In this document: positions 1 to 64,000 of the stretch, piece by piece
Layout: the number at the start of each line of letters is the position of its first letter
How positions within the stretch are numbered: position 1 is the first letter of the stretch
Origin: an uncultured Candidatus Saccharibacteria bacterium
GTDB lineage: Bacteria; Patescibacteriota; Minisyncoccia; Sungbacterales; HO2-52-23
Length of the DNA: 64,000 nt
Assembly (NCBI GenBank): GCA_964585475.1
Contig: CAZPDF010000003.1
Coordinates: forward strand, 7,983 to 71,982
Direction of reading: 5' to 3'
Translations under genes and position numbers: made by a program
The notes under the pieces: model-generated
Database searches by the model: none
Seen by the model: only the letters and a program-made list of their open reading frames with translations
What the model was told of the DNA's origin: nothing

Positions 1-13
1 ATGGGGTTCTTTT

Positions 14-1393
14 TTAAGTACTATTTAGTTTTCTCACTTCTTCTTTGACTACTTCTCTGTCGTCCCAGGGAACCTTAGACCCATTCGGGCCCATGATCCA
101 TGACTCCGCGCCCTTGCCAGTGATAATAACCATGTCGCCCGCCTTGGCCGAGTGCAGGGCCGTACGGATAGCTTCGCGCCTGTCCAGAATTTTTCTTATG
201 GTTGGCGGTTGGCGGTTGGTAGTTGGCGGTTGCCGAAATCCTTGCACAATTTGTTCAAGGATTTCGGCGGGATTTTCGTCATATGGATCTTCATTGGTGA
301 GAATAATTTGGTCGCAAAAGCCCGTTGCAGTTTTTCCCATGACGGGCCGCTTCCATTTATCGCGTCCTCCACCAGCCGCACCCAAAACGCAAATCATGCG
401 CCCCCGGCCAGTCATCCTGAGTCCGCCGGTGGCGGAAGAAGGATCTCCTAGATTCTTCGCTTCGCTCAGAATGACGGAGCGATGCTGTAACGCACCATAC
501 ACCGCACGCAGTGAGTCGGGCGTGTGGGCATAATCGACAACCACCCCAAAGGGCGCGTGCTGGACAAACTCCATCCGCCCGGGAATTCCCGACATGCGTG
601 CGACAGCGCCTATGATTTTTTCCAATGAAATGCACAGGTTTAGGCCCGCGGAAATTGCCGCAAGTATGTTTAGAAAATTAAATTCCCCAAGGAGGGTAGA
701 GGAAATTGTGCGGCCGTTCACATCAAACGAAATCCCGCCGCCGCCAATCTCTATATTCTGTAGGACATGGGTTCTCTCTCCCATCACAACGCCTTCCTTG
801 CCATACCAATTTTTTTTTGCGGAGGTTGCCGAGGAAAACCTTTGCGCGTACGGGTCGTCACGGTTAATAATGGCCGCACCGTCCCTCGGCAGACGCCAGA
901 AAAGGTCAAGTTTTGCCCGAAGATAGCGCTCGAAGCTTCCGTGCGCCTCGATGTGCTCTGGGGAAACGTTGGTCATGACCGCCATGCGAAAATTGATGAA
1001 ACGGTGCCGGAATTGTTTCGTGCCCTCCGACGTCACTTCCAAAACCGCATGCGTGCAACCCGCGCGCCTGGCCTCATGCAAGAATTTCTGCAGGAAAAAT
1101 CTGCCCGGCATGGTCATTTTCTTATCATTTTTCTCCTCGCGGTCCTTTATGCGAAAACGCAGTGAGGATGCAGACGCGGTTTTCAGGCCGGCCTCGCGCA
1201 AAATCTCATGTATTAATTCCACGACGGTAGTTTTACCCTTGGTGCCGGTAACACCGATAACCATTAGCCGCCGCGACGGGAAACCGTAAAACAGCGCCGC
1301 AAAGAAGGCGAGAAATAAATGGTAGGCGGGTCGCAGAAAAGAAAAAACGCGGCTCGGTATTAATTTTTTAAATATCGCAAGCGTACGCTCCAT
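14..1393 (-). CDS. murE: Mur ligase, most likely UDP-N-acetylmuramoyl-tripeptide ligase MurE; carries two in-frame repeat insertions
   Basis: GVTGTKGKTT P-loop motif typical of Mur ligases, then DYAHTPDSL and GGGRDKWKRPVMG C-terminal domain motifs. A 22-aa stretch SVILSEAKNLGDPSSATGGLRMT (nt 411-476) and a RQPPTTN repeat (nt ~196-236) interrupt otherwise conserved regions. Confidence 0.7.
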   Translation of the reverse strand: MERTLAIFKKLIPSRVFSFLRPAYHLFLAFFAALFYGFPSRRLMVIGVTGTKGKTTVVELIHEILREAGLKTASASSLRFRIKDREEKNDKKMTMPGRFFLQKFLHEARRAGCTHAVLEVTSEGTKQFRHRFINFRMAVMTNVSPEHIEAHGSFERYLRAKLDLFWRLPRDGAAIINRDDPYAQRFSSATSAKKNWYGKEGVVMGERTHVLQNIEIGGGGISFDVNGRTISSTLLGEFNFLNILAAISAGLNLCISLEKIIGAVARMSGIPGRMEFVQHAPFGVVVDYAHTPDSLRAVYGALQHRSVILSEAKNLGDPSSATGGLRMTGRGRMICVLGAAGGGRDKWKRPVMGKTATGFCDQIILTNEDPYDENPAEILEQIVQGFRQPPTTNRQPPTIRKILDRREAIRTALHSAKAGDMVIITGKGAESWIMGPNGSKVPWDDREVVKEEVRKLNST

Positions 1394-1396
1394 AAG

Positions 1397-1879
1397 CTAG
1401 GGCCTGTTGATAATGCTGCCGATATATATTACCGCAACCGCTAGACTATTTACCAAAATAATTTTGAAGCTCGCGTCAATTCGATAATTTGGGGAAAATA
1501 GCGCGGTAAGGGCCGCCACCAGAAATAAAACCAGCCAGAGCAGAACGAATATCTCTCCTAAATATAAACTGGGGTGAGAGCGACGGCGCTTTCGGATTTC
1601 CTTCAAAATGACGTACACTCCGACCGCGCCTAAATACGGCTCCTGCAGCGCGTCAAGCAAAAAGAAAAGTAGAGAAGGCCCTTCTTCAAGGTGCTGAAAA
1701 AAAGCAAAAGCTAACGCCGCCAAATATAAATACGTGAATACGCCGAGTATCCAAAAAAGCCAGTCCACCGCCTCTTTTTTCAACATTTCCTCGCAGATTA
1801 TCTCGTCAAATTCCTCTCCGCGTCCGGAGGGTTTAACTATAAGACGACAGACGATTTTTTTGGCGGGAAGAAACCACAT
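1397..1879 (-). CDS. hypothetical polytopic membrane protein
   Basis: Several hydrophobic helices and no recognisable motif. The true start is probably internal (MLKKEAVDW...). Confidence 0.35.
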   Translation of the reverse strand: MWFLPAKKIVCRLIVKPSGRGEEFDEIICEEMLKKEAVDWLFWILGVFTYLYLAALAFAFFQHLEEGPSLLFFLLDALQEPYLGAVGVYVILKEIRKRRRSHPSLYLGEIFVLLWLVLFLVAALTALFSPNYRIDASFKIILVNSLAVAVIYIGSIINRP

Positions 1880-1889
1880 GGAGGAGAAC

Positions 1890-2909
1890 TTAAAACTTAG
1901 AACTTAGAGATCGGGCGAGGATATATGCCCTATAAAGCCACGGGCGATAAATAATATCAATCGTCGGAGGATATTCAACATCCTTGCCGCCGAAGCCCTG
2001 CTTAAACCGAGTGAGACCCGGCCAGCGTTTTTCATCGATTCCCCCAAAATCGTAATATTTGAATCCGTGGCGCTTGGCCTCCTGCATAATTCTCCAGTGG
2101 AGCAGATGCGGCGCCATCATCTCTCGGGACTCGCGGCTGGATGCGCCGTGAAGATAGGTGGCGGTGCCCGAGGGCTTGTAAAAATTTATCATGGCGGCGG
2201 CAAGCAGTTTTCCCTGAAATTCGGCAAAAAAAAGTTCGGTTGCACAGTTTTCCGATCGGACACTGGGCAGTTTAACGTAGTGCTCTCGCTCATGCAGATG
2301 GAATTCGTCTCGCACCGCGGTCTCTCGGAGAAGCGCGAGAAACCTAAGGATATTCTCGTTGTTATATGCGGCTTGCAAAGCGACCACTCCCTTGCGTTCG
2401 GCCAGACGAATGTTATAGCGCGTCTTATCGTGCATGGCCGCTAGCAATCCGTTTTCCGGTTTTTGAAGATCCGCAACAATGGTTCTTTGCGGCTGGACCG
2501 GTCTTGAAACTTTAAACTTTAAACTTCCAACTTTCAACTTTTCCGCGACGTCTATTCGCAAAAAAATAGCCCCCTCTTCGCGCGCGATATTCCTGGCACC
2601 CATCAAGAAATCGTTTACCCCGCCCTTGAACCCCGCTCTTTCGGAAAAGGGCGGGGTGAATGCTCCGTCTTGCCGCGGGGTTATCATAGCATTCGTGTTT
2701 ATCCTTACCGCAGGGCTTAACGCTCCGTGGTCAAGGGCGGGGTTTACTCCTTCACGAAAAACCGGCCGTGGGCAATATAAATAATGAAGGCCACGCCAAA
2801 GATCATGACGAATGAGCAGCACGCCGGCTACGCGGTGCGTTTCTCTGCCAATAAGTTTTTGGGATTCCTCCCATTCGGAGGACTGAAGGAATGAGGCTTG
2901 ACCTACCAT
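1890..2909 (-). CDS. FemAB-family peptidoglycan interpeptide-bridge aminoacyltransferase
   Basis: FemX/FemAB-like sequence over its length (KTRYNIRLAERKG..., FHLHEREHY..., ATYLHGAS..., HLLHWRIMQEAKRHGFKYYDFGG). Adjacent to murE. Confidence 0.55.
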   Translation of the reverse strand: MVGQASFLQSSEWEESQKLIGRETHRVAGVLLIRHDLWRGLHYLYCPRPVFREGVNPALDHGALSPAVRINTNAMITPRQDGAFTPPFSERAGFKGGVNDFLMGARNIAREEGAIFLRIDVAEKLKVGSLKFKVSRPVQPQRTIVADLQKPENGLLAAMHDKTRYNIRLAERKGVVALQAAYNNENILRFLALLRETAVRDEFHLHEREHYVKLPSVRSENCATELFFAEFQGKLLAAAMINFYKPSGTATYLHGASSRESREMMAPHLLHWRIMQEAKRHGFKYYDFGGIDEKRWPGLTRFKQGFGGKDVEYPPTIDIIYRPWLYRAYILARSLSSKF

Positions 2910-2950
2910 GGGAATACGTATACATTAAGGAGGTTTACTGGGGAGGATAT

Positions 2951-3463
2951 AAGATGCCCGCCACCGTCTCCGCGATGGAAGAAAAAATCAAACAAGAGCT
3001 TTTTCAAAAGGTTAAACCGGTATACCACCTTCGCGATTTCATTAAGTACCTGGGGGCTTCGCTGACCTATAAACCGGACCCGGAAACCGTGTTCATTGGC
3101 TTGGGTTGGGAACTATCGTTCGACATGGTGGGGGAAAGAATTGTCCTAGGCCATGATCACATTGCAACGCCAGAATTCATTGAACGATACGGTGATCGAG
3201 AAATTATCAATATAATTCTCGAGGTGTGGTTCGACTTCTATAACGAAGCGGATGGCGTGGACATTTACTTTAACTTACCCGAGCATCAAGATCTTCTTTC
3301 TTTAAAGAATGAGCCGGTTTGCATCGCTAACAATTATTATATGCTCCTTAGAAACATTCTTTGGCACCTCAAACAGACATCAGAGAAACGGGCGAAATAT
3401 TTAACTCCTCCGGACCCGAAAGATGTGCTGGCCAAAAGAGCAAAAGCATCTGGTCGTTCCTAG
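2951..3463 (+). CDS. hypothetical protein
   Basis: ORF with a plausible start at MPATVSAMEEK. No recognisable domain. Confidence 0.35.
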   Translation, partial: KMPATVSAMEEKIKQELFQKVKPVYHLRDFIKYLGASLTYKPDPETVFIGLGWELSFDMVGERIVLGHDHIATPEFIERYGDREIINIILEVWFDFYNEADGVDIYFNLPEHQDLLSLKNEPVCIANNYYMLLRNILWHLKQTSEKRAKYLTPPDPKDVLAKRAKASGRS

Positions 3464-3475
3464 TGGAACGACTTT

Positions 3476-4057
3476 TCATTTTCTTCCGCCGAGTTTCTTC
3501 AGCGCCTCCTTCACCTGCTTCTCGGCGCTGGCAATTTCTTTGGGAACTCCCGAGAGCGCCTCGCGCGCCTCTCTCTGCGAGTAACCGAGGGAAACCAACG
3601 CCTCAAGCGCGTCTGCTTCTTCTTTAAGTTCCGGGGCCTCTACGGTTACTCCGCGTCCGGCCATTTTTTCTTTAAGTTCGAGGACTATTTTCTCTGCGGT
3701 TTTTCTGCCAATTCCGGAAACACGCGTTAAATAAGAAGTGTCGCCAGAAGCAATGGCTTTTTTCAGCGTATCTACGGGGGCAATACCCAAAACCCCCAGA
3801 CCGCCTTTGGGGCCAATACCCGGAACCCCGAGCAGCGTATCAAATAGTTCAAGCTCCGCATACTGCAAAAATCCGTAAAGCTCCAGCGCGTCCTCCCGGA
3901 CATAGGTATGGGTCCAGACTTTGGCATTTTGTCCTTTTTCGGGTATTTTTTGCAGAGTTTCTCTCCCAACAAAAATTTTATAGCCAATCCCGCCAACATT
4001 TACCACCACATACTTCATTCCCTTAAACTCGATTTTGCCCTCAAGATACGCAATCAT
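3476..4057 (-). CDS. ruvA: Holliday junction DNA helicase subunit RuvA
   Basis: N-terminal OB-fold sequence MIAYLEGKI...VVNVGGIGYKI, helix-hairpin-helix motifs LLGVPGIGPKGGLGVL and RVSGIGRKTAEKI, and a C-terminal RuvB-binding domain. Confidence 0.85.
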   Translation of the reverse strand: MIAYLEGKIEFKGMKYVVVNVGGIGYKIFVGRETLQKIPEKGQNAKVWTHTYVREDALELYGFLQYAELELFDTLLGVPGIGPKGGLGVLGIAPVDTLKKAIASGDTSYLTRVSGIGRKTAEKIVLELKEKMAGRGVTVEAPELKEEADALEALVSLGYSQREAREALSGVPKEIASAEKQVKEALKKLGGRK

Positions 4058-4127
4058 TGCTTTCATTATAAAACAAATGGCTCGCCAAAGAAAATGGCCG
4101 CAAGTATGCCCGGTAGTAACTCTTCGA

Positions 4128-4200
4128 CTGTCGAACACTCAACGTATTGAGTGCTCGACAAAAAACGGCAGTAGTCGAAGACTACTGCCGGGTATGCGGC
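4128..4200. terminator. two adjacent hairpins between convergently ending minus-strand genes
   Basis: GTCGAACACTCAA-cgtat-TTGAGTGCTCGAC is a near-perfect inverted repeat. CGGCAGTAGTC-gaa-GACTACTGCCG is a perfect one. Confidence 0.45.
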
Positions 4201-4225
4201 TTATGATTGAACTACTTTTATGGAA

Positions 4226-4780
4226 TTATCGGATGGGGATCTTCCTCCCAAGAACTTCCGTCTGCCCTTCGTAAAGCGTGAGGTTTACGTGGGAAAAAAC
4301 CGGGTCATTGCGATACCAGTCTTGAACAATATCGCTTCCCCGCATCCACCCGCCGTCTTCCGCCTTCAGGAAGTTAATCACGCCCCGCGGAGTTAAAAAC
4401 CGCTTCCAGATTATCGTCTCGTAATTGCCGACTAGAAACGAGTGCACCATACCCATGCAATCCGGCAAAAAATCTCCCCCAACCCTCCGAGCCGGATCCG
4501 GCTGATAAAGAAAGGTACGCACGGTATGGAACGGCCGCGGAGCTCCCCAGGGCGGTCGCTCCTTTTCTAACTCCGCTTCCAAAAGCAAGACCAGCGACCA
4601 TCCGGAATCTTCGGGGTCCATTTCCTTCGGGCACTCGATCCCCGCTGCTCTTGATGGAGCCGGAAGCATAAAGGTGGTAGCGAATAAAACTAAAAGAGCG
4701 GCGACGACGCTAGATAAAAAGCGCATATTCGACCTCGCAGGAATTGATCTATCCGTACCGCACCCCGAATCCCCCGTCAA
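4226..4780 (-). CDS. secreted hypothetical protein with signal peptide
   Basis: N-terminal MRFLSSVVAALLVLFATTFMLPAPSRAAG fits a signal peptide. No recognisable domain. Confidence 0.45.
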   Translation of the reverse strand: MTGDSGCGTDRSIPARSNMRFLSSVVAALLVLFATTFMLPAPSRAAGIECPKEMDPEDSGWSLVLLLEAELEKERPPWGAPRPFHTVRTFLYQPDPARRVGGDFLPDCMGMVHSFLVGNYETIIWKRFLTPRGVINFLKAEDGGWMRGSDIVQDWYRNDPVFSHVNLTLYEGQTEVLGRKIPIR

Positions 4781-4822
4781 GTTTCAAAAACAAATACCGG
4801 CCGCGAGGCCGGATGAATAAAT

Positions 4823-5326
4823 CTATCTTGAGACCGGTGTTGGCAAGACCGGAGAGGGCACGGACGACTCGCGGGGGCTCTTGAGCCGAATCTCCATCCC
4901 TTGCGGAGAATTGCCCGGCCAGGGATCAAGCGTTACAGTTACAGTTACAGTCATCTCCAAGGTTTCCGCATCTAGAACATAGCCCACCCAGGCTCCCGCC
5001 CCATCAACCCAGCGGCCGTCCTGCAAGCGAATAGAGACAAAGGGATTAACCGCCCTATGATCCTTATCGAGCACGAAAACAGTACGAAGAAAGGGCTGCT
5101 CCCGGCACTCAATGAGGAGCGATTGGAGAAACCCTCGGCAGTTAGGAATCGAGGGGTGCTGGAACCAACGCATCACCACATATTGATCTTTGTGGATGTT
5201 GAGCGGGAGCCATTTGTCAAAGGAATCCAGAATGGCGTCGCACTTTTCTTTGGGGGCGGATATGTAGGGGCTGGCTCCCCCAGGAAGTACTGCCAACACT
5301 GCCAAAGCCAAAGCCGCACCCGTCAT
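4823..5326 (-). CDS. secreted hypothetical protein with signal peptide
   Basis: N-terminal MTGAALALAVLAVLPGGASP fits a signal peptide. Contains a TVTVTVT tract encoded by a GTTACA x3 repeat. Sits beside another secreted ORF. Confidence 0.45.
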   Translation of the reverse strand: MTGAALALAVLAVLPGGASPYISAPKEKCDAILDSFDKWLPLNIHKDQYVVMRWFQHPSIPNCRGFLQSLLIECREQPFLRTVFVLDKDHRAVNPFVSIRLQDGRWVDGAGAWVGYVLDAETLEMTVTVTVTLDPWPGNSPQGMEIRLKSPRESSVPSPVLPTPVSR

Positions 5327-5374
5327 TGCTTATTTCCTCTTTTACTGGTTCTACCAGAAGGATAAAATCTTTTA

Positions 5375-7354
5375 GTGTTCATGTCAAAATTTAAACTCGT
5401 ATCAAACTTTAAACCCACCGGCGACCAGCCACAGGCAATCGAGAAGCTTGCGGCGAATTTACGTGCCGGCGTGGAGCACCAAACACTTCTGGGCGTAACG
5501 GGTAGCGGCAAAACGTTTACTGTGGCAAACGTAATTGAGCGGGTGCAGAAACCGACCCTCGTCATCTCTCACAACAAAACTCTGGCCGCCCAACTCTATC
5601 AGGAATTCAAAGAATTTTTTCCGGCGAGTGTGGTGCATTATTTTGTATCCTACTACGACTACTATCAGCCCGAGGCCTATATCCCGCAAAGCGACACCTA
5701 CATAGAAAAGGACGCCAAGATCAATGAAATGATTGATGCCCTGCGGCACGCCTCAACCGCGTCGTTGCTCACCCGCCGCGATGTTATTATCGTTGCCTCG
5801 GTATCTTGCATCTACGGTATCGGAAACCCAGAAGAATATCAAAAAACTTCTATCGAAATAAAACCCGGCGAGAAAATCTCGCAAAAAAGCCTTATACGGC
5901 AGCTAGTGCTGCTTCAGTACACAAGAAACCCCATTGATCCGCGCCAAGGACATTTCCGCACTCGAGAAAATGTCATAGAAATATATCTGCCGTCGGGAGA
6001 GAACAAAATCTCCATAGAGATTGCGTACGGGAGAATCGCAAATATAAACGAATCAAAAGCTAATTTTGGCGGATCGCGTATCGAGATCAGTAAATGCCGG
6101 ATTTATCCTGCGAAACACTTTGTAACTCCGCAGGAAAAACTGGGGCTCGCAATAGAAAATATAAAAAAGGAGCTTAAGGAGCGCCTGGCCGAACTTAAAA
6201 AACGGGGCAAGGTCCTTGAAGCCGCGCGCCTGAAACAGCGGACAGAGTTTGACCTTGAAATGCTCGATCACACGGGCTACGTCAATGGAATTGAGAACTA
6301 CTCGCGGCATCTCGATTTCCGGAAATCCGGCACTCCTCCCTTTACGCTTATGGATTACTTTCACCATGCGCACGGCGGTAGTTTCCTTACCGTAATTGAT
6401 GAGTCGCACGCAACAGTCCCCCAGATTCGCGGAATGTACAACGGAGACCGTGCTCGAAAAGAAGTACTTATCGAGTACGGATTCCGTCTCCCCTCCGCAC
6501 TCGATAACCGCCCCCTCAAGTTCGAGGAGTTCAATAAAAAAGTGGATCAAGTAATTTACGTTTCCGCGACTCCGGCGCCGTATGAGCTCGAGCGGTCAAA
6601 TGTCGGGAGTCAGATGTCAACTGTCGTCGAACAACTCGTCCGCCCGACAGGAATCCTTGATCCCCAAACAGAAATCCGGCCCACCAAAAACCAGATTAAA
6701 GACGTCATTAAAGAAATCAAAAACCGTGTTGCCAAAAAAGAGCGATCGCTGGTGATGGCGCTCACCAAACGCCTGGCCGAGGATATTGCGGAGTATCTTA
6801 CCGAGGCCGGAATCAAGGCCGAGTATCTGCATTCTGAAATCAAGACCCTTGAGCGCCCGGAGGTTTTGAAAAAATTAAGAACCGGCGAACATGACGTGGT
6901 CGTGGGAATAAATCTCCTCCGCGAGGGGCTCGATCTTCCGGAGGTTTCGTTTATTGCGATCCTCGACGCCGATAAGGAGGGATTTCTGCGAAACGAAACC
7001 ACGTTGCTTCAAATAATCGGCCGCGCTGCTCGCCATACCAACGGAAAAGTTATTCTTTACGCTGACGCGGTCACCGGCTCCATGAGGGCGGCTATCAAAG
7101 AGACCGATCGGCGCAGAAAAATCCAGGAAGAGTATAATCGCGAGCACCAGATAACTCCTAAGAAAATCGAGAAGGCGATCCGCGAGTCGTTGCTTGAAGA
7201 ACTTAAAAAGGAAGGTGAAGTTCCGCTACCGGAAGGGCCTATCAAAGAAATCGTGAAGTCGCTGGAGAAAGAAATGAAAAGGGCGGTACGCGAGCTAAAC
7301 TTCGAGCTTGCGGCGCGTATCCGCGATAGGATAAAACAATTGACATCGCGCTAG
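5375..7354 (+). CDS. uvrB: excinuclease ABC subunit B
   Basis: Walker A GVTGSGKTFT, UvrB helicase motifs and a C-terminal UVR motif (ELNFELAARIRDRI). Confidence 0.95.
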   Translation: MFMSKFKLVSNFKPTGDQPQAIEKLAANLRAGVEHQTLLGVTGSGKTFTVANVIERVQKPTLVISHNKTLAAQLYQEFKEFFPASVVHYFVSYYDYYQPEAYIPQSDTYIEKDAKINEMIDALRHASTASLLTRRDVIIVASVSCIYGIGNPEEYQKTSIEIKPGEKISQKSLIRQLVLLQYTRNPIDPRQGHFRTRENVIEIYLPSGENKISIEIAYGRIANINESKANFGGSRIEISKCRIYPAKHFVTPQEKLGLAIENIKKELKERLAELKKRGKVLEAARLKQRTEFDLEMLDHTGYVNGIENYSRHLDFRKSGTPPFTLMDYFHHAHGGSFLTVIDESHATVPQIRGMYNGDRARKEVLIEYGFRLPSALDNRPLKFEEFNKKVDQVIYVSATPAPYELERSNVGSQMSTVVEQLVRPTGILDPQTEIRPTKNQIKDVIKEIKNRVAKKERSLVMALTKRLAEDIAEYLTEAGIKAEYLHSEIKTLERPEVLKKLRTGEHDVVVGINLLREGLDLPEVSFIAILDADKEGFLRNETTLLQIIGRAARHTNGKVILYADAVTGSMRAAIKETDRRRKIQEEYNREHQITPKKIEKAIRESLLEELKKEGEVPLPEGPIKEIVKSLEKEMKRAVRELNFELAARIRDRIKQLTSR

Positions 7355-7374
7355 TAATTCTCTATCCTACGTTC

Positions 7375-7644
7375 ATGCCCATAACTAAATCAGCCAAAAA
7401 GGCCCTGCGCCAGTCCCACAGACGGCGCGCACAAAACCTCATAAAAAAAGAGGCGTATAAACGCTTGGTAAAAGAGATCAAAAAGCATGTTACCTCCGGG
7501 AAAATGAAGGAGGCGGAGAAACTTCTTCCTCAACTCTATAAGGCGCTGGACAAGGCGGCCAAAACCAATGTCATCAAGAAAAACAAAGCCGCGCGTCTAA
7601 AATCGCGTTTGACTAAGCTCCTCCAACAAGCAACGAAAAAGTAA
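7375..7644 (+). CDS. rpsT: 30S ribosomal protein S20
   Basis: MPITKSAKKALRQSHRRRAQN... is the typical S20 N-terminus. Small basic protein. Confidence 0.9.
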   Translation: MPITKSAKKALRQSHRRRAQNLIKKEAYKRLVKEIKKHVTSGKMKEAEKLLPQLYKALDKAAKTNVIKKNKAARLKSRLTKLLQQATKK

Positions 7645-7657
7645 TCATGGGTATTAG

Positions 7658-7694
7658 TTACATAAAATTTCCGACGATCTTCGGAAATTTTATG
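7658..7694 (+). terminator. stem-loop after rpsT, candidate intrinsic terminator
   Basis: ACATAAAATTTCCGA-cgatc-TTCGGAAATTTTATGT is a perfect 15-bp inverted repeat immediately after the rpsT stop. Confidence 0.55.
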
Positions 7695-7739
7695 TAAGAA
7701 TCATTTTGGGTGGAAGTCCGCTAGCTAAAACGTTGGCGC

Positions 7740-8486
7740 CTACTTTCTGTTCCTCTCAAGTAACATGGCAAGCAGCGAATCCTGCGGACGTGAGATGCCG
7801 GTTTTAATCCGGTGGTCTTCTTCAAAGAAGCGGCGGAAAAAATAATGAAGCTGCTCGCGAGAAAATGAACGCACCATCGAAACGGCCTTTTTGGCAACAT
7901 AGGGATGAATGCCGGAGGAGGCCGGGACGGCTTTTCCCTGCTCGTCGTATGATTTTATCACCAAAAGTTTTCGCGCGTGGTTAGCCAGGTAGGAGAAAAG
8001 ATTAAAATCGTCGTGGCCCTGCGAAATAAGTTTCAGTAAATTCCGCAACGCTTCCCGCTTGGCTACAAAAAAAGTGTCGCCGAGTGCGAATACCGAGGCC
8101 TCTTTTCCGCCCGAGGCGGACCCGCCTACGGCGGAAAATTCCTGAACTTTTTGACAAAACGCACGCAATTTCTTAAGCTCCGGCCCTTCAAGCTCGCGAT
8201 CCCAAAGAATTATGGTGGCTTGCAGATCGTCCTTAAATGTCTCTAAAATTTTATAAAGATCTTCCTGGTACGGGCTGGCGGAAAAGTATTTGAGAACAAC
8301 CAGTTTCTTCGCCGCAAAGAGGGCGCCGGTTTGAAGCGCTCCTTTTATCTTGTCCGGCGATTCCTCTTCCGCGTCAAAAATATAGTAATTCAAGTTCGCT
8401 CCCGCGCGCGACCGGAATTCTTCAATAATTTCATTTAGTTTCTCGCGACTCCGCCAGGTGCCGCTTCCGTATAAAAGGTAAATCAT
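7740..8486 (-). CDS. holA: DNA polymerase III delta subunit (HolA-like), tentative
   Basis: Size and N-terminal pattern (IYLLYG...) resemble HolA. Similarity is weak. Confidence 0.45.
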   Translation of the reverse strand: MIYLLYGSGTWRSREKLNEIIEEFRSRAGANLNYYIFDAEEESPDKIKGALQTGALFAAKKLVVLKYFSASPYQEDLYKILETFKDDLQATIILWDRELEGPELKKLRAFCQKVQEFSAVGGSASGGKEASVFALGDTFFVAKREALRNLLKLISQGHDDFNLFSYLANHARKLLVIKSYDEQGKAVPASSGIHPYVAKKAVSMVRSFSREQLHYFFRRFFEEDHRIKTGISRPQDSLLAMLLERNRK

Positions 8487-9004
8487 TTTTGCACTGCGAT
8501 AAACTGGCGAATAATCATCTGGTTTCTTGATTCTAAATATTCGCCCGTGTAATCAAACCAGACGCGTAAAAAATCGTCCTGTTTTAATTTTCGCAGTTTA
8601 CCGATTTCGGGATCTTGAAGATAAATATACTGCCGGTCAAGCCCGACCACAATAGAGTAATGCCCATCGGCCACAGCTGAATTTGGATAGTCGCGTCGGC
8701 CGCGAGTAAACCAATTTACTATCACTGGAACTCCGCGCTTGGTATATCTTTCAACGTCCTTAAGTGATGCATTATTTTTAACTATTGGCTTAAGCTCAAA
8801 TTTTCGAACTACGTTTATAATTGTTTCGTCGCTCGTGCCACCTATTTTTGTGGTTCTGGCAAGTTTCGCAAGTTCCTTCTCGGATTTATTAATGCCATAA
8901 TATTGCAAAACCATTTTTAGCACGGCTGGCCCGCAGTAACCACTATTTAGCGTTTCCTGAAATGGTTTTATTTTTAGCAGCTTCATTTCTGGTGTCTGGG
9001 ACAA
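8483..9004 (-). CDS. standalone peptidase C39-like (papain-fold) cysteine peptidase domain protein
   Basis: GYCGPAVLKMVLQYYG catalytic-Cys motif and downstream GHYSIVVGLD catalytic-His motif. Overlaps the holA start by 4 bp. Confidence 0.5.
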   Translation of the reverse strand: MSQTPEMKLLKIKPFQETLNSGYCGPAVLKMVLQYYGINKSEKELAKLARTTKIGGTSDETIINVVRKFELKPIVKNNASLKDVERYTKRGVPVIVNWFTRGRRDYPNSAVADGHYSIVVGLDRQYIYLQDPEIGKLRKLKQDDFLRVWFDYTGEYLESRNQMIIRQFIAVQK

Positions 9005-9777
9005 TAATGCGCCGATCTTTGCCCAATTACTATTCTTCTAATAATCGCTCCGCAACGGGAGCACCTCTCTTCCGCCCTTTGATACGCCTTGCGGATTTTA
9101 TAATATCCGCCCTCGCTACCGTCCGGTTTCCTGTAATCCCTTGAGCTCGTGCCTTCTTTTCGGATGGCCAGATGCAGAACCTTTTTTGCTGCCGAATAAA
9201 GCACTCGACTTTCTTTTTCGGAAAGCGAATCGGCACTCCGGGTTGGTTTTATTCCAGCATACCACAAAATTTCATCCGAGTAGATGTTGCCGATGCCGGA
9301 AATTATTTTCTGATTGAGAAGCAGGCTTTTTACGGCGCCGCTCCGGAGGCGTATTAAACTTTCAAATTTTTCAAACTTGAGTGCTAGGGCATCCGGCCCA
9401 GCAAGCTTATGGGGCGCAGAAACTATCCGGCACCAGCCGAATTGCCGAATGTCATTGAATACTAGCCGCTGTCCGCCGGAGAGCTGAAAAATCAACCTAT
9501 CATGTGGGGCTTTTTTTACGGGATCTAAAAACAACCGCCCAGTCATCATAAGGTGCAGGGCAAAACATGCGCCGCCGGAAAGCTCGAAAATTATATTTTT
9601 CCCAAGACGCGATATGTTTTTGATTCTTCTTCCGGCAACAGATTTTACGAATTCTTGGGAATTTTTGTGGTACCTTAAAACGCGCCTGCCCCTTGTTTCA
9701 ACGCTCAAAATCCGCTTACCGCGGATTTTGGGACGGAGATAGCGAACTATCGTTTCTACTTCCGGAAGTTCTGGCAT
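8983..9777 (-). CDS. mutM: formamidopyrimidine-DNA glycosylase (Fpg/MutM)
   Basis: N-terminal MPELPEVE catalytic proline/glutamate pair and a C-terminal zinc finger CSRCG...CPRHQ. Confidence 0.85.
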   Translation of the reverse strand: MPELPEVETIVRYLRPKIRGKRILSVETRGRRVLRYHKNSQEFVKSVAGRRIKNISRLGKNIIFELSGGACFALHLMMTGRLFLDPVKKAPHDRLIFQLSGGQRLVFNDIRQFGWCRIVSAPHKLAGPDALALKFEKFESLIRLRSGAVKSLLLNQKIISGIGNIYSDEILWYAGIKPTRSADSLSEKESRVLYSAAKKVLHLAIRKEGTSSRDYRKPDGSEGGYYKIRKAYQRAEERCSRCGAIIRRIVIGQRSAHYCPRHQK

Positions 9778-9867
9778 ATGGAAAAGGTATCAAATCTTTT
9801 ATGAAAATACTACAGCCCCACACAAAAAGGTGGGGCTCGTTGGTCGCCTGCGTGCCTGTCCATAGTA

Positions 9868-10287
9868 CTAACGTTTGGATGGGCCAGCGCTCTCTCTGGC
9901 TTTAAGGATGTGTGCTTCGAGTTCTTGAATTTGGTTAGATAATTTCAACTGTTCGTCCGTGGGGAGCGTTGTCATCAATACATCGTTTTCGGAGAGTTTT
10001 GTAGCGCTCAGCCGCTCCAGCAACGTCCTCCTTTGCTCTATTAAATTTCTCACATCTGGGGGGGCTTCCGCATCAGCCGCAAAAAGTGCCTCTCGTGCTC
10101 CCTTCAGTTTTTCGATTGCTCTCCGGACCTCCTCGGCCTTATCGTATTTACCGGAAACAATTAAGAGTTCCTCCCTTTTTCTTAATTCCTTTAGTTGCTT
10201 CTCTATATCTTCAAAACGCAAGGCCGGTCCCGTGGTTTCTACGGTCCCTTCAACGGTCGGTTGCGGTTGTAAAAATTCCATGCCCAT
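9868..10287 (-). CDS. hypothetical coiled-coil protein with UVR-like motifs
   Basis: DIEKQLKELRKREELL...YDKAEEVRRAIEKLK resembles UvrB/UvrC UVR motifs. Confidence 0.35.
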   Translation of the reverse strand: MGMEFLQPQPTVEGTVETTGPALRFEDIEKQLKELRKREELLIVSGKYDKAEEVRRAIEKLKGAREALFAADAEAPPDVRNLIEQRRTLLERLSATKLSENDVLMTTLPTDEQLKLSNQIQELEAHILKARESAGPSKR

Positions 10288-10357
10288 AATAGATAATGCC
10301 TATTTTACTCTTCCCAAGAATACCACTTGCAGCACGGTCGTGCAACCCGACGCCGCA

Positions 10358-12979
10358 TTAAATCTTTCCCTGTTCTCCCCAGTTTGCCCCCGCTTTCACG
10401 TCCACGACGAGCGGGACTTTTAACTCGGCAGCGCTCTCCATAATTTTTTTAATCATTCGTACGCCTTCGACAGGCTCAGGCAATAACATTTTTTCATTGA
10501 CCTCAAACAAAAGCTCGTCATGGACTTGAAGAAGCAACCGGACATCGTTCTCTAATTTTTCTTTCTTAATCCACTCGTCAACTTTAATCATGGCGATTTT
10601 GATAATATCTCCGGTTGCCGAACCCTGCACAGGCATATTAACAGCCATGCGTTCCGCCTCCCGACGCAGTTGCCAGTTCGGGGAATGGATTTCGGGAATG
10701 TAGCGGCGCCGTCCAAAAATTGTTTCCACATATCCCCGCTCTTCAGCAAAGCGCTTGGTCCGCTCGATATAATCTCGGATTCCGGAAAAATCTTGAAAAT
10801 ATTCGTCAATGAATTTTTTGGCCTCCTCCCGCGACATGCCGGTTGACTCGGCAAGTGCTTGCGACCCCATTCCGTATAGAATCCCAAAATTAAGGGTCTT
10901 CGCGGCCCGGCGTTGCTCGGCCGTTACTTTTTCAAGCGGGATGTTATAGATCTCGGAGGCGGTCATTTTATGAATATCGAGTCCCTTTTTGAAGGCCTCG
11001 ATCATTTTTTTATCATCCGCCAAATGAGCCGCGACCCGAAGCTCAATCTGCGAATAATCGAACGACACTAGTTCGTATCCCTTCTCCGCCACAAAGGCCT
11101 TTCGAATCTCGCGCCCGACCTCGGACAGGACGGGTATATTCTGAAGATTGGGGTCGGAGGAAGAAAGCCGCCCCGTTACCGTGCCGGTCTGATTAAAAGT
11201 GGTGTGCACCCTTCCGGTTTTTGGATTTATAAGCTCGGGGAGCGCATCAACATAGGTAGTTTTTAACTTCATTAATTCGCGATAGCGAAGAATTTCTGCG
11301 ATAATCGGGTGCGTTTCGCGAAGTTTTTCTAGCTCGGATTCACGGGTGGAAATAACTCCTCCTTTTTCCGTTTTTCGAAGCCCTAGAGTTTTTATTTTGA
11401 GCCCTTCAAAAAGAATACGCGACAACTGCTGAGACGAATTGATATTGAATTCTTCTCCCGCAAGTTTGTAAATTTTTTTAGTGAGGTCCAAGAGTTCACT
11501 ATCTATCTTTTTTGCGAGCCGCCCCAAAAAATCCTTGTTGATAAGAATTCCGCGGTCCTCCATGTCGGCGAGAACCCTCGCCACCGGAAGCTCGATCCTC
11601 TCGAGCACCTCCCGAAGTTTTCCGGAAGAAAGTTTGGTTTCGTACGATTTCACGATTTCAAAAAAATGCGCGAATTCTTCCCGGACGTCGGGCGCGAGAA
11701 GCCGTCCGAGCTCTCGCACGGCGATCGCGGGGAACGAGAAATCGCGGAAAACCGTGCTCGTAAGATAGGCCGCGGTCATGAGGTCAAACCGTATTTTCCC
11801 GAGTTCGATTCCGTAGGCGCGAAGAAGGTGGATGATTGATTTTCCGTCATGCACGAAAAACTTCTCGCCCTCCAAGCCCTTTTTGACACGCGCCTCTCGG
11901 AAAAGCCGTGGATCAAGGATAAAGACCCTTTTTCCTTCCCGGGGAATCAAAAAAAGATCCCCGCCTTCAAAAATAAGAGCAGCGTCCTGCCACGCACTAT
12001 CGCCGAGGCGTTTTTCTATATTCTCCGGCACGAGCTTCTCGATTTTTGCTTCCCCGATCTCCGTAGACGAAATAAGGGCCGGCTGAATCATTACCTTCTC
12101 TTTTCCCCCCTCGAGGCGTTTTAATAAACTGAAAAAACCGTATTTTTGAAAAACTTCCCGGATTTTCTTCTCGTCCCCTCCGTCCTTCCAGCGAAGTTCG
12201 TCCAGGCGGAAGGTTACGGGAACGTTGGCACGAATAGTGACAAGTTCTTTTGAAAATTTGGCGTCCTTTTCCCCCTCTTTCAATTTGGCCGCGATTGATT
12301 CCGAAACCTTTTTGGTCCCTTTTTTCAGCGCCTTATACACACCCTCAACGGATCCGAATTCGCGGATAAGTCCCGCTGCCGTCTTCTCCCCTATACCCTT
12401 GACTCCGGCGATATTATCCGACGGGTCACCTTTCAGCCCCTTAAAATCCACCAGCTGCGCGGGCTTAAGGCCGTAGCGCTCGACTACTGCTTTCTCGTCA
12501 TAAATAACGGTCTCGGTGATGCCCTTTTTCATTGAATAAACCTTGAGCCGCGGGCGGACAAGCTGGAGCGCATCGAGATCTCCGGTGACCACAACGATTT
12601 CCGTGTCCTTTTGGCCGAACAATTTTTTAGCTATGGTTCCGATGATATCATCCGCCTCAAATCCCTCTTTTTCAAAAACCGGAATTCCGAATGCGTTCAG
12701 CACCTCCCGCACCTTGGCAAACTGGCTTGAGAGATCAGTTGGGGTCTCCGGCCTCTGCGCTTTATAGCGCTCGTAGGCGATATGGCGAAAGGTCGGCCCC
12801 GGCAAATCAAAAGCGGCCGCGATGTAGTCGGGTTTAAGTTCGCGCAAGACCCGCAAAAGCATCGTCGTAAATCCGTAAACTGCGTTCGTGGGTTCGCCGG
12901 AGGGCGAGGTCAGGGGCGGAAGAGCGTGATAGGCGCGGTGGATTATGGCGTGGGAGTCGATTAAAATTAAACGCTTCAT
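10358..12979 (-). CDS. polA: DNA polymerase I
   Basis: N-terminal 5'-3' exonuclease domain (LILIDSHAIIHRAYHAL) and a C-terminal family A polymerase domain (motifs A/B/C, e.g. LVSFDYSQIELRV, QVHDELLFE). Confidence 0.95.
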   Translation of the reverse strand: MKRLILIDSHAIIHRAYHALPPLTSPSGEPTNAVYGFTTMLLRVLRELKPDYIAAAFDLPGPTFRHIAYERYKAQRPETPTDLSSQFAKVREVLNAFGIPVFEKEGFEADDIIGTIAKKLFGQKDTEIVVVTGDLDALQLVRPRLKVYSMKKGITETVIYDEKAVVERYGLKPAQLVDFKGLKGDPSDNIAGVKGIGEKTAAGLIREFGSVEGVYKALKKGTKKVSESIAAKLKEGEKDAKFSKELVTIRANVPVTFRLDELRWKDGGDEKKIREVFQKYGFFSLLKRLEGGKEKVMIQPALISSTEIGEAKIEKLVPENIEKRLGDSAWQDAALIFEGGDLFLIPREGKRVFILDPRLFREARVKKGLEGEKFFVHDGKSIIHLLRAYGIELGKIRFDLMTAAYLTSTVFRDFSFPAIAVRELGRLLAPDVREEFAHFFEIVKSYETKLSSGKLREVLERIELPVARVLADMEDRGILINKDFLGRLAKKIDSELLDLTKKIYKLAGEEFNINSSQQLSRILFEGLKIKTLGLRKTEKGGVISTRESELEKLRETHPIIAEILRYRELMKLKTTYVDALPELINPKTGRVHTTFNQTGTVTGRLSSSDPNLQNIPVLSEVGREIRKAFVAEKGYELVSFDYSQIELRVAAHLADDKKMIEAFKKGLDIHKMTASEIYNIPLEKVTAEQRRAAKTLNFGILYGMGSQALAESTGMSREEAKKFIDEYFQDFSGIRDYIERTKRFAEERGYVETIFGRRRYIPEIHSPNWQLRREAERMAVNMPVQGSATGDIIKIAMIKVDEWIKKEKLENDVRLLLQVHDELLFEVNEKMLLPEPVEGVRMIKKIMESAAELKVPLVVDVKAGANWGEQGKI

Positions 12980-12984
12980 TTTTC

Positions 12985-13085
12985 AGACGAATAGCCGCGA
13001 ATCCTTGACGAATGAACGCGAATCGCGAATCCGCGCGGATCCTAAATAATCATTCGTGATTCGTGAAAATTCGTTGGTCATTCGT
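12985..13085. repeat. CACGAAT/ATTCGTG-rich palindromic intergenic element, copy 1
   Basis: Five CGAAT copies followed by five ATTCG(TG) copies around a central GGATCC. Confidence 0.5.
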
Positions 13086-13587
13086 GCAAATTCGTTTTAA
13101 GTATACGTTCGTGAAGATTCCTGCCGTGTTTAAATTTTATCCAGAGCGCAGATTTGGGTATCAATTTGCGAACATGGTTTGCCCACTCGATAGGAATTAT
13201 GGCATCCCGGTCTTTCAATAAGTTTTTGAGCCCGAGGTGTAGTAAATCTTTGGGAGAGTTGAGGCGGTAGCAATCAATGTGAATTAAGTGTCTTAACTTT
13301 GGGTTTTGGGCTTTGGGCCCCGCGCCAGAACCTATGGTTCGGTGCGGGGCATGCTTTGGACTTATTTGGTAAATCTTCATCAGTACAAACGTGGGGCTCA
13401 AGACATTTTCCTTTACTCCCAAGGCCCTGGCAAGTCCCTGAACAAAAGTCGTTTTTCCGGAACCCAAATTGCCTTCAAGGGCCAGTACCAAAGCCGACGA
13501 TCTCGGCTGCATTTTAAGAATCTTTTTGACTAATAAGGCCGCTGTTTTTTGGGTCTCGGTCGGGCTTTTCGTTTTAATTTCCAGCAT
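13078..13587 (-). CDS. tsaE: tRNA threonylcarbamoyladenosine biosynthesis protein TsaE
   Basis: LEGNLGSGKTTFVQGLARALGV P-loop and HIDCYRL motifs of YjeE/TsaE. Start assigned to the internal MLEIKTK. Confidence 0.8.
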   Translation of the reverse strand: MLEIKTKSPTETQKTAALLVKKILKMQPRSSALVLALEGNLGSGKTTFVQGLARALGVKENVLSPTFVLMKIYQISPKHAPHRTIGSGAGPKAQNPKLRHLIHIDCYRLNSPKDLLHLGLKNLLKDRDAIIPIEWANHVRKLIPKSALWIKFKHGRNLHERILKTNLHE

Positions 13588-13670
13588 AATATTCTCAGCG
13601 TAGCAATTTTTTCGGGAATTGAGAACGCCCGCTCCTTGAAGGAAACGGGCGTTTCTACTGCGGCGATCTG

Positions 13671-14153
13671 CTACCACCTGCCCTGCGCCATGCGCTGGCG
13701 GAAGTAGGCGTTGCCGTTCTGCCAGGATCCCTGGCAGGTCGACCAGAGCTCGGGGTCCGCGGAGTAACGGTCGCAGGCCTGAATCATGTGACCCGCATTG
13801 CCTGCGGCGTATCCGAACTGGTGAGCGTCGTTCCGCATGCTGGCCCGGATCGCACCGTAGTCATACACCGGCTGTGAGTACACAGGCGGGTAGTACACTG
13901 GCGCTGGCGGGTAGTACGCGGGTGTGACCGGGTAACAGCCGGGCATGAACTGGTTGCAGTGGGGGGTCATGGTGCCCCGGACAACGGTGTAGAGGGCGTC
14001 GGTGGCGATGTTGCCAGCCATATTCGCGAGCATGAGCTCGCCGAAACTGGGGCCCCTTCGCCCACCTGCCTCAGCCTGAGGCACCGGAAGAGCGATCGCC
14101 AGGACCGCGATAACCATGAGGATCGAAAGAGCGAGCATGCTGATCCTTCTCAT
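13671..14153 (-). CDS. secreted Pro/Tyr-rich small protein
   Basis: Signal peptide MRRISMLALSILMVIAVLAIALPVPQAEA. PAYYPPAPVYYPPVY tract. The DNA is locally GC-rich compared with its surroundings. Confidence 0.4.
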   Translation of the reverse strand: MRRISMLALSILMVIAVLAIALPVPQAEAGGRRGPSFGELMLANMAGNIATDALYTVVRGTMTPHCNQFMPGCYPVTPAYYPPAPVYYPPVYSQPVYDYGAIRASMRNDAHQFGYAAGNAGHMIQACDRYSADPELWSTCQGSWQNGNAYFRQRMAQGRW

Positions 14154-14304
14154 TGCTTGTCCCTCCTCAGGGTGGTGATTTCGGTCGGTTTAGGTCGATA
14201 GATACGCTATCATTAGGCCTTGATACCTTCATTCTATCAGAAATCGAATAAAAAGTCAAGTATCTTAACTTATCCACATATTTAAATTGACTGTGCCTAA
14301 ATAG

Positions 14305-14425
14305 CGCGCTACGAATGAGGCGAAGAACGCCCATCAATAAATACACGAATTTTACCGCGCACCAATATCACGAATAGAAATTCGTGCGGTTCGTGCGGAA
14401 ATTCGTGGACAAATTCGTGGCAATG
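14305..14425. repeat. CACGAAT/ATTCGTG-rich intergenic element, copy 2
   Basis: CACGAAT x3 followed by AATTCGTG x4. A TTATCCACA nonamer lies at 14271. Confidence 0.5.
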
Positions 14426-15541
14426 GACATCCAAAAAGCCGTCGAACTTCTCGAGCGAAGCGCGCACGTAGCAGTGATCCTGCCGCCGAATCCGGATTTT
14501 GATACTCTCGCCGCGGCAGAAACCCTGCTTCGGGTGCTGCTCGCGCAAAAAAAGAAGATCGGGCTTATGACCGTCCAGCCCAGAGATCAAACGATTGTGT
14601 CTCTCCCTATTTTAAAAACGCTTCGCGAGAATCCCCTGCTCCCGCGCGAATTTATCGTCTCCCTTGATACTTCACGCTCGCCGGTGGCCGAGATGCGTTA
14701 CGAAAAGAGCGAGAGGGGCATAGACGTTATTTTTTCGCCCCAATCGGAGGAGCTGACCAAAGACGCGGTCTCCTGCAAACCAGGCAAGATGCTATGCGAC
14801 GCCGCGCTTGTACTCGGAGTTCAAGACATAGAATCCCTCAACGGCTCGCTGGGGGTTGAACCGCAATTCTTCAGCGAGACCCCCCTTATAAATATTGACG
14901 TATCCGCCGCCAACCGAAAATATGCGGAAGTGAATCTGGTCGAAGAATCCTATCCGGCAATTTCTCAAATCGTTTATCATCTGGCCTCCGCGCTGGTTGA
15001 CGGCCCCCTGAAGGAAGAGGAGGCAACGCTGGTCTTGGCCGGAATTTTCGATAAAACCGAACAATTTCACTCCTCCAATATGCAGGCCGATACCCTGCTG
15101 GCCGCGTCCGAGCTCGTACGCCTGGGCGCGCGCTACAACGAGGCAACGACTTTGGCCATGGAGAAGGCGCCGTTAGAACTCTTCCAGCTTTGCGGCAGAG
15201 CAGCGGTTCGTTCGAAACTGGACGAAGAAAAAGGAATTCTCTGGTCATTCTTAACCGCCGAAGATTTTACTAAAACCGGGCGAGGGCTTCGTGACGCCTC
15301 GAGCGTAGTTCGGCATCTCGAACGGAACTTCCCGCCGCGGCGCCTGGTTGCCCTTCTTTCGCAGGATCCGGAGAAAAAAGGTGTCGGAGTCACGCTGGCA
15401 GGAGACGCCGAGCTCCTTCGCTCCATACAAGGAACGGAGGCGGGCGAATTTCAAAGCCCGCATCTTAAATTAACCGTCCGGTTCTCTTCGTTCCGCGAGG
15501 GGGAAGAGTTTATTACCTCACTCCTTACCCGCGTTCTTTAA
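14423..15541 (+). CDS. DHH-family phosphoesterase-like protein (NrnA-like, motifs degenerate)
   Basis: Overall DHH/DHHA1 architecture, but the DHH motif is degenerate. The upstream part of the ORF only translates the ATTCGTG repeat, so the start is placed at MDIQKAV. Confidence 0.45.
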   Translation: MDIQKAVELLERSAHVAVILPPNPDFDTLAAAETLLRVLLAQKKKIGLMTVQPRDQTIVSLPILKTLRENPLLPREFIVSLDTSRSPVAEMRYEKSERGIDVIFSPQSEELTKDAVSCKPGKMLCDAALVLGVQDIESLNGSLGVEPQFFSETPLINIDVSAANRKYAEVNLVEESYPAISQIVYHLASALVDGPLKEEEATLVLAGIFDKTEQFHSSNMQADTLLAASELVRLGARYNEATTLAMEKAPLELFQLCGRAAVRSKLDEEKGILWSFLTAEDFTKTGRGLRDASSVVRHLERNFPPRRLVALLSQDPEKKGVGVTLAGDAELLRSIQGTEAGEFQSPHLKLTVRFSSFREGEEFITSLLTRVL

Positions 15542-15638
15542 AAAGGATATAATACCATCAGGAATAACAGCACGGGTTAGCTGCGAATTACTAAAAATGG
15601 CATTCATGCCGTTCGCGCCGTATTCATGCTAAAACTTT

Positions 15639-17303
15639 GTGGTCAAGCCACAAGAGGAAAAAGCCGAGCGTAAAATTGAATTCCTGCGGAGGAAGGAAGA
15701 GGAAGAGAGCGTAAAGATGCTCGCCGCCAAATACAAAATTCCCTATCTTGATCTTGCGATCTATCCTGTGGAGACCGATGCGCTACGCATAGTGACGGAG
15801 GAGAAAGCGCGGATGGGAGAACTTGCCGTGTTCCAGGTGGCGGGAACAAATATTAAAATTGGCGTGAGAAACCCCTCCAAAGAAGAGACCGGGCCCGTTT
15901 TAAAGCGGCTGGAGGAGAATCGCTACCGGATCGAATTGTTTCTGGTATCCAGACACGGCCTGGAGCACGCCTGGAGTTTCTATCGGAAGGCAACGGAAAA
16001 AAAGACGGTCGAGACCGGAGTCATCCAGGTTTCCAATGAAAAAATAGCGAGTCTCGCCAGGGAAATCACCAACGTTACAGAAATAAAGGACCGCATAGCC
16101 AAGACCTTCTTCGGAAGAACCACGGAGGCCCTTGAAATTATACTCGCCGGGTCCCTCGCGGTCGACGCCTCGGACGTTCACGTTGAACCGCAAAAAACAG
16201 GAGTGCGGATCCGCTTCCGGCTTGACGGCGTCCTACAGGACGTTATCGATATCCCGCCCAAACTTTATTCGCTCCTGCTTTCTCGCATAAAACTCATCTC
16301 CGAACTAAAGCTAAACATCCACGATAAAGCCCAGGACGGGCGCTTTACCATAAAAACCGACTCAGCCGACATAGAAGTGCGCACCTCGGTTCTCCCGGGC
16401 CCTGATGGAGAAAATATCGTCCTGCGGATACTCAACCCGAAAACCATACAAGTTCCCTTTGAGAATCTGGGTATACAGCCCTGGGTAATCGAAACGATGG
16501 AGCAGGAGCTTAAAAAACCCAATGGCATGATTCTAACCACCGGCCCGACCGGTTCCGGAAAAACAACGACCCTTTATGCTTTTTTAAGAAAAATTCACTC
16601 TCCTGCCATAAAAATCATTACCCTCGAGGACCCGATCGAATACCACCTGCCGGGCGTCGAACAGACCCAGGTTGATCATGCGGCAGGATATGATTTTACA
16701 ACCGGTCTCCGCGCGATTTTACGCCAGGACCCCGATGTTATACTCGTCGGCGAGATAAGGGACATGGAAACAGCAGAAACCGCCATGCACGCAGCGCTTA
16801 CCGGCCACCTTGTGTTCTCGACTCTCCACACCAATAATGCCGCTGGAACCGTGCCGCGGCTTCTCGACCTTGGAGTAAAACCGGCTATTATCGCGCCCGC
16901 GATCAACGTATCCATGGCGCAGCGGCTTGTCCGCAAGCTCTGCCCAGCATGTCGCTTTCCGGCGAAGCCCCCCAAAGCCAAACTTAACGAAATAGATAGG
17001 GCTCTCGCCGGCCTTCCGAAAGGAGTTCCAAGGCCCGCGGCAAACGCCTGGACGATATACGCAGCCCAGGAGAACGGGTGTTCCGCCTGTAACAACACGG
17101 GTTACAAGGGCAGGATCGGCCTTTTTGAAATCATATTGGTGGACGAGTCCATAGAACATCTTATTTTGAAAGAACCTTCGGAATATGAAATACAAAAAGT
17201 GGCGCTGGGTCAGGGCCAGATCACCATGGCGCAAGACGGACTTCTCAAGCTTCTTGCCGGCACCACAGATTTTGCGGAACTAATAAGGGTTCTCGGCGTC
17301 TGA
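15639..17303 (+). CDS. type II/IV secretion system ATPase (GspE/PilB family)
   Basis: Walker A TGPTGSGKTTT and Walker B LVGEIRD. C-terminal tetracysteine CPAC...CSAC. The N1 domain has the GspE-N fold. Confidence 0.9.
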   Translation: MVKPQEEKAERKIEFLRRKEEEESVKMLAAKYKIPYLDLAIYPVETDALRIVTEEKARMGELAVFQVAGTNIKIGVRNPSKEETGPVLKRLEENRYRIELFLVSRHGLEHAWSFYRKATEKKTVETGVIQVSNEKIASLAREITNVTEIKDRIAKTFFGRTTEALEIILAGSLAVDASDVHVEPQKTGVRIRFRLDGVLQDVIDIPPKLYSLLLSRIKLISELKLNIHDKAQDGRFTIKTDSADIEVRTSVLPGPDGENIVLRILNPKTIQVPFENLGIQPWVIETMEQELKKPNGMILTTGPTGSGKTTTLYAFLRKIHSPAIKIITLEDPIEYHLPGVEQTQVDHAAGYDFTTGLRAILRQDPDVILVGEIRDMETAETAMHAALTGHLVFSTLHTNNAAGTVPRLLDLGVKPAIIAPAINVSMAQRLVRKLCPACRFPAKPPKAKLNEIDRALAGLPKGVPRPAANAWTIYAAQENGCSACNNTGYKGRIGLFEIILVDESIEHLILKEPSEYEIQKVALGQGQITMAQDGLLKLLAGTTDFAELIRVLGV

Positions 17304-17530
17304 ACTAGTAACTGGTTACTAGTTACTGCCTTCTGGGGCCGTGGGCAATTACTCCGGTTTGGGAACACGGAGGCTAGAATTTCTCCCAGGCACAGTTCAG
17401 TAACTGGTTACTAGTAAACTAGTGACCAACCAGACTGCCCTGGTTTAAAAATCCCCATTAAGGTCTGAGTCCTCACACCTTAATTGCCCACGGCCTCAGC
17501 AGACAACCGGTTACCAGTTACTGGCAACTA
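17303..17530. other. long nested inverted-repeat structure, candidate structured RNA or regulatory palindrome
   Basis: Outer heptamer palindromes (TAGTAACTGGTTACTAGTTACTG at 17305 against CCGGTTACCAGTTACTGG at 17505) and an inner 15-bp perfect inverted repeat (GGCCGTGGGCAATTA at 17337 / TAATTGCCCACGGCC at 17476) enclose about 125 nt. Confidence 0.4.
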
Positions 17531-17565
17531 AAAAGAGGGCGCTACCCCTCCTAGTACCTATACCC

Positions 17566-17697
17566 AGTAGTAGTCTTCGGCAGTAATGTTAGGCGGCCCC
17601 GAATTTATAAGTAGAACACGGGTAACTCTAATAAGTTCTCGCGGTGAACACGCCCCTATTCTAGCGGCAAAGCTGCAGCCGAAGAGTTACTCCCGGG
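17566..17697. repeat. MITE-like element with imperfect ~20-bp terminal inverted repeats, copy 1
   Basis: 5' end ...CCAGTAGTAGTCTTCGGCAG and 3' end CTGCAGCCGAAGAGTTACTCCCGGGC are reverse complements of each other. Both termini are shared with the 21514-21697 copy. The core is different. Confidence 0.5.
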
Positions 17698-17786
17698 CAT
17701 AGAAAATCTACAAAAACTATACTAAATTATCCGGGTTCGGCCGAGTCCTGTCAATATGCTACTTATTATAACAAAATAAAAATATT

Positions 17787-18806
17787 ATGTCAAATGCTCC
17801 CTTGGTGGCTCCGCACCGCGAGAAAGAAGATGTGGTGCTGGACCTTACCCTTCGCCCACAGCGTTGGGAAGAGTACATCGGACAGGAACGCCTTAAAAAG
17901 AATTTGCGAATTCATATTGACGCGGCCAAAAAAAGAGGAGAGCCGATAGAACACATCTTATTGTCGGGGCCGGCCGGCCTTGGCAAAACCAGCATGGCAC
18001 ATCTTATTGCCCGCGAAATGAATACCAATATCCGTGTAACCTCCGGCCCGGCAATTGAGCGCGTGGGGGACCTCGCCTCCATTCTCACCAACCTCCTCCC
18101 CGGAGACATTCTTTTTGTGGATGAGGCGCATCGCTTAAATAAAATGGTGGAGGAGGTACTCTACCCAGCCATGGAATCGCGCACGCTTGATATCGTAATA
18201 GGTAAAGGGCCGTCGGCGCGCACCATACAGATCGAATTACCTCCTTTTACCCTTATGGCGGCGACCACCCGCATCGGGTTACTTTCCAGCCCCCTTCGCT
18301 CCCGCTTCGGCGGGTCTTTCCGTCTGGATTTTTATACCCGGGGCGAAATCGAGAAAATTATCGCGCGCTCCGCCAATATACTCCGGGTAGAAATAGAAGC
18401 TTCGGCCATCGGGGGCCTCGCGCGTGCAGCCAGATTCACCCCCCGCGTAGCCAACCGACTCTTGAAGCGCGCGCGTGACTATGCCGAGGTTCACGGGAGC
18501 GGAGCCATTACCGAGGAAATAGCGGGGCGTGCGCTTGCTCTTCTTGAAATTGACGCCTCGGGCCTCGAGTCTATGGACCGCAGGATTCTCGCGGTCATAA
18601 TCGATAAATTCGGGGGTGGGCCGGTAGGGCTTGCGGCCCTGGCCGCGGCGTCCGCCGAGGAGGAAGAGACGATTGAAGAAGTGTATGAACCCTATCTCAT
18701 GCAGCTTGGTTTCATCGAACGGACCCCAAGAGGAAGAACAGTCACGGAGCTCGCGTATGAGCACCTGGGGCGCGCGGTCAAAAAACAAAAGCCCCTGTTG
18801 GCATAA
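17787..18806 (+). CDS. ruvB: Holliday junction DNA helicase RuvB
   Basis: AAA+ Walker [14 protein letters not shown] and Walker [12 protein letters not shown]-terminal winged helix. Confidence 0.95.
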
Positions 18807-18818
18807 CCCTTTTTAGAC

Positions 18819-19016
18819 ATGTTTGCTATCTCTTCCATTATTTTTATAATCTTCTCCCTGCTTTTTGGTTTATTTTCGGCGGCGATTCTTTATCACTTAC
18901 GGGAATACACGCTCCCGGGACACCCCGCGCCTAAAATTATAACTGGCTCTTATTTTTTTCTCTCGGCCCTTTTTTGGCTTTTTGCACTCTACTTCTTATT
19001 AAAAATGCCCTTTTAA
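18819..19016 (+). CDS. small membrane protein
   Basis: 65 aa with two hydrophobic helices. Immediately precedes the PH-domain protein. Confidence 0.3.
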   Translation: MFAISSIIFIIFSLLFGLFSAAILYHLREYTLPGHPAPKIITGSYFFLSALFWLFALYFLLKMPF

Positions 19017-19017
19017 A

Positions 19018-19548
19018 ATGCTCAAGTTAAACGAAAACGAACGCGTGGCGCTGGTTATCCGCAAGTACTGGTTCGTCATGGCCGGGCCGGTGATTACTTT
19101 CGTCCTCGCCCTAATCCTTCCGTCCGCCCTCCTCACCCTGTTGCCCTTCCTCGCCCCGGGGCTAGACCGAGAGATCATTGCGCCTGCGGTGAACTTTTTT
19201 CTGTCGCTATATATCATGGCACTTCTGGCATTTCTTTACCTGATCTGGGCGGATTATTACCTGGATATGTGGATCGTGACGAGCCAACGCATCATTGATA
19301 TTGAACAGCGCGGCCTTTTCAGCCGCGATGTTTCGGAAATCCCCATTGACCGGGTACAGGATATTACCATCGAGGTTCACGGATTTTTTGAAACCATGCT
19401 TAAGTTCGGTACGATCCGCATTCAGACCGCAGGAGAACGAGAGTTTGTGATCCACAACGTTCCCCGTCTTTATGAGACGAAAGATGCAATTTTGAAACAC
19501 CAGGCCGCTGCGAAAAATCCCCCACCCGAGATCCCGGGTAGGCTCTAA
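19018..19548 (+). CDS. bacterial PH-domain (bPH_2, YdbS/YdbT-like) membrane protein
   Basis: N-terminal ERVALVIRKYWFV followed by two transmembrane helices and a PH-like C-terminal domain. Confidence 0.5.
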   Translation: MLKLNENERVALVIRKYWFVMAGPVITFVLALILPSALLTLLPFLAPGLDREIIAPAVNFFLSLYIMALLAFLYLIWADYYLDMWIVTSQRIIDIEQRGLFSRDVSEIPIDRVQDITIEVHGFFETMLKFGTIRIQTAGEREFVIHNVPRLYETKDAILKHQAAAKNPPPEIPGRL

Positions 19549-19581
19549 TTCTTACCAACTTTTTAGTTACCGGTTTTCAAT

Positions 19582-19607
19582 TGAGGATTGTCCGCCAGGG
19601 CGGATCC
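19582..19607. promoter_or_regulatory. perfect 12-bp-arm palindrome upstream of yebC
   Basis: CCGCCAGGGCGG-AT-CCGCCCTGGCGG with a GGATCC centre. Flanked by TTTTCAATTGA / AATTGAAAATT. Confidence 0.35.
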
Positions 19608-19635
19608 GCCCTGGCGGAAAAATTGAAAATTATAA

Positions 19636-20373
19636 TTGCATATGTCCGGTCATTCCAGGTGGGCGCAGATAAAACATAAAAAAGCACTTACCGACGCTAA
19701 AAAGGGCCAGCTTTTTTCTAAGCTAGTTCGAGAAATTATGGTCGCCGTTAGGGCCGGCGGGGCGGGCCTCGATACGAACCCGCGTCTTCGCTCGGCAATG
19801 GAGCGCGCGAGAAGCATCGGCTTACCTAAAGACAACATTGACCGCGCCGTCTCGCGCGCATCTGGCGGGGAAGATGGCACGACGCTACAGGAATTTCTCT
19901 TTGAGGCCGCATCTCCGGACGGGGTCTTGCTAATTATTGAGGGGATTACCGACAACCGGAATAGGGCCCTTGCCGAGATACGACACATACTCGCCGGCTT
20001 CGGCGCGAAACTGGCAAGCCCCGGAAGCGTTTTATGGAACTTCGAGAAAGTGGGCTTAATTGAACTCGCGCCCGGGACGGGCGCTGCCAAAACCGAGGAG
20101 GAGGCTGGGCTTGCCATCATTGATGCGGGGGCGCATGACTTTAAAGTCGCGGATGATTTATGGATTGTCGAAACGGACTTCCACAATAGAGATCGCGTAC
20201 ACAAAAACCTTGAAAAACGCGGTCTAGAGACAAAAGGGGTCGGTCATGATTATAAACCGCGCGCCACCGTATCGCCTCCGGAAAACACGAAGGGCCGGAC
20301 AGAAGAACTATTAGACGCCCTAGCCGAACATGAAGATGTGCAGGAAGTGTATACTAACCTCCAAGAGGAATAG
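19636..20373 (+). CDS. yebC: YebC/PmpR family DNA-binding transcriptional regulator
   Basis: MSGHSRWAQIKHKKA...QLFSKL is the canonical YebC N-terminus. Confidence 0.9.
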   Translation: MHMSGHSRWAQIKHKKALTDAKKGQLFSKLVREIMVAVRAGGAGLDTNPRLRSAMERARSIGLPKDNIDRAVSRASGGEDGTTLQEFLFEAASPDGVLLIIEGITDNRNRALAEIRHILAGFGAKLASPGSVLWNFEKVGLIELAPGTGAAKTEEEAGLAIIDAGAHDFKVADDLWIVETDFHNRDRVHKNLEKRGLETKGVGHDYKPRATVSPPENTKGRTEELLDALAEHEDVQEVYTNLQEE

Positions 20374-20428
20374 TCTCCAGTTCCCAATTATCAATTATTA
20401 GTAAATTTTCGATGAACCAGTTTTCAAT

Positions 20429-20462
20429 CAATTGAAAATTGAAAATTGAAAATTGAAAATTG
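20429..20462. repeat. tandem octamer AATTGAAA x4 upstream of ruvC
   Basis: caATTGAAAATTGAAAATTGAAAATTGAAAATTGtg. Confidence 0.6.
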
Positions 20463-20941
20463 TGATTATATTAGGTATTGATCCCGGAACTACGTCCATC
20501 GGCTACGCAGCCATCGACGGGGAAATCGGAGAACCGCGGCTTCTTACTGCAGACCTAATCCGTATTCCCGGCGGTTCCACGCCCCAAAAGCTGTTAGATC
20601 TCCACGAGCGACTGGCCGGGATTCTGAAGGAAATGGGGCCCGACCTCGTGGCCGTTGAGCGGCTATTTTTTGCAAAGAACCAAAAAACGGCCATGGCCGT
20701 TGCCGAAGCGCGCGGAGTAATCCTGTTGACAAGTTCCCTTGCACGAATTAGGGTACTTGAGTATACTCCGCTTGAAGTTAAAAAACTGGTTGCCGGATAC
20801 GGAAACGTGGACAAAGCCCAGCTTAAAAAGGCCGTTATCCTCACCCTGCCGCAAGCAAGAAATATTAGCGGGCCGGATGACGTGTTTGATGCGATCGCCA
20901 TCGCGCTTGCCTGCTTCTACATGGAACGCCGGAAATTTTAA
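20453..20941 (+). CDS. ruvC: crossover junction endodeoxyribonuclease RuvC
   Basis: ILGIDPGTTSIGYA catalytic-Asp N-terminus and RNase H-like fold motifs. Confidence 0.9.
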   Translation: MKIVIILGIDPGTTSIGYAAIDGEIGEPRLLTADLIRIPGGSTPQKLLDLHERLAGILKEMGPDLVAVERLFFAKNQKTAMAVAEARGVILLTSSLARIRVLEYTPLEVKKLVAGYGNVDKAQLKKAVILTLPQARNISGPDDVFDAIAIALACFYMERRKF

Positions 20942-21352
20942 TAAGCCCCCGGCTTTCCACGGGCCTGTCCGCGAGTTAGCGTAGTGCGCATATTTAAGTG
21001 ATGACACCGAGCCCCTTCTTAACTCTGCGCACGGGCGTATGGCCGGCGGGGTATTCGTGAGTATAAAAGATAAATAGTCGGCCCCCTTCTTTGCAGCGCT
21101 CTCCCGCCAACCCCGGTACGAGAAATCCTTCGGATTTCCGTACGGGGCGAGAAATAATGTTACTGATGTAATACTTTACATCTCGTCCCGTATCCTCCGC
21201 GTGTAACGAGGAGTGGTACGGGATAAAACGGGAGAGCTTACGGGCGAAGCGGCGCCGGAGAAAGGTCGAACCGTCCTTCGACAAGCTCAAGATAATATAT
21301 TTGATAGTGAGCGAAGTCGAACCATATAAACCACTATACCTACAGGAGAGTT

Positions 21353-21502
21353 ATGGCCCACATGTACTACGATCAATTTTCTCTTAACCAGGAACCAAAA
21401 GAACTCGGCGACGTGGAGGATGTAGATGCGGATGACGCCGCAGGAGGTGCCGTCCTTGACGAGGAGGAGGAGGACTTGGAGGATGAGGACGAAGATGCCT
21501 AA
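21353..21502 (+). CDS. candidate 49-aa highly acidic small protein
   Basis: ATG preceded by AGGAGAG. Sequence MAHMYYDQFSLNQEPKELGDVEDVDADDAAGGAVLDEEEEDLEDEDEDA. Below the cutoff of the supplied ORF track. Confidence 0.3.
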   Translation: MAHMYYDQFSLNQEPKELGDVEDVDADDAAGGAVLDEEEEDLEDEDEDA

Positions 21503-21513
21503 GCATGCCCGGT

Positions 21514-21697
21514 ATTAGTCTTCGACAGTAATATTATGCGGCCCCGAATTTTAAAATAGACCACATTGATTTTGTGAGGGCTTCAGAGCCGGCTCCGTCT
21601 ATCTGCGAGAAACACCCTGCCGAGAGGGTCGCCAAAGGCGAACCGGTCGAGGTTGTATTTACGGGGCAAAGCCGCAGCCGAAGAGTTACTCCCGGGC
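21514..21697. repeat. MITE-like terminal-inverted-repeat element, copy 2
   Basis: GCCCGGTATTAGTCTTCGACAG ... CGCAGCCGAAGAGTTACTCCCGGGC. Termini match copy 1; the core is longer. Confidence 0.5.
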
Positions 21698-21732
21698 GTG
21701 GATTTCGGCACTTGGCTCCACTTAAGAAATTT

Positions 21733-21775
21733 AAAAACCGTCCCGACTAGAGTCGGGGCGGTTTTTGCTTTTTGC
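21733..21775. terminator. bidirectional intrinsic terminator downstream of tyrS
   Basis: AAAAACCGTCCCGACTAGAGTCGGGGCGGTTTTTGCTTTTTG: a GC-rich hairpin flanked by A and T runs. Confidence 0.65.
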
Positions 21776-21818
21776 TGGTACCGCGTGGGCGGGATTAAGT
21801 TATAACGGCGCCGGGGGC

Positions 21819-23012
21819 CTACACGATCCGCACAAACTTCTTTTTCCCCACCCGTACGACAGCCCCACTTTTTACGTCCCTCTTCTCGCCGGCTCGCAAA
21901 ACTTTTCCTTCCACTTCTACCGCGCCTTGACGGATGAGGCGACGCGCTTCGGATTTCGACGGCGCAAGGCCTGAGGCCATCAGCAGTTCCATCGGACCCC
22001 ACTCGCCATGCCTAAGCCGAACTTCCGGAATTCCCCCCGCTGGAATCTCTTTTTTTGAAAACAGCGTGAGAAACTTCGTGCGCTCCCGTAGGGCTACGCG
22101 CTGGCCGTGGTACCTTCGAACGAGGGCCGAAGCCAAGAATAATTTTGCCTCCATAAGGTTCTTCCCCCGCCCCAATTCCCGCTCCATATTTTCTATATCG
22201 GCGAGCGGCACATCGGTGTACGCCTTAAGATACGGAATAATCAACGAGTCGGCCAGCCGCATCGTCTTTCCAAATTTGTCCTGTGGGGAGTCTGCAAGGC
22301 CAATGTAATTTCCGAGCGACTTCGACATCTTCTCGCCCCCATCAAGCCCGGGCGTGATGGTGGTCGTAATTAAAACCTGCGGGGGTTGCCCAAATTTTTC
22401 CTGAAGGAGTCGTCCGGCCCCCTCATTAAACAATTGGTCGCTACCTATAATCGTGAGGTCGGATCCCAACATAACCGAATCGTATCCTTGGAGAATCGGG
22501 TACACGAGCTCCGTTAAAACTATCTCTTTGCCTGCCGCCATTCGCTTCTTAAACATGTCGCGTTCGATCATGCGCGAGTGGGTAAAAAAAGACATCAGCC
22601 GAAGAAGGTCGGCGGCCTTCATGCGCGAATACCATTCGGAGTTTTTACGTACCTCGAATACCTTTTTTCCCGTACGTAGAATCTCGCCCGCCTCGGCGAT
22701 GAAGTTCTTGGCCCAAGAATCCACATCCTCCGGGGAAGCCTTGCGGCGCGCCTCCAGTCTGCCCGTGGGGTCTCCGATCGTGGTGGTAAAGTCTCCAATA
22801 AGAAAAACGACTTTGTGCCCGTAGTCCTGAAGCTCGCGCATCTTCCAGAGATTAACCGCGTGCCCAATGTGCAGGCTGGTGGCGGTCACGTCCGCCCCGA
22901 ATTTAATTCGCAGCTTGCGGCCGCTCGCAAGAAGCTTCCCCAGACTTTCCGCCGTAATAATATTCTCAACTGAGCGGCTAAAAACTTCCGCACCAAGAGT
23001 AAGTTTTTCCAT
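21819..23012 (-). CDS. tyrS: tyrosyl-tRNA synthetase
   Basis: HIGH-type motif (TSLHIGHAV), KMSKS motif and a C-terminal S4 domain. Confidence 0.95.
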   Translation of the reverse strand: MEKLTLGAEVFSRSVENIITAESLGKLLASGRKLRIKFGADVTATSLHIGHAVNLWKMRELQDYGHKVVFLIGDFTTTIGDPTGRLEARRKASPEDVDSWAKNFIAEAGEILRTGKKVFEVRKNSEWYSRMKAADLLRLMSFFTHSRMIERDMFKKRMAAGKEIVLTELVYPILQGYDSVMLGSDLTIIGSDQLFNEGAGRLLQEKFGQPPQVLITTTITPGLDGGEKMSKSLGNYIGLADSPQDKFGKTMRLADSLIIPYLKAYTDVPLADIENMERELGRGKNLMEAKLFLASALVRRYHGQRVALRERTKFLTLFSKKEIPAGGIPEVRLRHGEWGPMELLMASGLAPSKSEARRLIRQGAVEVEGKVLRAGEKRDVKSGAVVRVGKKKFVRIV

Positions 23013-23070
23013 ACTGCCATCCTAGCAGACCTCTCTAGAAATTTCCATAAATTTTTAGTACACTGGTTCC

Positions 23071-25620
23071 GTGATGTCTACTGCTTATCTGAGGAAAAAG
23101 AGAAACCGGCGGGCGGTTGTTTTTTTGATTTTAGTTTTTGTTTCGGCCGGATGCGTGTCCGCAGCTGCATATGCTTATTCGCTTTTCAAGGACTTGCCGG
23201 ATCCGGCGCGCATCAATGAACGCATGATAGTGGAGTCGACCAAAATTTATGACCGGTCCGGCAAGATTTTGCTCTACGAAGTCCACGGCGAGGAGAAAAG
23301 AACCGTGGTGGCGCTACAAGAAATACCCACGACTGTCCGGGCGGCCACGCTGGCCGCAGAGGACATCGGTTTTTATCGGCACCACGGACTCGACTGGCGG
23401 GGAATTCTTCGTGCTGTTGTAAAAAATTTCGTCCGCAGGGACATCAGCCAGGGCGGATCTACCATCACGCAGCAGCTGATAAAAAACTCAATTTTGACGG
23501 GCGAGCAGACTTTCAGAAGAAAATTCCGCGAAGCGTTCTTGGCCATACTTCTCGAGAAAAAATATTCTAAGAACGAGATCCTTGAACTCTATCTTAACCA
23601 GATACCTTACGGCTCAAACGCGTACGGGGTTGCATCCGCCGCCGAAACTTATTTTGCAAAACCGGTCCGAGAGCTTACGCTTGCTGAAGCGGCCACGCTT
23701 GCCTCGCTCCCCAAGGCCCCCACCTACTATTCTCCTTACGGGTCGCACCGCGAAGAGTTAATAAGGCGGCGCGATTGGGTCCTAGACAGAATGCTGGAAG
23801 AAAATTTGGTTTCGGGCGAAGCGGTGGCGGAGGCCAAAGGGTCCGCTCTCCGATTCAGTCCTCCTAAGCAGTCCCTCCGCGCGCCCCACTTTGTACTCTA
23901 TATTCGCGAGTACCTAAACCAAAAATACGGCGAGGAGTTTGTGGAGCAGGGCGGCCTCCGCGTAATTACTACGCTGGACTGGAGGCTCCAGGAGATTGCG
24001 GAAAAAATCGTGCGGGAGGGGGCCGGAGAGAACGAAAAATTAGTGCAGGCGGCAAACGCCGCCCTCGTTGCCGTTGACCCCCGCTCCGGTGAGATCCTTT
24101 CTATGGTCGGCTCCCAAAACTACTGGGGCAAACCTCTTCCCGAGGGCTGCTCTCCCGGGATTAACTGTCGCTTTGATCCGCATGTAAACATTGTTCTGCG
24201 ATCACGCCAGCCGGGATCGGCATTCAAGCCGTTTGTGTATGCAACCGCGTTCAAGAAGGGATACACGCCCGAAACCGTGCTTTTTGACGTGCCCACCGAA
24301 TTTAATCCAAATTGCAACGTCGATGGAACTCCGGGCCCTTTAATCAAAGAGGAAAAAGAGTGCTACCACCCTCAAAACTATGACGGGCGCTTCCGGGGCC
24401 CGGTCTCCCTACGACAAGCCCTCGCCCAGAGCCTTAATGTCCCTTCGGCAAAATTACTTTATCTTGCCGGGGTTGAGGATTCGATTAGAACGGCCTCCGA
24501 CATGGGAATTACCACACTGACGGACCCCGCCCGCTACGGCTTGTCTCTGGTTCTCGGAGGAGCGGAGGTAACGCTGCTTGAGATGGTGTCCTCTTTCGGC
24601 GCACTCGCCCAGGACGGCGTACTTCATCCCAAGATCGGAATCTTGAGAATCGAGGACGCACGCGGCAGAATTTTGGAAGAAAAAAAAGAAACGTCTCTAC
24701 CGGTACTTGATACTGAAATTGCCCGCATTTTGAACGACATCATGTCCGATAATGATTCTCGCGTCCCGATCTTCAGCCCCCGAAGCTCCCTCTATTTCCC
24801 GGGCCGCCAGGTTGCGGCCAAGACCGGAACCACACAAGACTTCCGTGACGCATGGGTAGTCGGATATACGCCCTCGATCGCCGCAGGCGTCTGGGTGGGG
24901 AATAACAACAACACGCCCATGAACCAGTCCGGCCTTTCCGTTATGGTCGCTGGCCCCATCTGGCATAAGTTTCTCGAGATAGCCATCGCCTCAACCACCC
25001 CGGAAGAATTTCCGAAACCGGAACAGGCCCGCCCCGAGAAACCGATTCTCCGAGGCCTATACCGCGCCGGCCCGGTAATAAAAATTGACCAGATATCAAA
25101 AAAACTTGCTACCGAATTCACGCCTCCGGAACTCATCGGAGAGATAAGTACCGGAGAGATAAAAACCATTCTTGCGTATATAGATAAGGGCACTCCTCAC
25201 GGGGGGGTCCCGTCCGATCCTTCCTCCGATCCGCAGTATAAAAACTGGCAGGGCTCGATTGAAAATTGGCTTCGTGAAAATGCGCTTCCCGCGGGTGAGA
25301 TACCGCTCGAATATGACGACCTCCACGTTCCGGAAAAAAGACCGCACCTCGCTTTAAAAAAACCGGAGGGTGCTGTGGTGCGGGCCGAGGAGCTGCCCGA
25401 GGTTGTTGTAGAAATCGTCTCTACTTTTCCCCTCCGGGAAGTGGCTCTTTTCCTCAATGACGAAATCGCGGCCTCCCGCACCGCCCCTATTCTCACGAGC
25501 GGCGTTTCATTTCCTTTAGAAATATTACTGACACCGGGCCCATACAAAATAAAAATAACCGCTTATGATGTGGTGGGGAATAAAGAAATACTTGAGCGGG
25601 AGATTACGGTGAGCGAGTGA
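23071..25620 (+). CDS. class A penicillin-binding protein (bifunctional glycosyltransferase/transpeptidase)
   Basis: N-terminal membrane anchor, GT51 motifs (EDIGFYRHHG, RKFREAF) and transpeptidase SxxK (SAFKPF), plus a KTG triad. Confidence 0.9.
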   Translation: MMSTAYLRKKRNRRAVVFLILVFVSAGCVSAAAYAYSLFKDLPDPARINERMIVESTKIYDRSGKILLYEVHGEEKRTVVALQEIPTTVRAATLAAEDIGFYRHHGLDWRGILRAVVKNFVRRDISQGGSTITQQLIKNSILTGEQTFRRKFREAFLAILLEKKYSKNEILELYLNQIPYGSNAYGVASAAETYFAKPVRELTLAEAATLASLPKAPTYYSPYGSHREELIRRRDWVLDRMLEENLVSGEAVAEAKGSALRFSPPKQSLRAPHFVLYIREYLNQKYGEEFVEQGGLRVITTLDWRLQEIAEKIVREGAGENEKLVQAANAALVAVDPRSGEILSMVGSQNYWGKPLPEGCSPGINCRFDPHVNIVLRSRQPGSAFKPFVYATAFKKGYTPETVLFDVPTEFNPNCNVDGTPGPLIKEEKECYHPQNYDGRFRGPVSLRQALAQSLNVPSAKLLYLAGVEDSIRTASDMGITTLTDPARYGLSLVLGGAEVTLLEMVSSFGALAQDGVLHPKIGILRIEDARGRILEEKKETSLPVLDTEIARILNDIMSDNDSRVPIFSPRSSLYFPGRQVAAKTGTTQDFRDAWVVGYTPSIAAGVWVGNNNNTPMNQSGLSVMVAGPIWHKFLEIAIASTTPEEFPKPEQARPEKPILRGLYRAGPVIKIDQISKKLATEFTPPELIGEISTGEIKTILAYIDKGTPHGGVPSDPSSDPQYKNWQGSIENWLRENALPAGEIPLEYDDLHVPEKRPHLALKKPEGAVVRAEELPEVVVEIVSTFPLREVALFLNDEIAASRTAPILTSGVSFPLEILLTPGPYKIKITAYDVVGNKEILEREITVSE

Positions 25621-25698
25621 GGGGCTGTCTGGGAAGTCCGTTTCGTCGCGAAATTGCAGAATAATGGCTTTCCGGACAACTTCTAAGGCCGCCGCCTC

Positions 25699-26802
25699 TT
25701 AGGACGCGCGTATGGGCATCACAACGTAAAGATACGATCCGCCGGATTTATTGCGCAGCATTGAGGGCGCGTTTTGAGAGTTAAGACCGAAGAATAGTTC
25801 CTCCTCGTCCAAAGCATTTAATCCGTCCAGTAAGAATCTGTGGTTAAAGCTCACGCTAATCCCTTTTCCGGTAACGGCGGCCGGGAGCTTGGTTTTGTAT
25901 TCTCCGATCTCTGTATTATTTGAGGCGATCTCGAGTACCCCTTTTTTTTCTTGAATAGTGAGCGCCACCTCTTGCATTTTGGAGGTAAAAATGCTTGAGG
26001 CGCGAATGGTATCAATCAGACCTTCCCGTTTTAGAAAACACGTGGTTTCGAAATTTTTGGGAACAATGGATGAGTACTCGGGAAAAACCCCATCAATAAG
26101 GCGGGAGATCACCCGCAGGCCCCCGGTTTGAAATTCCACTTGATTCTCCCCGAGTGAAATTTTTACGTCGTCGTCTCCGCCCAAAATTCTTGCAAGCTCG
26201 GTGCTCACGCGTTGCGGCAAGATAAACGAAAAATTGCCCCCTTCGTTATTTTTTAGAATCGGCGCTTGGTGCTCGGCTAGCCTGAAGGTGTCGGTTGCTG
26301 CCAGCTGCAGACTTTTCTCTGTAATTTTAAAATAGACGCCCGCTAGCTCCGGCTTGAACTCGGATAAAGATACAGCCGGAATTACCCTTTCCAAGCCCCT
26401 TTTTAATTGAAAACTCTCCATGGCACATGTGTTCTTTTTTTTTATTTTGGGGAGAAGCGGGAAATCTTCCGCGGAAATGCCGTTAATTCTTATATCTCGC
26501 GCCGGGGTTTTAACAAATAAGTTCCCTTGTTTTTCTTCGAGTTCGATTTTTTCCTCTCGTAATGACTGGAGGAGTGAACTTATGATCTTGGCCGGAACGC
26601 TAATCTGCCCTGGGCGAACCCCCTCTCCTGGAAGAATAACTTCCACTGCATACTCAAGGTTAGTTGCAATTATCTTCAACGAATTTTTTTCTACCTCCAG
26701 CAGCACATTTCCCAATATGGGAAGGGTGGCATTTTTCCCGGAAAATCTTTCGGCAATCATCACGGCCGGGGCCAAATTTTCCTTCATGCATGAAAATTTC
26801 AT
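25699..26802 (-). CDS. dnaN: DNA polymerase III beta sliding clamp
   Basis: Three-domain clamp pattern (MKFSCMKENL...ATDTFRLAEH...). Adjacent to dnaA. Confidence 0.9.
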   Translation of the reverse strand: MKFSCMKENLAPAVMIAERFSGKNATLPILGNVLLEVEKNSLKIIATNLEYAVEVILPGEGVRPGQISVPAKIISSLLQSLREEKIELEEKQGNLFVKTPARDIRINGISAEDFPLLPKIKKKNTCAMESFQLKRGLERVIPAVSLSEFKPELAGVYFKITEKSLQLAATDTFRLAEHQAPILKNNEGGNFSFILPQRVSTELARILGGDDDVKISLGENQVEFQTGGLRVISRLIDGVFPEYSSIVPKNFETTCFLKREGLIDTIRASSIFTSKMQEVALTIQEKKGVLEIASNNTEIGEYKTKLPAAVTGKGISVSFNHRFLLDGLNALDEEELFFGLNSQNAPSMLRNKSGGSYLYVVMPIRAS

Positions 26803-27022
26803 AATTTTACATGGGACCCCATTTTAACAACAATAATAATAAATTACGTTATATTTAAATTTATTGTTATTATTAGAGAAAGACAACCTGTGGATTCGAT
26901 GGATTTGTTAAGTAAGTAACACATTCTTGGCGCAAAAGCTGGCAGGTATATGTTGGGTAAACCCTGTGCGAAAAATAGAAAAGAGTAGGCGGCTCGCGAT
27001 ATCCCCTGGCCGCACCCACACT
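26803..27022. promoter_or_regulatory. candidate oriC (AT-rich unwinding element plus DnaA-box-like nonamers) between dnaN and dnaA
   Basis: AT-rich palindrome AACAATAATAATAAATT...AATTTATTGTTATTATT. TTATCCATA (8 of 9 identity to TTATCCACA) and TGTGGATTC nonamers. Confidence 0.45.
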
Positions 27023-28423
27023 TTATCCATAGTAAACCTTATCTCTAACCAAGCGGATTTCCTCCTCCAGTTCAGTGTTTATTTTCAGCAAATTAGCAAT
27101 TTTTTCACAGGAGTGGATGGCCGTTGTATGGTCACGGCCGCCGAATCTTTCGCCGATGGAAGGGTAAGAGCTCTTGAGTTCGTCGCGCATCAAGTACATC
27201 GCGATTTGCCGCGGCTTCACAATATCACGCCTCCTAGAATGACTGATGAGCTCCCGTTCTTCAATATCGTAAAATTCGGACACCGCCTTCAAAATTTTCT
27301 TAGCGGACGCAAACTTTTTGGCAACGGTTTGGTGATTCGAGAGAATTTTTTTTACGGCCTCCACGTCCACGGGGGCGGAGGAGAGTTTAGCCGCCATGAC
27401 CACGCGGTTTAAGGCCCCCTCTAGCTCCCGGATGTTGGTTTTAATCACCTCGGCAACATGTTCAAGCACCGCATCCGGAAGAGAAACGGACTTGGCGGAG
27501 GCCTTGGTCTTCAGTATGAGAAGTCGGGTTTCAAAGTCAGGAAGGCCGATGTCCGCAATCATGCCTCCCTCAAACCGCGAGCGGAGGCGTTCTTCGAGGG
27601 TGGGGATCGCGCTCGGCGGCCGATCGGACGAAATAACAATCTGCTTATTTTTTTCAAATAACGAATTGAAAGTATGGAAGAATTCTTCCTGCATCTTCTC
27701 GGTCCGGGCAATAAACTGGATATCGTCGATAATAAGGAGATCAACCCCGCGGTACTTTTCTTTGAGCCGGCCCATTTCCTGGTTTTTTAACGCATCCACG
27801 ATCTCGCCCATATACTTCTCTGAAGGAACATAGCGCACGCGTATCCCCGGAGTTTTCTTTAGAAGCTCGTTACCTATGGCTTGGATCAGGTGCGTTTTAC
27901 CAAGGCCGACCCCGCCGTATATGAAAAGAGGGTTATAACTTGTGCCTGTATTTTTTATGACCGATTGGGAGGCGGCGTGTGCCAGTTCGTTAAAGGAGCC
28001 GACTATGAAATTGTCAAAAGAATACCGGGGATTAAGGTTGGTCTCCGGGTCGACCAAAAGCTCCCTCATGGAGAGCTCGTCTCCCTCGGATGGCGGCAGG
28101 GGCCCCACGCGTTTCCGTTTGGCCAGACGGTCTTTTAACGCCACGGCCACGCCTGCGCCTTCAGGTTTGCCGATAACGTAGCTCACGTCCTTGATCTCGG
28201 AGGAGATTTCCCGCAGGGCGTGAAGAATTGTCTTGTGGTATTTATTCTGCAGCCATTCCCGGGCGAATCCATTCGGAACAAAAACGGTGGCGATCCCGCC
28301 GTCCACCTCCGTAATTCCTGTCTCCTGAAACCAGGTAAGAAAACTAGGACGCGAAATATTAAGTTCGATTTTTGCCAGAACGGCTTGCCAAAGTTCGGTC
28401 TTTTCCATAAGGATCAAAAACAC
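27023..28423 (-). CDS. dnaA: chromosomal replication initiator DnaA
   Basis: AAA+ Walker A GGVGLGKTHL. C-terminal DNA-binding domain. Confidence 0.95.
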   Translation of the reverse strand: MFLILMEKTELWQAVLAKIELNISRPSFLTWFQETGITEVDGGIATVFVPNGFAREWLQNKYHKTILHALREISSEIKDVSYVIGKPEGAGVAVALKDRLAKRKRVGPLPPSEGDELSMRELLVDPETNLNPRYSFDNFIVGSFNELAHAASQSVIKNTGTSYNPLFIYGGVGLGKTHLIQAIGNELLKKTPGIRVRYVPSEKYMGEIVDALKNQEMGRLKEKYRGVDLLIIDDIQFIARTEKMQEEFFHTFNSLFEKNKQIVISSDRPPSAIPTLEERLRSRFEGGMIADIGLPDFETRLLILKTKASAKSVSLPDAVLEHVAEVIKTNIRELEGALNRVVMAAKLSSAPVDVEAVKKILSNHQTVAKKFASAKKILKAVSEFYDIEERELISHSRRRDIVKPRQIAMYLMRDELKSSYPSIGERFGGRDHTTAIHSCEKIANLLKINTELEEEIRLVRDKVYYG

Positions 28424-28591
28424 GGTTGTTTAACGCACAAGGTCTATTATACAATATATTTGCAACCCGGCCCCTATGCAGATTTGTGGAAAGGGTGTTG
28501 ATGGCCTGTGAATAAAAAAAACGTTGACTGCCGGGCGAAACGTTGCATAAAAATTTGACTATAAAAACCCTTTATTGTATGTTTTGTTAAT

Positions 28592-28726
28592 ATGTCCGTT
28601 ACCTATCAGCCGTCGAAAATTAAGAGAAAGCGCGCCCACGGGTTCAGGAAGCGAATGAGGGGGTCGACCGGGCGCCGAGTGCTTGCGAGACGCCGAGCCA
28701 AAAAGCGGGAGAAACTTAGCCCATGA
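28592..28726 (+). CDS. rpmH: 50S ribosomal protein L34
   Basis: [44 protein letters not shown]. Stop overlaps the rnpA start (ATGA). Not in the supplied ORF track because it is under 60 aa. Confidence 0.85.
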
Positions 28727-29055
28727 AAAAGCTCTATCGGTTGCAGGGCCACCGTGAGTTTAGGGCGCTGCTTTCTCGCGGACGCAGAAGAGATGCCCCC
28801 CTATTTCGGATTATATTCAAGCAGAGCGACCTGGTTCATTCCCGATACGCCTTTGTTGCTTCGCGCGCAGTGGACAAAAGATCTGCAGCGCGCCACCGGC
28901 TCATTCGACGCGCCAGAGAATGGGCCAGGAAGCAGCCGAGCCGGGCGGCGAGCAAGTTCGACATAGCCATTTTTTTTAAGAAAGACGCGGCGCGGGCCCC
29001 GCGTAAAATATTTTATGAAGAACTCGACAAAACATTTTCCGAAATTACTCGCTGA
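28723..29055 (+). CDS. rnpA: ribonuclease P protein component
   Basis: Basic RnpA pattern in the conserved rpmH-rnpA position. Confidence 0.85.
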
Positions 29056-29296
29056 TCTTGCTGTATTTATTCTCCGTTTCTATCAAAAAACAATTTCGCC
29101 CGATCACGGAATTTTAGCCGGTGTTTGGGGAGGAGCACGGTGCCATTTTTTTCCTTCCTGCTCAGAATACGCGGTCGCCGCCATCCGTCAATATGGACTA
29201 ACATGCGGGTCTGTGGTGTCGCTTAAAAGAATTGCGCGCTGTCATCCGTGGAGTGCGGGAGGGTACGACCCCGTAGTCTTAAAACCGAAATCCTAA
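29015..29296 (+). CDS. yidD: membrane protein insertion efficiency factor YidD
   Basis: GGARCHFFPSCSEYA with the conserved cysteines. Lies between rnpA and yidC. Confidence 0.8.
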   Translation: MKNSTKHFPKLLADLAVFILRFYQKTISPDHGILAGVWGGARCHFFPSCSEYAVAAIRQYGLTCGSVVSLKRIARCHPWSAGGYDPVVLKPKS

Positions 29297-29320
29297 ACCC
29301 GAAATTCTAAACCGACCGTA

Positions 29321-29430
29321 GGTCGTCCTGAACGAAGTGAGGTCCCTAAGTCGCCGGAGGCGACCGGGATCCCGGCCGAAGGCCTAGGGAGAACTCGGGG
29401 CTCCTTCGTCGCTTCGCTCCTCAGGACGGC
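29321..29430. repeat. GTCATCCTGAGCG-family palindromic element (RPE-like), copy B, nested in a larger palindrome
   Basis: GTCGTCCTGAACGAAGTGAGG ... CCTTCGTCGCTTCGCTCCTCAGGACGGC. Flanked by inverted CCTAAA/TTTAGG tracts (29290-29475). Confidence 0.6.
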
Positions 29431-29477
29431 GTCCTAAGGGACGTCAGTTTAGGATCTAGTGCTTAGGATTTAGAATT

Positions 29478-30218
29478 TTGAATCCATTCAATTTTGTCTA
29501 CACAGAATTTCTATGGCGCCCGTTATTTAACGGGCTCGTTTGGCTCTATGCGGTTATTCCGCCGCACGATCTTGGCCTGGCCATTGTTATCCTAACGGTC
29601 CTGATTCGGGCTATCCTCACCCCCCTGCTTCTTCGTGCACAGAAATCACAGCGCGACTTTGCGCGCCTTCAGGGCGAGATCAAGCAGATCCAGGAAAAAT
29701 TTAAAGGGCATCGTGATGCTCAGGGAAAAGCAACAATGGAGCTTTACCAGCGTGAAAAGGTAAACCCCTTTTCGGGCTGTCTTATGGTACTTATTCAGGG
29801 CCTCGTGCTCTTTACTCTATTCCCGCTCTTTCGCCAGGCTCTGGACCCGGCCATGCTTGTCTTTCTTTACGCATTTGTGTCAAACCCCGGGCCGATGAAT
29901 ACCATAAGTTTCGGGGTTCTTGATCTTGCCCAAGCTAATCTATATTGGGGGGCGCTCGCGGCGGTAAGCCTCTATTTCCAAACCAAACTCGGCGCTCCGG
30001 CTCTTCCCGCCGCCTCCGGCCCGAACGATTTTTCCCGCATGCTGCAGAAGCAGATGCTCTACATGCTGCCGGTTATGATTTTCTTCTTTTCGATGAGTCT
30101 TCCCGTCGCCATCACGCTTTACTGGACAATTTTAAACATTCTTGGTATCGTGCAGGAGATCCTAGTACGCAAGTTCCAAATTCCAAGCGCCAAAGTACAA
30201 ACAAATTCCAAGACCTAA
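29478..30218 (+). CDS. yidC: membrane protein insertase YidC (short form)
   Basis: Five-transmembrane short YidC pattern. Follows yidD. Confidence 0.85.
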   Translation: MNPFNFVYTEFLWRPLFNGLVWLYAVIPPHDLGLAIVILTVLIRAILTPLLLRAQKSQRDFARLQGEIKQIQEKFKGHRDAQGKATMELYQREKVNPFSGCLMVLIQGLVLFTLFPLFRQALDPAMLVFLYAFVSNPGPMNTISFGVLDLAQANLYWGALAAVSLYFQTKLGAPALPAASGPNDFSRMLQKQMLYMLPVMIFFFSMSLPVAITLYWTILNILGIVQEILVRKFQIPSAKVQTNSKT

Positions 30219-30309
30219 GGCCTAAATTCCAGACACGTTTCGAAACCAGAGCGTTAGAATTTCGGTATTGTTTGTGATTTGGAATTTGTGATTCTGGATT
30301 TTAAGGAAG

Positions 30310-30765
30310 ATGGACCCGGAAATTATAAAAAACGAAATTAAGGAGGTGCTCGACAAAATGAGTTACGGCGAAGAGCTTGAAGCGATTGAGGCCCACCAAG
30401 GCACCACCAGCCGTTTTAGTGTGCGCGTCCGAGGAGAGGCCAATATGCTGATTGGCGAGCACGGAGCGAACCTCGCGGCCCTCGAGCATGTTTTGAAAAA
30501 AATAATTCAGAAAAAATACGGCGAGGGCCACAAATTTACTTTGGACATAAATGACTATCGCATGAAGCGGCTTGAGGACTTGAAGCAAGACGTAAAAGCG
30601 GCAGCGAAAGATGTAAGATTGTATCGAAAAGACGTTCCGCTGCGCGCCATGTCGTCCTTTGAGCGAAGGATTGTCCATCTTCTCCTTGCCGAATACCCCG
30701 ACATTACTACGGAATCAATCGGGCAGGAGCCGGAGCGCAGGGTGGTGATAAGGCCGTATCCATAA
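30310..30765 (+). CDS. jag: Jag/KhpB-like RNA-binding protein (KH + R3H)
   Basis: C-terminal R3H domain (FERRIVHLLLAEY). Conserved position after yidC. Confidence 0.7.
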   Translation: MDPEIIKNEIKEVLDKMSYGEELEAIEAHQGTTSRFSVRVRGEANMLIGEHGANLAALEHVLKKIIQKKYGEGHKFTLDINDYRMKRLEDLKQDVKAAAKDVRLYRKDVPLRAMSSFERRIVHLLLAEYPDITTESIGQEPERRVVIRPYP

Positions 30766-30859
30766 AATCCGCTGAATCATACGCGGATAGGTACGCTGAA
30801 AAGAAAAACGCTGATACTGATCAGCGTAAATTCGGCGTATTTATGCGTCTTATCGGCGG

Positions 30860-32053
30860 TTATTTTAATTTCAAACTCCACAATGTTCCGTCTCTGCGAT
30901 CGACGAACATAAGCCAATCCTTATTTTTAGTTACTGCAAGCTCCGATACGTCAAAATTGCCCTCCTCGAACACCGAAACCACTTCGTTTTTGTCCGGTAC
31001 TATGCGTACGATTCTGTCCGAAGTATTGATTTCCCCGCGCAAATAATCATCCGGCCAGAGTGCCGAGAAGGGAATTTCTTTAGGAACGGCGCAATATATT
31101 TCTTTTGCGTCGGCAAATATACATTTGGAAGCGATAGTTCGAATGCCGTCGAGGGGTGATAACAGCTTACCCGAGGAGTCATATAGCGCAAGATCCGGGT
31201 TTTTCCCGGCCAGGTCGGTTAAGGATACTAAAACTCGTGTCCCGTCATTGGACCAGCGCGACATAAGCCCCCGCAGGGGCCCCACGATTTTTGTGAGCGG
31301 CGTTGTCCGGGTGAACGTGAATAAAAATCCGTCGGCCAGGCCGGAGGGTGCGGTCTCAAGCGCAAATTTGCCTGCGGGTAGCGCGGAAAGCTCACCGTCA
31401 AAAACCGGAAGAGCGGCTATGGCCTGATTGTTTTTTCCGGAGGAAGCGACAATGACTAGTTTCATCCCTTCGCCATCGGTGAGAAGATAGACGGCGGTTT
31501 TTCCATCCGGCGCCCACGCAAAACTTTTTATATCCTGCGGCAGAGTGGCGACGGAGGAAGTTCCTATGTGCAGAAACCCTTTTAGCGTTTCGCCGTCAAG
31601 ATAAAATACTGCGGCGCGATCTCGGGCAGGTGACCAGAGCGCTTCGGTGATTCCTACGATGGTCAGGTTGGATATTTTTTCCTGGGGTTGGCCGTTGGGG
31701 GCGGAGGACAAGAGGTCCCCGCCGTCTTTTTTATAGAAAAGTATTTTGTCCTCTTTGGCGTTGAACGAAGCGCCGATTACCGGAAAATCAGTAAGCCGGA
31801 ACAATTTTCCTTCCAGGGTTTTCGGAATTTCAAATTCTACAGATTCTTCCCCGGCCGGAGAAGTGCCCGGCTCTGGGGCCCGTCCTCCCAAGGGCGAGGG
31901 CAATTTGCCGGCAACGCCACTTTCTTCCTGCGAGCCCCCCCGTTCGGTGGCGGCCGGCAATAAAAATTGATAGGCAAGAAACCCAAGACCCGCAAGAATA
32001 AGAATTCCTACCGCCCCATATATTATTAATTTTTTGCGTTGTAGCATTTCCAT
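30860..32053 (-). CDS. membrane-anchored TolB-like beta-propeller protein
   Basis: N-terminal transmembrane helix followed by WD40/TolB-like repeats (DGKTAVYLLTDGEG, DGTRVLVSLTD). Confidence 0.4.
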   Translation of the reverse strand: MEMLQRKKLIIYGAVGILILAGLGFLAYQFLLPAATERGGSQEESGVAGKLPSPLGGRAPEPGTSPAGEESVEFEIPKTLEGKLFRLTDFPVIGASFNAKEDKILFYKKDGGDLLSSAPNGQPQEKISNLTIVGITEALWSPARDRAAVFYLDGETLKGFLHIGTSSVATLPQDIKSFAWAPDGKTAVYLLTDGEGMKLVIVASSGKNNQAIAALPVFDGELSALPAGKFALETAPSGLADGFLFTFTRTTPLTKIVGPLRGLMSRWSNDGTRVLVSLTDLAGKNPDLALYDSSGKLLSPLDGIRTIASKCIFADAKEIYCAVPKEIPFSALWPDDYLRGEINTSDRIVRIVPDKNEVVSVFEEGNFDVSELAVTKNKDWLMFVDRRDGTLWSLKLK

Positions 32054-32065
32054 GGAAAAGTGTTT

Positions 32066-32548
32066 CTAAGGGCAGAACCCCGAAGCCGGAGCTGGCATGG
32101 GCGCCCCGGCCGGCTGGAGGCAGCGTAGATTTTGTACCCACCCGGCTCCGCCAACCAGGTCCGGGTTAATGGTGAACAGGATAAGATAGGAAAGCAGGGC
32201 AAGAACTAACCCCAATACGGCATTGCCCATATAATCGCGTGCGGTTTTGGCGCGCGACTCGCTGTCTCCGGCCGTAAGGTACATAATTCCTCCGATGACG
32301 AGCATGATGAGTGCGGAAATACCCACCAAACTTAAACCGAAGACATAGAGGCGGGCGAATATCTGTCCTATATCAAGCCCAACGTTTAGGAACTCAAGTC
32401 CCGGAACTTGCGCTTGCGCAATTGCGGCGAGTTCCACACAATGCCCTCCACCGCCGTTTCGGCAGGCGGCATCTACCCCAGAGCCATAAACGAATGCCGT
32501 AAAGAGGAGTACCGCGGCACCTAGATAAAAAATAGTTTTTTTCGTCAT
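32066..32548 (-). CDS. VirB2/TrbC-like type IV secretion pilin candidate
   Basis: Signal peptide followed by two hydrophobic helices separated by a short polar loop (LVGISALIMLVIGGIMYLTAGDSESRAKTARDYMGNAVLGLVLALLSYLILF). The 4-bp overlap with the upstream gene suggests one operon. Confidence 0.45.
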   Translation of the reverse strand: MTKKTIFYLGAAVLLFTAFVYGSGVDAACRNGGGGHCVELAAIAQAQVPGLEFLNVGLDIGQIFARLYVFGLSLVGISALIMLVIGGIMYLTAGDSESRAKTARDYMGNAVLGLVLALLSYLILFTINPDLVGGAGWVQNLRCLQPAGAPMPAPASGFCP

Positions 32549-33801
32549 TGCAGTATTAGGTCTATTATTTTTTCCGCCGGAGGAGCAAAGGAATTATTGC
32601 GCCCGATGCGTAAAGTTACCGAAGTTTTTCTGGCGGGCTGATTTTGGGTATCCACCGTAAGAAGGTGCGCATTTTCCGGAGAGCCGCTGATCTCATTTCC
32701 TCCGACATCCCAGACATAAGTAAGACTTTTTCTAGAGGTTACCGGAAAGAAAAATGGCTCCGCGATAAAATCCACCAGACCCCTTGTATCCGACGCAAAC
32801 GCGAAAATAGCTCGTCGCGTCTCAATGCCGCCAAGAGGCGAGGAACCATATATAACGGCGCGAGGGGTATAGGCGGGAACGAAGATTGTTTTTTCTTTGC
32901 GAATTCGCTTATTTGCGTCTTCAACGGTCAGACGGATAACGTGTGACGCGCCCGGCAAATCGGCCATTTGCACACGGAATATTTGTCTACCTACGCCAGC
33001 AAGCACGGGTTTTTGTTCGTCCAGCCCCCAACGGTAGATGAGAGTTTCCGGGCGCAGCATAACACCGCCCATTACAAATTGCGGAATTGCCGTAATCGCA
33101 ACCACTGATCCTTGCGAAGGCAGGGTCCTGCCTTTGTACCACTTGGGAACGTATGTTTCGGCGGACCACGTAACCGCGAGGTCGGATACGCGGATGGTGA
33201 GCGAGGCAGAATTTATTGTACCGTCCGGCCGCGACACGCGCACGTTCAGGGTTTCGGCTGATCCAACCCCGCCGGCAGTAAGGGCAAAGGTGTGTTTGCC
33301 GGGCCCGGAGAGATCGGAGCGGAAAACGCCGTTTACCGTCCAGGAGAAAGTTGCAAAATTCCTGTCGTAGGTCGGCATTCGCGCTTCAACCGTTATGGTT
33401 TCGCCAGGGGAAGGAGAACTTGGCGTAGCGACCACCAAGAGCGGTTCCTTAAGCTCCGAGAGCACAGAAGGATTAAATACATCCGACGGGACAGGAAAAG
33501 CGCTGGAAGGAACCTGGGGAGAGGTAGTGCCAAAAAGAGCCGAAAAGTCGGGGAGGGTTTGGGCGGACACAGCAAGGGCCACCAGGAGTCCCGCCGCCGC
33601 CAAGGCCGTTATCCACGCCCCAGAAGACCACGGGCTTGCCCGCGGACGAGTGGGTCTTCTGGAGGCGGGATTCCGCCCCTCGGCCAAGCCTGCAGGGCCT
33701 GACCGTAACGCAGGGGCACCACGGGCTTGCCCGAGGGGCTCCATTTTTGAAACCTTACGCATGTTCATATTTATTATACTTCCAAAAAGACCCGGCGTCA
33801 T
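32545..33801 (-). CDS. secreted or membrane-anchored hypothetical protein of the T4SS-like cluster
   Basis: N-terminal hydrophobic helix. Ser/Thr/Val-rich beta-rich sequence. Overlaps the VirB4 stop. Confidence 0.4.
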   Translation of the reverse strand: MTPGLFGSIINMNMRKVSKMEPLGQARGAPALRSGPAGLAEGRNPASRRPTRPRASPWSSGAWITALAAAGLLVALAVSAQTLPDFSALFGTTSPQVPSSAFPVPSDVFNPSVLSELKEPLLVVATPSSPSPGETITVEARMPTYDRNFATFSWTVNGVFRSDLSGPGKHTFALTAGGVGSAETLNVRVSRPDGTINSASLTIRVSDLAVTWSAETYVPKWYKGRTLPSQGSVVAITAIPQFVMGGVMLRPETLIYRWGLDEQKPVLAGVGRQIFRVQMADLPGASHVIRLTVEDANKRIRKEKTIFVPAYTPRAVIYGSSPLGGIETRRAIFAFASDTRGLVDFIAEPFFFPVTSRKSLTYVWDVGGNEISGSPENAHLLTVDTQNQPARKTSVTLRIGRNNSFAPPAEKIIDLILQ

Positions 33802-35633
33802 TAGGCCTTCGCGCCGGCCGCAAATTCCTCTTTGGCCTTTTTAATAAGTAAAAGCTGGGCCGGGTCAGAGGTAATAATCTGGTCTTCGGTGTAGGACCCG
33901 ATTACTTTTATCGCCACGTGCTTCAATCCGGCAAAGAATATTCCTTCCCCCCGCTCTGATTCAAGCAGGAGGAATTTTTCCTCCTCGGTCAGGTTGAAGG
34001 TTTGCATGACGAAATCAATGGTGGCGGGAGACTGCCGAAGAAGCATCTGCATGGAGGAATTGGTGATAATCGGTTTTCCGTAGGGAGAGTTAAAAAAGTC
34101 GCCCACGTCCTGCGTGACCGTGGTGAGCCCGAGATAGTACTTGCGTGCTCTTTTGGCAATGCCGAAAAGAAAAGATGCCCCGTCCTCGTGTTTCATCAAC
34201 CACCAGGCCTCGTCCACCACGAGGATCCTTTTTTTCAGGCGCGTGCGTATCTCGTTCCAAATAAACCGCAAGATAAGGAATATTCCCACCGCCCGCAGTT
34301 CGTCCTCCATGTCTCTTACGGAGAACACCACCAAGCGATTATTCATCTCGATATTGGTCGGCTGGTTGAAGAAGCCGGACCAGGTCCCGGTGGTGTATTT
34401 TTTCAGGCGCATCGCAAGATTTTCTCCGCCGGCGGTTGAGGCCAGAATCAGTTCAAGATCCGATAGGATCGGCGGAGTGATTTTCGAAAAGTCGGATTCA
34501 GGCGTGATGTCCCGCGAGGCGTAGGTTTCAGTAATTGCTTGATCAAGTATGGCATCCTCCTCGGCGGTGATCCCCCCCAGCATAATCCGGAAAAGCCCGA
34601 CCAAGTTTATGATGTTTGATCGGAGAACGTCTGACGGCGATTCATCCTCCCGAGGGACCGGAAGATCAAAAGGGTTTATGTGGTGTTTGGATGTAAGGGA
34701 GATGCCGATGTAGGAGCCGCCGACAACCTGCGCCAGATACTCATATTCTCGCTCGGGATCAATAACGATGACATCCGTATCCCACATAAGAGAGCGGATG
34801 ATTTCGAGCTTCATCAAATAGCTTTTTCCACCGCCGGAAATCCCGAAGATTACGGAATTGGCGTTGGGCAACGAGAATCGGTCAAAAAGTATCAAGCTGT
34901 TATTGTGGCGATTGATTCCGTAGAGAATGCCTTTATTTGAAGTAAGGTCAAACGACACAAACGGGAAAGTTGACGAAACGGGTGAAGAGTTGAGGTAGGT
35001 GTTGATTCCGAGTTTGTCGATGTTTAACGGGAGGACGGACTGGAAGCCCTCGGTCTGTTGGAAGAGGGCTGGCTTGGTATAGACCAGGCGCGACTCAAAA
35101 AGGGATTTAATTTCCGATTCGGTTTTATTTAGTTCCTGCTCCGAATAGCCGTAGATCGTAATATATAGGCCGAAGTTAAAAATTCTCTCAGTGGCCTGCT
35201 GGAGTTTGTCGCGGAGCTCCTCAAGGTCCTGGTGGGCGGTGTCCAGTATGGGGTCGCGGACGAGGCCCTTCTCCTCGCGCGCCGCAATCTGGGAACCCAC
35301 CTGCGCGACTTTACGGCGGAGCGTCTTTAGCATTGATCCGGTATCCACCGGATGGATGAACATAGAGACGTCGAATATTTTATCCAGATTTATAACGGGG
35401 CTGAACCAGGCCGTATGGAGGTAGCGCGGATAGGCGAAGATGAAAATGGTTCTGGCAAGTTTAGCTCCGAGGCGAATAAACGTCGGGTTGACTTCAAGCG
35501 CAGAGGGGGAGAGAACGTCTTTTAACGCAAGTTCGCCGGCCCGGTATATTTCTTCCGGGAAAACAGCAAAAATCTCCGATTCCGGATCTTTTTTAGTTTT
35601 AGTTCCAAAGAGTGAAACCACGAATATGTGCAC
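33801..35633 (-). CDS. VirB4/TrbE/CagE-family T4SS ATPase, C-terminal ATPase portion
   Basis: Walker A GISGGGKS and Walker B ILVVDEAWW. VirB4-type C-terminal domain. Begins with GTG, in frame with the upstream N-terminal ORF. Confidence 0.85.
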   Translation of the reverse strand: MHIFVVSLFGTKTKKDPESEIFAVFPEEIYRAGELALKDVLSPSALEVNPTFIRLGAKLARTIFIFAYPRYLHTAWFSPVINLDKIFDVSMFIHPVDTGSMLKTLRRKVAQVGSQIAAREEKGLVRDPILDTAHQDLEELRDKLQQATERIFNFGLYITIYGYSEQELNKTESEIKSLFESRLVYTKPALFQQTEGFQSVLPLNIDKLGINTYLNSSPVSSTFPFVSFDLTSNKGILYGINRHNNSLILFDRFSLPNANSVIFGISGGGKSYLMKLEIIRSLMWDTDVIVIDPEREYEYLAQVVGGSYIGISLTSKHHINPFDLPVPREDESPSDVLRSNIINLVGLFRIMLGGITAEEDAILDQAITETYASRDITPESDFSKITPPILSDLELILASTAGGENLAMRLKKYTTGTWSGFFNQPTNIEMNNRLVVFSVRDMEDELRAVGIFLILRFIWNEIRTRLKKRILVVDEAWWLMKHEDGASFLFGIAKRARKYYLGLTTVTQDVGDFFNSPYGKPIITNSSMQMLLRQSPATIDFVMQTFNLTEEEKFLLLESERGEGIFFAGLKHVAIKVIGSYTEDQIITSDPAQLLLIKKAKEEFAAGAKA

Positions 35634-35702
35634 TAGTTATTCACCAATAACACTAATTTACGACCTTTCTATATCCCGAGACCGTAGAAGAACCCATCTT
35701 TA

Positions 35703-35779
35703 GTTATCCTGAACGCAGTGAAGGATCTTTATTCCTCGGTATATCATACGGTTGAGGTGCTTCGCTTCGCTCAGCATGA
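35703..35779. repeat. GTCATCCTGAGCG-family palindromic element, copy C, between the two VirB4 ORFs
   Basis: GTTATCCTGAACGCAGTGAAGGA ... GCTTCGCTTCGCTCAGCATGAC. Confidence 0.65.
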
Positions 35780-35837
35780 CATTTTGAGACTCTTTTCTAC
35801 GGTTTCATCTTATCCCCGATCTGGTACATGTTCGTGG

Positions 35838-36482
35838 CTAGCTTGCGGCAGTTACCACTGCTTTCTCAAACTCCGTCGGGTTATAGAGCCCGTAGAATAG
35901 CTCGATCAGTTCCTCTGTATTCAGCGGGGCCGAGCGCACGCCAACCCGCTGGAGCCCTGCCACCACCGTATCTACCCTCTGCCAGAGCTGATTTTTGTGT
36001 TCTTCAAAAGAATCTCCTGTCCCGCCCGCCGTTTCTTTTTTGGCCAGGCCCAAGGCGGAGGTGAGTCCGCCGAGTATCCCTTTTTGTTCGAGCATCGGGG
36101 GGGTAAAGGGCACGACGGCGTAGAAAGTTTTGGACATGATGTTGGTCATCTCCACGAACGTTTTTATAAATTCCATGTATTCGGTAACCTGTATTTTTAA
36201 AAGTTCGTTGTCCTCCTCTTTCTGTCGTGTCTGTAGTGACTCAAGGTAGGGCGCGACGTTAAGGCGTCGCGAATGGACCACAAATTGCAGCGGAAAGTCG
36301 AGGGAATTCAAAAAATTCTGGTATTGGAAAATAATCGCGTCCTGTTCATCGCTTGATTTGAGAGCGAAGTTTAGCGAGGAGCACATAAGAATTACGCGAA
36401 GCCCGCCGTCTTTTAAGATGGCCGTGTCTTCCCGAACGGTTTCAATCGCCAAAAATTGTTGGGCTGATGCGCCAGTGGGCAT
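35838..36482 (-). CDS. VirB4-family N-terminal domain (separate ORF, same frame as the ATPase portion)
   Basis: REDTAILKDGGLRVILMCSSLNFALKSSDEQDAII resembles the VirB4/TraE N-terminal domain. The stop lies 204 nt upstream of the ATPase ORF's GTG start. Confidence 0.55.
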   Translation of the reverse strand: MPTGASAQQFLAIETVREDTAILKDGGLRVILMCSSLNFALKSSDEQDAIIFQYQNFLNSLDFPLQFVVHSRRLNVAPYLESLQTRQKEEDNELLKIQVTEYMEFIKTFVEMTNIMSKTFYAVVPFTPPMLEQKGILGGLTSALGLAKKETAGGTGDSFEEHKNQLWQRVDTVVAGLQRVGVRSAPLNTEELIELFYGLYNPTEFEKAVVTAAS

Positions 36483-36527
36483 ACGCGAATATTAAACGAA
36501 TTATTTAACGAATAAGAACTAATAAAT

Positions 36528-36905
36528 TTAGGGACGGTGGACGATCCGCTTGTAACGGACACCGGTTTTCGAAAAAAGTGTAAGTATTCCCAAGCGCAGT
36601 TTCGCCGCCTTCAGATAGCTATAAATCTGCTTGCTGTCTTGTGCATAAAATCTGGACGCAACTTTTAATTCCAACACTATTTTATTTTCTATCAGAAAAT
36701 CTAGCCGATACTTCCCCGCCTTTTTGCCTTCGTACTCCAGCGGGATTTCGATCTCTTTTTGGTAGACCAGGCCGAGTTTATCAAATTCGTGGGCAAGCGC
36801 GCGCTGATAATACTGTTCTCTATAGCCATGCCCGAGTGTATTGAAAACCTTGAAAATCGCCCCAATTATTTTATAACTTAGTTCTTTATACAAGATTTCG
36901 GGCAT
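36528..36905 (-). CDS. GxxExxY family protein (PD-(D/E)XK-like)
   Basis: YEGKKAGKYRLDFLIENKIVLELKVASR matches the GxxExxY family core. Confidence 0.65.
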   Translation of the reverse strand: MPEILYKELSYKIIGAIFKVFNTLGHGYREQYYQRALAHEFDKLGLVYQKEIEIPLEYEGKKAGKYRLDFLIENKIVLELKVASRFYAQDSKQIYSYLKAAKLRLGILTLFSKTGVRYKRIVHRP

Positions 36906-36939
36906 TTATTCGTTGGGATTCGTTTTGAAAATTAGTTCA

Positions 36940-37374
36940 TTATTCGCGTCTTGGTTCTTGCGTTTTCTCTTTAATATCTAAACTCCAGGCCAGATCATTA
37001 AGTTTGGATTCCGAAAGCTTGGGGATGTTTTTTATAAGGACCTCCGGTTTTTTTAATCTTTCCTCCGGTTTGGCTTTTTTGGAGGGCGGCTCCTTTTTCC
37101 AGAGGTAGAGACGCGGGCGAATCAGATAGAGCGCCGCGCTTTTTAGAATTATCGGAAAGGGCTGCTCATTTAACTTAAGGAACGCGAGGGAACCGGCCAG
37201 CGAGCCGATGATAAGGGCTGTTAGGTAGAACAGGAACCCGGTGAAGAATCGCGAGGCGATGAAAATAAGGACGGCCCCGGCCCCGAGATAAAAAAACTGT
37301 TTTATCGTGAAGGGGCCGATAACCTTGTCCTCGACCGTAATAAATTGCGGAACCTGATACTGCCTCATAAGCAA
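36940..37374 (-). CDS. small two-transmembrane-helix protein, possibly VirB3-like
   Basis: Two adjacent hydrophobic helices and a basic tail. Sits immediately upstream of VirB4, separated only by the GxxExxY gene. Confidence 0.3.
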   Translation of the reverse strand: MLMRQYQVPQFITVEDKVIGPFTIKQFFYLGAGAVLIFIASRFFTGFLFYLTALIIGSLAGSLAFLKLNEQPFPIILKSAALYLIRPRLYLWKKEPPSKKAKPEERLKKPEVLIKNIPKLSESKLNDLAWSLDIKEKTQEPRRE

Positions 37375-37477
37375 ACAAGAATATAGAACTTAGGTCTTAG
37401 AACCGGTTACGACTTTCTTATATTATCGCAGAGTTCCACGGGCTTGCCCGTGGGTATCTACATTCTCTCCGCGGCTA

Positions 37478-38437
37478 TTACTCCATCGGTTCTTTATAAG
37501 GATCATGCCCGGGGCCCTTCTCGGTAAATGGACGCTGCTCTCTCTCTACTTCTTCCGGCGCTCCGGGCATTTTTGGCGCCGCCGTTGTCTCGGGTTTTTT
37601 TTCCGGCGCGGGCGAGCGGCGAAGGGCAGAGAATATGTCTTCTTCGCGTTTCAAGGGGTCGGGTGCGGCCGGTTTAGCTTGCTGCTGGTCTCTGCCCGAC
37701 TGTCTTAAATCAAGCGGTGGAACTTTGGAGGCGCCAAAGGGAGACGGTGTTGGTTTTTCTTCTGCGGCGTTTCGCGTAGAGGATTCTCTGCCCTCGCGAT
37801 ACGGATCAAAACCCCCGTACGGAGATTTTTTTGGAGGGGGCGGGACAGCCGGCGTAACAGGAGATCCGGCTGGCTTTATTTCTTGAGCGGGGGGCTTGGG
37901 CGTCTCCGGCTTTTTTGGTACGGGCGCTGGAGAAGGCGGTACTGCTGTTGCGGCCGCGGAACTAATCGCGCTTGGTTTTTGCTGTCGCAGGTCAATAGGA
38001 GAAACCCTAGACGATGCTGGCGGAGGTTGCGATTCTTGGGTCTTTGGTGGCGAAACAACGGCATGCCTTACCAACACCTCGGACTTCTGTATTTCCTCCT
38101 CGGTCATCTCCACCTGATGAGCGGAGCGTAGGGCCTCGCGCAGGGGGTAGAAAATTTGGTGGTTTATCTCCGAGGCGATTTTTTTAGCCGTGTCCGCGTC
38201 AACGATAAGCGTACTTGCAAGCGCCTGGACAAATTCGCGGGGCTTGGTGAGCCCCATGATTACCAGCCCCGTCTCCCCGGCCGCGGCCCCCCGTTTTTCG
38301 GTGGTGAGCCCAAATTTCTTGCCGATTTCATATAGCTTATCTGCGCCTTCCACGCTTAACAAAGCGTCCTTCAGGACTTCGGGAAGTTTTTTAAATTGCT
38401 CTTCAAGCTCCTCTTTTTTGTAAGGTTTGTTTACCAT
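37478..38437 (-). CDS. proline-rich hypothetical protein with an N-terminal globular domain
   Basis: About 120 aa structured N-terminus, then a long P/S/A/K-rich low-complexity region. Confidence 0.4.
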   Translation of the reverse strand: MVNKPYKKEELEEQFKKLPEVLKDALLSVEGADKLYEIGKKFGLTTEKRGAAAGETGLVIMGLTKPREFVQALASTLIVDADTAKKIASEINHQIFYPLREALRSAHQVEMTEEEIQKSEVLVRHAVVSPPKTQESQPPPASSRVSPIDLRQQKPSAISSAAATAVPPSPAPVPKKPETPKPPAQEIKPAGSPVTPAVPPPPKKSPYGGFDPYREGRESSTRNAAEEKPTPSPFGASKVPPLDLRQSGRDQQQAKPAAPDPLKREEDIFSALRRSPAPEKKPETTAAPKMPGAPEEVEREQRPFTEKGPGHDPYKEPME

Positions 38438-38448
38438 TGGATTCGGGA

Positions 38449-40806
38449 TTACTGTAACCGCTCTCTTAGGTTTTTAATGCGGGCTTCCAGTTTTTTCACC
38501 TCGACCTCTCGTATGTTTTCTGCTTCTCGCTGCCGGTTTTGCTGGTCGAGACTTCCGGCGCGCTCTTCCAGAACCTTAAGCTGGTCTTCTAAATCCCGAA
38601 GCTGTTCCACGCGTTTTCCTATCTCCTGCTCAACGCGTTCCTGAGCTCTTTCCGTTTCGCGCGTTTCTCTTTGTGCGGCCCTTTCCTCTTCTGCTACGAT
38701 CCGCCCCGCTTCTGCCCGTTGCTCCGCCACTTGTTCACGCTGGACGGCTGTGGGCGGGGTGGCGTTTTCGGGAAGCGACAGCCCCATTTCCTGCGCGTAG
38801 TTTGAGGAAAGATAGCGGTAGGTTTCCGGCTTCATGTTAACCACCATCTGCGGTTCGAGCTCGATCCCATTCATGAATGCCTCTCTTAGCGCCGGATTTT
38901 CGCGAGCGATTCGTTTTATGTGCTCGGGATCCAGGTTCGGCACCAATATTCTTATCACGTCCATATTAAGTGCTCCGGTCGTGGGGTCCTTTATGCCCTC
39001 AAGGGACATCTTGGCCCATTCTTCGGGCTTCATTTTACGGGCCGTCTCTCTAATGGCCTCTTCTCTGGTCCGGGTATCAGGGACGAGATCGGGCGTGGCA
39101 AGATCGGGACGCGCCTTCAAAAGGTCTTTTTGCAGACCGAATTGAGTAGCCAGACGAAGGACCTGTGCTTGGTTGCCCCCGAGTTTCGAAAAGTCGCCTC
39201 TTTCTGAAAGAATCTGGGCGATGGCTACTTTATTTTCGGCCAAGGTGCTCTGGTTGAAGTCGGTTACGAGATTTTGGCTTGACCAGTTTTCGCGCCCCTT
39301 TCTTTTTTCGGTAACCCGCTGTTTCTGTGATTCAAGGTATCCGGTAACCTTTCGCGAGGCCGGTGCCGCCATCTTTCCAAGATACGGCGTTTGCGCGAGC
39401 CGCTCCTGCGCCTTGGTTATGGCGGGCGCCGCACGCCTGGCAGCCGCAGCAGCTGCCAAAGAAGCGCCGCCGGTGGCATAACCCAACCCAACAGCGGCGC
39501 CTGTTTTGGCAAGAGCTACGGCCGTATCCCCTATGGCAATGCCCATTTTTCTGCCGATGGTGATGGACGCCCATAAGAACCCGACGAATACAAAGAGGGG
39601 CAACATTAGAAGCAGGTTTCCCGCCAGGGTTGAATTTGTTCCCATGGTGGTGATGGGCCCCCGCGTCATGGCGTCAAGAATTAATAACGAAACATAAAAC
39701 AGCGCGTAGAAGGCCGGCGCAAAGAATGCCCAGCGAAGTAGGGCGTTAAGCCATTTATTCCACCAGCCCATAATGGTTGGGTTGGGTATGGCAAAAGCCA
39801 GAAAGGCAAATGGCGCGAGAATGGCAAGAAACACCATGGCAATGATTCGCGCAAGAAGCGTGGCCCAGGCGGCTATGAATGCGACAATGACCAATAGAAA
39901 AAGGAATATGGTAACTGCCAATGTCCACGACATTTTGAGGAGAATTGCGGTAGAGAGAAACCCTTTTAAAAATGCGTCTGCTGCTTCGGCGGCATACGCA
40001 ACAGCCGAGCTTGCGTTAATACATCCTTGCTGGGCGCCGGGACCCGTGGCGCTAGGATTAATTAACGCTGCCAAGCCGCAGTCAACGCTGGTGCTAGCGG
40101 GCATAGTAGGGACGCCGGTGGACACGTTGCTGGCAAGCTGTAATTTTACGCGCTCGGTAATAAATCCGGAAAGATCTCGAGGCAGAGCTTGGCGAAACGG
40201 AATGGCAATCGCATTGGCAAACCCGAAAACCGCAGAAACCATCGCCAAACTGAAATTTATCAGAAGCGCTACGATGATGATGCGGACAAGAAATTTTCTT
40301 CCACCAAGGTGCTCGATGCTGAAAATAATGGTAAAAGCAATCCAGAGAAGGATAAGAATAAAGAAAGAATTCGCAATGTCCCGCATAATCCCCCAAGCGT
40401 ACTGCACCGCGGGCATATTACTAGGATTTAGCACAACCGCGTAGAAGAAAATGTTATCAAGGATAAAGGCCTGTATGATGAGTATGCTAGATACAATCAG
40501 CTTTACTATAACCAGCATTATAAACCACAAGAGGGCGGGTATGTTGGTTGCCAGCCCGGCTGTTGCGCCAATAATGCCCGATATCCATGCGCCGATCCCG
40601 GTCGTAGGAGGTGTCGGAGCTTGCGCCAAAGCCGCAAAGGGCAACAACAATATTCCGGCAAACAATGCGCGCGCGGCGATCCGTATCAGGGGGGCAGGTT
40701 TTTTAATAGAAAGAAGCGCCATAAAAATTTTATTACGGAAAGACCGCCGTTGTGAGACGGGTAACGAGCGCGTTGGCAATAGCCACAATTGCCTCCGAAA
40801 GCTCAT
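38449..40806 (-). CDS. VirB6/TrbL-like polytopic membrane protein with a C-terminal coiled-coil extension
   Basis: Signal peptide, at least 8 transmembrane helices in the N-terminal ~480 aa, then a hydrophilic ~300 aa coiled-coil tail. Confidence 0.45.
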   Translation of the reverse strand: MSFRRQLWLLPTRSLPVSQRRSFRNKIFMALLSIKKPAPLIRIAARALFAGILLLPFAALAQAPTPPTTGIGAWISGIIGATAGLATNIPALLWFIMLVIVKLIVSSILIIQAFILDNIFFYAVVLNPSNMPAVQYAWGIMRDIANSFFILILLWIAFTIIFSIEHLGGRKFLVRIIIVALLINFSLAMVSAVFGFANAIAIPFRQALPRDLSGFITERVKLQLASNVSTGVPTMPASTSVDCGLAALINPSATGPGAQQGCINASSAVAYAAEAADAFLKGFLSTAILLKMSWTLAVTIFLFLLVIVAFIAAWATLLARIIAMVFLAILAPFAFLAFAIPNPTIMGWWNKWLNALLRWAFFAPAFYALFYVSLLILDAMTRGPITTMGTNSTLAGNLLLMLPLFVFVGFLWASITIGRKMGIAIGDTAVALAKTGAAVGLGYATGGASLAAAAAARRAAPAITKAQERLAQTPYLGKMAAPASRKVTGYLESQKQRVTEKRKGRENWSSQNLVTDFNQSTLAENKVAIAQILSERGDFSKLGGNQAQVLRLATQFGLQKDLLKARPDLATPDLVPDTRTREEAIRETARKMKPEEWAKMSLEGIKDPTTGALNMDVIRILVPNLDPEHIKRIARENPALREAFMNGIELEPQMVVNMKPETYRYLSSNYAQEMGLSLPENATPPTAVQREQVAEQRAEAGRIVAEEERAAQRETRETERAQERVEQEIGKRVEQLRDLEDQLKVLEERAGSLDQQNRQREAENIREVEVKKLEARIKNLRERLQ

Positions 40807-41599
40807 CCGAATTTACGATAAAATCAAAATTGGAGCCGACCGCCTTTCTTAACTCGTCCGTCACTAAACTCCCCGGCGTTTGCACACGCGATTGTGTAGT
40901 GCAGCCAATCGGAGCCCCGGTGTAGCTATCGTATTCGCAGGTCTGATTCTGGGCCTGTACCCCCAAGAATCCTTGGCCGGTAAGGTATTGTTGGTTGATA
41001 GCGTCAGCCCTAGCTGCTTCAGAAAGAATCTTCTCCTCGAAGGCAATCAAATAGGCGGCGTACGGGTCATTTTGGGGACTTAGGTTGTAACTAATAAAGG
41101 CCGGCCAGCCGCCATTTTGGAAGTTTTGGAAATAGGCCTGGACGTTCGCCACAATCGCGGTGACGGTGCAAGTAAGTTTTTGCGATAGACGGCTGCCGCT
41201 ACCCGCAGACCTCCGCAGGCCCCTATTAAGAAAGGACCCCAAATTCCCGCAAAGATTTAGTCCTGCAATTTGGTTTAAAAATTCGCCGCCCCTCTGATCA
41301 ACCTGCCCCCGCAAAAAACCTTCAAAATCCTGCACAAAGTCCCCTCCCCCGCCCTGAATCCAGCCAATAATCTGCTGGGTGAGGAATTGGATCAGGGCCG
41401 AAGTTACAATGCGGAGCAGGAGATCAAAAAAGCCCTCTTTATCGCAGTTAAAATCAAGAATGCTACAATGAATCGGGACGGAGGCCGTGGCTTCGCGCGG
41501 AAGTACAAGGAGGGCGGCGGACGGCGCGAGCAAAACAAAAACAAGAGCCGGAACAACGAGGCAGTGGAGGAGCTTATTTTTAGAAAAGAAAGAGATCAT
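40733..41599 (-). CDS. secreted hypothetical protein
   Basis: Signal peptide (LLHCLVVPALVFVLLAPSAALL). Cys- and Gln-rich. Confidence 0.4.
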   Translation of the reverse strand: MISFFSKNKLLHCLVVPALVFVLLAPSAALLVLPREATASVPIHCSILDFNCDKEGFFDLLLRIVTSALIQFLTQQIIGWIQGGGGDFVQDFEGFLRGQVDQRGGEFLNQIAGLNLCGNLGSFLNRGLRRSAGSGSRLSQKLTCTVTAIVANVQAYFQNFQNGGWPAFISYNLSPQNDPYAAYLIAFEEKILSEAARADAINQQYLTGQGFLGVQAQNQTCEYDSYTGAPIGCTTQSRVQTPGSLVTDELRKAVGSNFDFIVNSDELSEAIVAIANALVTRLTTAVFP

Positions 41600-41645
41600 T
41601 CCTCATTTTAAATTTTACGAACTGGTAGCGAGTAACCTCATAAAT

Positions 41646-41789
41646 GTCATTCTGAGCGCAGCCGAGCGAAGCGAGTCCTGAGCGATAGCGAAGGAGCCCA
41701 TACGAGAGACCCCTCACTGCGTTCAGGGTGACACTCCATGTCAGATTCTTCACTTCGTTCAGAATGACGATCGAAGGGTTCAGGACGAC
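41646..41789. repeat. GTCATCCTGAGCG-family palindromic element, composite copy D
   Basis: GTCATTCTGAGCGCAGCCGAGCGAAGCGAGTCCTGAGCGATAGCGAAGGA ... CTTCACTTCGTTCAGAATGAC ... GGTTCAGGACGAC. Confidence 0.6.
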
Positions 41790-41820
41790 AACGTGTAAAA
41801 ACGTTTACTCACCACCAGTT

Positions 41821-42945
41821 CTACAATTGAGGATAAAGCAGGGGGGCTTTGTCGCCCGGAAGGAAAACTATATTTTTTTCCCGGAGCCACTGCGGTATTT
41901 CGTTTCTGTGAAAAGCAGTTACTTCTTTTTTTAGTTCCGTACGCAAACTGACCAGAAGGAGAATAAGCAGGGGGTCATCCAGCGACACGTCTTTTAATAA
42001 AGAAAGTTGCTCCACCGTTTTTCTCATGAACCAAATTTCTTTTTTGTGGAAGACGAGAACCACCTGCGGCGCGGGAAGCAGAAGAAGTTCTTTACCGATA
42101 CCCCCGGCCGCCGTAAAAAGGAGACCGATTTTCTCAAGCAGGGCGCTGTCTTTGGTTTGCAGAGCCCGGGTCATTATTTCCGTATCGTCCATGTCGCCCT
42201 TGAGAGGTGCCAAGTTCTTCTCATAAATTGCGGCCACTGAATTGAAATACGTTTTTACGGCACTGTTGCTTGAGTCGCTGGAGACGCGGACCTCGCTGTC
42301 GCTTACGGCATCAGCGGAAAATTTTATTGAAGCGCCCTTTTTGAACTCTTCAATATAAGCCAGGAATTCGGAAGACACTCTTTCGGCTCCGTCTTTTTGC
42401 AAAAACGACTGGACTCCTTCTTTTTGGGCGACTTGTCCGAAGAGGATCTGGGTAAGATTCCCTCCGGCAACAACCTCGCGGAGAAGATCAAGTGAACCGC
42501 CCTGCCCCAGAAACACCATACTCGCATCCGCCGTATCTTCGGGGCCCGGTTTCTTAGGATTTCGCTTTTGGGCGATCTCATCGCCATCCTTCGTGCCGTC
42601 GCCATCGGTGTCGGGTTTATTTGGATCCGTGCCGTAGACCGTTTCTTCCCAGTCCTTTAGCCCATCGTTGTCGCTGTCCAGGAGCGCTGGGGATGCGGAT
42701 TTCCCTCCAGAGATAGCTGTTACACGGGTTTCGATAAAATCGTCCTCACCCGGAGTAAGCCAGAAAGATATCTTGAGTCCAGCCAATAAGATGATAACCC
42801 CAAAAACCACAAGGAACATACTTGCTTTCCACCGTGATTTTGGCAAAATGGGAATAGAGGATAATCTCATGCATCTAGTGTGGATTATACCATGATATCT
42901 TGTGTCCGGCCTGTGGATAACTCTGGGACCCAAGATGGATGCCAC
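41821..42945 (-). CDS. membrane-anchored protein with calcium-binding-like Asp-rich repeats
   Basis: Transmembrane helix followed by DSDNDGLKDWEE...DPNKPDTDGDGTKDGDE (thrombospondin type 3-like D-x-D-x-D-G motifs). Confidence 0.4.
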   Translation of the reverse strand: MASILGPRVIHRPDTRYHGIIHTRCMRLSSIPILPKSRWKASMFLVVFGVIILLAGLKISFWLTPGEDDFIETRVTAISGGKSASPALLDSDNDGLKDWEETVYGTDPNKPDTDGDGTKDGDEIAQKRNPKKPGPEDTADASMVFLGQGGSLDLLREVVAGGNLTQILFGQVAQKEGVQSFLQKDGAERVSSEFLAYIEEFKKGASIKFSADAVSDSEVRVSSDSSNSAVKTYFNSVAAIYEKNLAPLKGDMDDTEIMTRALQTKDSALLEKIGLLFTAAGGIGKELLLLPAPQVVLVFHKKEIWFMRKTVEQLSLLKDVSLDDPLLILLLVSLRTELKKEVTAFHRNEIPQWLREKNIVFLPGDKAPLLYPQL

Positions 42946-44072
42946 CAGCCAATCTTTTTATGACAATTTCGCGAAGAAATTTATATATACTCGGCGGCGC
43001 CGTTCTTTTGGCGGTCTTTGTGGCCCTCTTTTTACTGCCAAGGCCTTCCGGAGAAAAAGAAGCAGGCCAAGACGGTACACTTACTAAAGAAGGGCTTATT
43101 TCGTCTACCCCCCGCACCGTGGTGGGCCGTCCGGAGACCGGGCCTCCGGACACTCTTAACCTTCCCCCTCCCCCCCCAATTGAGAGGTTAGCACCGCCCT
43201 CCCCGTCGGTTAACGAACTTATCGGGGAGATTAGCGAGAGGGTCTTGGAACAAGCCCCGAATATTCCGCCATCACTCCTGTCACTTTTTGAGAATCTAAA
43301 ACGGGCCCTTCCCCAGCCAGCGGCCCCGACTGTCCAGCTTTCGGAAGAAGAAATATTTCAAAAGATTTGGCCCGCGAACGTTAGGGATACGCTAAAAGAT
43401 CTTGGGAACCTCGTAATTAAAGACGGGGTAATAGTAAAAGAGATTCCAACCTCTGGCGGGGAAAGTGGCGCGGGCGTCAAGGGGATTCCTATTCAAAATT
43501 GGTCTATGTCCGAAGGCGGCACGAATGAATTTAAAACCGACGTAGACATGTATAGATCTCTTGGCGCGCTTTTAGACGAGTCCCTTAAGCAGGGATGGAT
43601 TAAAGACCAGGAATATAAAAATCTCAAGAAGGGTCTTACCCAAGACCTACCCCTTATAGTCGAAAAACAAAAAGAGGCCCTGCGTAAGTGGGGGCGATTT
43701 GGTGGATCAGCCAGCGGGTCCGACCTTAGCATGGTCCCCGCAGATCCAAAAAAACTTATTGGTGATCTCTTTTCGTTTCTTTCCAATTTGCTGCCTATTG
43801 CACCAGAGGCCAAGGCCTTTTGGTATACTTTCCCTGATTGCTACAAAGACGATATTCCGGTTTACCCCGTACCCGGCTTCAGCTTGTGGGACCCATTTTG
43901 TAACAGCGGCTTTTATTGTGCTTATGGGTGTACATTTGTATATGACTGTGGTTATCAAGGCGTATACTGCAATGTTCCTATCGGTTGCCTTAACCTAATT
44001 TGCCGGGCGTGGCCCAATGCCATATGGGATGCTGTCTGGTATCCGGGTACGGGGATTTGCGGCTGCGGCTAG
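42939..44072 (+). CDS. membrane-anchored protein with a C-terminal Cys/Tyr/Trp/Gly-rich domain
   Basis: N-terminal transmembrane helix, a Pro-rich linker, and a ~70 aa C-terminus carrying 12 Cys. Confidence 0.4.
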   Translation: MPPANLFMTISRRNLYILGGAVLLAVFVALFLLPRPSGEKEAGQDGTLTKEGLISSTPRTVVGRPETGPPDTLNLPPPPPIERLAPPSPSVNELIGEISERVLEQAPNIPPSLLSLFENLKRALPQPAAPTVQLSEEEIFQKIWPANVRDTLKDLGNLVIKDGVIVKEIPTSGGESGAGVKGIPIQNWSMSEGGTNEFKTDVDMYRSLGALLDESLKQGWIKDQEYKNLKKGLTQDLPLIVEKQKEALRKWGRFGGSASGSDLSMVPADPKKLIGDLFSFLSNLLPIAPEAKAFWYTFPDCYKDDIPVYPVPGFSLWDPFCNSGFYCAYGCTFVYDCGYQGVYCNVPIGCLNLICRAWPNAIWDAVWYPGTGICGCG

Positions 44073-44075
44073 CTA

Positions 44076-44150
44076 AAAACCACAAATATGCACACGAATT
44101 TAGCACGAATAACACAAATATAATTATGTTTCATTCGTGCGATTGGTGGG
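44076..44150. repeat. CACGAAT/ATTCGTG-rich intergenic element, copy 3
   Basis: CACGAAT x2 and ATTCGTG within an AT-rich palindromic context. Confidence 0.4.
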
Positions 44151-45005
44151 TGATTTGTGCATCAATTGGTGGGCTAGCTTTACCCATCCTTCAAGCGAGA
44201 GCTCTTGCGGGCGGGCCGTATCTTTCAGGCCGGCTTTTTTTATTGCCTCGAGCATGTGGTTTTTATCTAAGAGTTGAGTGAGAGAACGCGCCAGCGTTTT
44301 TCTTTTCTGCGAAAAAGCCCGACGAAGAATCTCAAAGAAACGTGCCTTATCTATGCTATTTTCTTCAAAAAATCGTCCCGAAATATCGGCGATTTTTATT
44401 ATCGCAGACTCCACTTTCGGCTGTGGCGAAAAACAGGAAGCCGGGACGGTTTTTATAACTTCCGGTTTCCCAAAGGCCTGAACCGAGAGCGCAAGAAGGT
44501 TCATTTGGGGGGGGCGAGCGCACATTCTTTCGGCGACTTCTTTTTGTATCGTTAATACGATTTGATTTGGTCTCGGACCGTTTTCGAGGAGCAACCGGAT
44601 TAGTCGAGAGGTAAGGTAATAAGGAATGTTGGCCACGACTTTGTAATCTGTGCTGCTATTAACGCCATCCTGAGCGCGAGCGAAGGACCTATGAGGTTCT
44701 TCAGTCCGGCTTCTGCCGGACTTCAGAACGACGTTTTTATGAATACGAAGAACGTCTCCGGGGATCACGGCGACATTATTAATCCCCTCTTTACGGAGGG
44801 AATTTTCTAATTCTTCGGCCATTCTTTCGTCTTTTTCCACCGCAATCACTTTCCCGGCGTGCTTCGCCAGCTCTCGCGTCAAGACCCCGGTTCCCGGACC
44901 GACCTCCAGAACCGTATCGTCCGAGTTTATATCTGCGGCTTTGATAAGAGTAGAAATTACCCACCGGCAGCGTAGAAAATGTTGACCTAGTCGGGCGCGC
45001 ACCAT
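44124..45005 (-). CDS. rsmA: 16S rRNA (adenine1518/1519-N6)-dimethyltransferase RsmA/KsgA with an in-frame repeat insertion
   Basis: LGQHFL, VLEVGPGTG (SAM-binding) and VVANIPYY motifs. A 23-aa insert VLKSGRSRTEEPHRSFARAQDGV is encoded by the palindromic element at 44664-44732. Confidence 0.85.
   Translation of the reverse strand: MVRARLGQHFLRCRWVISTLIKAADINSDDTVLEVGPGTGVLTRELAKHAGKVIAVEKDERMAEELENSLRKEGINNVAVIPGDVLRIHKNVVLKSGRSRTEEPHRSFARAQDGVNSSTDYKVVANIPYYLTSRLIRLLLENGPRPNQIVLTIQKEVAERMCARPPQMNLLALSVQAFGKPEVIKTVPASCFSPQPKVESAIIKIADISGRFFEENSIDKARFFEILRRAFSQKRKTLARSLTQLLDKNHMLEAIKKAGLKDTARPQELSLEGWVKLAHQLMHKSPTNRTNET
44664..44732. repeat. GTCATCCTGAGCG-family palindromic element, copy E, in-frame inside rsmA
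   Basis: CCATCCTGAGCGCGAGCGAAGGACC ... GGACTTCAGAACGAC. Confidence 0.65.
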
Positions 45006-45042
45006 AAAGCTCCAAACTACAACTGATCGATAATTCAAAATT

Positions 45043-47034
45043 TTACAACTCGACGTCTTCCATCTCCTCGTTTATCTCGATAAGGTGTTCCGGTATCTCC
45101 GAGATAAACCTAGAGGGCGGATTAACCTGAATTGAGCCAAAATGGGTGCGCCGGAGCGCAAAAGTAAGGAAAACTTTGGCCCGCGCCCGGGTAAGCCCCA
45201 CGTAGCAGAGACGCCTCTCCTCTTCAAGTTCTGCCGGATTGAAAAGAGAACGGGAATGCGGAAATACCCCCTCTTCCATCCCGACCATGAAGACAATGGG
45301 AAATTCGAGTCCTTTGGCCGCATGAAGGGTCATTAAGTTTATGACCGGTTTTCCGGTTTCTATTTGGTCCGCCTCGGTCATAAGCGAGACGTCCTCGAGC
45401 ATGGACTCAACCCCCCCCGGAGGCTCGGCGGCGTCATATTTTTTGGCAAGGGTTACGAGCTCTTTTACGTTATCCCAGCGTTCCTCGGCATTCGGTGAGC
45501 TGTCCTCGAGATAGTCCTGGTACCGAATTATTTTTATCAAGCCCCTTAAGAAGTCCACCGCATGCTTTTTTGAAAGCCCCTCTTTTAATTTTTCCACAAG
45601 CCCATCGAACTCTTTAATTTTTTCCCTCTCGCGCTCGCGAAGCGAGCCGAGTTCTCCGGTGGCCCTGGCAAGCAGCGCGCGCGCCCCAATTCCGCGGGGA
45701 GGAACGCTTAAGACGCGCTTTAGACTTTCGAGATCCGCCGGATTCAAGAGATAGCGGAGGTAAGCGAGAATGTCTTTTATTTCCTTCCGCTGATAAAATC
45801 TTACCCCGCCGATAATTTTATAAGGTATATTTTCATCAAGAAGCGCCTCTTCCAGCGCCCGCGATTGGGCGTTTGTCCGATAGAGTACCACCATGTCCGT
45901 TAGTTCGTAGCCGCGCTCGCTAAGATCCTTTATTTTATTAACCACGAGCCCTGCTTCGGCTTTTTCATCTTCGGCTACGCAAAGTTCCAGCTTTTCTCCT
46001 GGCTCGTTCTCGGTCCAGAGTGCCTTATCCCTTTTAAGGGTGTTTTTAGAGATAAGGCCGCGCGCCGCATCAAGGATTATCTGGCTTGAGCGGTAGTTTT
46101 GATCAAGAATAACGACCTTGGCTTCCGGCCAGTCCTTCTCGAAAGCAAGAATGTTTCTGAAATCCGCCCCGCGCCAAGCGTATATTGCCTGTGCGTCGTC
46201 TCCCACCACGGCAATGTTTCTATATTTTTTAGCGAGTTCCGATATGAAAATATATTGGGCGTGGTTCGTATCCTGCCATTCGTCCACGTTTATATAGCGA
46301 AAACGGTCTTGGTACTGTTCCAAAACATCCGGATGCAGTTCAAAAAGTAGACACACATTTCCGATAAGATCGTCAAAGTCCATCGCGTTTGATTCGCATA
46401 GGCGTTTCTGGTAGGCGGCATATGCTTTATGGATCGTTTTGGGAAATAGGTCTTCGAGTCCGGCTGATTCTCTATATCGTTCCGGTGTCAATAGTTCGCC
46501 CTTGAGCCGTGAAATAGTTGCCGAGATCGCTCCGGCCGAAAACTGTTTAGGATTGATTTCCTGTTCTTTCATAACCTCTTTGATCAGCGAAAGCGAGTCA
46601 TCAGCGTCCATAATGGTGAAATTTCGCAGATACCCAAGTTTTGAGGCATGCGAGCGGAGAATACGTACCGCCAGCGCATGGAAGGTGCCGATGAGCGGAA
46701 TTGATATCCCGCTCAAGAACCCAGAACTTAGCATATTAGAACTTAGCTCTCTTCCCGGAATCTTAGTTTCAAGTTCTAAGTTCTTAGTTCTTAGTTCTAG
46801 GTTCTCGGCGAGGAGGGATTTTATCCGAGCCGCCATTTCACCCGCTGCCTTGTTGGTGAATGTGACTGCCAGAATCGCCTCCGGTCTGACCCCATTATTT
46901 AGAAGATGGGCCACCCTATGGGCAAGAACCCTTGTCTTGCCACTACCCGGGCCTGCTAAGATTAAAACTGGCCCCCCTGTTGCAAGGACCGCTTCCTGCT
47001 GCTTGGGGTTAAGATTTTTGACGAAATCAGCCAT
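45043..47034 (-). CDS. pcrA: UvrD/PcrA-family ATP-dependent DNA helicase
   Basis: Walker A AGPGSGKT and SF1 helicase motifs. An internal NLELRTKNLELETK tract is encoded by AGTTCTT heptamer repeats at 46738-46800. Confidence 0.9.
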   Translation of the reverse strand: MADFVKNLNPKQQEAVLATGGPVLILAGPGSGKTRVLAHRVAHLLNNGVRPEAILAVTFTNKAAGEMAARIKSLLAENLELRTKNLELETKIPGRELSSNMLSSGFLSGISIPLIGTFHALAVRILRSHASKLGYLRNFTIMDADDSLSLIKEVMKEQEINPKQFSAGAISATISRLKGELLTPERYRESAGLEDLFPKTIHKAYAAYQKRLCESNAMDFDDLIGNVCLLFELHPDVLEQYQDRFRYINVDEWQDTNHAQYIFISELAKKYRNIAVVGDDAQAIYAWRGADFRNILAFEKDWPEAKVVILDQNYRSSQIILDAARGLISKNTLKRDKALWTENEPGEKLELCVAEDEKAEAGLVVNKIKDLSERGYELTDMVVLYRTNAQSRALEEALLDENIPYKIIGGVRFYQRKEIKDILAYLRYLLNPADLESLKRVLSVPPRGIGARALLARATGELGSLREREREKIKEFDGLVEKLKEGLSKKHAVDFLRGLIKIIRYQDYLEDSSPNAEERWDNVKELVTLAKKYDAAEPPGGVESMLEDVSLMTEADQIETGKPVINLMTLHAAKGLEFPIVFMVGMEEGVFPHSRSLFNPAELEEERRLCYVGLTRARAKVFLTFALRRTHFGSIQVNPPSRFISEIPEHLIEINEEMEDVEL

Positions 47035-47099
47035 AAAACCAGAATAGCATGTTTTGGGGCCCGCCCCGTTAGAAGCAAGACGCCAGAGGCGTCTGCCAA

Positions 47100-47185
47100 T
47101 CCCGCTTTCGGCGGGACTGGGCTTCTAACGGGGTGTGGATAGCCCGGCTTGACTAGGGGGGTTTTCGGAGGTAGGGTGGAGGCGA
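47100..47185. other. compact structured element bounded by CCCCGTTAGAAGC / GCTTCTAACGGGG inverted repeats
   Basis: A 13-bp perfect outer stem encloses two hairpins (AGACGCC-aga-GGCGTCT and TCCCGC-tttcg-GCGGGA). A second nested palindrome follows at 47225-47270: CCCTAAG...CCGGGATCCCGG...CTTAGGG. Confidence 0.4.
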
Positions 47186-47368
47186 GGCGATACACGCTGT
47201 TTTTGTTTGTCCCTAAGCGCTTTGCGCCGGGATCCCGGTCGCTTTGCGACTTAGGGAGAATTTGGTGTAAAGATAGGCCGAAATTGGAGTATGGGTCGCA
47301 TATTTAAGTCATTTCTGCCCTAGTCGGGTCTTAATTCTATTCGCACTCAACCAGACATTAAATCGCCG

Positions 47369-48433
47369 ATGCCAGGCGAATCTCCAAAAAATGTCATATC
47401 TTGGTCACTTTTCACGAGTGGCTGGCTTGTTTTAGGATGCATCGCAGTGTTTGTCGGCGCCTTTTTTGTACTGCCGTACTCGGCGAATGCAGGGCTCCTA
47501 TCCAATATCTTCCGTTTCTTGACTGGCGGAGAGGAGAAAATCGTAAATGATACATCTGCGGCATATATCTCTTTCCCTCTCCTGGGAAGTCAAGTTCCCA
47601 ACCTTGTCCCTCCTGGAGTCGGCGGACCGGTTGAGGGCCAAGATTCCTCGCTGCCGGTTATTCAGGACGGAGCGCTGGTCGCCACCCGGAATCCGCTTGG
47701 AATCTTGGCCGGCTCCGGACAGGACCAGATCCTTATTTATACAGTTCAGGAGGGAGACAATCCAAGTTCAATTGCCGCAAATTTCGGAATTTCTTTAAAT
47801 ACGCTTCTTTGGGCAAACAACATCCGGAACCCGAATTTAATTAAAGCCGGGGACGAGCTCGTAATATTGCCCATATCCGGCGTTAAGTATGAAATCAAGG
47901 CTGGTGATACTCTGGAATCAATAGCCAAGAAGTTCCGGGCTGACCCCGGAGAAATAATGAGTTTTAACGGCCTTGCTATAGGGGAAGTGCTTGTAGTTGC
48001 CAGCGTAATTATAATTCCTGATGGAGAGATTGCCCTGCCGGCCACTGCCGAGCCGCAGCGAACGAGCGTCGCCGGGCTCCCGGAGTTTCGCGGATATTAC
48101 ATGCGGCCCATAATTGGCGGCCGAAGATCGCGCGGCATTCATGGGTATAACGGCGTGGACCTTGCTAGTTCCTGCGGTCTGCCGGTGCTCGCTTCCGCCG
48201 AAGGAACGGTAATTCTTGTCCGCAGCTCCGGATGGAACGGCGGTTATGGAAAATATCTTGTTATAACGCATCCTAATGGCACCCAGACTCTTTATGCGCA
48301 TGTAAGCTCGATCTTGGCACGCGTTGGTCAATCCCTGGCCCAGGGGTCACAGGTTGCCATGATCGGATCTACCGGAAACTCCACCGGTTGCCACTTGCAC
48401 TTTGAGGTGCGAGGGGCTAAAAATCCCTTCTAG
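47369..48433 (+). CDS. LysM-domain M23 family metallopeptidase
   Basis: Two LysM repeats (YTVQEGDNPSSIA..., YEIKAGDTLESIA...). M23 catalytic motifs HGYNGVD and GSTGNSTGCHLHFE. Confidence 0.85.
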   Translation: MPGESPKNVISWSLFTSGWLVLGCIAVFVGAFFVLPYSANAGLLSNIFRFLTGGEEKIVNDTSAAYISFPLLGSQVPNLVPPGVGGPVEGQDSSLPVIQDGALVATRNPLGILAGSGQDQILIYTVQEGDNPSSIAANFGISLNTLLWANNIRNPNLIKAGDELVILPISGVKYEIKAGDTLESIAKKFRADPGEIMSFNGLAIGEVLVVASVIIIPDGEIALPATAEPQRTSVAGLPEFRGYYMRPIIGGRRSRGIHGYNGVDLASSCGLPVLASAEGTVILVRSSGWNGGYGKYLVITHPNGTQTLYAHVSSILARVGQSLAQGSQVAMIGSTGNSTGCHLHFEVRGAKNPF

Positions 48434-48522
48434 GAAACCACGAATTAGTACACGAAAGCCGCACTAATGACATGAATAAACGATATGAACATTCGTGTTG
48501 TTCGTGAATCGATTCGTGGTTT
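48428..48522. repeat. CACGAAT/ATTCGTG palindromic element, copy 4
   Basis: GGAAACCACGAAT ... ATTCGTGGTTTTATATTTCC. The ends are inverted copies of each other. Lies between convergent genes. Confidence 0.5.
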
Positions 48523-50042
48523 TATATTTCCTGTTTCGGCCTATATAGTAATGCTTCTCCGATATGGCCTTGTTCGATATCCTCCGCTCCGGCAAGATCC
48601 GCAATGGTGCGTGAGAGCTTGAGCACCCGATGATATGAGCGCGCGCTAAGCCCGTGTTGTTCGTGCGCCATACGCAGTACGGGCCTCAGTGAGTCCTTTA
48701 TTTTAATAAATTGTTTTATCTCACCGAGACCCATTTCGCTGTTGGTGTGAATCAATGTACCCCGAAAGCGTTTCTCCTGTACCGCTCGGGCAACCGCGAC
48801 CCGTTTTCGAACCTCTTCCGAGGACTCCGAATCCCCGCCTTCCAATTTCTCGTATTCAACCGCTGGCGTTTCGATGTGGATATCTATGCGATCGAGTATG
48901 GGGCCCGAAAGCTTTTTCTTGTATTTTTGTATTGCCCCGGGCAGACAGACGCAGTCCTTAACCGCGTTCCCGAGATTACCGCAAGGACAAGGATTCATGG
49001 CACCGACGAGCATCACATGGGCGGGGAAGGTTTCCACGCCCTGCACCCGCGTGACAGTCACCGTCCGTTCCTCAAGGGGCTGGCGGAGAGATTCGATTAC
49101 CCGGCGATCGAATTCCGGAATTTCGTCCAGAAACAATACTCCGCGGTGAGCCAGCGTTATTTCTCCAGGACGCGGATAAGACCCGCCGCCGATAATTGCG
49201 GTGTAGGAGGAGGTATGATGAGGATTGCGGAAGGGCCGGGATGTAATATACGGCCGTTTTCCGTCGAGGAGTCCTGCAATGCTGTATATTCGGCTGACCT
49301 CAAGGGCCTCTGCAAAAGAAAGCGGGGGCAGAATTGAGGGAAGGGCGCGGGCCAGGATGGTCTTTCCCGCTCCCGGCGGACCGGACATCAGAATATTATG
49401 GTTCCCGGCCGAGGCAACTTCAAGGGCGCGTTTAACCATTTCCTGTCCCCGAATGTCTTTGAAATCAATGTCCGAAGCGGTTTCATTCCTCCGCATCTCC
49501 TCACGGGGTAGGGGCGCGATAGTTTTTCTTCCGGAAAGATATTCTATGGTTTCCTGCAGGCTAGCAGTTTCAATTATTTCTATTCCATCAAGTATGGCGG
49601 CCTCGGCTCCGTTTCCGCGCGGAAGAATGATCCGGGAGAATCCGCTTGCGCGAGCAACCATGGCGATCGGAAGAACGCCGGAAACCTTGCGGAGGGTCCC
49701 ATCCAGCCCCAGTTCTCCCAGAATCAGGGTTCCGCGTGGCGCGAAGTTTATTTGGCCCGACGCAAGTAGATATCCTATGGCAATGGCCAAATCAAAAGCA
49801 GGTCCTTCTTTTTTGATGTCAGCCGGCGCAAGATTAATAATTACGCGTTGAGCCTTTTTATGCGGGGCAAGCGCCCCGAGGTTTTTGATGGCAGCGCCTA
49901 TTCGTTCGCGCGATTCCTGGACTTCTTTATCGGCCAGGCCCACAATCGAGAAAATGTGAAGGCCGGACGTTATGTCAACTTCCACCGAGATCGGACGCGC
50001 CTCAAGCCCCGTCACCTGGGCAGAGTATACTGTTACGGCCAT
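48522..50042 (-). CDS. comM: YifB/ComM family Mg-chelatase-like AAA+ ATPase
   Basis: N-terminal Lon-like domain, Walker A GPPGAGKT and a C-terminal ChlI-like domain. Confidence 0.9.
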   Translation of the reverse strand: MAVTVYSAQVTGLEARPISVEVDITSGLHIFSIVGLADKEVQESRERIGAAIKNLGALAPHKKAQRVIINLAPADIKKEGPAFDLAIAIGYLLASGQINFAPRGTLILGELGLDGTLRKVSGVLPIAMVARASGFSRIILPRGNGAEAAILDGIEIIETASLQETIEYLSGRKTIAPLPREEMRRNETASDIDFKDIRGQEMVKRALEVASAGNHNILMSGPPGAGKTILARALPSILPPLSFAEALEVSRIYSIAGLLDGKRPYITSRPFRNPHHTSSYTAIIGGGSYPRPGEITLAHRGVLFLDEIPEFDRRVIESLRQPLEERTVTVTRVQGVETFPAHVMLVGAMNPCPCGNLGNAVKDCVCLPGAIQKYKKKLSGPILDRIDIHIETPAVEYEKLEGGDSESSEEVRKRVAVARAVQEKRFRGTLIHTNSEMGLGEIKQFIKIKDSLRPVLRMAHEQHGLSARSYHRVLKLSRTIADLAGAEDIEQGHIGEALLYRPKQEI

Positions 50043-50093
50043 AAAAAAATCTGCCCCTCCCGTGCAGCTTATACGTTATTATAAAATTAAAAA

Positions 50094-50504
50094 TCAGGGC
50101 GTGTGCTCGGTATGATATTCCGCAGCCGGATTCGCGCGGAGTCTTTCGGGAGGTACCTCCTTTTTACACCTCATGCATATTCCGTAGTCACCCCGCTCTA
50201 TTCGTTCAAGCGCTTTGGTTATTTCAAGAAGCCGCGATTCTAAGCTGTGCTCGGCTTCAAGCCGTTCTTCGTATTCCTCCACCTCGTCCGCCTCTTCCTC
50301 CAGCGCGGCATGGGACCCTGACTCCGCCTCTTCAAATTTCGGGTATTCCGCATTCCAATTTCCCCCCATCTTGGGGTCGGCCTTGGCAAAGGATTTTAAT
50401 TCGGCAACGAGCTTATTGTGCTCGTTCTTTAGCGCCTTCTTAGATTCATCCAGCAGGGCCTGGTCCATGGAGGGTACTTTAACAAAGTGGGTAAAAATTT
50501 TCAA
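50094..50504 (-). CDS. DksA/TraR-family-like protein (C-terminal zinc finger partly degenerate)
   Basis: Acidic coiled-coil region, then YGICMRCKKEVPPERLRANPAAEY. Confidence 0.45.
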   Translation of the reverse strand: MKIFTHFVKVPSMDQALLDESKKALKNEHNKLVAELKSFAKADPKMGGNWNAEYPKFEEAESGSHAALEEEADEVEEYEERLEAEHSLESRLLEITKALERIERGDYGICMRCKKEVPPERLRANPAAEYHTEHTP

Positions 50505-50531
50505 CCCCGTTAACTGTTTAACGCTTTCTCA

Positions 50532-51425
50532 TCAGCGTACCTCAAATAAGCGGTCAACTGTTTTCTCTAGTGACTCGCGGGAGGTGGTGAGTATAAAAAC
50601 GTCATGCGCCGGGAATACCGCGTAGGCGATGCCGCTCGATCCATCGGCGGAGAGTTTTAAGAATCGCCAGTCAATATTGCGGTAAGTCCGATCTTCGAAA
50701 GCGGACGCTTGCTCCCCGGGCTTTTCACCAAAAAAGAAAGGCCCAAGATCAATCAGCATGTTCTTCTCCCAGGCAAGAAGATTAAACAACGTTCGGTCGG
50801 CATCGCGTACTCGTGCGGCAAGGCCTAGCCGCCCTCCGCCGCCCCCATGATAAACAAAGGGCATAAACGGCTGCTCCACGCTCGAAAGAAAGTTTTGTGG
50901 AGGCCGGATGCGATAAAGGCCAAAGAAATCGGCAAGTGTTGCTGGACGAACTTGGGGGCCGTCCTCCAGGGCAATTGCGATTCGCGTTATTGTGCCCGCG
51001 CGTTCCCCCTGCTTGACCGCCGCTTCAATTGTTTGGCCAAACCTGATCCGTCCTGCGGTTTTTGCCGTAATTTCAAGCGTACGTTCGCTCGAGAAAAGTT
51101 GCGACCCAGAATTTTTATTTGTGGGTTCCAGGGGCGCCGAAGCCGGAGCTCTAAGCCACCAGGACAAACTCAATGCGATGGCCGCGGTTAGTGTGCCGAT
51201 GAGCCCCACGGCAACAAGGGACCGGATCCAGCGCGGTCCGCCCCTTTCCTCTTTTCCGGTACGCGCCGCAATTTCCTGCCCCACGATGTGGATGAACGAA
51301 GGCTTGGTTTTTTGAAAAAGTTCCTGTATATCAGTTTTCATCGTTCGGATTGCTGGCGCGCGTCTCGGCACATTTGTTTCTCGAGCCGAAAGCTCTTTTT
51401 GTAGGTCTTGGATAGGATCGGACAT
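50532..51425 (-). CDS. single-pass membrane hypothetical protein
   Basis: One transmembrane helix (LVAVGLIGTLTAAIALSL). No recognisable domain. Confidence 0.35.
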   Translation of the reverse strand: MSDPIQDLQKELSARETNVPRRAPAIRTMKTDIQELFQKTKPSFIHIVGQEIAARTGKEERGGPRWIRSLVAVGLIGTLTAAIALSLSWWLRAPASAPLEPTNKNSGSQLFSSERTLEITAKTAGRIRFGQTIEAAVKQGERAGTITRIAIALEDGPQVRPATLADFFGLYRIRPPQNFLSSVEQPFMPFVYHGGGGGRLGLAARVRDADRTLFNLLAWEKNMLIDLGPFFFGEKPGEQASAFEDRTYRNIDWRFLKLSADGSSGIAYAVFPAHDVFILTTSRESLEKTVDRLFEVR

Positions 51426-51484
51426 AGAATGCCTTAAGTTAAAATCTCAAATCACAAATTTCAAATAACAAACTGACGCAGTGC

Positions 51485-51547
51485 GTCATCCTGAGGGAGC
51501 GAAGCGACTGAAGGAACCCTGAGTTCCTTCACTTCGTTCAGGACGAC
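51485..51547. repeat. GTCATCCTGAGCG-family palindromic element, copy F
   Basis: GTCATCCTGAGGGAGCGAAGCGACTGAAGGAACCCTGAGTTCCTTCACTTCGTTCAGGACGAC. Confidence 0.65.
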
Positions 51548-51659
51548 CTTCGGTCGGTTTGTAATTTGGTGCTTGGAATTTGGGATTTATATGGCCACCC
51601 TTATCATTTCTGGTGGCATAATCTGCAAGAGAGCTCTGGGGACCGATTAGGGCTTGGAG

Positions 51660-53849
51660 TTACCGTTGGTGGGGCCGCCCGGGTCTTCTGCCCCCGCGGG
51701 GCGCATAAGGCGTTCGTGCCCGTTCTTCCTGGCCGCGCGCTATCTCCTCTTCGCTGTAGCGTCCCGGTACGTCTTTTAGGGAAAGATTGATTCTCCCCTG
51801 CTCGTCAATGTTCCTTACTTTTACCGGCACAATATCTCCTATATTCACAATATCAGTTACTCTCTCCACGTGCCACGGCGCAAGCTCGGAGATATGGATA
51901 AGTCCGTCTTGCCTTGGCCCCACCTCTACCATTGCCCCGAAATCAAGTATGCGGCTAACCTTCCCCTCGAGAATCTCCCCGGGTTTTAGCTCCCGCGTAA
52001 CTTGCTTGATAAGGGACATCGCTTTTTTCATCCCGTTCTCGGTGGTGGAGGTAATGAAGACCGTTCCATCGTCTTCAATGTCAATTTGCGTTCCGGTCTG
52101 CGCAATAATATCGTTTATCACCTTTCCGCCGGGCCCGATGAGGGCCCCTATTTTTTCCGGATTGATTTTGAGAATATTTACTCTTGGTGCCCAAGGCGAG
52201 AGTTCGGGCCTGGGTTCTTTAATGACTTCCTGCATTCGGTCAAGGATCTCAAAGCGTGATCTTCTGGCTTGTTCCAACGTCGAGCGAAGCATTTCCGGCG
52301 TGATGCCCTCGATTTTTACGTCCATCTGCACGGCCGTGATGCCGTCGCGGGTCCCGGCCACTTTAAAATCCATATCGCCGTGGTGGTCTTCCGGCCCTTG
52401 AATGTCGGTGAGAACTTTGTAATCTCCCGTTTCATTTAACATAAGGCCCATGGCCGCACCTGCCGCCGGTTTCTTAAGTGGCACTCCCGCGTCCATCAAG
52501 GCCAGAGACGATCCGCATACGGACGCCATGGAGGTCGAGCCGTTCGAAGATAGGGCCTCGGAGACCACCCGAATAGTATAGGGGAAGTTTTCTTTAAGCG
52601 GGATCAAGGGAAGGAGCGCTCTTCCGGCCAGGGCCCCGTGCCCTATTTCTCTCCTGCCGGGGCCTCGCATGGGTTTCGTTTCTCCGGTTGAGAAGGGCGG
52701 GAAATTATAATGGTGCAGAAAGTGCTTTTTCGTGCGTATTTCCATCCCCTCTATGATTTGTTCATCCCCCGGAGCTCCGAGAGTGAGGGTGGAGAGAACA
52801 TGCGTCTCGCCCCGCATGAAAAGGCCGGATCCGTGAACTCGCGGAAGCATCCCCACGGCCACCCTAATTTCGCGAAGCTCGTCCGGTTTCCTTCCGTCCG
52901 GCCGCTCGCCCTTCCCGAGTATGCGCCGGTGCACGATTTCATTTATTTCCTCCTCAAAGAGAAAATCGGCGGCTGATTTTTGGAATTTTTCCGGGTGGAG
53001 TTCCTTGGCACGCATGACCCACTCCTCCCGCACGACCATCTCCGCATGCTTCATTGTCTTCTTCCCTTTTTGGTAGAGCGCTTCCTCAATGCGCGAGGAA
53101 AACTCCTTTTTAATGAGTGTGCGAAGTTCTTCCGGAGCTTCAAGTAGCGGAACCGGTGACTTTTGTCTCGGATTTTCGGCGATAATACGTTCTTGGAATC
53201 CGATAAATTCTTGCACGAATTTGTATCCCCACTCAACGGAGACAGCAAAATCTTCCTCCGAAATTTCGTTTGCGCCGGCTTCTATCATGTTTATCCGCTC
53301 TCGGGTTCCGGAGACAATGACATCCAGATCCCCCCTTTGCCGCTCCTCGTGGGTTGGGTTTAAAAGAAATTTTCCTTCTATTCTTCCAACGCGTACTCCT
53401 GCAATCGGGCCTTGCCAGGGAATGTCGGAGAGGGAAAGCGCCAGGGACGAAGCCAGAAGTGCTACGATATCCGGATCGTTCTCGTCATCCACCGAGAGAA
53501 TAGTAAGAACTAACTGCACCTCGTTTCTCATGCGCATGTCGAATCTGGGGCGGAGGGAGCGATCAATAAGCCGTGCGGCCAGAGTCGCCTCCTCCGAGGG
53601 CCTGGTTTCGCGTTTGACGAAGCGGGAGCCAAGAATTTTGCCCGTGGCGTAAAATTTCTCTTCGTACTCTACGGTAAGCGGGAAAAAATCGCCGCCCTCC
53701 CGCGGGGTTTTATTCATGACGGCGGTGGCGAGTACCATCGTATCTCCCAGACGCACCAAAACCGAGCCGTTGGCTTGTTCGGCCCAGTTATTGAGCTCTA
53801 TTAAAAAATTTTTCCCCCCTAACGAGTGCGAATACGTTTTAGTATCCAC
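51660..53849 (-). CDS. pnp: polynucleotide phosphorylase
   Basis: Two RNase PH domains, KH and S1 domains (GKVSRILDFGAMVEV). Arg-rich C-terminal tail. Confidence 0.95.
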   Translation of the reverse strand: MDTKTYSHSLGGKNFLIELNNWAEQANGSVLVRLGDTMVLATAVMNKTPREGGDFFPLTVEYEEKFYATGKILGSRFVKRETRPSEEATLAARLIDRSLRPRFDMRMRNEVQLVLTILSVDDENDPDIVALLASSLALSLSDIPWQGPIAGVRVGRIEGKFLLNPTHEERQRGDLDVIVSGTRERINMIEAGANEISEEDFAVSVEWGYKFVQEFIGFQERIIAENPRQKSPVPLLEAPEELRTLIKKEFSSRIEEALYQKGKKTMKHAEMVVREEWVMRAKELHPEKFQKSAADFLFEEEINEIVHRRILGKGERPDGRKPDELREIRVAVGMLPRVHGSGLFMRGETHVLSTLTLGAPGDEQIIEGMEIRTKKHFLHHYNFPPFSTGETKPMRGPGRREIGHGALAGRALLPLIPLKENFPYTIRVVSEALSSNGSTSMASVCGSSLALMDAGVPLKKPAAGAAMGLMLNETGDYKVLTDIQGPEDHHGDMDFKVAGTRDGITAVQMDVKIEGITPEMLRSTLEQARRSRFEILDRMQEVIKEPRPELSPWAPRVNILKINPEKIGALIGPGGKVINDIIAQTGTQIDIEDDGTVFITSTTENGMKKAMSLIKQVTRELKPGEILEGKVSRILDFGAMVEVGPRQDGLIHISELAPWHVERVTDIVNIGDIVPVKVRNIDEQGRINLSLKDVPGRYSEEEIARGQEERARTPYAPRGGRRPGRPHQR

Positions 53850-53894
53850 CTATCTTTTGGCGTTGGGATCGCGGAAGAAGAGAGCAATCGATAC

Positions 53895-54035
53895 GAGATC
53901 ATTCATCCAGCCCTCTTAGCTGTACGTAATTTATTCTGCCCCTAAGTACGCCTTAATATAATTATCTGGATAAATTATATCTCGGCGGCTTAGAGGGCTG
54001 GATGAATGATGTATCGCGTTTTAATTCCTTCTCTT
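53895..54035. promoter_or_regulatory. long hairpin in the pnp 5' leader (20-bp perfect inverted repeat)
   Basis: CATTCATCCAGCCCTCTTAGC ... GCTTAGAGGGCTGGATGAATG, arms about 75 nt apart. Immediately upstream of the pnp start. Confidence 0.45.
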
Positions 54036-54082
54036 TCTTCGCACTTCTCCCCACGCAATTTACATGTTAGATATCACATAAT

Positions 54083-54652
54083 TTACCTAATCCTCATAAG
54101 AAATTTTCTTTGGTCGGCTCCAAGATCTGTAAATTCGTCGGTTGATTCCTGAAGTTTTTGCGACGCCGACCTCGCAAATGCCATGACTTCTACCCGTACG
54201 CCGTTTGCTTTGAGGTATTCAACCAGCGGCACGAAGTCGCCGTCCCCGGTGATAAGGACTATGGCGTCAATAAAGGTTCCGGCGAGGCGAACCGCATCAA
54301 TGGCCATGCCCACATCCCAGTCCGCTTTCTTCATGCCCCCGGGGAAAATCTGCAGATCCTTGATGCGCGTCTCAATCCCCATTTTAGTCAGCGCTTCAAG
54401 AAACGGTTTCTCCTCTCCGGATTCGGTGCGAATGACATAGGCAAAAGCGCGGACAAGTTCCCTTCCCTCCACCGCAAAGCGCAATACCTCCTTGAAATTT
54501 ACGCGCGCGCCGTAAAGATTCTTGGCCGAGTGGTACAGATTCTGCACGTCAATGAATACGGCAACGCGCTGGGCTTTGTGTTTTAATATGTTCACTTCGT
54601 TCACGAAATCGCCAATCAGTCTTGAATTAATTCGCGAATAGATAATTCGCAA
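54083..54652 (-). CDS. NYN-domain (LabA-like) protein
   Basis: VAVFIDVQNLYHSAKNLYG ... IVLITGDGDFVPLVEYLKANG is the NYN/LabA pattern. Located between rpsO and pnp. Confidence 0.6.
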   Translation of the reverse strand: MRIIYSRINSRLIGDFVNEVNILKHKAQRVAVFIDVQNLYHSAKNLYGARVNFKEVLRFAVEGRELVRAFAYVIRTESGEEKPFLEALTKMGIETRIKDLQIFPGGMKKADWDVGMAIDAVRLAGTFIDAIVLITGDGDFVPLVEYLKANGVRVEVMAFARSASQKLQESTDEFTDLGADQRKFLMRIR

Positions 54653-54663
54653 GGGACTAGAGA

Positions 54664-54933
54664 TTACCTTTTCAACCCTAGTTTCTTTATAACGCTATTA
54701 TATTTTCTGATATTCGACTCCTTGAGATAGTCCAGAAACTTTTTTCTCCGCGCGACCATTCCCAAAAGCCCCCGGCGCGAGTGGTGGTCTTTTGGGTGGG
54801 TTTTCAAGTGTCCAGTCAGGCGGACGATCTCTTCTGTGAGCACGGCAATTTGCACCTCGCTGGATCCCGTGTCTTTATCATGGGCCCTGAATTTTTCAAT
54901 GATTTTTGATTTTTCTTTTTGGGCCAGAGCCAT
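54664..54933 (-). CDS. rpsO: 30S ribosomal protein S15
   Basis: [36 protein letters not shown]... is canonical S15. Confidence 0.9.
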
Positions 54934-55031
54934 ACTTTATGACTCTATCACGCCCCTGGTCTTTTTGCAATACCTTCACGACGCCGCTGTAATCTGATAT
55001 TTTAAAGAGAGTTCTTGTTGGAGAGAATATT

Positions 55032-56036
55032 ATGAAATCACGCGCTCTTGTATTAAGAGAGCTTATTGCCCGTCCGCAGGGCGTTTCGGTGCCCGGCATA
55101 ACCGTTCCCCTGGATGCGTATATAGCAGAGCTTATCGGCCTTTTGGCGGGATATGGCGGTGGATTCGCTCAAGCCGGCCAAGACGGGAAACCTGACCGTG
55201 GATTCATCTCTCGAGATGGTATGATCGGGCGCGCAAGAAGAATTGTTTCCGCCACTTCCCTTCCCATACTTTTCGACATTGACGACGGATACGGAGACGC
55301 CCTGATTGCGCGTGATACCGTTCGGGAACTTCTTGAAACCGTGCCCAATCTTGCGGCTTTTCATATCGAAGACCAGCGGTTTCCCAAGCGATGCGGACAT
55401 ATAGCCGGAAAGGACGTTTTGCCTCTGGACGAATTTCTGGGCAAACTTGATGCGGTCTTGGACATGCGAGAGAAACTGGGCAGGAAAGATGTCAGTGTAG
55501 TTGCCAGAACAGACGCCTTTAGCGCGGCCTCCGGAAAGAAGGACAAGAAGCTCGGCGGGGATATCCGTGAAGTCGTAAAAAGACTTTGCGCATATAAAAA
55601 ACTTGGAGCGGATGTGGGATGGGCTGAGACGCCCGACCCTCGCTATAAAGTTGCGGAAGAAATCGCGCTTAGAGTACGCGATAAATTTCCCGACTTTCCG
55701 CTGGCTTATAATGTTTCGCCTTCGTTCTCGCATGAGGATTGGGAGCGGTGGGCGGATGAGACCTCTGACGAGCGATTAAACGATTTGGGCTACAAACTCC
55801 GATTTATTACCTACTTTTCTTTGGTGGTGCAGGTCTGGGCAGTGGAGAGCTTTATGCGGGTGTTTAAGGACCTCGGCGCTACGCGGACTCTCCGCGAGAT
55901 TAAACGCATAGTTAAAGGGACCCTGGCTGAGAATATAATGAAATTGGTAGGAGTTCCGGAGGCCCTTGAACTTGAACGGCGTTTTATTCCGGGATCCGGC
56001 AAAAAACAGAAACACTCGGAGGGCTTCGGGGCGTAG
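55032..56036 (+). CDS. isocitrate lyase / PEP mutase superfamily enzyme (methylisocitrate lyase / PEP mutase-like)
   Basis: FDIDDGYGD and the K-R-C-G-H signature (FPKRCGHIAGK). Confidence 0.65.
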   Translation: MKSRALVLRELIARPQGVSVPGITVPLDAYIAELIGLLAGYGGGFAQAGQDGKPDRGFISRDGMIGRARRIVSATSLPILFDIDDGYGDALIARDTVRELLETVPNLAAFHIEDQRFPKRCGHIAGKDVLPLDEFLGKLDAVLDMREKLGRKDVSVVARTDAFSAASGKKDKKLGGDIREVVKRLCAYKKLGADVGWAETPDPRYKVAEEIALRVRDKFPDFPLAYNVSPSFSHEDWERWADETSDERLNDLGYKLRFITYFSLVVQVWAVESFMRVFKDLGATRTLREIKRIVKGTLAENIMKLVGVPEALELERRFIPGSGKKQKHSEGFGA

Positions 56037-56039
56037 ATA

Positions 56040-56068
56040 CGAAAACGACGGCCTCGCCGTCGTTTTTT
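56040..56068. terminator. bidirectional intrinsic terminator
   Basis: AAAACGACGGCCTCGCCGTCGTTTT. Confidence 0.6.
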
Positions 56069-56269
56069 AAATTCCGCCCGGCAGGATTCCGTCGCTCCGC
56101 TCCTAGAACCCGTCGCACTCGCTCAACCCGGTGGACTCGCTCGCGCTCCTTGAAACCTTGCGGTTTCAATACTTCCACTGCGGGAAAACTCCCGTTTTCC
56201 CGACCCCTTTCCCAGGTTCTCATCCTGCCGGAAGTTAAATTTCAAACCCGCTTTCAGTGGGTTTAAAAT

Positions 56270-56575
56270 TTTACAATCCGCCCGGCAGGATTCGAACCCC
56301 GCACAGCAGCAAGACTGTATGCGGGGCAGGCCTGCGATTAACTCGACTGCGGCATTTACCCCGTACTAAATTTATCCGGTTCGTCCCCCGAGACTCGAAC
56401 TCGGAACCGCCGCCTTAAGAGGGAGCTGCTCTACCAATTGAGCTAGGGGCGGACACAGAATCGGGACTCTACCGCTGAGCTATGCGCGGGTTTTGAAATT
56501 TTTCGCGCCCATCAGGACTCGAACCCCAAACCTCTTGGTCCGAAGCCAAGCGCTCTGTCTTCACCCTCCCACCTT
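56270..56575 (-). other. tRNA-like units of uncertain integrity (possible Lys-CTT-like unit, truncated Arg-like duplicate, 5' partial units)
   Basis: GGATTCGAACC / GGACTCGAACC T-loop complements and canonical D-arms (TAGCTCAATTGGTAGAGC) are present. The acceptor and anticodon stems of these units do not pair cleanly when folded by eye. Confidence 0.3.
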
Positions 56576-56578
56576 TCT

Positions 56579-56652
56579 CGTCCCTGCGAGGACTCGAACC
56601 CCGAACCTCTTGCTTCGAAGGCAAGCGCTCTGTCCAGTTGAGCTACAGGGAC
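56579..56652 (-). tRNA. tRNA-Arg (anticodon TCG)
   Basis: Minus-strand fold: GTCCCTG/CAGGGAC acceptor, GCTC/GAGC D-stem, CTTGC-CTTCGAA-GCAAG anticodon arm, CGGGG-TTCGAGT-CCTCG T-arm. Confidence 0.7.
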
Positions 56653-56708
56653 AAAGGTGGGAGGGCAAGTCGAGCTATGGGCGCATCGAAGAAAAAATAT
56701 CATAAAAG

Positions 56709-56736
56709 TTGAAAAATATCAAGTTTTTGATATAAT
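56709..56736 (+). promoter_or_regulatory. sigma70-like promoter upstream of cca
   Basis: TTGAAA, a 16-nt spacer, then TATAAT, ending 8 nt before the ATG. Confidence 0.45.
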
Positions 56737-56743
56737 AACAGCG

Positions 56744-58213
56744 ATGGCCCAAAAAACTTCTATTCCAGATGCAGTTAAAGAGGTGGTTGAAAAACTGCAA
56801 AATGCCGGATTTGAGGCCTATATTGTCGGTGGCTGCGTACGGGATTTGCTGCGTGGAGAAAAACCCAAGGACTGGGATGTCACGACTTCGGCGCATCCGG
56901 AGGAGATTATAAAAATCTTTCCGGAGAGTTTTTATGAGAATAAGTTTTTGACGGTAACGGTAAAGACGGGGTCGGAGGACCAGACGCTTCGCGAAATCGA
57001 AATAACGACGTTTCGCGCCGAGGGGAAATATACGGACAAACGACACCCGGACGAGATAAGATTTGCCAAAACGCTCGAGGAGGATTTGTCCCGCCGTGAT
57101 TTTACGATTAACGCAATGGCGATGGATGCGGAGGACAATTCAACCGACCCTTTTGAAGGACAAGCGGATTTGAAGAAAAAAATTGTCCGCGCGGTAGGAG
57201 AGCCGGAGAAACGTTTTGATGAAGATGCCCTGCGGATGATGCGGGGTGTGCGCCTCGCGACCGAATTAAATTTTACTATAGAGGAAGAGACGGAGCGCGC
57301 GATTAAGAAATTGGCCGGCAACCTTCAATTTATCGCCAAAGAGCGAATCCGCGACGAGCTAGTTAAAATTATCGGAACTCCCCACGCGCGGGAAGGTATT
57401 GAGCTGCTCCACGAACTCGGACTCCTCAAATTTATAATTCCCGAACTTGAAGAAGGAATCGGAGTTGAGAATCGTCCAAGGGTTTTTACCATTTGGGAGC
57501 ACAACTTAAAAGCGTTGGAATACGGGGCAAAGACCAAATTCCCGCTTGATGTTAAGATCGCGGCCATGCTCCATGATGCTGGGAAGCCCCGCACCAAAGG
57601 CCCCATGAAAAATAACGAGTGGACTTTTTATGGGCACGATGTTGTGGGAAGCCGAATGGCGGCAGCCCTTCTCTTGCGGCTGCATTTTCCGCGGGAAACC
57701 GTAGAAAAAATATCAACGCTCATTCGCTGGCACCTTTTCAAGTACGACCCCGATGAGGGCATTACCGATTCTTCGATCCGCCGCCTGATCCGCAGAGTCG
57801 CGCCGGAAAATATGGATGATCTGGTCAAGCTTCGTATCTGCGACCGCATGGGCATGGGGGTTCCCAAGGCCGTTCCCTACCGACTGCGACACTTCCAATT
57901 CCGGGTTGAGAAAATTTTGCGGGAAGAAGAGACGCCGACACCAAAAATGCTCAAAGTGAACGGCGACGATATTATGAAAACTTTGGGAATCGAGCCGGGA
58001 CCGAAAGTCGGACATGTTCTTGAGGTGTTGCTACAAGAAGTAATTGATGAGCCCGTAAAGAATAGCCGTGAAAGTTTAGAATCGAGAATCAAGAATTTGG
58101 GGAAGCTCGAGGATAAGGAGCTCGTGAAGCTTGCCGAAGATGCCGAATCGAAAGTGGAAATGGTAGAAGATGAGCGAGTTTCGAAAATAAAGCAAAAGTA
58201 TTGGGTTAAATGA
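56744..58213 (+). CDS. cca: CCA-adding tRNA nucleotidyltransferase with HD domain
   Basis: AYIVGGCVRDLLRGEKPKDWDV Pol-beta nucleotidyltransferase motif and a downstream HD domain (MLHDAGK). Confidence 0.8.
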   Translation: MAQKTSIPDAVKEVVEKLQNAGFEAYIVGGCVRDLLRGEKPKDWDVTTSAHPEEIIKIFPESFYENKFLTVTVKTGSEDQTLREIEITTFRAEGKYTDKRHPDEIRFAKTLEEDLSRRDFTINAMAMDAEDNSTDPFEGQADLKKKIVRAVGEPEKRFDEDALRMMRGVRLATELNFTIEEETERAIKKLAGNLQFIAKERIRDELVKIIGTPHAREGIELLHELGLLKFIIPELEEGIGVENRPRVFTIWEHNLKALEYGAKTKFPLDVKIAAMLHDAGKPRTKGPMKNNEWTFYGHDVVGSRMAAALLLRLHFPRETVEKISTLIRWHLFKYDPDEGITDSSIRRLIRRVAPENMDDLVKLRICDRMGMGVPKAVPYRLRHFQFRVEKILREEETPTPKMLKVNGDDIMKTLGIEPGPKVGHVLEVLLQEVIDEPVKNSRESLESRIKNLGKLEDKELVKLAEDAESKVEMVEDERVSKIKQKYWVK

Positions 58214-58280
58214 AGCTCCACGGGCAAGCCCGTGGTCTTCTGGCGCGTGGATAAAAAAAGCACCCGCTGGGGGTGCTACG

Positions 58281-59390
58281 TTACCATTTAATATTTAGCA
58301 AAGTCTCTTTTACGGCGTTAATAAACGGATCAAGCGCGTATTTCGTGCTATCAAAGTGCGCAATACGGATGACTTCGTCACGTGTTTCTCCCAGACCAGG
58401 CGCAATCTTATAACCTTTCTCTTCCAGTCGGTCAACCAGATCTGTAGCCCTCCATCCGGGGGGCACACGAAGCACGCTCAATCCTTCAACTGGTGTCGAG
58501 CGGGGGAACTCGCGGAACCCAAGTTTCAGAAGTTCATGACGGAAATACCGGCTGCGATTCTCATGCTCTATATACCATTGCTCCTCCCGCTGTAATACGT
58601 GGGCGAGAATCGCCTGCATTCCCATGATGAGATCTACGGGCGGAGTGAAGCGAATGGAGTTTTTTCTCACAAATCGCAGTTCGTCTCGTATGTCAAGGAA
58701 ATATTCCGGATAGGCAAGCTCCTCGTATTTAAGCACTTCCATGGCCCGAGGCCCAATTAAGATAAAAGAAAGCCCCGGCGGCAGCAGAAACGCCTTTTGG
58801 CTTGCGCCAATAAGAATATCTATTCCCTGCTGCTCCATCTTGATCGGATAAAGACCTCCAGCCAGCACCGCATCCACCGCCAAAAGCGTTTTCGGGGAGA
58901 ACTGCGCTAGTACCCCTTTCATGTGGTGGCAGCCGTTCACGACACCCGTTGATGTTTCGGCGGCCTGCATGAGGAGAAGTTTGGGTTGATAGGTCTTCAG
59001 CGATTGCGCGAGCACCGTAAAATAATACGTCTCTCCCCACGTACTCTTACACTCATGAACGGTGGCCTTGTAGCGTTTCGCAATATCGTACCAGCGATCA
59101 GCAAAAAACCCCGTATTGGCAATAAGAACTGGTTCATCGGGCCTGATGAAGTTTAAGATCGCTGCTTGCATCATGCTCGTGCCGGATCCCGGAAAAAGAA
59201 GCGCTTCGGTACGCGGTGCGCCAAATAGCTCCCGCAATTTTTCCCTAAGATCCGTCATTACATGCGCGAACTCTTGGCCGCGATGATACAGTGAGTGGGA
59301 CTGCATTATGTTATAAAGCCACGCTGGAGTTTCGGTGGGTCCGGGAGTCAAGCGTATTTTTCTCAAAGAGCACCTCCTTGCTGGTTGCAT
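58281..59390 (-). CDS. class V PLP-dependent aminotransferase (AGT/SPT-like)
   Basis: LTPGPTE N-terminal motif and PLP-lysine context GASQKAF. Confidence 0.65.
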   Translation of the reverse strand: MQPARRCSLRKIRLTPGPTETPAWLYNIMQSHSLYHRGQEFAHVMTDLREKLRELFGAPRTEALLFPGSGTSMMQAAILNFIRPDEPVLIANTGFFADRWYDIAKRYKATVHECKSTWGETYYFTVLAQSLKTYQPKLLLMQAAETSTGVVNGCHHMKGVLAQFSPKTLLAVDAVLAGGLYPIKMEQQGIDILIGASQKAFLLPPGLSFILIGPRAMEVLKYEELAYPEYFLDIRDELRFVRKNSIRFTPPVDLIMGMQAILAHVLQREEQWYIEHENRSRYFRHELLKLGFREFPRSTPVEGLSVLRVPPGWRATDLVDRLEEKGYKIAPGLGETRDEVIRIAHFDSTKYALDPFINAVKETLLNIKW

Positions 59391-59452
59391 CTTAAGCTAG
59401 TATATATAATAGTATTTGCGAGTCAATTGTTGCGAGAGATCAGTCTTTATGC

Positions 59453-59485
59453 GGGCCGTAGTATAGTGGTAGTACGCGGGGCTCT
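59453..59485 (+). pseudogene. truncated tRNA-Pro-like 5' fragment
   Basis: CGGGCCGTAGTATAGTGGTAGTACGCGGGG parallels the 5' half of the adjacent tRNA-Pro, but the anticodon loop is collapsed to 4 nt and there is no T-arm. Confidence 0.3.
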
Positions 59486-59500
59486 CCCCGTTAGAAATAT

Positions 59501-59571
59501 CGGGCCATAGTGTAGCGGTAGCACGAGTCCTTCGGGAGGATTTAGCCCCGGTTCGAATCCGGGTGGCCCGA
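59501..59571 (+). tRNA. tRNA-Pro (anticodon CGG)
   Basis: CGGGCCA/TGGCCCG acceptor, AGTCC-TTCGGGA-GGATT anticodon arm with G37, CCCGG-TTCGAAT-CCGGG T-arm. Flanked by perfect 13-bp inverted repeats TCCCCGTTAGAAAT / ATTTCTAACGGGG. Confidence 0.75.
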
Positions 59572-59729
59572 GGAAAAATTTCTAACGGGGCAAGGGACTC
59601 CGTAGACTGGGGCGAAAAGATCGATGATCTTTTCGCGGGCCGACCACCAAGTTAAGTGAGCTTTGCGAGCGTTTTATGAAGGTCGGCCCGGGAATTTGCG
59701 AGGAGCAAATTGATTCCCAGCGGCCCGAA

Positions 59730-60344
59730 ATGGAAAATAAAAATATGCAGGCCATAGCAGATTTTGTTTATGAGAGTGGAATTTTGAGCAAAACCCCGCG
59801 CTCCGGTTTATGGTTTTTGGGAACAGGCAGTCAGAGTGTGGCCGAGCATACGCTCCGAACTGCTTTTATCGGTTTTGCGCTTTCTTTTCTGACCCCGAAA
59901 GCAAATAGGGACAAGGTGATTGTTATGTGCCTAATGCATGACCTTGGTGAGGGACGAACCTCCGATCTTAACTACGTTCATCAAAAATATGGCCGTCTGG
60001 CCGAAGCGCAGGCCATTGCCGACATAGCAAAAAGCGTTCCTTTTGGAAGCGGCATCAAGAAAATATATGAAGAAGTGGAAGAGAAAAAGACCATCGAGGC
60101 CAGGTTGGTAAAAGACGCTGATCAGCTTGAGTGGCTCGCAACGCTTCGCGAGGAAGAGACTAAAGGGAACACTAAGGCGCGCGTGTGGGCAAAAATTGCC
60201 CAGAAGCGCCTAAAAACTTCGGCCGGGAAGAGACTCGGGAAAGCGCTTTTGGCACTCCACCCGGACCACTGGTGGTTTGATGAAAAGGATAGATGGTTTG
60301 TAGACCGCAAGGTCGTAGATAAAAAGTGGAAAAGAAGAAAATAA
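59730..60344 (+). CDS. HD-domain phosphohydrolase (YfbR-like)
   Basis: H...HD motif (VAEHTLRTA ... LMHDLGE). Confidence 0.6.
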   Translation: MENKNMQAIADFVYESGILSKTPRSGLWFLGTGSQSVAEHTLRTAFIGFALSFLTPKANRDKVIVMCLMHDLGEGRTSDLNYVHQKYGRLAEAQAIADIAKSVPFGSGIKKIYEEVEEKKTIEARLVKDADQLEWLATLREEETKGNTKARVWAKIAQKRLKTSAGKRLGKALLALHPDHWWFDEKDRWFVDRKVVDKKWKRRK

Positions 60345-60347
60345 TAA

Positions 60348-60418
60348 GGGCCTATAGGTAAGTGGTATACCGGGTCATTCGCATTGACCAGTCGCCAGTT
60401 CGATTCTGGCTAGGTCCA
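60348..60418 (+). tRNA. tRNA-Ala (anticodon CGC)
   Basis: GGGCCTA/TAGGTCC acceptor with the G3:U70 tRNA-Ala identity pair, GGTCA-TTCGCAT-TGACC anticodon arm, GCCAG-TTCGATT-CTGGC T-arm. Confidence 0.8.
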
Positions 60419-60551
60419 AGGAACCTCCACGCAGCTTGCTGCGCAGAGCTAAAAAATGCAGAAAATAGTATTCTATTAAAATTATCCAGGAGCCATTAAA
60501 TCAAAAAACGGCCCCCGAAGAGCCGCTTTCTTGTTTTAATCTCCCGTTTAA

Positions 60552-60932
60552 CTATAAACCGTATTTCTTGGCTTCGTCTGGGTATTTATGAGTAAAGTCT
60601 CCTTTAGTTAAACCAAGGACTTGCTCCAGCGCTTTTCCTCCACCGATATTTTGACTAGGCTTAGTATTGGGTCGTCCTCCATCTTTTCGGATAAGATATC
60701 CTTCCTTGTCTAATTCGCCCGTAAACTCTCTTTCAAAATACTCCCTATCTTGTGTTTTCAGAAACTCTAGTGACCTTTCCTCAAGCATTTCTTGATACCT
60801 TGCATCACTATCTATATTTTCATATGAAAATTCAATTTTCCTCCGGCCTGTCCCACCAGCCTCCAAGTTAGAAGTTGGGCCGCCATCAACATTTTCCTCT
60901 TGTATGGGCGGAAGCCCCTCAAATCTTGGCAT
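60552..60932 (-). CDS. hypothetical protein in a lower-GC patch downstream of tRNA-Ala
   Basis: Intact ORF with no recognisable domain. Local composition is more AT-rich than the neighbouring genes. Confidence 0.35.
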   Translation of the reverse strand: MPRFEGLPPIQEENVDGGPTSNLEAGGTGRRKIEFSYENIDSDARYQEMLEERSLEFLKTQDREYFEREFTGELDKEGYLIRKDGGRPNTKPSQNIGGGKALEQVLGLTKGDFTHKYPDEAKKYGL

Positions 60933-61097
60933 AGTGTAAACTTAGCTTGTATTTATATTTTGTGCAAGCGTCCGAAAACCCCAAACCGAGCCCTGGAAAA
61001 TAATTCAAAAAGTTATAATGTCATTTCATAGTGCTCGGCCCTGAAATGAGACACGCCGTCAATACGAAAATCAACCCACACCAGTTTCAGTTTTTGA

Positions 61098-61670
61098 TTA
61101 GGTTACTTTCACTTTCAATTTCTGCACTACCCCACGTTTTTTCTTTGGCAGGCGGATGGTGAGAAGTCCGTGTTTTAGCGTGGCCTCGGCCTCCTCCTCA
61201 TCAATTTCTTCCGGCAAAATCACGGATCGAGAAAAAGTTCCCCAGAAGAGCTCTTTATAATAATAGTTTTTGTCGTTAACCTCCTCAAGGCGCTCTCGTC
61301 TGCCACGTATGGTCACCGTATCGCTCGTAATCGAAATATCAAGATTCTCCGGCGTAACACCCGCAACAGTTGACTGGATGACGATGGTGTCCCCCTTGTC
61401 GTAGATATCTACCGTGAGTTCCCCCTCCTCCTCAAGCGGCTCTTCTTCTTTCGAGATGGCCTCCGCTTCTTCCGCCTCCACTTTAAGGTGCATGGTTTTT
61501 GGCTCCGCCGCCGGAGGAGAAATTTTGGGGCGCTCCGCCAAGGACGAGGCTCGCCCCGGTGGGCGGCCGGGCCGGCGCGGGGTTTCTGACGCGATCACCA
61601 CGGGGTTTTCCTCTCGGTCTAAAGCACTCGGCACGGAGGACTTCGTAAGTTTTTCAAAAAATGTGGACAT
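61098..61670 (-). CDS. Hsp20/alpha-crystallin family small heat shock protein with a long disordered N-terminal extension
   Basis: Alpha-crystallin domain (LTVDIYDKGDTIVIQSTVAGV ... FSRSVILPEEID ... LKHGLLTIRLPK). Confidence 0.75.
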   Translation of the reverse strand: MSTFFEKLTKSSVPSALDREENPVVIASETPRRPGRPPGRASSLAERPKISPPAAEPKTMHLKVEAEEAEAISKEEEPLEEEGELTVDIYDKGDTIVIQSTVAGVTPENLDISITSDTVTIRGRRERLEEVNDKNYYYKELFWGTFSRSVILPEEIDEEEAEATLKHGLLTIRLPKKKRGVVQKLKVKVT

Positions 61671-61676
61671 GTAACG

Positions 61677-62450
61677 TTATACGTGCGGTATTTCCGCCTT
61701 CGAGCGTTTCAGACGCTCGAAGTCAATGAACACCATCACGGCCATTACGGCAAGAAGCAAAATGATATAAAACGGTCCCTCGGTGAGAACCTCTCTTTTA
61801 AGAATAAGGTAATTGAAAAATGTGTGCAACAGCGCGGCCATGGTTATCCCCAGGGCCAGGAAGTGGCGGCGGTGCGGGTGGAACCAGGCGCGAGCCAGAA
61901 AGAACCCCACAATTCCCGAAGAGAGGGCGTGAAGCAGGTTTGCTCCAAGAAACCGGTTGGTTGCGACATCCAAACTTGCCCAAAGAGTATCCGGAGCAAG
62001 CGGTAGGGCCAAAATTGCATTCTCGGCCATTTGGTAGAAAAACTGAAAGGAGAAAAGAGCGTTTTCTAACGAAGCAAAGCCGAGGGCGGCCGTCATCATG
62101 TAGACCATGGCATCCACGGGTTCATCAAAGTCCCTTCTATTTAGAATGAGGAATTTTACGGGCAGATATTTTACATACTCTTCAATAAAAGCAATTCCTA
62201 AAAAAAGAAGCCGCGGATCAACCATGGGCGGAGATCCTCCTCCGCAACTCCCGGATACGATAAAAATCCAGGCGCATTCTGCCGCAAGAGCAAGTACGGC
62301 CGACACCACTCCTCCGATGAAGGCCAGGATAAGCATCAATTTCGGCTCGGGATGCCTGTCTTCGCGTAAATAAAAAAGGAGCCAGAGAAGTGGCGGAAGA
62401 AACGTGAGAAGGAGATAGCTTACATTTGATTGGATGAGAGCGGCAGTCAT
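61677..62450 (-). CDS. PrsW-family intramembrane metalloprotease
   Basis: Multi-pass membrane protein with the EExxK motif (IEEYVKYLP) and HxxxN (HTFFNYL). Confidence 0.65.
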   Translation of the reverse strand: MTAALIQSNVSYLLLTFLPPLLWLLFYLREDRHPEPKLMLILAFIGGVVSAVLALAAECAWIFIVSGSCGGGSPPMVDPRLLFLGIAFIEEYVKYLPVKFLILNRRDFDEPVDAMVYMMTAALGFASLENALFSFQFFYQMAENAILALPLAPDTLWASLDVATNRFLGANLLHALSSGIVGFFLARAWFHPHRRHFLALGITMAALLHTFFNYLILKREVLTEGPFYIILLLAVMAVMVFIDFERLKRSKAEIPHV

Positions 62451-62510
62451 ATTCGCTTGCGCTCAAATTAAAAATTGAAAATGCAAAATGAAAAATTTTT
62501 GAGTTAGAAT

Positions 62511-64000
62511 CTAAAACGGCCACTTCTCCACCAGTAGAAGTTGTTTATTTTCTATCGGGAGGTGGGCCCAAATCTCCTCGGTTATAAACGGAAGGAAGGG
62601 ATGAAGAAGCTTGAGCGACTCGGCAAGAACGTATAGAAGAATTTGCTGAGTCGACCCTTGGCTTTTGACATCCGACATTTGACCTTTTGATGCCTCAAGG
62701 TATTTATCGCAAAATTCATGCCAGAAAAAGTCATAGAGCGTATGCAGCGCCGGCCCGAAGTCATATTTTTCAATCCTCGTATTTATTTCTTTCTTGGTTT
62801 TTTCGAGCGCCGTCAGAATTTTTCTGTCGGCGGCCGTTTTTGGTTTAGTTGGTAGTTGGTAGTTGGTAGTTGGTAGTTGCGTAAGCACAAACCGGCCGGC
62901 ATTCCAGATTTTGTTGCAGAACTTTTTACCGGCGACGACGTGCTCTTCCGACCAGTGGATATCCTGACTCCTCATCGTCTGCCAGATAAGGCCGAAGCGG
63001 GTGGCATCGGCCCCGTAGCGCGAGATTAAATCCAGCGGGTCTATGCCCGTGCCGAGTGATTTTGACATACGCCTGCCTTCTTTGGTGAGAATGGTCGCGT
63101 GGATAATTACATCTTTGAAAGGGGCCCGCCCAACGAATTCAAGGCCTGAAAATATCATCCGTGCAACCCATAAATTAATTATACCACGGTCGGTTGAGAG
63201 CACCGAGGTTGGATAGAACGTTTCAAAATCTGTTTTTTGGGGTCTACCCGCCGAAACTTTAGCGGAGGCGGGCCACCCGAGAGCGGCCAACGGCCAGAGG
63301 GCGGAGGAAAACCATGTGTCCAGGACATCTTCCACTCCCTCAATCGGAATTTTATGGCCCCACCAGATTTGGCGTGAGACGCACCAATCCTTTACGTTTT
63401 TCAGCCAGTCAAAATAGACATTTTCCCAACGCGTGGGATGGAAACGGACCTTTCCGGATTTCACGGCCTCCATCGCCATTTTGGCAAGCTCGTCCATTTT
63501 GAGGAACCATTGTTTTGAGAGGAGCGGTTCAATCACGGCCCCGCAGCGATAGCAGATGGAGAGATTATGCATATAGTCCTCAGTCCGTTCCATGAGGCCG
63601 AGCTCTGTGAGGTCTTTTGTGATCTGCTCCCGCGCCTCTGCGACTTTGAGTCCCTCGTAGCGCTCGCCGGCTTCCGCGGACATCCTGCCCTTCTCGCCGA
63701 TTACTTTTAAAATCGGAATTTCGGGATGCCTCTGATAAATTTCAAAGTCGGTTTCATCGTGCGCCGGAGTTACTTTAATGATGCCCGTGCCAAACTCGGG
63801 ATCCGCGGCCTTATCGGCAATCACCTTGATTTTAATATCCTTGAGTTTTGGCGGCTGATCCCGCGGTATGGAGTTGTCTACGGACTGGATGACTATTTCT
63901 TTCCCTGCATATTTTTTGTACCGCTCGTCTTTGGGGTTTACGGCCAGAGCCGTATCGCCGAGCTTAGTTTCCGGGCGCGCGGTTCCTACGGTGAGCGGCC
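62511..64000 (-). CDS. valS: valyl-tRNA synthetase, 3' portion (gene continues beyond the window)
   Basis: KMSKS-type motif RMSKSLGTG, tRNA-binding arm and anticodon-binding domain. An internal LPTTNYQLPTTNYQLPT tract is encoded by GGTAGTT heptamer repeats at 62841-62880. Confidence 0.9.
   Translation of the reverse strand, partial: PLTVGTARPETKLGDTALAVNPKDERYKKYAGKEIVIQSVDNSIPRDQPPKLKDIKIKVIADKAADPEFGTGIIKVTPAHDETDFEIYQRHPEIPILKVIGEKGRMSAEAGERYEGLKVAEAREQITKDLTELGLMERTEDYMHNLSICYRCGAVIEPLLSKQWFLKMDELAKMAMEAVKSGKVRFHPTRWENVYFDWLKNVKDWCVSRQIWWGHKIPIEGVEDVLDTWFSSALWPLAALGWPASAKVSAGRPQKTDFETFYPTSVLSTDRGIINLWVARMIFSGLEFVGRAPFKDVIIHATILTKEGRRMSKSLGTGIDPLDLISRYGADATRFGLIWQTMRSQDIHWSEEHVVAGKKFCNKIWNAGRFVLTQLPTTNYQLPTKPKTAADRKILTALEKTKKEINTRIEKYDFGPALHTLYDFFWHEFCDKYLEASKGQMSDVKSQGSTQQILLYVLAESLKLLHPFLPFITEEIWAHLPIENKQLLLVEKWPF

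Follow-up and report, generated by a model that had tools for sequence, protein, structure and literature searches.

Two adjacent genes encode VirB4 in a chromosomal type IV secretion cluster of Patescibacteria, with a REP-like palindrome in the spacer between them

In this study, we observed that the VirB4 protein of a type IV secretion system (T4SS) is encoded by two adjacent genes in the window (the whole 64,000-nucleotide stretch of DNA that was analysed), that this architecture is conserved among relatives and split at the position known from plasmid pSK41, and that a palindromic repeat was inserted into the spacer between the two genes in this lineage. We consider with a probability of about 0.9 that the pair represents a functional two-polypeptide VirB4 of an ordinary chromosomal Patescibacteria T4SS, in which a REP-like repeat was inserted into a pre-existing short spacer. 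A two-gene VirB4 is a known arrangement in Patescibacteria and has already been published; since the palindrome only landed in a spacer that was already present, the finding is therefore an ordinary one.

Results

Organization of the T4SS cluster

The coordinates of the features are given in Table 1. The layout described in an earlier note on this DNA, with a 214-aa ORF for the VirB4 N-terminal domain and an ORF for the Walker A/B ATPase domain 204 nt apart, was confirmed and lies on the minus strand. The values of 610 aa for the ATPase and 204 nt for the gap hold when translation is counted from the first GTG, but the second GTG is most likely the start, as judged from the homology of the N-terminal head in relatives and from the public gene call of 606 aa, and the spacer would therefore measure 216 nt. 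A Shine-Dalgarno-like GGTGA is present only before the first GTG, with none before the homology-supported second GTG.

Table 1. Features of the T4SS cluster, in positions of the window
Feature	Position	Strand	Remarks
785-aa polytopic membrane protein	38449-40806	-	upstream cluster; positioned as the 832-854-aa genes of L001/L004
319-aa proline-rich protein	37478-38437	-	upstream cluster; positioned as the 233-330-aa genes of L001/L004
PrgI-family (VirB3-like) small membrane protein	36940-37374	-	Pfam PF12666 PrgI, E = 7.7e-6
PD-(D/E)XK_3 ('GxxExxY') gene	36528-36905	-	Pfam PF13366, E = 1.6e-32
TrsD-like gene	35838-36482	-	214 aa, ATG start; stand-alone homologue of the first ~210 VirB4 residues
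Spacer of the two VirB4 genes	35622-35837	-	216 nt if the ATPase starts at the second GTG; 204 nt if at the first (35633)
REP-like imperfect palindrome	35678-35806		core arms 35703-35727 and 35754-35780
VirB4-type ATPase gene	33801-35621	-	606 aa from GTG 35621; 610 aa from the alternative GTG 35633
Downstream cluster genes	32066-33570	-	~330-aa protein, then T4SS pilin-like protein (32066-32548)

The PrgI gene opens the virB3-trsD-like-virB4 core and occupies the same place in the related loci L001, L004 and L087 and in pSK41. The PD-(D/E)XK_3 gene, which sits between the PrgI and TrsD-like genes, is a lineage-specific passenger and not a part of the T4SS; no such gene was found in the corresponding spacer of L001, L004, L086 and L087. 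Downstream, the gene order is kept in L001, L004 and L086, and the pilin-like gene matches PF18895 (T4SS_pilin). The ORF of the ~330-aa protein stays open to 33801, giving 418 aa here against 327-331 aa in relatives, and two palindromic repeats (33609-33746) lie in its 5' part; this part, up to 33801, is probably non-coding, and the boundary at 33570 is approximate. The two conserved upstream cluster genes together span 37478-40806, and neither of their proteins gave a Pfam or NCBIfam match, so that a VirB6 identity of the 785-aa protein is unsupported. The cluster is abutted by dnaA, rnpA, yidC and jag, and no relaxase was detected among the ORFs at 27-43 kb scanned against Pfam and NCBIfam.

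The small upstream ORF

The 214-aa ORF matches the N-terminal part of VirB4 models (positions 129-233 of 894 in NF045975 and 26-115 of 752 in NF045971), and its homologues are listed under PF26593 (TraC-like). Its AlphaFold model (pLDDT 84.8) gave twelve top PDB fold matches that were all TrwK/VirB4 of plasmid R388, the N-terminal region of TrwK being the part matched by the predicted fold. The protein is a VirB4 N-terminal homologue encoded between the VirB3-like and VirB4 ATPase genes, which is the description of a TrsD-type protein, although in sequence it resembles TrsD only very weakly: the curated TrsD/TraD model NF041427 scored 21 bits (E = 2.4e-4; model positions 16-127 of 201), far under its cut-off of 200, and hhalign of a 36-sequence N-domain profile against pSK41 TrsD gave an end-to-end alignment over 174 columns (6-201 vs 33-217), with E = 3.1e-4 and a probability of only 39%.

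All of the best 120 homologues (70-83% identity) are stand-alone proteins of 211-227 aa. Among the best 150 representatives of 50% clusters, 149 are unfused to the ATPase and one is a fused 797-aa protein of Colwellbacteria, a kind of fusion that is rare; those representatives of 300-440 aa that were inspected carry only low-complexity tails. A Sungiibacteriota homologue shares 73% identity.

The ATPase gene

The ATPase gene product carries the Walker A/B domain (motifs GISGGGKS and ILVVDEAW) together with the second half of VirB4's N-terminal region. It scored 354 bits, above the cut-off of 325, against NF045971 ('VirB4-like conjugal transfer ATPase, CD1110 family'; model positions 183-733), and it also matched TIGR00929 VirB4_CagE (E = 7e-35) and the structures 4AG5 (VirB4 C-terminal domain, E = 2e-42) and TrwK (E = 4e-7). 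The coverage of NF045971 is thus divided between the two ORFs, with no single polypeptide of ~750-820 aa. Identity is 82-85% to L001 and L004 and 85% to Sungiibacteriota, and the closest homologues of both ORFs all come from Patescibacteria/Parcubacteria metagenome bins. The N-terminal head, M-x-L-F-G-K-K...FPEEIYR, is conserved in relatives (start M-[A/S/V]-L-F-G/Q-K-K...).

Both ORFs are intact, and dN against relatives is 0.11-0.21 with saturated synonymous sites, which indicates long-term purifying selection; the estimate is blind to the period after the insertion, and a very recent loss of function within that period, beyond the resolution of dN/dS, could have escaped it.

The split in relatives

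In each of about 80 related metagenome loci with both genes (45-78% identity), a stop codon ends the N-domain gene and the ATPase has a gene of its own. The two genes of these relatives stand in relative frame 0, 1 or 2, with spacers ranging from overlaps to 265 nt (median 36 nt), and loci with spacers of 1-37 nt and no palindrome are likewise split. The two ORFs do share a reading frame here, as the earlier note stated, but since all three frames occur in relatives, this agreement is a coincidence. The GTG had also been read as a sign of secondary initiation, a reading that did not survive the comparison, since palindrome-free relatives with 22-nt spacers start the ATPase gene with GTG as well. 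The palindrome element is absent from the nearest relatives (83% and 79% identity), whose spacers measure 37 and 67 nt, and the same gene order was found with a 20-nt spacer in a complete Sungiibacteriota genome and with a 33-nt spacer in other long contigs.

The earlier note had asked whether residues are missing at the junction, and alignment to the fused 797-aa relative revealed none. Residues 1-207 of the 214-aa ORF align to its residues 1-214, and residues 32-602 of the ATPase (C part) align to its residues 225-796; both ORFs are collinear with the fused protein, and the junction holds ~28 residues more than the linker of the fused protein.

The spacer and its palindromic repeat

As the earlier note described, the gap contains stop codons and a palindrome: four in-frame stops occur at 35634-35837 besides the stop codon ending the upstream ORF. 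An outer inverted repeat, ACCGTAGAA / TTCTACGGT at ~35681-35692 and ~35792-35803, extends the hairpin beyond the core arms to the limits given in Table 1. Related copies were found at 418-477, 29322-29431, 41646-41790 and 51484-51549, which brings the total to five in 64 kb; four of these have long ORFs on either side. The spacer palindrome belongs to a REP-like family, being short, imperfect, repeated and mostly extragenic. The family also occupies the homologous spacer of L018, where an outer repeat of this kind is present as well.

The RNA fold of 35675-35810 has an energy of -38.4 kcal/mol (z = -2.6), and the palindrome core alone (z = -1.95) is weaker than the other copies, which as hairpins have z from -2 to -3.1. 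A search of the spacer for consensus terminators and promoters revealed none. Rfam gave only tRNAs over the whole window at gathering thresholds, and only a chance uup match (13.8 bits) over 35500-36000 at E <= 10.

Discussion

Comparison with known two-gene and one-piece VirB4 systems

A close parallel to the locus is the T4SS of the staphylococcal conjugative plasmids pGO1/pSK41 (MPF_FATA class; TrsD/TraD and TrsE/TraE), which likewise has a VirB3-like gene, a VirB4-N homologue (~215-227 aa) and a VirB4 ATPase (~606-672 aa). The split point between TrsD and TrsE/TraE of pSK41 is the same, as residue 35 of the ATPase here aligns to residue 36 of TraE (E = 5e-41). However, the trsD-traE spacer of pSK41 is 14 nt long, in contrast to 216 nt with a palindrome here, and that system is plasmid-borne, whereas the present cluster is chromosomal and dnaA-adjacent, with no relaxase in the region scanned.

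In Patescibacteria, TrsD was reported as the most abundant T4SS component, with homologues adjoining virB4 in 1,664 of 2,272 cases, and T4SS clusters often close to dnaA; in Southlakia epibionticum, the TrsD homologue was reported as essential (Quiñonero-Coronel et al. 2025, Microb Genom 11:001409; PMC12102498). The cluster analysed here shares the adjacent TrsD homologue, PrgI/VirB3, a VirB2-like pilin, and a chromosomal position near dnaA with those systems; its VirB4 appears to be of MPF_FATA ancestry as theirs is, and we see no essential difference from them. The same paper makes no mention of repeat elements in the trsD-virB4 spacer.

One-piece VirB4 proteins, such as TrwK of R388, the CD1110 family and the fused proteins of Colwellbacteria and Clostridium baratii pNPD11_1, are collinear with the two ORFs. 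The fused form has a 10-residue linker, whereas the present ATPase has its own conserved ~30-residue N-terminal head instead and VirB4 is made as two polypeptides.

Alternative explanations

The inactivation of VirB4 by the insertion, which was one of two options in the earlier note, would mean that the palindrome disrupted a one-piece virB4 and left a two-fragment pseudogene. The common frame, the summed length of ~820 aa and the dispersal of the spacer repeat in the genome agree with such an event, but it is very improbable, since the split occurs in every relative examined, also in the absence of the element and in each of the three relative frames; the stop of the N-gene and the head and start of the ATPase are conserved, both ORFs are intact and conserved, and the junction is longer rather than shorter when compared with the linker in the fused protein. 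The junction thus coincides with a natural break in related organisms, an outcome that the earlier note had named as contrary to its reading. The other option, expression as two polypeptides, gained support from the conservation of the split in the ~80 loci and from a boundary equal to that between TrsD and TraE. As the contig is a metagenome assembly and repeats can mis-assemble, the gap might be thought a frameshift or chimeric join in a contiguous gene, and the earlier note had raised such an artefact across 35630-35840. The Logan assembly of run SRR8863434, which was made independently, shows 100% identity over 3486 bp including the entire spacer and makes this unlikely; moreover, the four stops together with that of the upstream ORF are unlike a single frameshift, and the same layout was seen in hundreds of independent assemblies, the complete genome among them, so that the likelihood of an artefact is close to nil. 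Hardly more credible is a single VirB4 polypeptide that results from loss of the 204 nt at the RNA level, as a small intron, or from translational bypass. The ORFs on either side are in one frame and the spacer can form one long hairpin, but no intron or other Rfam family was detected even at E <= 10, folding of the entire gap is unexceptional (z = -1.4), the genes of relatives differ in frame, overlap or have unrelated sequences between them, and the element family also occurs in spacers of other, unrelated genes.

A further possibility is that a hairpin inserted by chance is now used as an mRNA stabiliser, attenuator or processing site that sets the ratio of the VirB4 parts. Among related N-C spacers, 29 of 75 are at least 60 nt long, and 21 of 26 distinct long ones fold far better than shuffles (z < -2); the palindromes in them represent at least four or five families that are unrelated to one another. 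In addition, REPs are considered to function as RNA elements located downstream of coding sequences (Di Nocera et al. 2013, PMC3733652). However, expansion and hairpins are as frequent at the neighbouring boundaries, where the spacer medians are 50 nt (PrgI-N) and 71 nt (ATPase-next gene), compared with 36 nt between the two VirB4 genes; of the long PrgI-N spacers, 13 of 18 have z < -2. Hairpins are absent from many relatives, the closest ones among them, the copy in the window is among the weakest folders (z = -1.6) and looks decayed, and no T-tract terminator is present; such a use is thus quite improbable. A broader proposal, in which the palindrome is an uncharacterised cross-bacterial hairpin element and either it or the unrelated palindromes in about a third of the relatives' spacers were recruited to uncouple and tune the expression of the VirB4 halves, is also unlikely.

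Proposed mechanism

In the preferred reading, a two-polypeptide VirB4 with a repeat in its spacer, the fission of VirB4 into proteins of ~215 and ~605 aa is old, lies within an inter-domain linker and also characterizes the TrsD + TrsE/TraE pair in the pGO1/pSK41 subclass of Gram-positive conjugation systems. The REP-like repeat, one of several families scattered in intergenic spacers of this genome, expanded to 204-216 nt a spacer that had measured a few tens of nt. Most likely, the trsD-like and ATPase genes share a transcript with the PrgI gene, which would run through the hairpin, and are translated separately, the ATPase from its own GTG, after which both products may associate at the membrane to form a non-covalent VirB4-like unit. 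The 216-nt hairpin spacer abolishes the translational coupling that relatives with short spacers may use.

These data mean that a 'truncated' VirB4 beside a small upstream ORF in CPR/Patescibacteria should not be called a pseudogene or an insertion event. Such pairs are the conserved TrsD + VirB4 form of the T4SS, for which an essential role in the epibiotic lifestyle has been reported in at least one cultured member (PMC12102498). In these reduced genomes, palindromic repeats and small selfish genes settle freely in intergenic spacers and leave the operon undisturbed.

The palindromic repeat and known REPs

The palindrome family resembles the REP/CGTC-tagged repeats (PMC3733652) in its short, imperfectly palindromic form, in the presence of several copies per genome, in the location of most copies between co-directional genes, and in the nested or dimeric form of some copies. 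Of the terminal tags known from REPs, GTAG or CGTC, the latter opens about half of the arms and is missing from both arms of the 35703-35780 copy; CGTC lies partly within the stem and is not an unpaired tag. Typical REPs are species-specific, whereas the 25-nt arm GTCATYCTGARCGNAGYGAAGRATC is near-identical across more than 12 phyla, and this cross-phylum spread of the arm motif is the only aspect that could repay more work.

Organization of the split virB4 locus

The earlier note described two same-frame ORFs, 204 nt apart, with stop codons and a palindrome between them. This observation was correct, as demonstrated by the read-through translation, which found four in-frame stops in the gap in addition to that of the small ORF, and by the palindrome coordinates. 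An independent Logan assembly of SRR8863434 was 100% identical across 3486 bp, including the entire spacer; therefore, an assembly artefact is unlikely. The shared frame is a coincidence, since the relative frame of the two genes is 0, 1 or 2 in related loci.

Features of the T4SS cluster and its surroundings (positions in the window)
Feature	Position	Strand	Remark
Small ORF (N-domain gene, TrsD-like)	36482..35838	-	214 aa, ATG start
Large ORF (ATPase gene), from first GTG	35633..33801	-	610 aa
Palindrome core arms in the spacer	35703-35727, 35754-35780		imperfect
Other copies of this element family	418-477, 29322-29431, 41646-41790, 51484-51549		41646-41790 nested
Second palindrome family, CCACGGGCTTGCCCGTGG core	33609-33646, 33712-33746, 37429-37453, 58208-58254		
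Third palindrome family, ATGCCCGGTAGTAACTCTTCG...CGAAG..TACTACCGGGCAT	4105-4197, 17560-17703, 21505-21702		
Short-unit arrays	190-233, 20430-20475, 30171-30304, 51439-51588, 62837-62880		intergenic
PD-(D/E)XK_3 ('GxxExxY') gene	36528-36905	-	inserted between PrgI and TrsD-like genes
dnaA	27023-28423	-	adjoins T4SS cluster
rnpA	28723-29055	+	adjoins T4SS cluster
yidC	29478-30218	+	adjoins T4SS cluster
jag/R3H	30310-30765	+	adjoins T4SS cluster
Two tRNA genes	56380-56452, 56579-56652	-	Rfam matches; ~130 nt apart

Identity of the two ORFs

Sequence comparison identifies the large ORF as a VirB4-type ATPase. With 354 bits over model positions 183-733 of 752 it scored above the curated cut-off (325) of NCBIfam model NF045971, named 'VirB4-like conjugal transfer ATPase, CD1110 family', and it also matched TIGR00929 VirB4_CagE, TrwK of plasmid R388 and the solved VirB4 C-terminal domain 4AG5 (E = 2e-42). 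About 230 residues precede the 4AG5-type domain within this ORF.

The Pfam scan of the small ORF gave no match, and the Pfam-A copy scanned apparently lacked PF26593 (TraC-like), which precomputed tables list for its protein (P0001) and all its homologues. Among the NCBIfam models, the small ORF matched NF045975 at positions 129-233 of 894 (E = 7e-8), NF045971 at positions 26-115 of 752 and, weakly, the TrsD/TraD model. The AlphaFold model, built with 36 homologues, was confident (pLDDT 84.8), and each of its 12 best PDB fold matches was a TrwK/VirB4 chain from the R388 T4SS (probability 0.97-1.0, TM 0.47 over ~200 columns); the search of the N-domain profile against PDB sequences yielded chance matches only. 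The NCBIfam models, the predicted fold and the fused relatives indicate that the small ORF is the N-terminal part of VirB4. Given the identities of the two ORFs, together they make up a VirB4, and the break sits within the classical VirB4 N-terminal region.

Conservation of the two-gene form

The earlier note offered two readings, namely that virB4 was split or inactivated by the insertion of the palindrome, or that it is expressed as two polypeptides. The best 120 of 4,438 homologues of the small ORF were all stand-alone proteins of 211-227 aa (70-83% identity), and only 1 of the 150 best 50%-identity cluster representatives was a fused protein (797 aa); the 300-440-aa representatives inspected had this same domain, lengthened by a tail of low complexity. 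The complete Candidatus Sungiibacteriota genome CP066690 carries a 213-aa gene, a 20-nt gap and then a 602-aa ATPase gene, and the spacer is 33 nt on a 163-kb groundwater contig. A search of metagenome contigs with the single small-ORF protein recovered about 80 further loci (45-78% identity), and in every one of these with both genes the N-domain gene ended in a stop and was followed by a separate ATPase ORF. The spacer between the two genes (N-C spacer) ranged from short overlaps to 265 nt in these relatives, with a median of 36 nt. In the nearest two, at 83% and 79% identity, the spacers were 37 and 67 nt long and lacked the element of the window. The two-gene form is thus kept in relatives that lack the element. 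The insertion did not cause the split, the reading of a virB4 split or inactivated by it is not supported, and the junction falls in a region naturally split in related organisms. The other reading stands: the stand-alone homologues and the two genes kept in about 80 related loci suggest that VirB4 is made as two polypeptides.

The alignment to a full-length protein showed a complete junction. Residues 1-207 of the small ORF align to residues 1-214 of the fused 797-aa protein (P0212; Candidatus Colwellbacteria, three database members), and ATPase residues 32-602 align to its residues 225-796; by this alignment none is missing, and where the fused form has a 10-residue linker, the two-gene form is longer by about 28 residues. 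Both ORFs are intact, and dN against relatives was 0.11-0.21 with synonymous sites saturated, hence giving no proper dN/dS; these values fit long-term purifying selection.

The N-terminal head of the ATPase, M-x-L-F-G-K-K...FPEEIYR-GELALKDVL, was kept in all relatives aligned, and the public gene call is 606 aa. The relatives' alignment and this gene call place the probable start at the second GTG, 35621, so that the spacer would be 216 nt, and the ATPase appears to have its own conserved start. The GTG had been noted as fitting a secondary initiation, but it is no mark of one, because relatives with palindrome-free 22-nt spacers also use GTG.

Comparison with known systems

In the staphylococcal plasmid pSK41, a VirB3-like gene is likewise followed by trsD (227 aa), a 14-nt spacer and the VirB4 ATPase TraE/TrsE (672 aa). 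The alignment of the window ATPase with TraE begins at residue 35 of the former and residue 36 of the latter (E = 5e-41), and the split point is therefore the same. The N-domain profile aligned to pSK41 TrsD from end to end but weakly (E = 3e-4, probability 39%), and the small ORF scored far below the curated NCBIfam TrsD/TraD cut-off; therefore, strict TrsD-family membership is not assigned, and the comparison shows an equivalent of TrsD in position and role. Both states occur in Firmicutes plasmids, as a Pontibacillus megaplasmid (L209 4884-7563) has the split form (274 aa and 621 aa, 11-nt overlap) and Clostridium baratii pNPD11_1 (L210 3908-6553) encodes a single fusion of 881 aa downstream of PrgI. 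Outside the lineage of the window, this type of VirB4 occurs in fused form (797 aa, 881 aa) as well as in split form; more than one splitting or fusion event seems to have taken place. Haloarchaeal plasmids were also matched in the tblastn search.

The two-gene arrangement of TrsD and virB4 is already known from the study of Quiñonero-Coronel et al. 2025 (PMC12102498), who counted 2,272 TrsD homologues in Patescibacteria, 1,664 of them associated with virB4, and listed that of Southlakia epibionticum as essential. What the window carries is an ordinary T4SS cluster of Patescibacteria, showing this known TrsD-like and VirB4 architecture; the palindromic repeat sits in a pre-existing spacer as a lineage-specific passenger. 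The cluster abuts dnaA, rnpA, yidC and jag, which places it close to the origin. The same position is reported for many Patescibacteria T4SS clusters, which are often near dnaA (PMC12102498).

The palindromic element and the spacers

An outer inverted repeat stretches the spacer hairpin to ~35678-35806. Of the five sites that the element family occupies in the 64-kb window, four lie between long ORFs, and the copies fold as hairpins (z -2 to -3.1). The virB4-spacer copy is among the weakest folders, its core having z = -1.95 and the spacer as a whole -1.4 to -1.6. It lacks the CGTC ends, which roughly half of the other arms carry, and looks decayed. Rfam searches with the gap, the window and two better copies gave no credible family, and a scan for consensus promoters and terminators gave none for the spacer and, in the region, no more than shuffled sequence did. 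The hairpin may have a regulatory role; nothing singles it out.

The closest described kind is REP, possibly the CGTC-tagged class (Di Nocera et al. 2013, PMC3733652), and this general tagged-REP paper was all that the literature search on palindromic elements in CPR genomes returned. The 25-nt arm motif GTCATYCTGARCGNAGYGAAGRATC occurred, among the matches listed (L089-L208), on more than 120 genome contigs of more than 12 bacterial phyla, including Nitrospirota, Chloroflexota, Acidobacteriota, Bacteroidota, Firmicutes, Planctomycetota, Omnitrophota, Saccharibacteria and Gracilibacteria, often with its inverted partner 15-230 nt away. This cross-phylum near-identity of an intergenic hairpin arm is the sole loose thread worth noting.

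No fewer than four or five unrelated families of palindromes occur in the long N-C spacers of relatives, including that of the window element (in L018, L012 and L020), and 21 of the 26 distinct long spacers fold much better than shuffles. A hotspot at the N-C spacer was considered and rejected, as expansion and hairpins are just as frequent in the neighbouring spacers: median lengths are 50 nt between PrgI and the N-domain gene and 71 nt between the ATPase and the next gene, against 36 nt for N-C, and z was below -2 in 13 of 18 long PrgI-N spacers. In the window itself, the neighbouring spacers contain an entire PD-(D/E)XK_3 gene and a different palindrome, present twice (33609-33746). Therefore, the N-C boundary behaves like any intergenic spacer of the operon, which is further evidence for an old gene boundary.

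The PrgI-N spacer is mostly 1-100 nt in relatives and at least 400 nt in 10 of 72. Small selfish genes seem to colonise the spacers of this T4SS cluster. In one related locus (L004), a 23S_rRNA_IVP/bAvd gene was observed in another spacer of the same cluster.

Other repeats in the window

ORF 32545..33801, whose ATG overlaps the ATPase stop codon, contains two copies of the CCACGGGCTTGCCCGTGG family near its 5' end. Because this ORF has 418 aa against 327-331 aa in relatives, the initial ~80 codons probably belong to the spacer and do not code. The third palindrome family also fills the N-domain/ATPase spacer of one relative (L045, 4636-4841). The short-unit arrays consist of 6-7 nt units (e.g. 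AATTGAA, GGTAGTT), tandem or inverted, and similar palindromes fill spacers of many relatives, among them L014, L016, L033, L042, L044, L059 and L087. The inter-tRNA spacer and the second tRNA gene share a direct repeat of 61 nt (56499-56559 and 56574-56634; 82% identity), which overlaps both.

Follow-up and report, generated by a model that had tools for sequence, protein, structure and literature searches.

The stretch of DNA analyzed here (the window, 64 kb) comes from a groundwater CPR/Sungbacteria metagenome-assembled genome, and it was compared with loci and contigs of relatives and other metagenomes, which are numbered L001 to L143. Exactly two minus-strand tRNAs, Arg(TCG) and Lys(CTT), were called at the locus by ARAGORN and Rfam. 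As the preliminary description had stated, tRNA-Arg(TCG) was the only clean one, scoring 67.9 bits against the Rfam threshold of 29 with zero mismatched or other non-canonical pairs, that is, a full canonical cloverleaf. The other tRNA-like units were not called by either tool. The segment of about 650 nt is best read as a single transcription unit, predicted to run from a promoter at 56722-56694 to a terminator near 56050, and this unit is best read as the remnants of an ancestral gene pair of tRNA-Arg(TCG) and tRNA-Lys(CTT). Its features are as follows.

56694-56722, minus strand: sigma-70-like promoter TTGATA-17-TATTTT of the resident tRNA operon, predicted from the motif
56669-56684, minus strand: 5' piece of the outer (ancestral) tRNA-Arg(TCG), GCGCCCATAGCTCGAC, composed of GCGCCCA (5' strand of the acceptor), TA, GCTC (D-stem), and the first part of the D-loop
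56653-56668, minus strand: left half of the shell, TTG and the 13-nt arm CCCTCCCACCTTT, with one copy only in the window
56579-56652, minus strand: inner, intact tRNA-Arg(TCG), the cargo of the cassette, with acceptor GTCCCTG/CAGGGAC
56558-56576, minus strand: right half of the shell, the arm AAAGGTGGGAGGG and TGAAGA, a motif recovered in the metagenome scan
56504-56557, minus strand: 3' piece of the outer tRNA-Arg(TCG), made up of the 3' strand of the D-stem, the anticodon arm, a T-arm carrying one G-G mismatch, and TGGGCGC (3' strand of the acceptor)
56467-56489, minus strand: 5' piece of the outer tRNA-Lys, CCGCGCA TA GCTC AGCGGTA GAG, interrupted after the D-arm
56453-56466, minus strand: Lys cassette flank on the left side, TCCCGA TTCTGTG T, whose counterpart on the right is lost in the window genome
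56380-56452, minus strand: inner tRNA-Lys(CTT), decaying, 44.7 bits (ARAGORN, Rfam)
56297-56379, minus strand: wreck of the resident Lys 3' half, with the anticodon-arm 3' strand deleted (homologous segment in L001, 2815-2690)
56277-56296, minus strand: T-loop TTC and repeat copy 1 (GAATCCTGCCGGGCGG A), covering the 3' half of the T-loop and the 3' strands of the T-stem and the acceptor
56090-56276, minus strand: interior of the T-loop element, called E, with hairpin, inverted T-arm copy, GC-rich domain, and tandem 18-mers
56073-56089, minus strand: repeat copy 2, the second copy of GAATCCTGCCGGGCGG
56043-56067, both strands: predicted bidirectional intrinsic-terminator hairpin AAAACGACGGC GAG GCCGTCGTTTT, from a sroD-like terminator alignment (Rfam)

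The inner tRNA-Arg has no promoter of its own, the resident promoter at 56694-56722 being the sole predicted promoter match on the minus strand within 55900-56900, and this promoter block also flanks the uninterrupted Arg gene on its 5' side in L002, L143, and L009. The predicted terminator closes both the tRNA unit and the convergent gene at 55032-56036, which had been assigned to the isocitrate-lyase family and whose ORF matches the ICL and PEP_mutase families. A CCA enzyme is also encoded in the window, and an identical cluster representative exists.

Interrupted tRNA-Arg and tRNA-Lys genes

The Arg-like neighbor of the intact tRNA-Arg had been described as lacking the 5' acceptor and D-stem. 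The acceptor 5' strand and the D-stem are indeed absent locally (56557-56504), but the missing piece was found at 56684-56669, and the unit is interrupted, not truncated. Since this 5' piece lies upstream of the intact Arg gene, the intact Arg is located within the ancestral gene's D-loop. Over 61 nt, the Arg-like unit and the intact Arg shared 82% identity, and in the MFE fold the outer 5' piece paired, through its acceptor and D-stem, with 56512-56505 and 56555-56552. When the outer pieces were joined in silico, ARAGORN reported tRNA-Arg(TCG) in 35 of 36 join variants, and the joined gene and the uninterrupted L143 Arg gene shared 89% identity. The cassette in the Arg D-loop comprises 111 nt, in the order TTG, 13-nt arm, tRNA-Arg(TCG), inverted 13-nt arm, and TGAAGA. 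Its arms, CCCTCCCACCTTT and AAAGGTGGGAGGG, make up a perfect inverted repeat (13/13) and pair in the MFE fold as a 13-bp helix, the right arm with 56665-56653. The left half of the shell is identical in L009, L089, L103, L117, and L132, and the inner Arg is 89% identical to the cargo of L089 and differs from that of L009 by two compensated acceptor pairs. The inner Arg(TCG) is presumed to be the functional gene.

The Lys(CTT)-like unit, for which mismatched acceptor and anticodon stems had been noted, carries two non-canonical pairs in each of them, and the reported 5' partial unit is present at 56489-56467 on the minus strand (CCGCGCATAGCTCAGCGGTAGAG). The break in the outer Lys, GAG|TCCCGA, lies at the identical point in the window, L001, L009, and L117, and the flanks of the Lys cassette pair and covary in L001 and L009 (TGCTGTG/CACAGCA versus TGCTGAA/TTCAGCA). 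Compared with the cargo of L001 and L009, the inner Lys of the window has four substitutions, every one of which is in a stem and breaks a pair. Its cloverleaf has an energy of -24.5 kcal/mol versus -28.0 kcal/mol for the MFE structure, the corresponding values for the L001 counterpart being -30.4 and -30.2 kcal/mol. The wreck of the resident Lys 3' half, which was read against the intact Lys gene of L010, has its T-stem 5' strand GCAGG at 56335-56331 and a 34-nt hairpin (56330-56297, CCTG CCCCGCA..TGCGGGG) inserted ahead of the T-loop. The outer Lys cannot be rebuilt by joining, because its anticodon arm is deleted. A second type of cassette would have broken the resident Lys in the same manner, with the resident copy and the cargo both decaying, which would make sense if AAG is read by a tRNA-Lys(UUU) encoded at another place in the genome.

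Empty sites, relatives, and the recurrent shell

Insertion polymorphism, for which a comparison with related genomes had been proposed, was found for two loops, with L143 empty and L009 filled for the D-loop, and L024 empty and L026 filled for the T-loop. L143 has a 73-nt gene and L009 a 183-nt composite, and the flanks are identical at 145/150 and 141/150 positions. Between the D-loop and the T-loop, the outer segment of L009 has 10 differences from L143 in 36 positions, suggesting that this segment was imported along with the cassette. An ancestral-type layout of simple, adjacent Arg and Lys genes with the same promoter is present in L002, L012, L021, and L022. The window being part of a metagenome-assembled genome, and tRNA repeats being liable to misassembly, an artefact of assembly or binning, with strains of different tRNA alleles joined into a chimera, would have to be considered. 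The nested architecture, however, was found with lineage-specific substitutions in the window, L009, L085, L089, L103/L109/L118, L105, and L132, that is, in assemblies that were made independently by different projects and with different assemblers, and we regard such an artefact as extremely improbable.

A second nest, consisting of a tRNA-Pro within a tRNA-Pro, lies elsewhere in the window and represents a third type of cassette.

59452-59590, plus strand: tRNA-Pro nest, with the outer Pro 5' piece at 59452-59485 and an intact inner Pro(CGG) at 59501-59571
59486-59498 and 59578-59590, plus strand: arms of the Pro shell, CCCCGTTAGAAAT/ATTTCTAACGGGG

Arms of the Pro type were also found around Ala(CGC) in L002 and Pro(CGG) in L025. 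The 64 kb contain one shell of the CCCTCCC type and one of the CCCCGTTAG type. In the metagenome scan, the identical CCCTCCC shell was recovered around Arg(TCG) of three acceptor types, Arg(TCT), Met(CAT) (in the reversed orientation and in the anticodon loop), Glu(TTC) (in the anticodon loop), and a complete 5S rRNA nested in a 5S rRNA gene, and also around a non-RNA cargo of about 70 nt. Its sites were thus the D-loops of four Arg gene types, the Met and Glu anticodon loops, and the 5S rRNA gene, in both orientations. In every nest examined, the inner and outer copies were of one RNA kind, and the same-isotype nests included Arg(TCG), Lys(CTT), and Pro in the window and Ala, Val, Met, Glu, and Arg(TCT) in relatives. 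The points of entry were the three cloverleaf loops and, for one cassette type, the 3' edge of the D-stem. Among 149 tRNAs from loci that had been fetched independently of the motif, 14 were flanked by exact inverted repeats of at least 10 nt, compared with 0.1 expected, and ten further cases (Ala, Pro, and Val) were all nested in remnants of the same isoacceptor (10/10). The other arm families were 12-17 nt long. No clear target-site duplication was found at the CCCTCCC shell, where only a possible TG was seen, and in L024 and L011 the insertion was exactly at 37|38, with no duplication or loss. L117 carries a different inverted-repeat element with the direct repeat TCAAC on both sides.

These data bear on an origin that involves no mobile element, in which local duplication, gene conversion, and template switching at D and T boxes and hairpins would have produced the nests, and ordinary homologous recombination between strains would have spread them. 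The breakpoints do lie at the most conserved tRNA blocks, TAGCTC and GGTTCGAATCC, and the L009 allele has the appearance of an allelic replacement whose crossovers fell precisely within them. Moreover, the inverted T-arm copies beside hairpins (see below) resemble quasi-palindrome extension by template switching, and the window encodes RuvABC, PolA, and UvrD. Against this origin, identical arms with the asymmetric ends TTG and TGAAGA occur across many contigs, in both orientations and around four tRNA isoacceptors, 5S rRNA, and the non-RNA cargo, and a shell that recurs around different kinds of RNA is a pattern that local duplication cannot produce. The sharing of the CCCCGTTAGAAAT arm family by the Pro and Ala nests (window, L002, and L025) and the TCAAC-flanked element of L117 point in the same direction, and we therefore consider this origin unlikely.

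The outer copies accumulate mismatches, deletions, and secondary hairpin inserts, one of which is located in L085 inside the outer anticodon (C35|G36), and compensatory acceptor changes are seen in the inner Arg (window versus L009), together with the covarying Lys flanks. These substitution patterns suggest that the cargo is under selection and that the outer copies are decaying. The outer Arg may nevertheless keep some role, as judged from its mostly paired stems (acceptor 7/7, anticodon stem 5/5, and T-stem 4/5) and from its acceptor, which differs from that of L009 by a compensated pair. If the outer genes were still functional, they would be disrupted tRNAs from which the insert is cut by RNase P, RNase Z, or RNase III, with the halves being ligated or acting as a two-piece molecule held by the 13-bp helix. 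In accordance with this, the joined outer Arg pieces are valid for ARAGORN, the outer acceptor is fully paired with a compensated change (A7-T66 versus G7-C66 in L009), the insertions are in loops, with several at 37|38, the canonical intron position of archaea and eukaryotes, and CPR rRNA genes contain many intervening sequences (Tsurumaki et al, 2024; PMC11270868). The joined outer Arg, however, is without G18-G19 and has one T-stem mismatch, the insert replacing the G18-G19 region that is needed for the tRNA elbow, and the compensated 7-66 pair could equally stem from independent alleles, both types being found intact in L143 and L002. In addition, a bulge-helix-bulge motif was looked for at the junctions and rejected, because the arms form a continuous 13-bp helix with no second bulge and no 3-nt bulge on the 3' strand; in L024 and L011, the helix begins 2 nt past the 5' junction and stops 1 nt short of the 3' junction. 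The outer copies gain defects even in the anticodon, as in L085, the outer Lys of the window is without half its anticodon arm, and the presence of an intact inner copy with the same anticodon makes the outer copy redundant. For these reasons, we think it quite improbable that the outer genes still function as disrupted tRNAs.

T-loop element and the duplicated tRNA 3' end

The 16-mer GAATCCTGCCGGGCGG, which had been reported to occur twice, is present exactly twice in the locus, at 56293-56278 and 56089-56074 and 204 nt apart; the lower ends had been placed correctly and the upper ends were off by 2 nt. For matches to it with up to two mismatches, 0.08 were expected, and the observed count was reached in none of 100 shuffles. 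The repeat is exact over 17 nt when the discriminator is included and stretches to 25 nt at 92% identity. Element E has in its interior a 13-bp hairpin (56271-56237) and an inverted T-arm copy (CCGGCAGGATGAGAACC, 56231-56215), together with a GC-rich domain that is structured and a pair of 18-mers in tandem (56142-56107). No ORF was found in the 204-bp interior, and neither the element nor the shell matched an Rfam family (E ≤ 10 for the window region and E ≤ 0.5 for seven related loci). A search for extra copies of the GC-rich domain with an nhmmer profile gave the training copies and one weak match near tRNA-Glu in L098/L100.

Inserts of this type constitute a recurrent family of 85-204 bp, found in eight tRNAs with one four-part architecture. 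Their boundary is sharp, between T-loop positions 56 and 57, the 3' end of the tRNA is duplicated over 17-34 nt, and the inverted T-arm copy matches its own tRNA in each of the eight. In the filled locus L026, as compared with the empty L024, copy 2 is followed by the native downstream flank, with the repeat extending 3 nt into the native trailer. By analogy with this pair, copy 2 of the window would represent the resident Lys gene's native 3' end, now displaced. A third type of element would have entered the Lys T-loop between 56 and 57 and duplicated the 3' end, giving rise to the two 16-mers.

The preliminary description had taken the duplicated 3' ends as the footprint of att sites and of repeated integration. 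This interpretation is borne out in part. The locus does record repeated insertion into tRNA genes, with a 3' duplication that starts in the T-loop, but the 204 bp are without an ORF, an integrase was found in 0 of 56 ORFs, and the nesting was not predicted. In its full form, this explanation would see attL/attR footprints of tyrosine integrases whose elements were almost wholly deleted, the fragments being debris of integration and excision. Integrase sub-locations within tRNA genes are reportedly the anticodon loop and the T-loop, and the duplicated segment runs from the T-loop to the tRNA 3' end, as in classical T-loop att sites. Presence/absence polymorphism exists, as described above, and in L132 a gene for a XerC/D-like tyrosine recombinase lies about 60 nt from the nested Arg(TCT). 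The bounded segments, however, are ORF-free and only 85-204 bp long, and the profile scan of all 56 ORFs across the 64-kb window detected no match to Phage_integrase or any other integrase or transposase family at E ≤ 1e-5. Remnants of random prophage deletion would vary, whereas the eight independent instances have a uniform architecture and a sharp 56|57 boundary. The repeat also extends into the lineage-specific trailer in L026, L021, and the window, indicating duplication of the target rather than a tRNA mimic borne by the element. Furthermore, complete tRNAs in D-loops between conserved 13-bp palindromes are not predicted by this explanation, and the shell motifs gave zero matches in 2.9 million viral contigs (IMG/VR), by which a viral origin of the shell was likewise rejected. 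An origin from att sites is thus improbable in our view. Classical att sites share with this element the direct repeat from the T-loop on and the arrangement of a functional gene at one junction with a displaced 3' end at the other; they differ from it in that the inserts here are of 85-204 bp without an integrase, are always at 56|57, carry an inverted T-arm copy, and have a repeat reaching into the native trailer.

Two further mechanisms were considered for the T-loop element. The stem that copy 1 may form with the inverted copy (with a central GA/GA mismatch) and the Xer-like gene of L132 would be consistent with a folded single-strand att site used by Xer, like that of CTX phage, which is put forward as a lead only. 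A TnpB/omega-RNA-like reading of E, as a scaffold with a 16-nt 3' guide, was set aside, because copy 1 rebuilds the target beside the T-loop TTC and would be self-targeting.

Proposed insertion cassettes and known systems

The explanation that we consider probable is that small insertion cassettes without an enzyme target the loops of tRNAs and persist by restoring the gene that they break. Cassettes free of protein genes would have broken both Arg and Lys, each bringing or restoring the gene that it interrupts, and the inner Arg would be read from the resident promoter. The 13-bp arm helix below the inner acceptor stem may shield the inner tRNA from mispairing with the outer halves and could also be a processing handle, after which RNase P and RNase Z would free the inner tRNA. 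The cassettes would accordingly be non-autonomous mobile DNA. As tRNA genes are probably single-copy in such small genomes, only insertions that bring a working copy would survive, and it is only through such survivorship that we explain why a generic shell holds the isoacceptor of its target. The spread may occur at least partly by homologous recombination, in which the pieces of the outer gene would act as homology arms. More speculatively, and with doubt on our part, CPR may harbor a hitherto unrecognized class of mobile DNA, structure-targeted miniature palindromic cassettes that enter exposed loops of essential tRNA and 5S genes and carry a working copy; these would be natural "break-and-rescue" elements that could not be lost, their broken halves would serve as homing arms, and the guide-like inverted target copy of the T-loop members would imply a nucleic acid-guided choice of site.

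No description of tRNA-in-tRNA nesting in bacteria was found in full-text literature searches, which included the arm sequences. Several known systems are similar in part. In the tRNA-dependent lysogeny of actinobacteriophages, the insert disrupts an essential host tRNA without rebuilding it (Guerrero-Bustamante & Hatfull, 2024; PMC10865867), and the inserts of the window likewise break the host tRNA without rebuilding it and carry a same-isotype tRNA. That lysogeny, however, involves a 40-60-kb prophage, a tyrosine integrase, a common core of about 10 bp, and a separately located phage tRNA (PMC10865867), whereas the insert in the window is about 110 nt long, has no protein gene, is bounded by a palindrome, uses the promoter of the broken gene, and is itself the replacement tRNA. 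Disrupted tRNAs of archaea comprise those with non-canonical introns, split tRNAs, and permuted tRNAs, and an insertion model has been presented for Caldiarchaeum (Sugahara, 2012; PMC3293823). They resemble the present nests in the interruption of the D-, anticodon, and T-loops, with several at 37|38, in fragments beside a newer copy, and in the proposal of a mobile element; here, in contrast, the host is bacterial, there is no bulge-helix-bulge, the interrupted copy is apparently abandoned, and a complete tRNA with the same anticodon lies inside. With MITEs and REPINs, the cassettes share a length of about 100-125 bp, perfect terminal inverted repeats, the non-coding nature, the existence of several families, both orientations, and varied contexts, but they differ in having a target-matching functional RNA gene as cargo, loops as targets, no clear target-site duplication, no cognate transposase detected in the window, and one shell per type in 64 kb. 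The intervening sequences of CPR rRNA genes are also extended helices in loops of structured RNA genes in the same bacterial group, and the survey that describes them does not mention tRNA and, for 5S genes, lists no insertions of 100 bp or longer (Tsurumaki et al, 2024; PMC11270868). They are excised, leaving the host rRNA functional in pieces, whereas in the present nests the host gene is apparently replaced by the cargo.

If the explanation by insertion cassettes is true, it means that selfish DNA can persist in a new way, by replacing single-copy essential RNA genes and not by splicing out, and the cassettes may drive the unusually fast turnover of tRNA acceptor stems that is observed among these genomes. 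It is also of practical importance that tRNA finders report the inner copy only, leaving the outer fragments and the precursors flanked by inverted repeats invisible, so what is taken in CPR bins for tRNA "pseudogenes" or "fragments" may reflect a systematic pattern and not noise. Surveys of 5S rRNA, of which the published one reports no insertions, could be affected likewise. The conserved 13-bp leader-trailer helices predict a specific step of precursor processing in organisms that are not yet culturable alone, and the cassettes could potentially serve as compact, promoter-less modules for tRNA delivery.

With respect to enzymes, no Pfam match to a splicing endonuclease or ligase was found among the ORFs of the 64-kb window, and ARAGORN gave no permuted or two-piece tmRNA. 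Integron-like recombination was rejected by inspection, because RYYYAAC is matched by the D-arm GCTCAAC, whereas TTRRRY is not matched by the cassette start TTGCCC. Elements of the IS91 type target GTTC and CTTG. Empty sites do not contain the CTTG, and the window showed no HUH gene; rolling-circle insertion of the IS91 type is retained as a candidate, as a lead only, in that the T-loop site is GTTC| and CTTG or CTTA always precedes the shell.

A tRNA-Arg(TCG) gene between the pieces of another

ARAGORN predicted four tRNAs in the window, two of them on the minus strand of the tRNA region under study. According to the preliminary description, only tRNA-Arg(TCG) folds cleanly on this strand, accompanied by a Lys-CTT-like unit with mismatched acceptor and anticodon stems and by a 5' partial unit, and this picture was borne out by the features listed here.

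tRNA-like units and associated features
56722-56694, minus strand: promoter TTGATA-17-TATTTT, immediately upstream of the outer Arg 5' piece; no other minus-strand promoter match
56665-56653, minus strand: arm CCCTCCCACCTTT
56652-56579, minus strand: tRNA-Arg(TCG) (ARAGORN; Rfam 67.9 bits, no bad pair)
56576-56564, minus strand: arm AAAGGTGGGAGGG
56557-56504, minus strand: Arg-like unit, sharing 82% identity with the intact Arg across 61 nt
56489-56467, minus strand: 5' partial unit
56452-56380, minus strand: tRNA-Lys(CTT) (ARAGORN; Rfam 44.7 bits, two non-canonical pairs in the acceptor stem and two in the anticodon stem)
59501-59571, plus strand: tRNA-Pro(CGG) with 13-bp arms CCCCGTTAGAAAT/ATTTCTAACGGGG, within the anticodon loop of an older outer Pro gene

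The Arg-like unit had also been described as lacking its 5' acceptor strand and D-stem, and these are indeed absent locally, but they are present at 56684-56669, upstream of the intact Arg, as GCGCCCA TA GCTC GAC. Between the two outer Arg pieces, the order is TTG, arm CCCTCCCACCTTT, complete Arg(TCG) (the inner tRNA, or cargo), AG, arm AAAGGTGGGAGGG, and TGAAGA; the arms and asymmetric ends are referred to as the shell, the shell with its cargo as a cassette, and a tRNA inside a broken tRNA as a nest. When the outer pieces were joined in silico, ARAGORN reported tRNA-Arg(TCG) in 35 of 36 join variants. In the MFE fold of the whole unit (z-score -5.65), the outer acceptor strands were paired (56684-56677 with 56512-56505), as were the outer D-stem and the 13-bp arms, on which the inner acceptor stem was stacked. 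Because the promoter immediately precedes the outer 5' piece and a bidirectional terminator hairpin follows the second copy of a repeated tRNA 3' end, the region is most simply read as a single transcription unit of ~650 nt.

The adjacent gene for the CCA-adding enzyme (56744-58213, plus strand) has homologues of 70-81% identity named Candidatus Sungbacteria, and the organism is a Sungbacteria-like member of the CPR/Patescibacteria. The gene order PNPase, NYN, S15, variable slot, tRNA Lys and Arg, CCA enzyme, tRNA-Pro, and tRNA-Ala is conserved, and four loci (L002, L012, L021, and L022) carry plain neighbouring Arg and Lys genes. Those of L002 have the same promoter block as the window, with an Arg acceptor (GCGCCCA/TGGGCGC) equal to that of the window's outer copy, and the joined outer Arg shares 89% identity with L143's uninterrupted Arg. 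On these two matches, the outer Arg is the ancestral gene, and the insert is the intact inner Arg (acceptor GTCCCTG/CAGGGAC). The nests are surrounded by a conserved RNA-processing cluster (51660-58213) of PNPase, an NYN-domain nuclease (54083-54652), S15, tRNAs, and the CCA-adding enzyme, and the NYN-PNPase pair adjoins the nests of L121 and L132 too. CCA is encoded in none of the four window tRNA genes. Between S15 and the tRNAs, the content of the slot varies among relatives: it is an ICL/PEP-mutase family gene in the window (55032-56036, plus strand), a ClpP gene in L001, a PhoU-like gene in L004, and an unknown 167-aa gene in L002.

Comparison of relatives for insertion polymorphism, as the preliminary description had proposed, identified an empty and a filled site with near-identical flanks (145/150 identical upstream and 141/150 downstream). 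The Arg gene is uninterrupted in L143 (73 nt), whereas it is composite in L009 (183 nt), where the nest is the one seen in the window, with identical arms, TTG, and TGAAGA. Positions 1-13 and the T-loop through the 3' end of the L009 composite are identical to L143, and the outer segment from the D-loop to the T-stem 5' strand has 10 differences in 36 positions, far above the 3-6% of the flanks, so that this segment must have come in together with the cassette. In the simplest reading, the L009 allele would be an allelic replacement by homologous recombination from an already nested donor, with crossovers at two conserved blocks, TAGCTC and GGTTCGAATCC. This would also account for outer copies having single T-stem mismatches, since the two strands would then differ in origin.

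Cassettes in other tRNA genes and loci

The CCCTCCC-type shell is widespread and generic as to cargo; the window has one copy. A metagenome scan with AAAGGTGGGRGGGTGAARA returned 56 stretches, many of them chance matches, and a search of viral contigs for the shell motif gave no match.

Loci with the full palindrome and the same asymmetric ends
L085, L089: Arg(TCG) cargo, D-loops of two other Arg gene types
L103/L109/L118, L105/L088, L132: Arg(TCT) cargo, D-loops
L104: Met(CAT) cargo within an anticodon loop, in a reversed shell, with several levels of nesting
L101: Glu(TTC) cargo
L124: complete 5S rRNA, inside a broken 5S gene
L117, L121: non-RNA cargo, ~70 nt

The D-loop entry point is always ..(C)AAC/TTG..TGAAGA/TAGAGC (slashes, insert borders), with the G18-G19 region replaced. 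The same right arm lies behind a Lys gene in L035, abutting a displaced Lys 3' end. In L124 (20-770), the inner 5S gene has its own ~19-bp flanking inverted repeat and sits behind a reversed CCCTCCCACCTTT arm, the break being at CCCAT/TCCGAAC. The L121 shell variant CCCCCCCACCTTT..AAAGGTGGGGGGG (190-290; ~65-nt AT-rich cargo) lies inside an opposite-strand PNPase ORF whose reading frame is open throughout, and may represent insertion in frame into a protein gene. In L117 (1-700, minus strand), the resident Arg gene carries a second element with inverted repeats, CCACGTACAAG..CTTGTACGTGG, which lies between direct repeats of TCAAC and is followed directly by the CCCTCCC shell with its non-tRNA cargo, and a working Arg gene lies farther downstream within the wreck.

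A Lys cassette was found in the window, L001, and L009, with the order GAG/TCCCGA, TGCTGnn, Lys(CTT) (acceptor CCGTCCC/GGGACGG), nnCAGCA, and TCGAGGATCCTCGA..., entering after the D-arm in three different resident Lys gene types. Its flanking helix covaries (TGCTGTG/CACAGCA in L001 versus TGCTGAA/TTCAGCA in L009), and L117 has a Lys-type shell around non-tRNA cargo. In the window, the right flank is lost, the inner Lys has four differences from the L001 cargo, all stem-pair-breaking, with the cloverleaf no longer the best fold, and the 3' half of the resident Lys is wrecked, its anticodon arm being partly deleted and a 34-nt hairpin preceding the T-loop. The inner Arg stays perfect, unlike both decaying Lys copies. 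E. coli has only tRNA-Lys(UUU), so Lys(CTT) can be dispensable, which would explain the decay of both.

Flanking inverted repeats were also surveyed in loci fetched via the CCA enzyme and not via any motif. As a result, exact repeats of at least 10 nt flanked 14 of 149 tRNAs, compared with 0.1 on average and at most 1 for shuffled flanks. All of ten further Ala, Pro, and Val cases were nested in same-isoacceptor remnants, the insertion in L024 and L011 falling exactly between positions 37 and 38 with neither duplication nor loss, and nesting was three levels deep in L046 and L103. The arms of the window's Pro cassette recur around the Ala(CGC) of L002 and the Pro(CGG) of L025.

Several smaller hairpins accompany the nests. 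The Pro nest (59452-59700, plus strand) has downstream hairpins CGAAAAGATCGATGATCTTTTCG and a 10-bp inverted repeat CGGGCCGACC..GGTCGGCCCG. A ~30-nt double-hairpin mini-insert, TCAGCCnGAGGCTGA TCCGCCnnnGGCGGA AAG, recurs in L001 (~3310-3280, within the outer Lys anticodon loop), L103 (~6560-6590 and ~6750-6780), and L124 (~670-700). A second family, CCTGCC(TG)CC..GGCAGG, occurs in L085 (between anticodon bases 35 and 36), L103, L117, and the window (56330-56297), and a third, with GTCGTATGAC-type loops, in L001 and L104.

T-loop elements with a duplicated tRNA 3' end

The 16-mer GAATCCTGCCGGGCGG, previously reported to be duplicated, has exactly two copies in the window, at 56293-56278 and 56089-56074 (coordinates corrected by 2 nt). 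With up to two mismatches, 0.08 matches were expected, and the observed count was not reached by any shuffle; a near-match with two mismatches, GATTCCTGTCGGGCGG (6640-6655, minus strand), within the uvrB ORF and without tRNA-like context, is probably due to chance. Second 3'-end copies starting exactly at T-loop position 57 were found for eight tRNAs.

tRNAs with a second 3'-end copy, and spacing of the copies
Window: Lys remnant, 204 nt
L001: Arg, 141 nt
L017: Arg, 142 nt
L026: Arg, 151 nt
L031: Arg, 125 nt
L021: Ala, 85 nt
L029: Pro, 181 nt
L029: Ser, 163 nt

Seven of the eight share one architecture, namely, copy 1, a strong hairpin, an inverted T-arm copy, a GC-rich structured domain, and copy 2; the shortest, L021 Ala, has no clear inverted copy (best match 8/15). 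The inverted copy comprises the T-loop and T-stem 3' strand and matches its own tRNA (CCGGCAGGATGAGAA in the window), a central GA/GA mismatch is common to four instances, and the GC-rich domain has the shared motifs GAA-R-GCCG-N-AGCG and ACCGCRAGG. No Rfam family matched these elements. The site of the L026 element is empty in L024, whose native downstream flank shares 85% identity with the 150 nt that follow copy 2 in L026. The L026 repeat also extends 3 nt into this native trailer, and the repeats of L021 and the window extend further still. Both observations argue that copy 2 is the displaced native tRNA 3' end, and the repeat looks like a target duplication.

Possible mode of insertion and known relatives

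As the data show, resident tRNA genes and a 5S gene have been entered by small inserts that are bounded by palindromes and have no protein gene, mostly in D-, anticodon-, and T-loops, with the Lys cassette at the D-stem 3' edge. The data also show, at the sequence level, that the resident gene is left broken and that its function would be supplied by the insert, in the form of a complete substitute gene for the D-loop and anticodon-loop cassettes or of a duplicated 3' end for the T-loop elements. The elements may be non-autonomous mobile DNA, in which the cargo would match the target isoacceptor through survivorship in genomes with single-copy tRNA genes. At the RNA level, the arms could act as an insulating and processing helix for promoter-less cargo, and horizontal spread could use the outer gene pieces as homology arms. 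Since three loops are targeted and the ends form hairpins, the insertion activity may work on folded single-stranded DNA, a suggestion that we regard as a lead and not a result.

The closest functional analogue is tRNA-dependent lysogeny, in which a prophage breaks a host tRNA and brings a tRNA whose isotype is the same (PMC10865867). Other neighbours are classical tRNA att sites, MITEs, rRNA intervening sequences, and archaeal disrupted tRNA genes, including the Caldiarchaeum insertion model (PMC3293823). In a recent survey of insertions in CPR rRNA, tRNA goes unmentioned, and none of the 5S rRNA genes is reported to have an insertion of 100 bp or more (PMC11270868). Full-text literature searches, with the arm sequences among the queries, did not retrieve a description of the arrangement. 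We rate it as akin to known tRNA-targeting, self-complementing insertions and miniature palindromic elements, and there is a real chance that it represents a new class.

Pfam analysis of 56 ORFs across the window identified no integrase, transposase, HUH enzyme, splicing endonuclease, or RtcB; the RNase P protein, RuvABC, PolA, UvrB, and UvrD were identified, together with a dnaA-dnaN region, a type-IV-secretion-like cluster, a PD-(D/E)XK protein, and an NYN-domain protein. The only recombinase seen beside any nest is in L132 (345-1307, minus strand), where a XerC/D-like tyrosine recombinase gene (Phage_integrase and SAM_1) ends ~60 nt from the nested tRNA-Arg(TCT). The replication-origin neighbourhood of the window (25699-30765) contains dnaN, dnaA, rnpA, yidC, and R3H/Jag, and the secretion-like cluster at 32-41 kb comprises a TraG/VirB4-like P-loop protein, PrgI, and a T4SS pilin, with the PD-(D/E)XK_3 protein.

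Follow-up and report, generated by a model that had tools for sequence, protein, structure and literature searches.

The 13-bp inverted repeats that bracket a tRNA-Pro(CGG) gene in the window (the whole stretch of 64,000 nucleotides of DNA analysed here) are best read as the ends of a MITE-like element that carries this tRNA gene and is set in the anticodon loop of the resident tRNA-Pro(CGG) that it replaced, a reading to which we assign a probability of about 0.8. The locus is apparently one case of widespread cassettes that replace a resident tRNA of the same anticodon, a habit that has apparently gone undescribed; our literature search turned up neither the repeat nor nested tRNA genes, which is no proof that they have not been described. 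The features on which this reading rests are collected in Table 1.

Table 1. Features of the cassette locus, of the second element copy and of the tRNA-Arg nest (positions are those of the window).
Feature	Position	Strand	Basis or remark
Left terminal inverted repeat, CCCCGTTAGAAAT	59486..59498	+	perfect 13-nt inverted repeat
Right terminal inverted repeat, ATTTCTAACGGGG	59578..59590	+	perfect 13-nt inverted repeat
Inner (cargo) tRNA-Pro(CGG), intact	59501..59571	+	ARAGORN and Rfam RF00005, 61 bits
CAAG tetranucleotide, cassette-associated flank as in most tRNA nests	59591..59594	+	adjoins right repeat
Outer tRNA-Pro, 5' part (resident, disrupted)	59452..59485	+	sequence reading, fold, in-silico splicing
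Outer tRNA-Pro, middle part	59595..59611	+	complementary to 59477-59481 and 59716-59720
Second insertion, T loop of outer tRNA-Pro, 98 nt	59612..59709	+	inverted/direct repeats, fold
Outer tRNA-Pro, 3' part	59710..59728	+	needed for ARAGORN call
Second element copy, 13-bp terminal stem CCCCGTTAGAAGC / GCTTCTAACGGGG	47064..47133	.	arms 47064-47076 / 47121-47133
Second nest, other repeat: tRNA-Arg(TCG) in D loop of outer tRNA-Arg(TCG)	56504..56684	-	
Inner tRNA-Arg(TCG)	56579-56652	-	perfect 13-bp repeat CCCTCCCACCTTT / AAAGGTGGGAGGG (56665-56653 / 56576-56564)

The two arms of the cassette are 100% complementary over their 13 nt and enclose the tRNA gene with spacers of only 2 nt on the left and 6 nt on the right. 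The original prediction of a perfect inverted repeat around a tRNA-Pro(CGG) gene was borne out on both counts, except that the right arm had been placed at 59577, one base early. The inner tRNA has a C1-G72 pair and A73, is 86% identical to the cargo tRNA of another cassette (L206) and is presumably a working gene; the tRNA genes of the window do not encode CCA. Profile scans of the ORFs recovered PNPase, PcrA/UvrD, a CCA-adding enzyme, DnaA, DnaN, UvrB, Pol I, MurE and a PilB-type ATPase among the window gene products, and the DNA is bacterial. The cassette is flanked by CTCT and CAAG, that is, without a flank duplication. When the window and both repeat sites were searched against Rfam at gathering and at permissive thresholds, only tRNA matches were obtained and no intron family appeared, even at E values up to 10.

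Looking at the sequences on either side of the cassette, we found the pieces of a second tRNA-Pro. The upstream piece, previously taken for a truncated duplicate of the inner gene at 59453-59485, is a real 5' half of a tRNA. It consists of the acceptor strand CGGGCCG (59452-59458), U8, a D arm GUAU/GUAC, the anticodon-stem strand CGGGG (59477-59481) and the loop remnant CTCT (59482-59485). The middle part continues with the loop remnant GGA, the anticodon-stem strand CTCCG, a variable region TAGA and the T-stem strand CTGGG, and the 3' part, which shares 76% identity with the inner tRNA's 3' end, supplies the T-loop remnant TTGATT, the T-stem strand CCCAG, the acceptor strand CGGCCCG and the discriminator A. 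The stems pair across the insertions (acceptor, 7 bp; D; anticodon, 5 bp; T, 5 bp): CUCCG (59598-59602) pairs with CGGGG, CUGGG (59607-59611) with CCCAG (59716-59720), and CGGCCCG-A (59721-59728) closes on the acceptor strand; the predicted fold likewise pairs the 5' part with 59598-59602 and 59721-59727. This outer gene is interrupted twice, by the cassette plus CAAG (59486-59594) in the anticodon loop and by 98 nt in the T loop. The T-loop insertion contains three hairpins and a partial copy of the gene's own 5' flank and acceptor strand (59628-59642). The latter forms a 15-nt direct repeat with 59444-59458 (87% identity), inside which the predicted direct repeat GCGGGCCG is indeed present, at 59451 and 59635.

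We then removed both insertions in silico. Of 400 variants of the junctions, 92 were recognised as a tRNA by ARAGORN with its default threshold, compared with none of 12,000 variants in which the three outer pieces had been shuffled before being rejoined. Joining CUC to GGGA gives the outer gene the anticodon CGG, identical to that of the inner tRNA. The D stem and the anticodon stem of the two genes differ by compensated changes, meaning that the outer tRNA is a separate gene and no copy of the inner one; the duplicate part of the earlier claim did not stand. The upstream half and the downstream pieces are a resident tRNA-Pro gene split in its anticodon loop by the cassette.

The same 11-mer core closes a second unit in the window, as had been predicted, albeit with coordinates (47100-47185) that were some 40-50 nt off. 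This copy (47064-47133 in Table 1) has a perfect 13-bp stem, encloses two GC-rich hairpins, carries no tRNA and is flanked by CCCG and TGTG, again without a flank duplication; a search of it against Rfam gave no family match. Its architecture and its junction bases (AAG-hairpin-CTGCC-hairpin-GG) recur, with compensated hairpin changes, at three other loci (L036, L048 and L123) from Patescibacteria and Planctomycetota, with which it forms a small subfamily. Four exact copies of the 11-mer are present in the window and form two inverted pairs. In 100 dinucleotide-preserving shuffles of the window this pairing was matched 0.00 times; with up to one mismatch allowed, the window has 6 matches against 1.54 expected, a number reached in none of the 100 shuffles. 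The motif is thus not an 11-mer produced by base composition.

Searching for such pairs elsewhere, as had been proposed with the prediction, showed that the repeat is far from being restricted to this genome. We scanned genomes, one per species, for the exact pattern CCCCGTTAGAA-N(41-101)-TTCTAACGGGG and obtained at least 120 loci, compared with about 4 by chance according to our own estimate; a scan of metagenomes, in which the same arm pair was required with a T-loop motif between the arms, gave at least 120 more. The genome matches listed come from many lineages of Patescibacteria and from Planctomycetota, Deltaproteobacteria, Omnitrophota, Thermodesulfovibrionia, Nitrospirae, KSB1 and others, and the sequence between their arms is unrelated from one locus to the next. 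The conserved part of the arms extends outwards, with gTtnA preceding CCCCGTTAGAA-R-t in the family consensus. In many genomes copies cluster, several of them within 8 kb, and the smallest are minimal hairpins of 32 bp; 41 of the loci listed have more than two arm matches. The elements are 30-140 bp long, with a tRNA, hairpins or unrelated sequence as cargo and no transposase gene inside. These are characters of MITEs (miniature inverted-repeat transposable elements), as are the terminal inverted repeats, which match at 13 of 13 bp in both window copies, and the dispersal of copies at unrelated sites, two of them in the window.

Among the genome matches listed, 64 of 123 copies are flanked by an exact 4-bp direct repeat with the consensus TNNA. 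In the scan that gave the tRNA-carrying copies, the duplication is seen in 49 of 65 non-tRNA copies and in none of the 41 with a tRNA (matches listed); neither window copy has one. Independent copies of one subfamily can have the same flanking tetranucleotide, which a duplication arising anew at every target would explain poorly. Twelve of 256 distinct copies among the matches listed lie inside long ORFs. In all twelve the reading frame runs through the element without a stop and gives PVR...SNGV, the length plus 4 is divisible by 3, and the DNA gained is in each case the element and 4 bp more. Being kept in frame, these copies are not removed from the RNA; they stay in the mRNA and are translated. 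Taken together, the flank repeats, the unrelated contexts and the in-frame ORF copies show the family to be mobile, with the properties of a non-autonomous DNA transposon. The original prediction had offered two readings of the shared stem, a mobile tRNA-sized cassette or an extended stem for RNase processing. The former is supported by the dispersed cross-phylum family, the 4-bp flank duplications, the unrelated cargo, the lack of a common neighbour gene and the in-frame ORF copies. The latter found no support, given that genic copies are translated in frame and that in most nests no choice of splice junctions rebuilds the outer anticodon loop.

We also looked for the enzyme that might move the element. 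Neither clustering of neighbour ORFs nor global ORF clustering of the loci (1.75 Mb) revealed a common neighbour gene or a linked transposase, none of the repeat pairs spaced 350-5000 bp in these 1.75 Mb encloses an autonomous element with ends like those of the family, and NCBIfam and Pfam scans of the 30 largest of the 56 window ORFs detected no transposase. One cassette contains a small GIY-YIG nuclease gene (L205, 7377-7659); the loci contain four more GIY-YIG genes, none of them bracketed by the repeat, so that this one is probably just another cargo. The pattern was matched only twice in a viral collection, and phages are therefore no obvious vector.

We next turn to the copies that carry a tRNA. 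Only one of the 123 genome copies among the matches listed does so, a tRNA-Ala(CGC) cassette (L091) lying in the anticodon loop of an outer tRNA-Ala. Among the metagenome loci, ARAGORN found a tRNA in 45 of the 120 listed: Ala-CGC was the commonest, followed in no particular order by Pro-UGG, Pro-CGG, Leu-CAG, Val-CAC/GAC/UAC, Thr-UGU/CGU, Gly-CCC and Ala-UGC. Deleting the cassette restored an outer tRNA in 28 of 42 distinct cases (metagenome matches listed), and in 26 of these 28 the best match of the outer tRNA had the identity of the cargo. Nearly all of the cases that were not restored also have anticodon-stem flanks when inspected by eye. The insertion point is between positions 35 and 36 in Pro, Leu, Val and Thr nests and between 37 and 38 in Ala nests; the outer anticodon, where still readable, equals the inner one, and both tRNAs are always on the same strand. 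As a rule, then, a cassette with a tRNA lies within a tRNA gene of its cargo's identity, almost always in the anticodon loop. Some nests (L204, L206, L141 and L138) are multi-level, and three-deep nests occur in which each layer has its own repeat and the older layers are more decayed. The nests have a host-like tetranucleotide on the 5' side and a recurring YRRR tetranucleotide on the 3' side (CAAG, CGAG, CAGG, CGGG, TGAA or TAAA). Because none of 41 tRNA-carrying copies is duplicated at its flanks, compared with 49 of 65 non-tRNA copies, the nests may arise by a route other than ordinary transposition. The outer tRNAs are better preserved than would be expected for old pseudogenes, which we attribute to frequent re-invasion, the immediate outer layer having been functional until recently. 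In one pair of loci (L213 and L248) the outer halves are 89-95% identical and the flanks 78%, and some constraint on the outer halves may exist.

The window contains another nest, with a different repeat, in which the D loop of an outer tRNA-Arg(TCG) harbours an inner tRNA-Arg(TCG) (Table 1). Deleting the insert from 56684-56504 restored a tRNA-Arg(TCG) in ARAGORN, and the flanks CTTG...TGAA are of the same kind as in nests of the repeat family, although the repeat differs. In a Sungiibacteriota genome (L001) and a metagenome contig (L126), the syntenic tRNA-Arg(TCG) is of the outer type and uninterrupted, with acceptor stems (GCGCCUA and GCGCCCA, respectively) that match the outer gene of the window. 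The outer tRNA-Arg is thus the vertically inherited resident and the inner one the newcomer. In these same two relatives a degraded 5' tRNA-Pro half stands directly upstream of the tRNA-Pro(CGG), followed in L001 by a decayed arm, CCCCCCGCCAAAATTT. The aminotransferase flanking the locus has its nearest relatives at 45-48% identity, the only named one being from Candidatus Sungiibacteriota (Patescibacteria/CPR); an exact look-up of this aminotransferase matched no contig, and a protein-based search of the genome collection for related loci gave no match. The repeats of the tRNA-Arg locus and of a tRNA-Lys locus were not found in the other fetched loci. Two 'intron' calls made by ARAGORN (15074-15431 and 31745-31897) were false positives located in coding sequence.

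To what extent the cassettes travel between hosts can be read from comparisons of nests. Pairs of loci with outer tRNAs at only 54-82% identity have inner tRNAs that agree at 85-100%, and in four such pairs the surrounding kilobases do not align. One example is L204 and L243, with inner tRNAs that are 100% identical and outer tRNAs at 69%. The cassette has moved horizontally between unrelated hosts. At loci with near-identical cassettes the outer anticodon stems differ and similarity ends at the cassette; a spread by homologous recombination through the outer halves is unsupported for these reasons, and we rejected it.

We propose that the inverted repeats are the ends of a small non-autonomous MITE-like element of 30-140 bp, with CCCCGTTAGAA(R)(Y) ends, that is distributed over many uncultivated bacterial phyla. 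The copy at 59486-59590 has a complete tRNA-Pro(CGG) as its sole cargo and is placed in the anticodon loop of the previous tRNA-Pro(CGG), so that the resident gene, also hit by the T-loop insertion, is split and probably dead. The cargo tRNA, transcribed from the host locus, would then have taken over the resident's job. The family also includes the copy at 47064-47133, whose cargo is the two hairpins. The element is presumably moved by a transposase in trans, and the flanking tetranucleotides may travel with it, as does the TTAA of piggyBac, which carries the donor TTAA as overhangs. Travelling tetranucleotides would also account for the constant gain of 4 bp, but not for the match between the anticodons of cargo and target. 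Repeated invasions of the working copy would build up the Russian-doll layers, and with its resident gene replaced a host could hardly lose the cassette.

Other explanations have to be weighed against this one. That composition or chance produced the 11-mer, and that the half tRNA beside it is a local duplication scar without wider meaning, has a negligible probability: the window does hold only two copies, but 0.00 paired matches are expected from shuffles, at least 240 loci exist elsewhere against about 4 expected (our own estimate), and the shuffled-piece control gave 0 of 12,000. The repeat could instead be an RNA processing or splicing helix, at which an endonuclease (RNase III or splicing-type) frees the inner pre-tRNA and the outer halves are ligated, so that both tRNAs function and the locus is a bacterial tRNA intron containing a tRNA. 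All outer stems are intact, the repeat lengthens the outer anticodon stem to a helix of about 23 bp in the predicted fold, insertions always fall in loops (anticodon, D or T), inner and outer genes are always on the same strand, and in L213 and L248 conservation is higher in the outer halves than in the flanks, all of which would suit such a helix. We nevertheless consider it quite improbable. There is no bulge-helix-bulge, both bulges being on the 3' strand, and no intron family of Rfam was matched; a 7-nt loop bearing the right anticodon cannot be rebuilt with any junction in the Ala nests and in most Pro(UGG) ones; the copies within ORFs are in frame, stop-free and of a length that is divisible by 3 once 4 is added; the outer gene of the window has a 98-nt insertion in its T loop as well; and older layers decay (L141, L001, L126).

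The asymmetry of the nests, with a host-like tetranucleotide on one side, a conserved YRRR (CAAG, CAGG, TGAA) on the other and no duplication, raises the question of whether an HUH (Y1) enzyme transfers the element as a single DNA strand, as RAYTs do with REP/REPIN sequences and TnpA with IS200/IS605 PATEs. Insertion would then occur 3' of a target tetranucleotide, with the element's own tetranucleotide at its end and without target duplication. The elements form hairpins and lie in the loops of DNA able to fold as single-stranded hairpins, and CAGG invariably follows the members of another hairpin family, CCCCGATAG...CTACGGGG. Such a route is unlikely all the same, given the exact 4-bp direct flank repeats in 52-75% of the non-tRNA copies, the exactly 4 bp that every in-ORF copy adds beyond the element, the arms, which pair together and do not each form a hairpin of their own, and the lack of any Y1 transposase gene seen near a copy. 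A passage through RNA, finally, would have the cassette transcript ligated into a loop-cleaved tRNA by an anticodon nuclease and an RtcB-type ligase, and the product reverse-transcribed and recombined into the resident gene through homology with the host tRNA. The missing duplication, the small indels in loops, the loop-only positions, the common strand and the outer arms that are always the host's own sequence would all be accounted for. This is still a very improbable course of events: no reverse transcriptase or ligase is linked to the elements, the matching of anticodons is explained no better than by the other models, and the members without tRNA cargo have flank duplications and clearly act like DNA transposons.

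If the reading as a MITE-like element that replaces the resident gene is correct, a large part of the bacterial tree is having its tRNA genes overwritten by tiny cassettes that move horizontally, and the isoacceptors concerned include CGG, CGC, CAG, CAC, CGU, CCC and UGG. tRNA phylogenies, tRNA-based taxonomy and inferences on codon usage in these phyla would be affected, and annotation pipelines will miss the dead outer genes and miscall repeat copies lying within genes. The family would also mark gene flow across phyla in the bacteria of groundwater and sediment. Insertion that is matched to the anticodon and leaves no flank duplication points to an undescribed targeting mechanism. A bolder version, which we hold to be possible but somewhat doubtful, is that the tRNA cassettes form a self-propagating gene-replacement system with sequence-directed finding of the gene of the same anticodon, guided for instance by the sequence of the cargo or of the anticodon loop. 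Such a cassette would insert in the middle of the anticodon, kill the resident copy and supply its own tRNA, after which the host could not lose it; later invaders would do the same to the cassette's cargo, again giving Russian-doll layers. The mobile element would then follow a new principle of targeting, and tRNA genes in Patescibacteria and other uncultivated phyla would turn over horizontally by a new route.

Several known systems resemble parts of what we describe. Archaeal disrupted tRNAs likewise have interruptions in the anticodon, D and T loops, with a helix of the insert ends beside the anticodon stem. The present nests differ from them in their bacterial host, in having no 3-4-3 bulge-helix-bulge, in an outer anticodon that usually cannot be restored and in an insert that is itself a complete tRNA of the same anticodon. 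We rejected a bulge-helix-bulge intron at the window locus on the predicted fold, where the unpaired stretches (A, and CA) are both on the 3' strand, whereas that motif has 3-nt bulges on opposite strands with a 4-bp helix between them. Removal of the insert can leave a 7-nt anticodon loop in the window (CUC+GGGA giving CGG), but not in Ala and most Pro(UGG) nests. A group I intron was rejected as well, since Rfam matched nothing but tRNA and the insert is 105 nt long compared with above about 200 nt for such introns. The same holds for an integron attC site, whose R boxes are here reversed: GTTAGAA is on the 5' arm and TTCTAAC on the 3' arm, where R'' (RYYYAAC) would be expected 5' and R' (GTTRRRY) 3', and the element also has 4-bp flank repeats.

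Among transposons, IS1380 is the prokaryotic relative of piggyBac, whose ends start with a run of C (CCCTT, CCCTC, CCCAT) and whose flanks are TTAA or its variants TAAA and TCAA (PMC10813416). The CCCC ends of our family, its 4-bp TNNA flank repeat and the net gain of the element plus 4 bp recall this group; unlike there, the middle two flank bases are free, and many copies have two different flank tetranucleotides that seemingly travel with the element. REP/REPIN or PATE elements provide a fit for the nests, which lack a duplication and have the YRRR flank, but not for most non-tRNA copies, which have exact 4-bp duplications.

Integrative elements that target tRNA genes (genomic islands and phages), and the Dada transposons of eukaryotes, reportedly share with the cassette that the element lands in a small RNA gene and brings sequence that keeps its function, that displaced tRNA fragments are left behind and that successive events stack such fragments. 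They carry only the 3' part of their target, however, form a hybrid gene by site-specific recombination, are kilobases long and have an integrase, whereas the window cassette is about 105 bp long, brings a whole tRNA and splits its target in the anticodon loop, with the halves flanking it. The likeness is close to bacterial MITEs and especially to Rickettsia palindromic elements (RPEs), which are short (30-140 bp in our family), non-coding and dispersed in several copies per genome, encode no transposase and have terminal inverted repeats that fold into a long hairpin. As with RPEs, copies in protein genes are in frame and translated, here as PVR...SNGV; RPEs are reportedly found in RNA genes too. 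Unlike both, the present family combines an 11-13-bp end common to distant phyla with an unrelated interior, and a subset of it carries a complete tRNA gene, almost only inside a cognate tRNA gene.

A second nest, in which an inner (cargo) tRNA lies within a split outer (resident) tRNA, was found around tRNA-Arg(TCG). A perfect 13-bp inverted repeat, CCCTCCCACCTTT, surrounds the inner gene; it differs from the repeat of the tRNA-Pro cassette, whereas the flanks of the nest, CTTG...TGAA, are the same as those of the Pro(UGG) nests belonging to the tRNA-Pro cassette family. The outer tRNA-Arg(TCG) has one G-G mismatch in its T stem.

Coordinates of tRNA-associated features in the window
Feature	Position	Strand	Location
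tRNA-Arg(TCG) nest	56504-56684	-	inner gene within D loop of outer tRNA-Arg(TCG)
tRNA-Lys(CTT)	56378-56452	-	within 56359-56490
T-loop insertion	59612-59709		outer tRNA-Pro

Looking at the tRNA-Lys(CTT) gene, we observed a score of only 44.7 bits against Rfam and several mismatched stem positions. On the same strand an orphan 5' tRNA half precedes it (at about 56490-56455), and it is followed by GGATAAATTTAGTACGGGG and some 60 nucleotides, both of which are conserved in a related Sungiibacteriota genome (L001). There, at 18760-18960, an intact tRNA-Lys is enclosed by an inverted repeat that has the 19-mer GGATAAATTTAGTACGGGG as one of its arms, and more tRNA 5' fragments lie upstream.

The outer tRNA-Pro carries an insertion in the T loop that contains a perfect 11-bp hairpin (59612-59636) as well as an acceptor-like hairpin, CGGGCCGACC...GGTCGGCCCG. 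Three copies of TTTGCGAG are linked to this insertion, one upstream of the outer tRNA-Pro gene at 59415. The insertion may be left over from an older layer or a partial duplication. When the ORF of the neighbouring HD-domain protein is taken at its longest (59676-60344), it begins within the dead tRNA remnant; the ATG at 59731 is probably the real start. In L001 the counterpart position, between tRNA-Pro(CGG) and tRNA-Ala(CGC), is occupied by an HNH-repeat, homing-endonuclease-like ORF (8950-9800).

Other repeats and genes were noted elsewhere in the window. A 23-nucleotide inverted repeat, 96% complementary with 67 nucleotides between its arms, lies just 5' of the PNPase gene (53898-54010) and could represent a hairpin in the pnp leader. 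Inverted and direct repeats cluster between a pilB-like gene and ruvB (17304-17522) and again downstream of dnaA/dnaN, adjoining yidC (29277-29478); the latter cluster is possibly origin-related. The window also encodes a VirB4-like conjugal ATPase (33801-35633).

We also found element copies inside protein-coding genes (L018 2807-2886, L035 2206-2237, L036 1304-1368 and nine others), an exonuclease III homologue being one example of such a gene. Without exception the reading frame runs through these copies, giving PVR...SNGV, and in every one of them the length plus 4 is divisible by 3. At another locus (L205 7377-7659, the same as L247 4575-4857), a 283-bp cassette carries an ORF for an 88-aa GIY-YIG nuclease whose final codons reach into the right-hand repeat. 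The fetched loci hold four more small GIY-YIG genes, none of them with bracketing repeats.

In 5' halves of already dead outer tRNAs (L243, L229 and L150), hairpin elements of a second family, CCCCGATAG...CTACGGGG, are inserted after the D arm and before the anticodon stem; CAGG always follows them. In a related metagenome contig (L126 820-1200, minus strand), a hairpin that follows the D-loop GG splits a 5' tRNA-Ala fragment near tRNA-Ala(CGC), and two additional 3' tRNA-Ala fragments lie downstream; these fragments are stacked remnants resembling those of the Pro locus.
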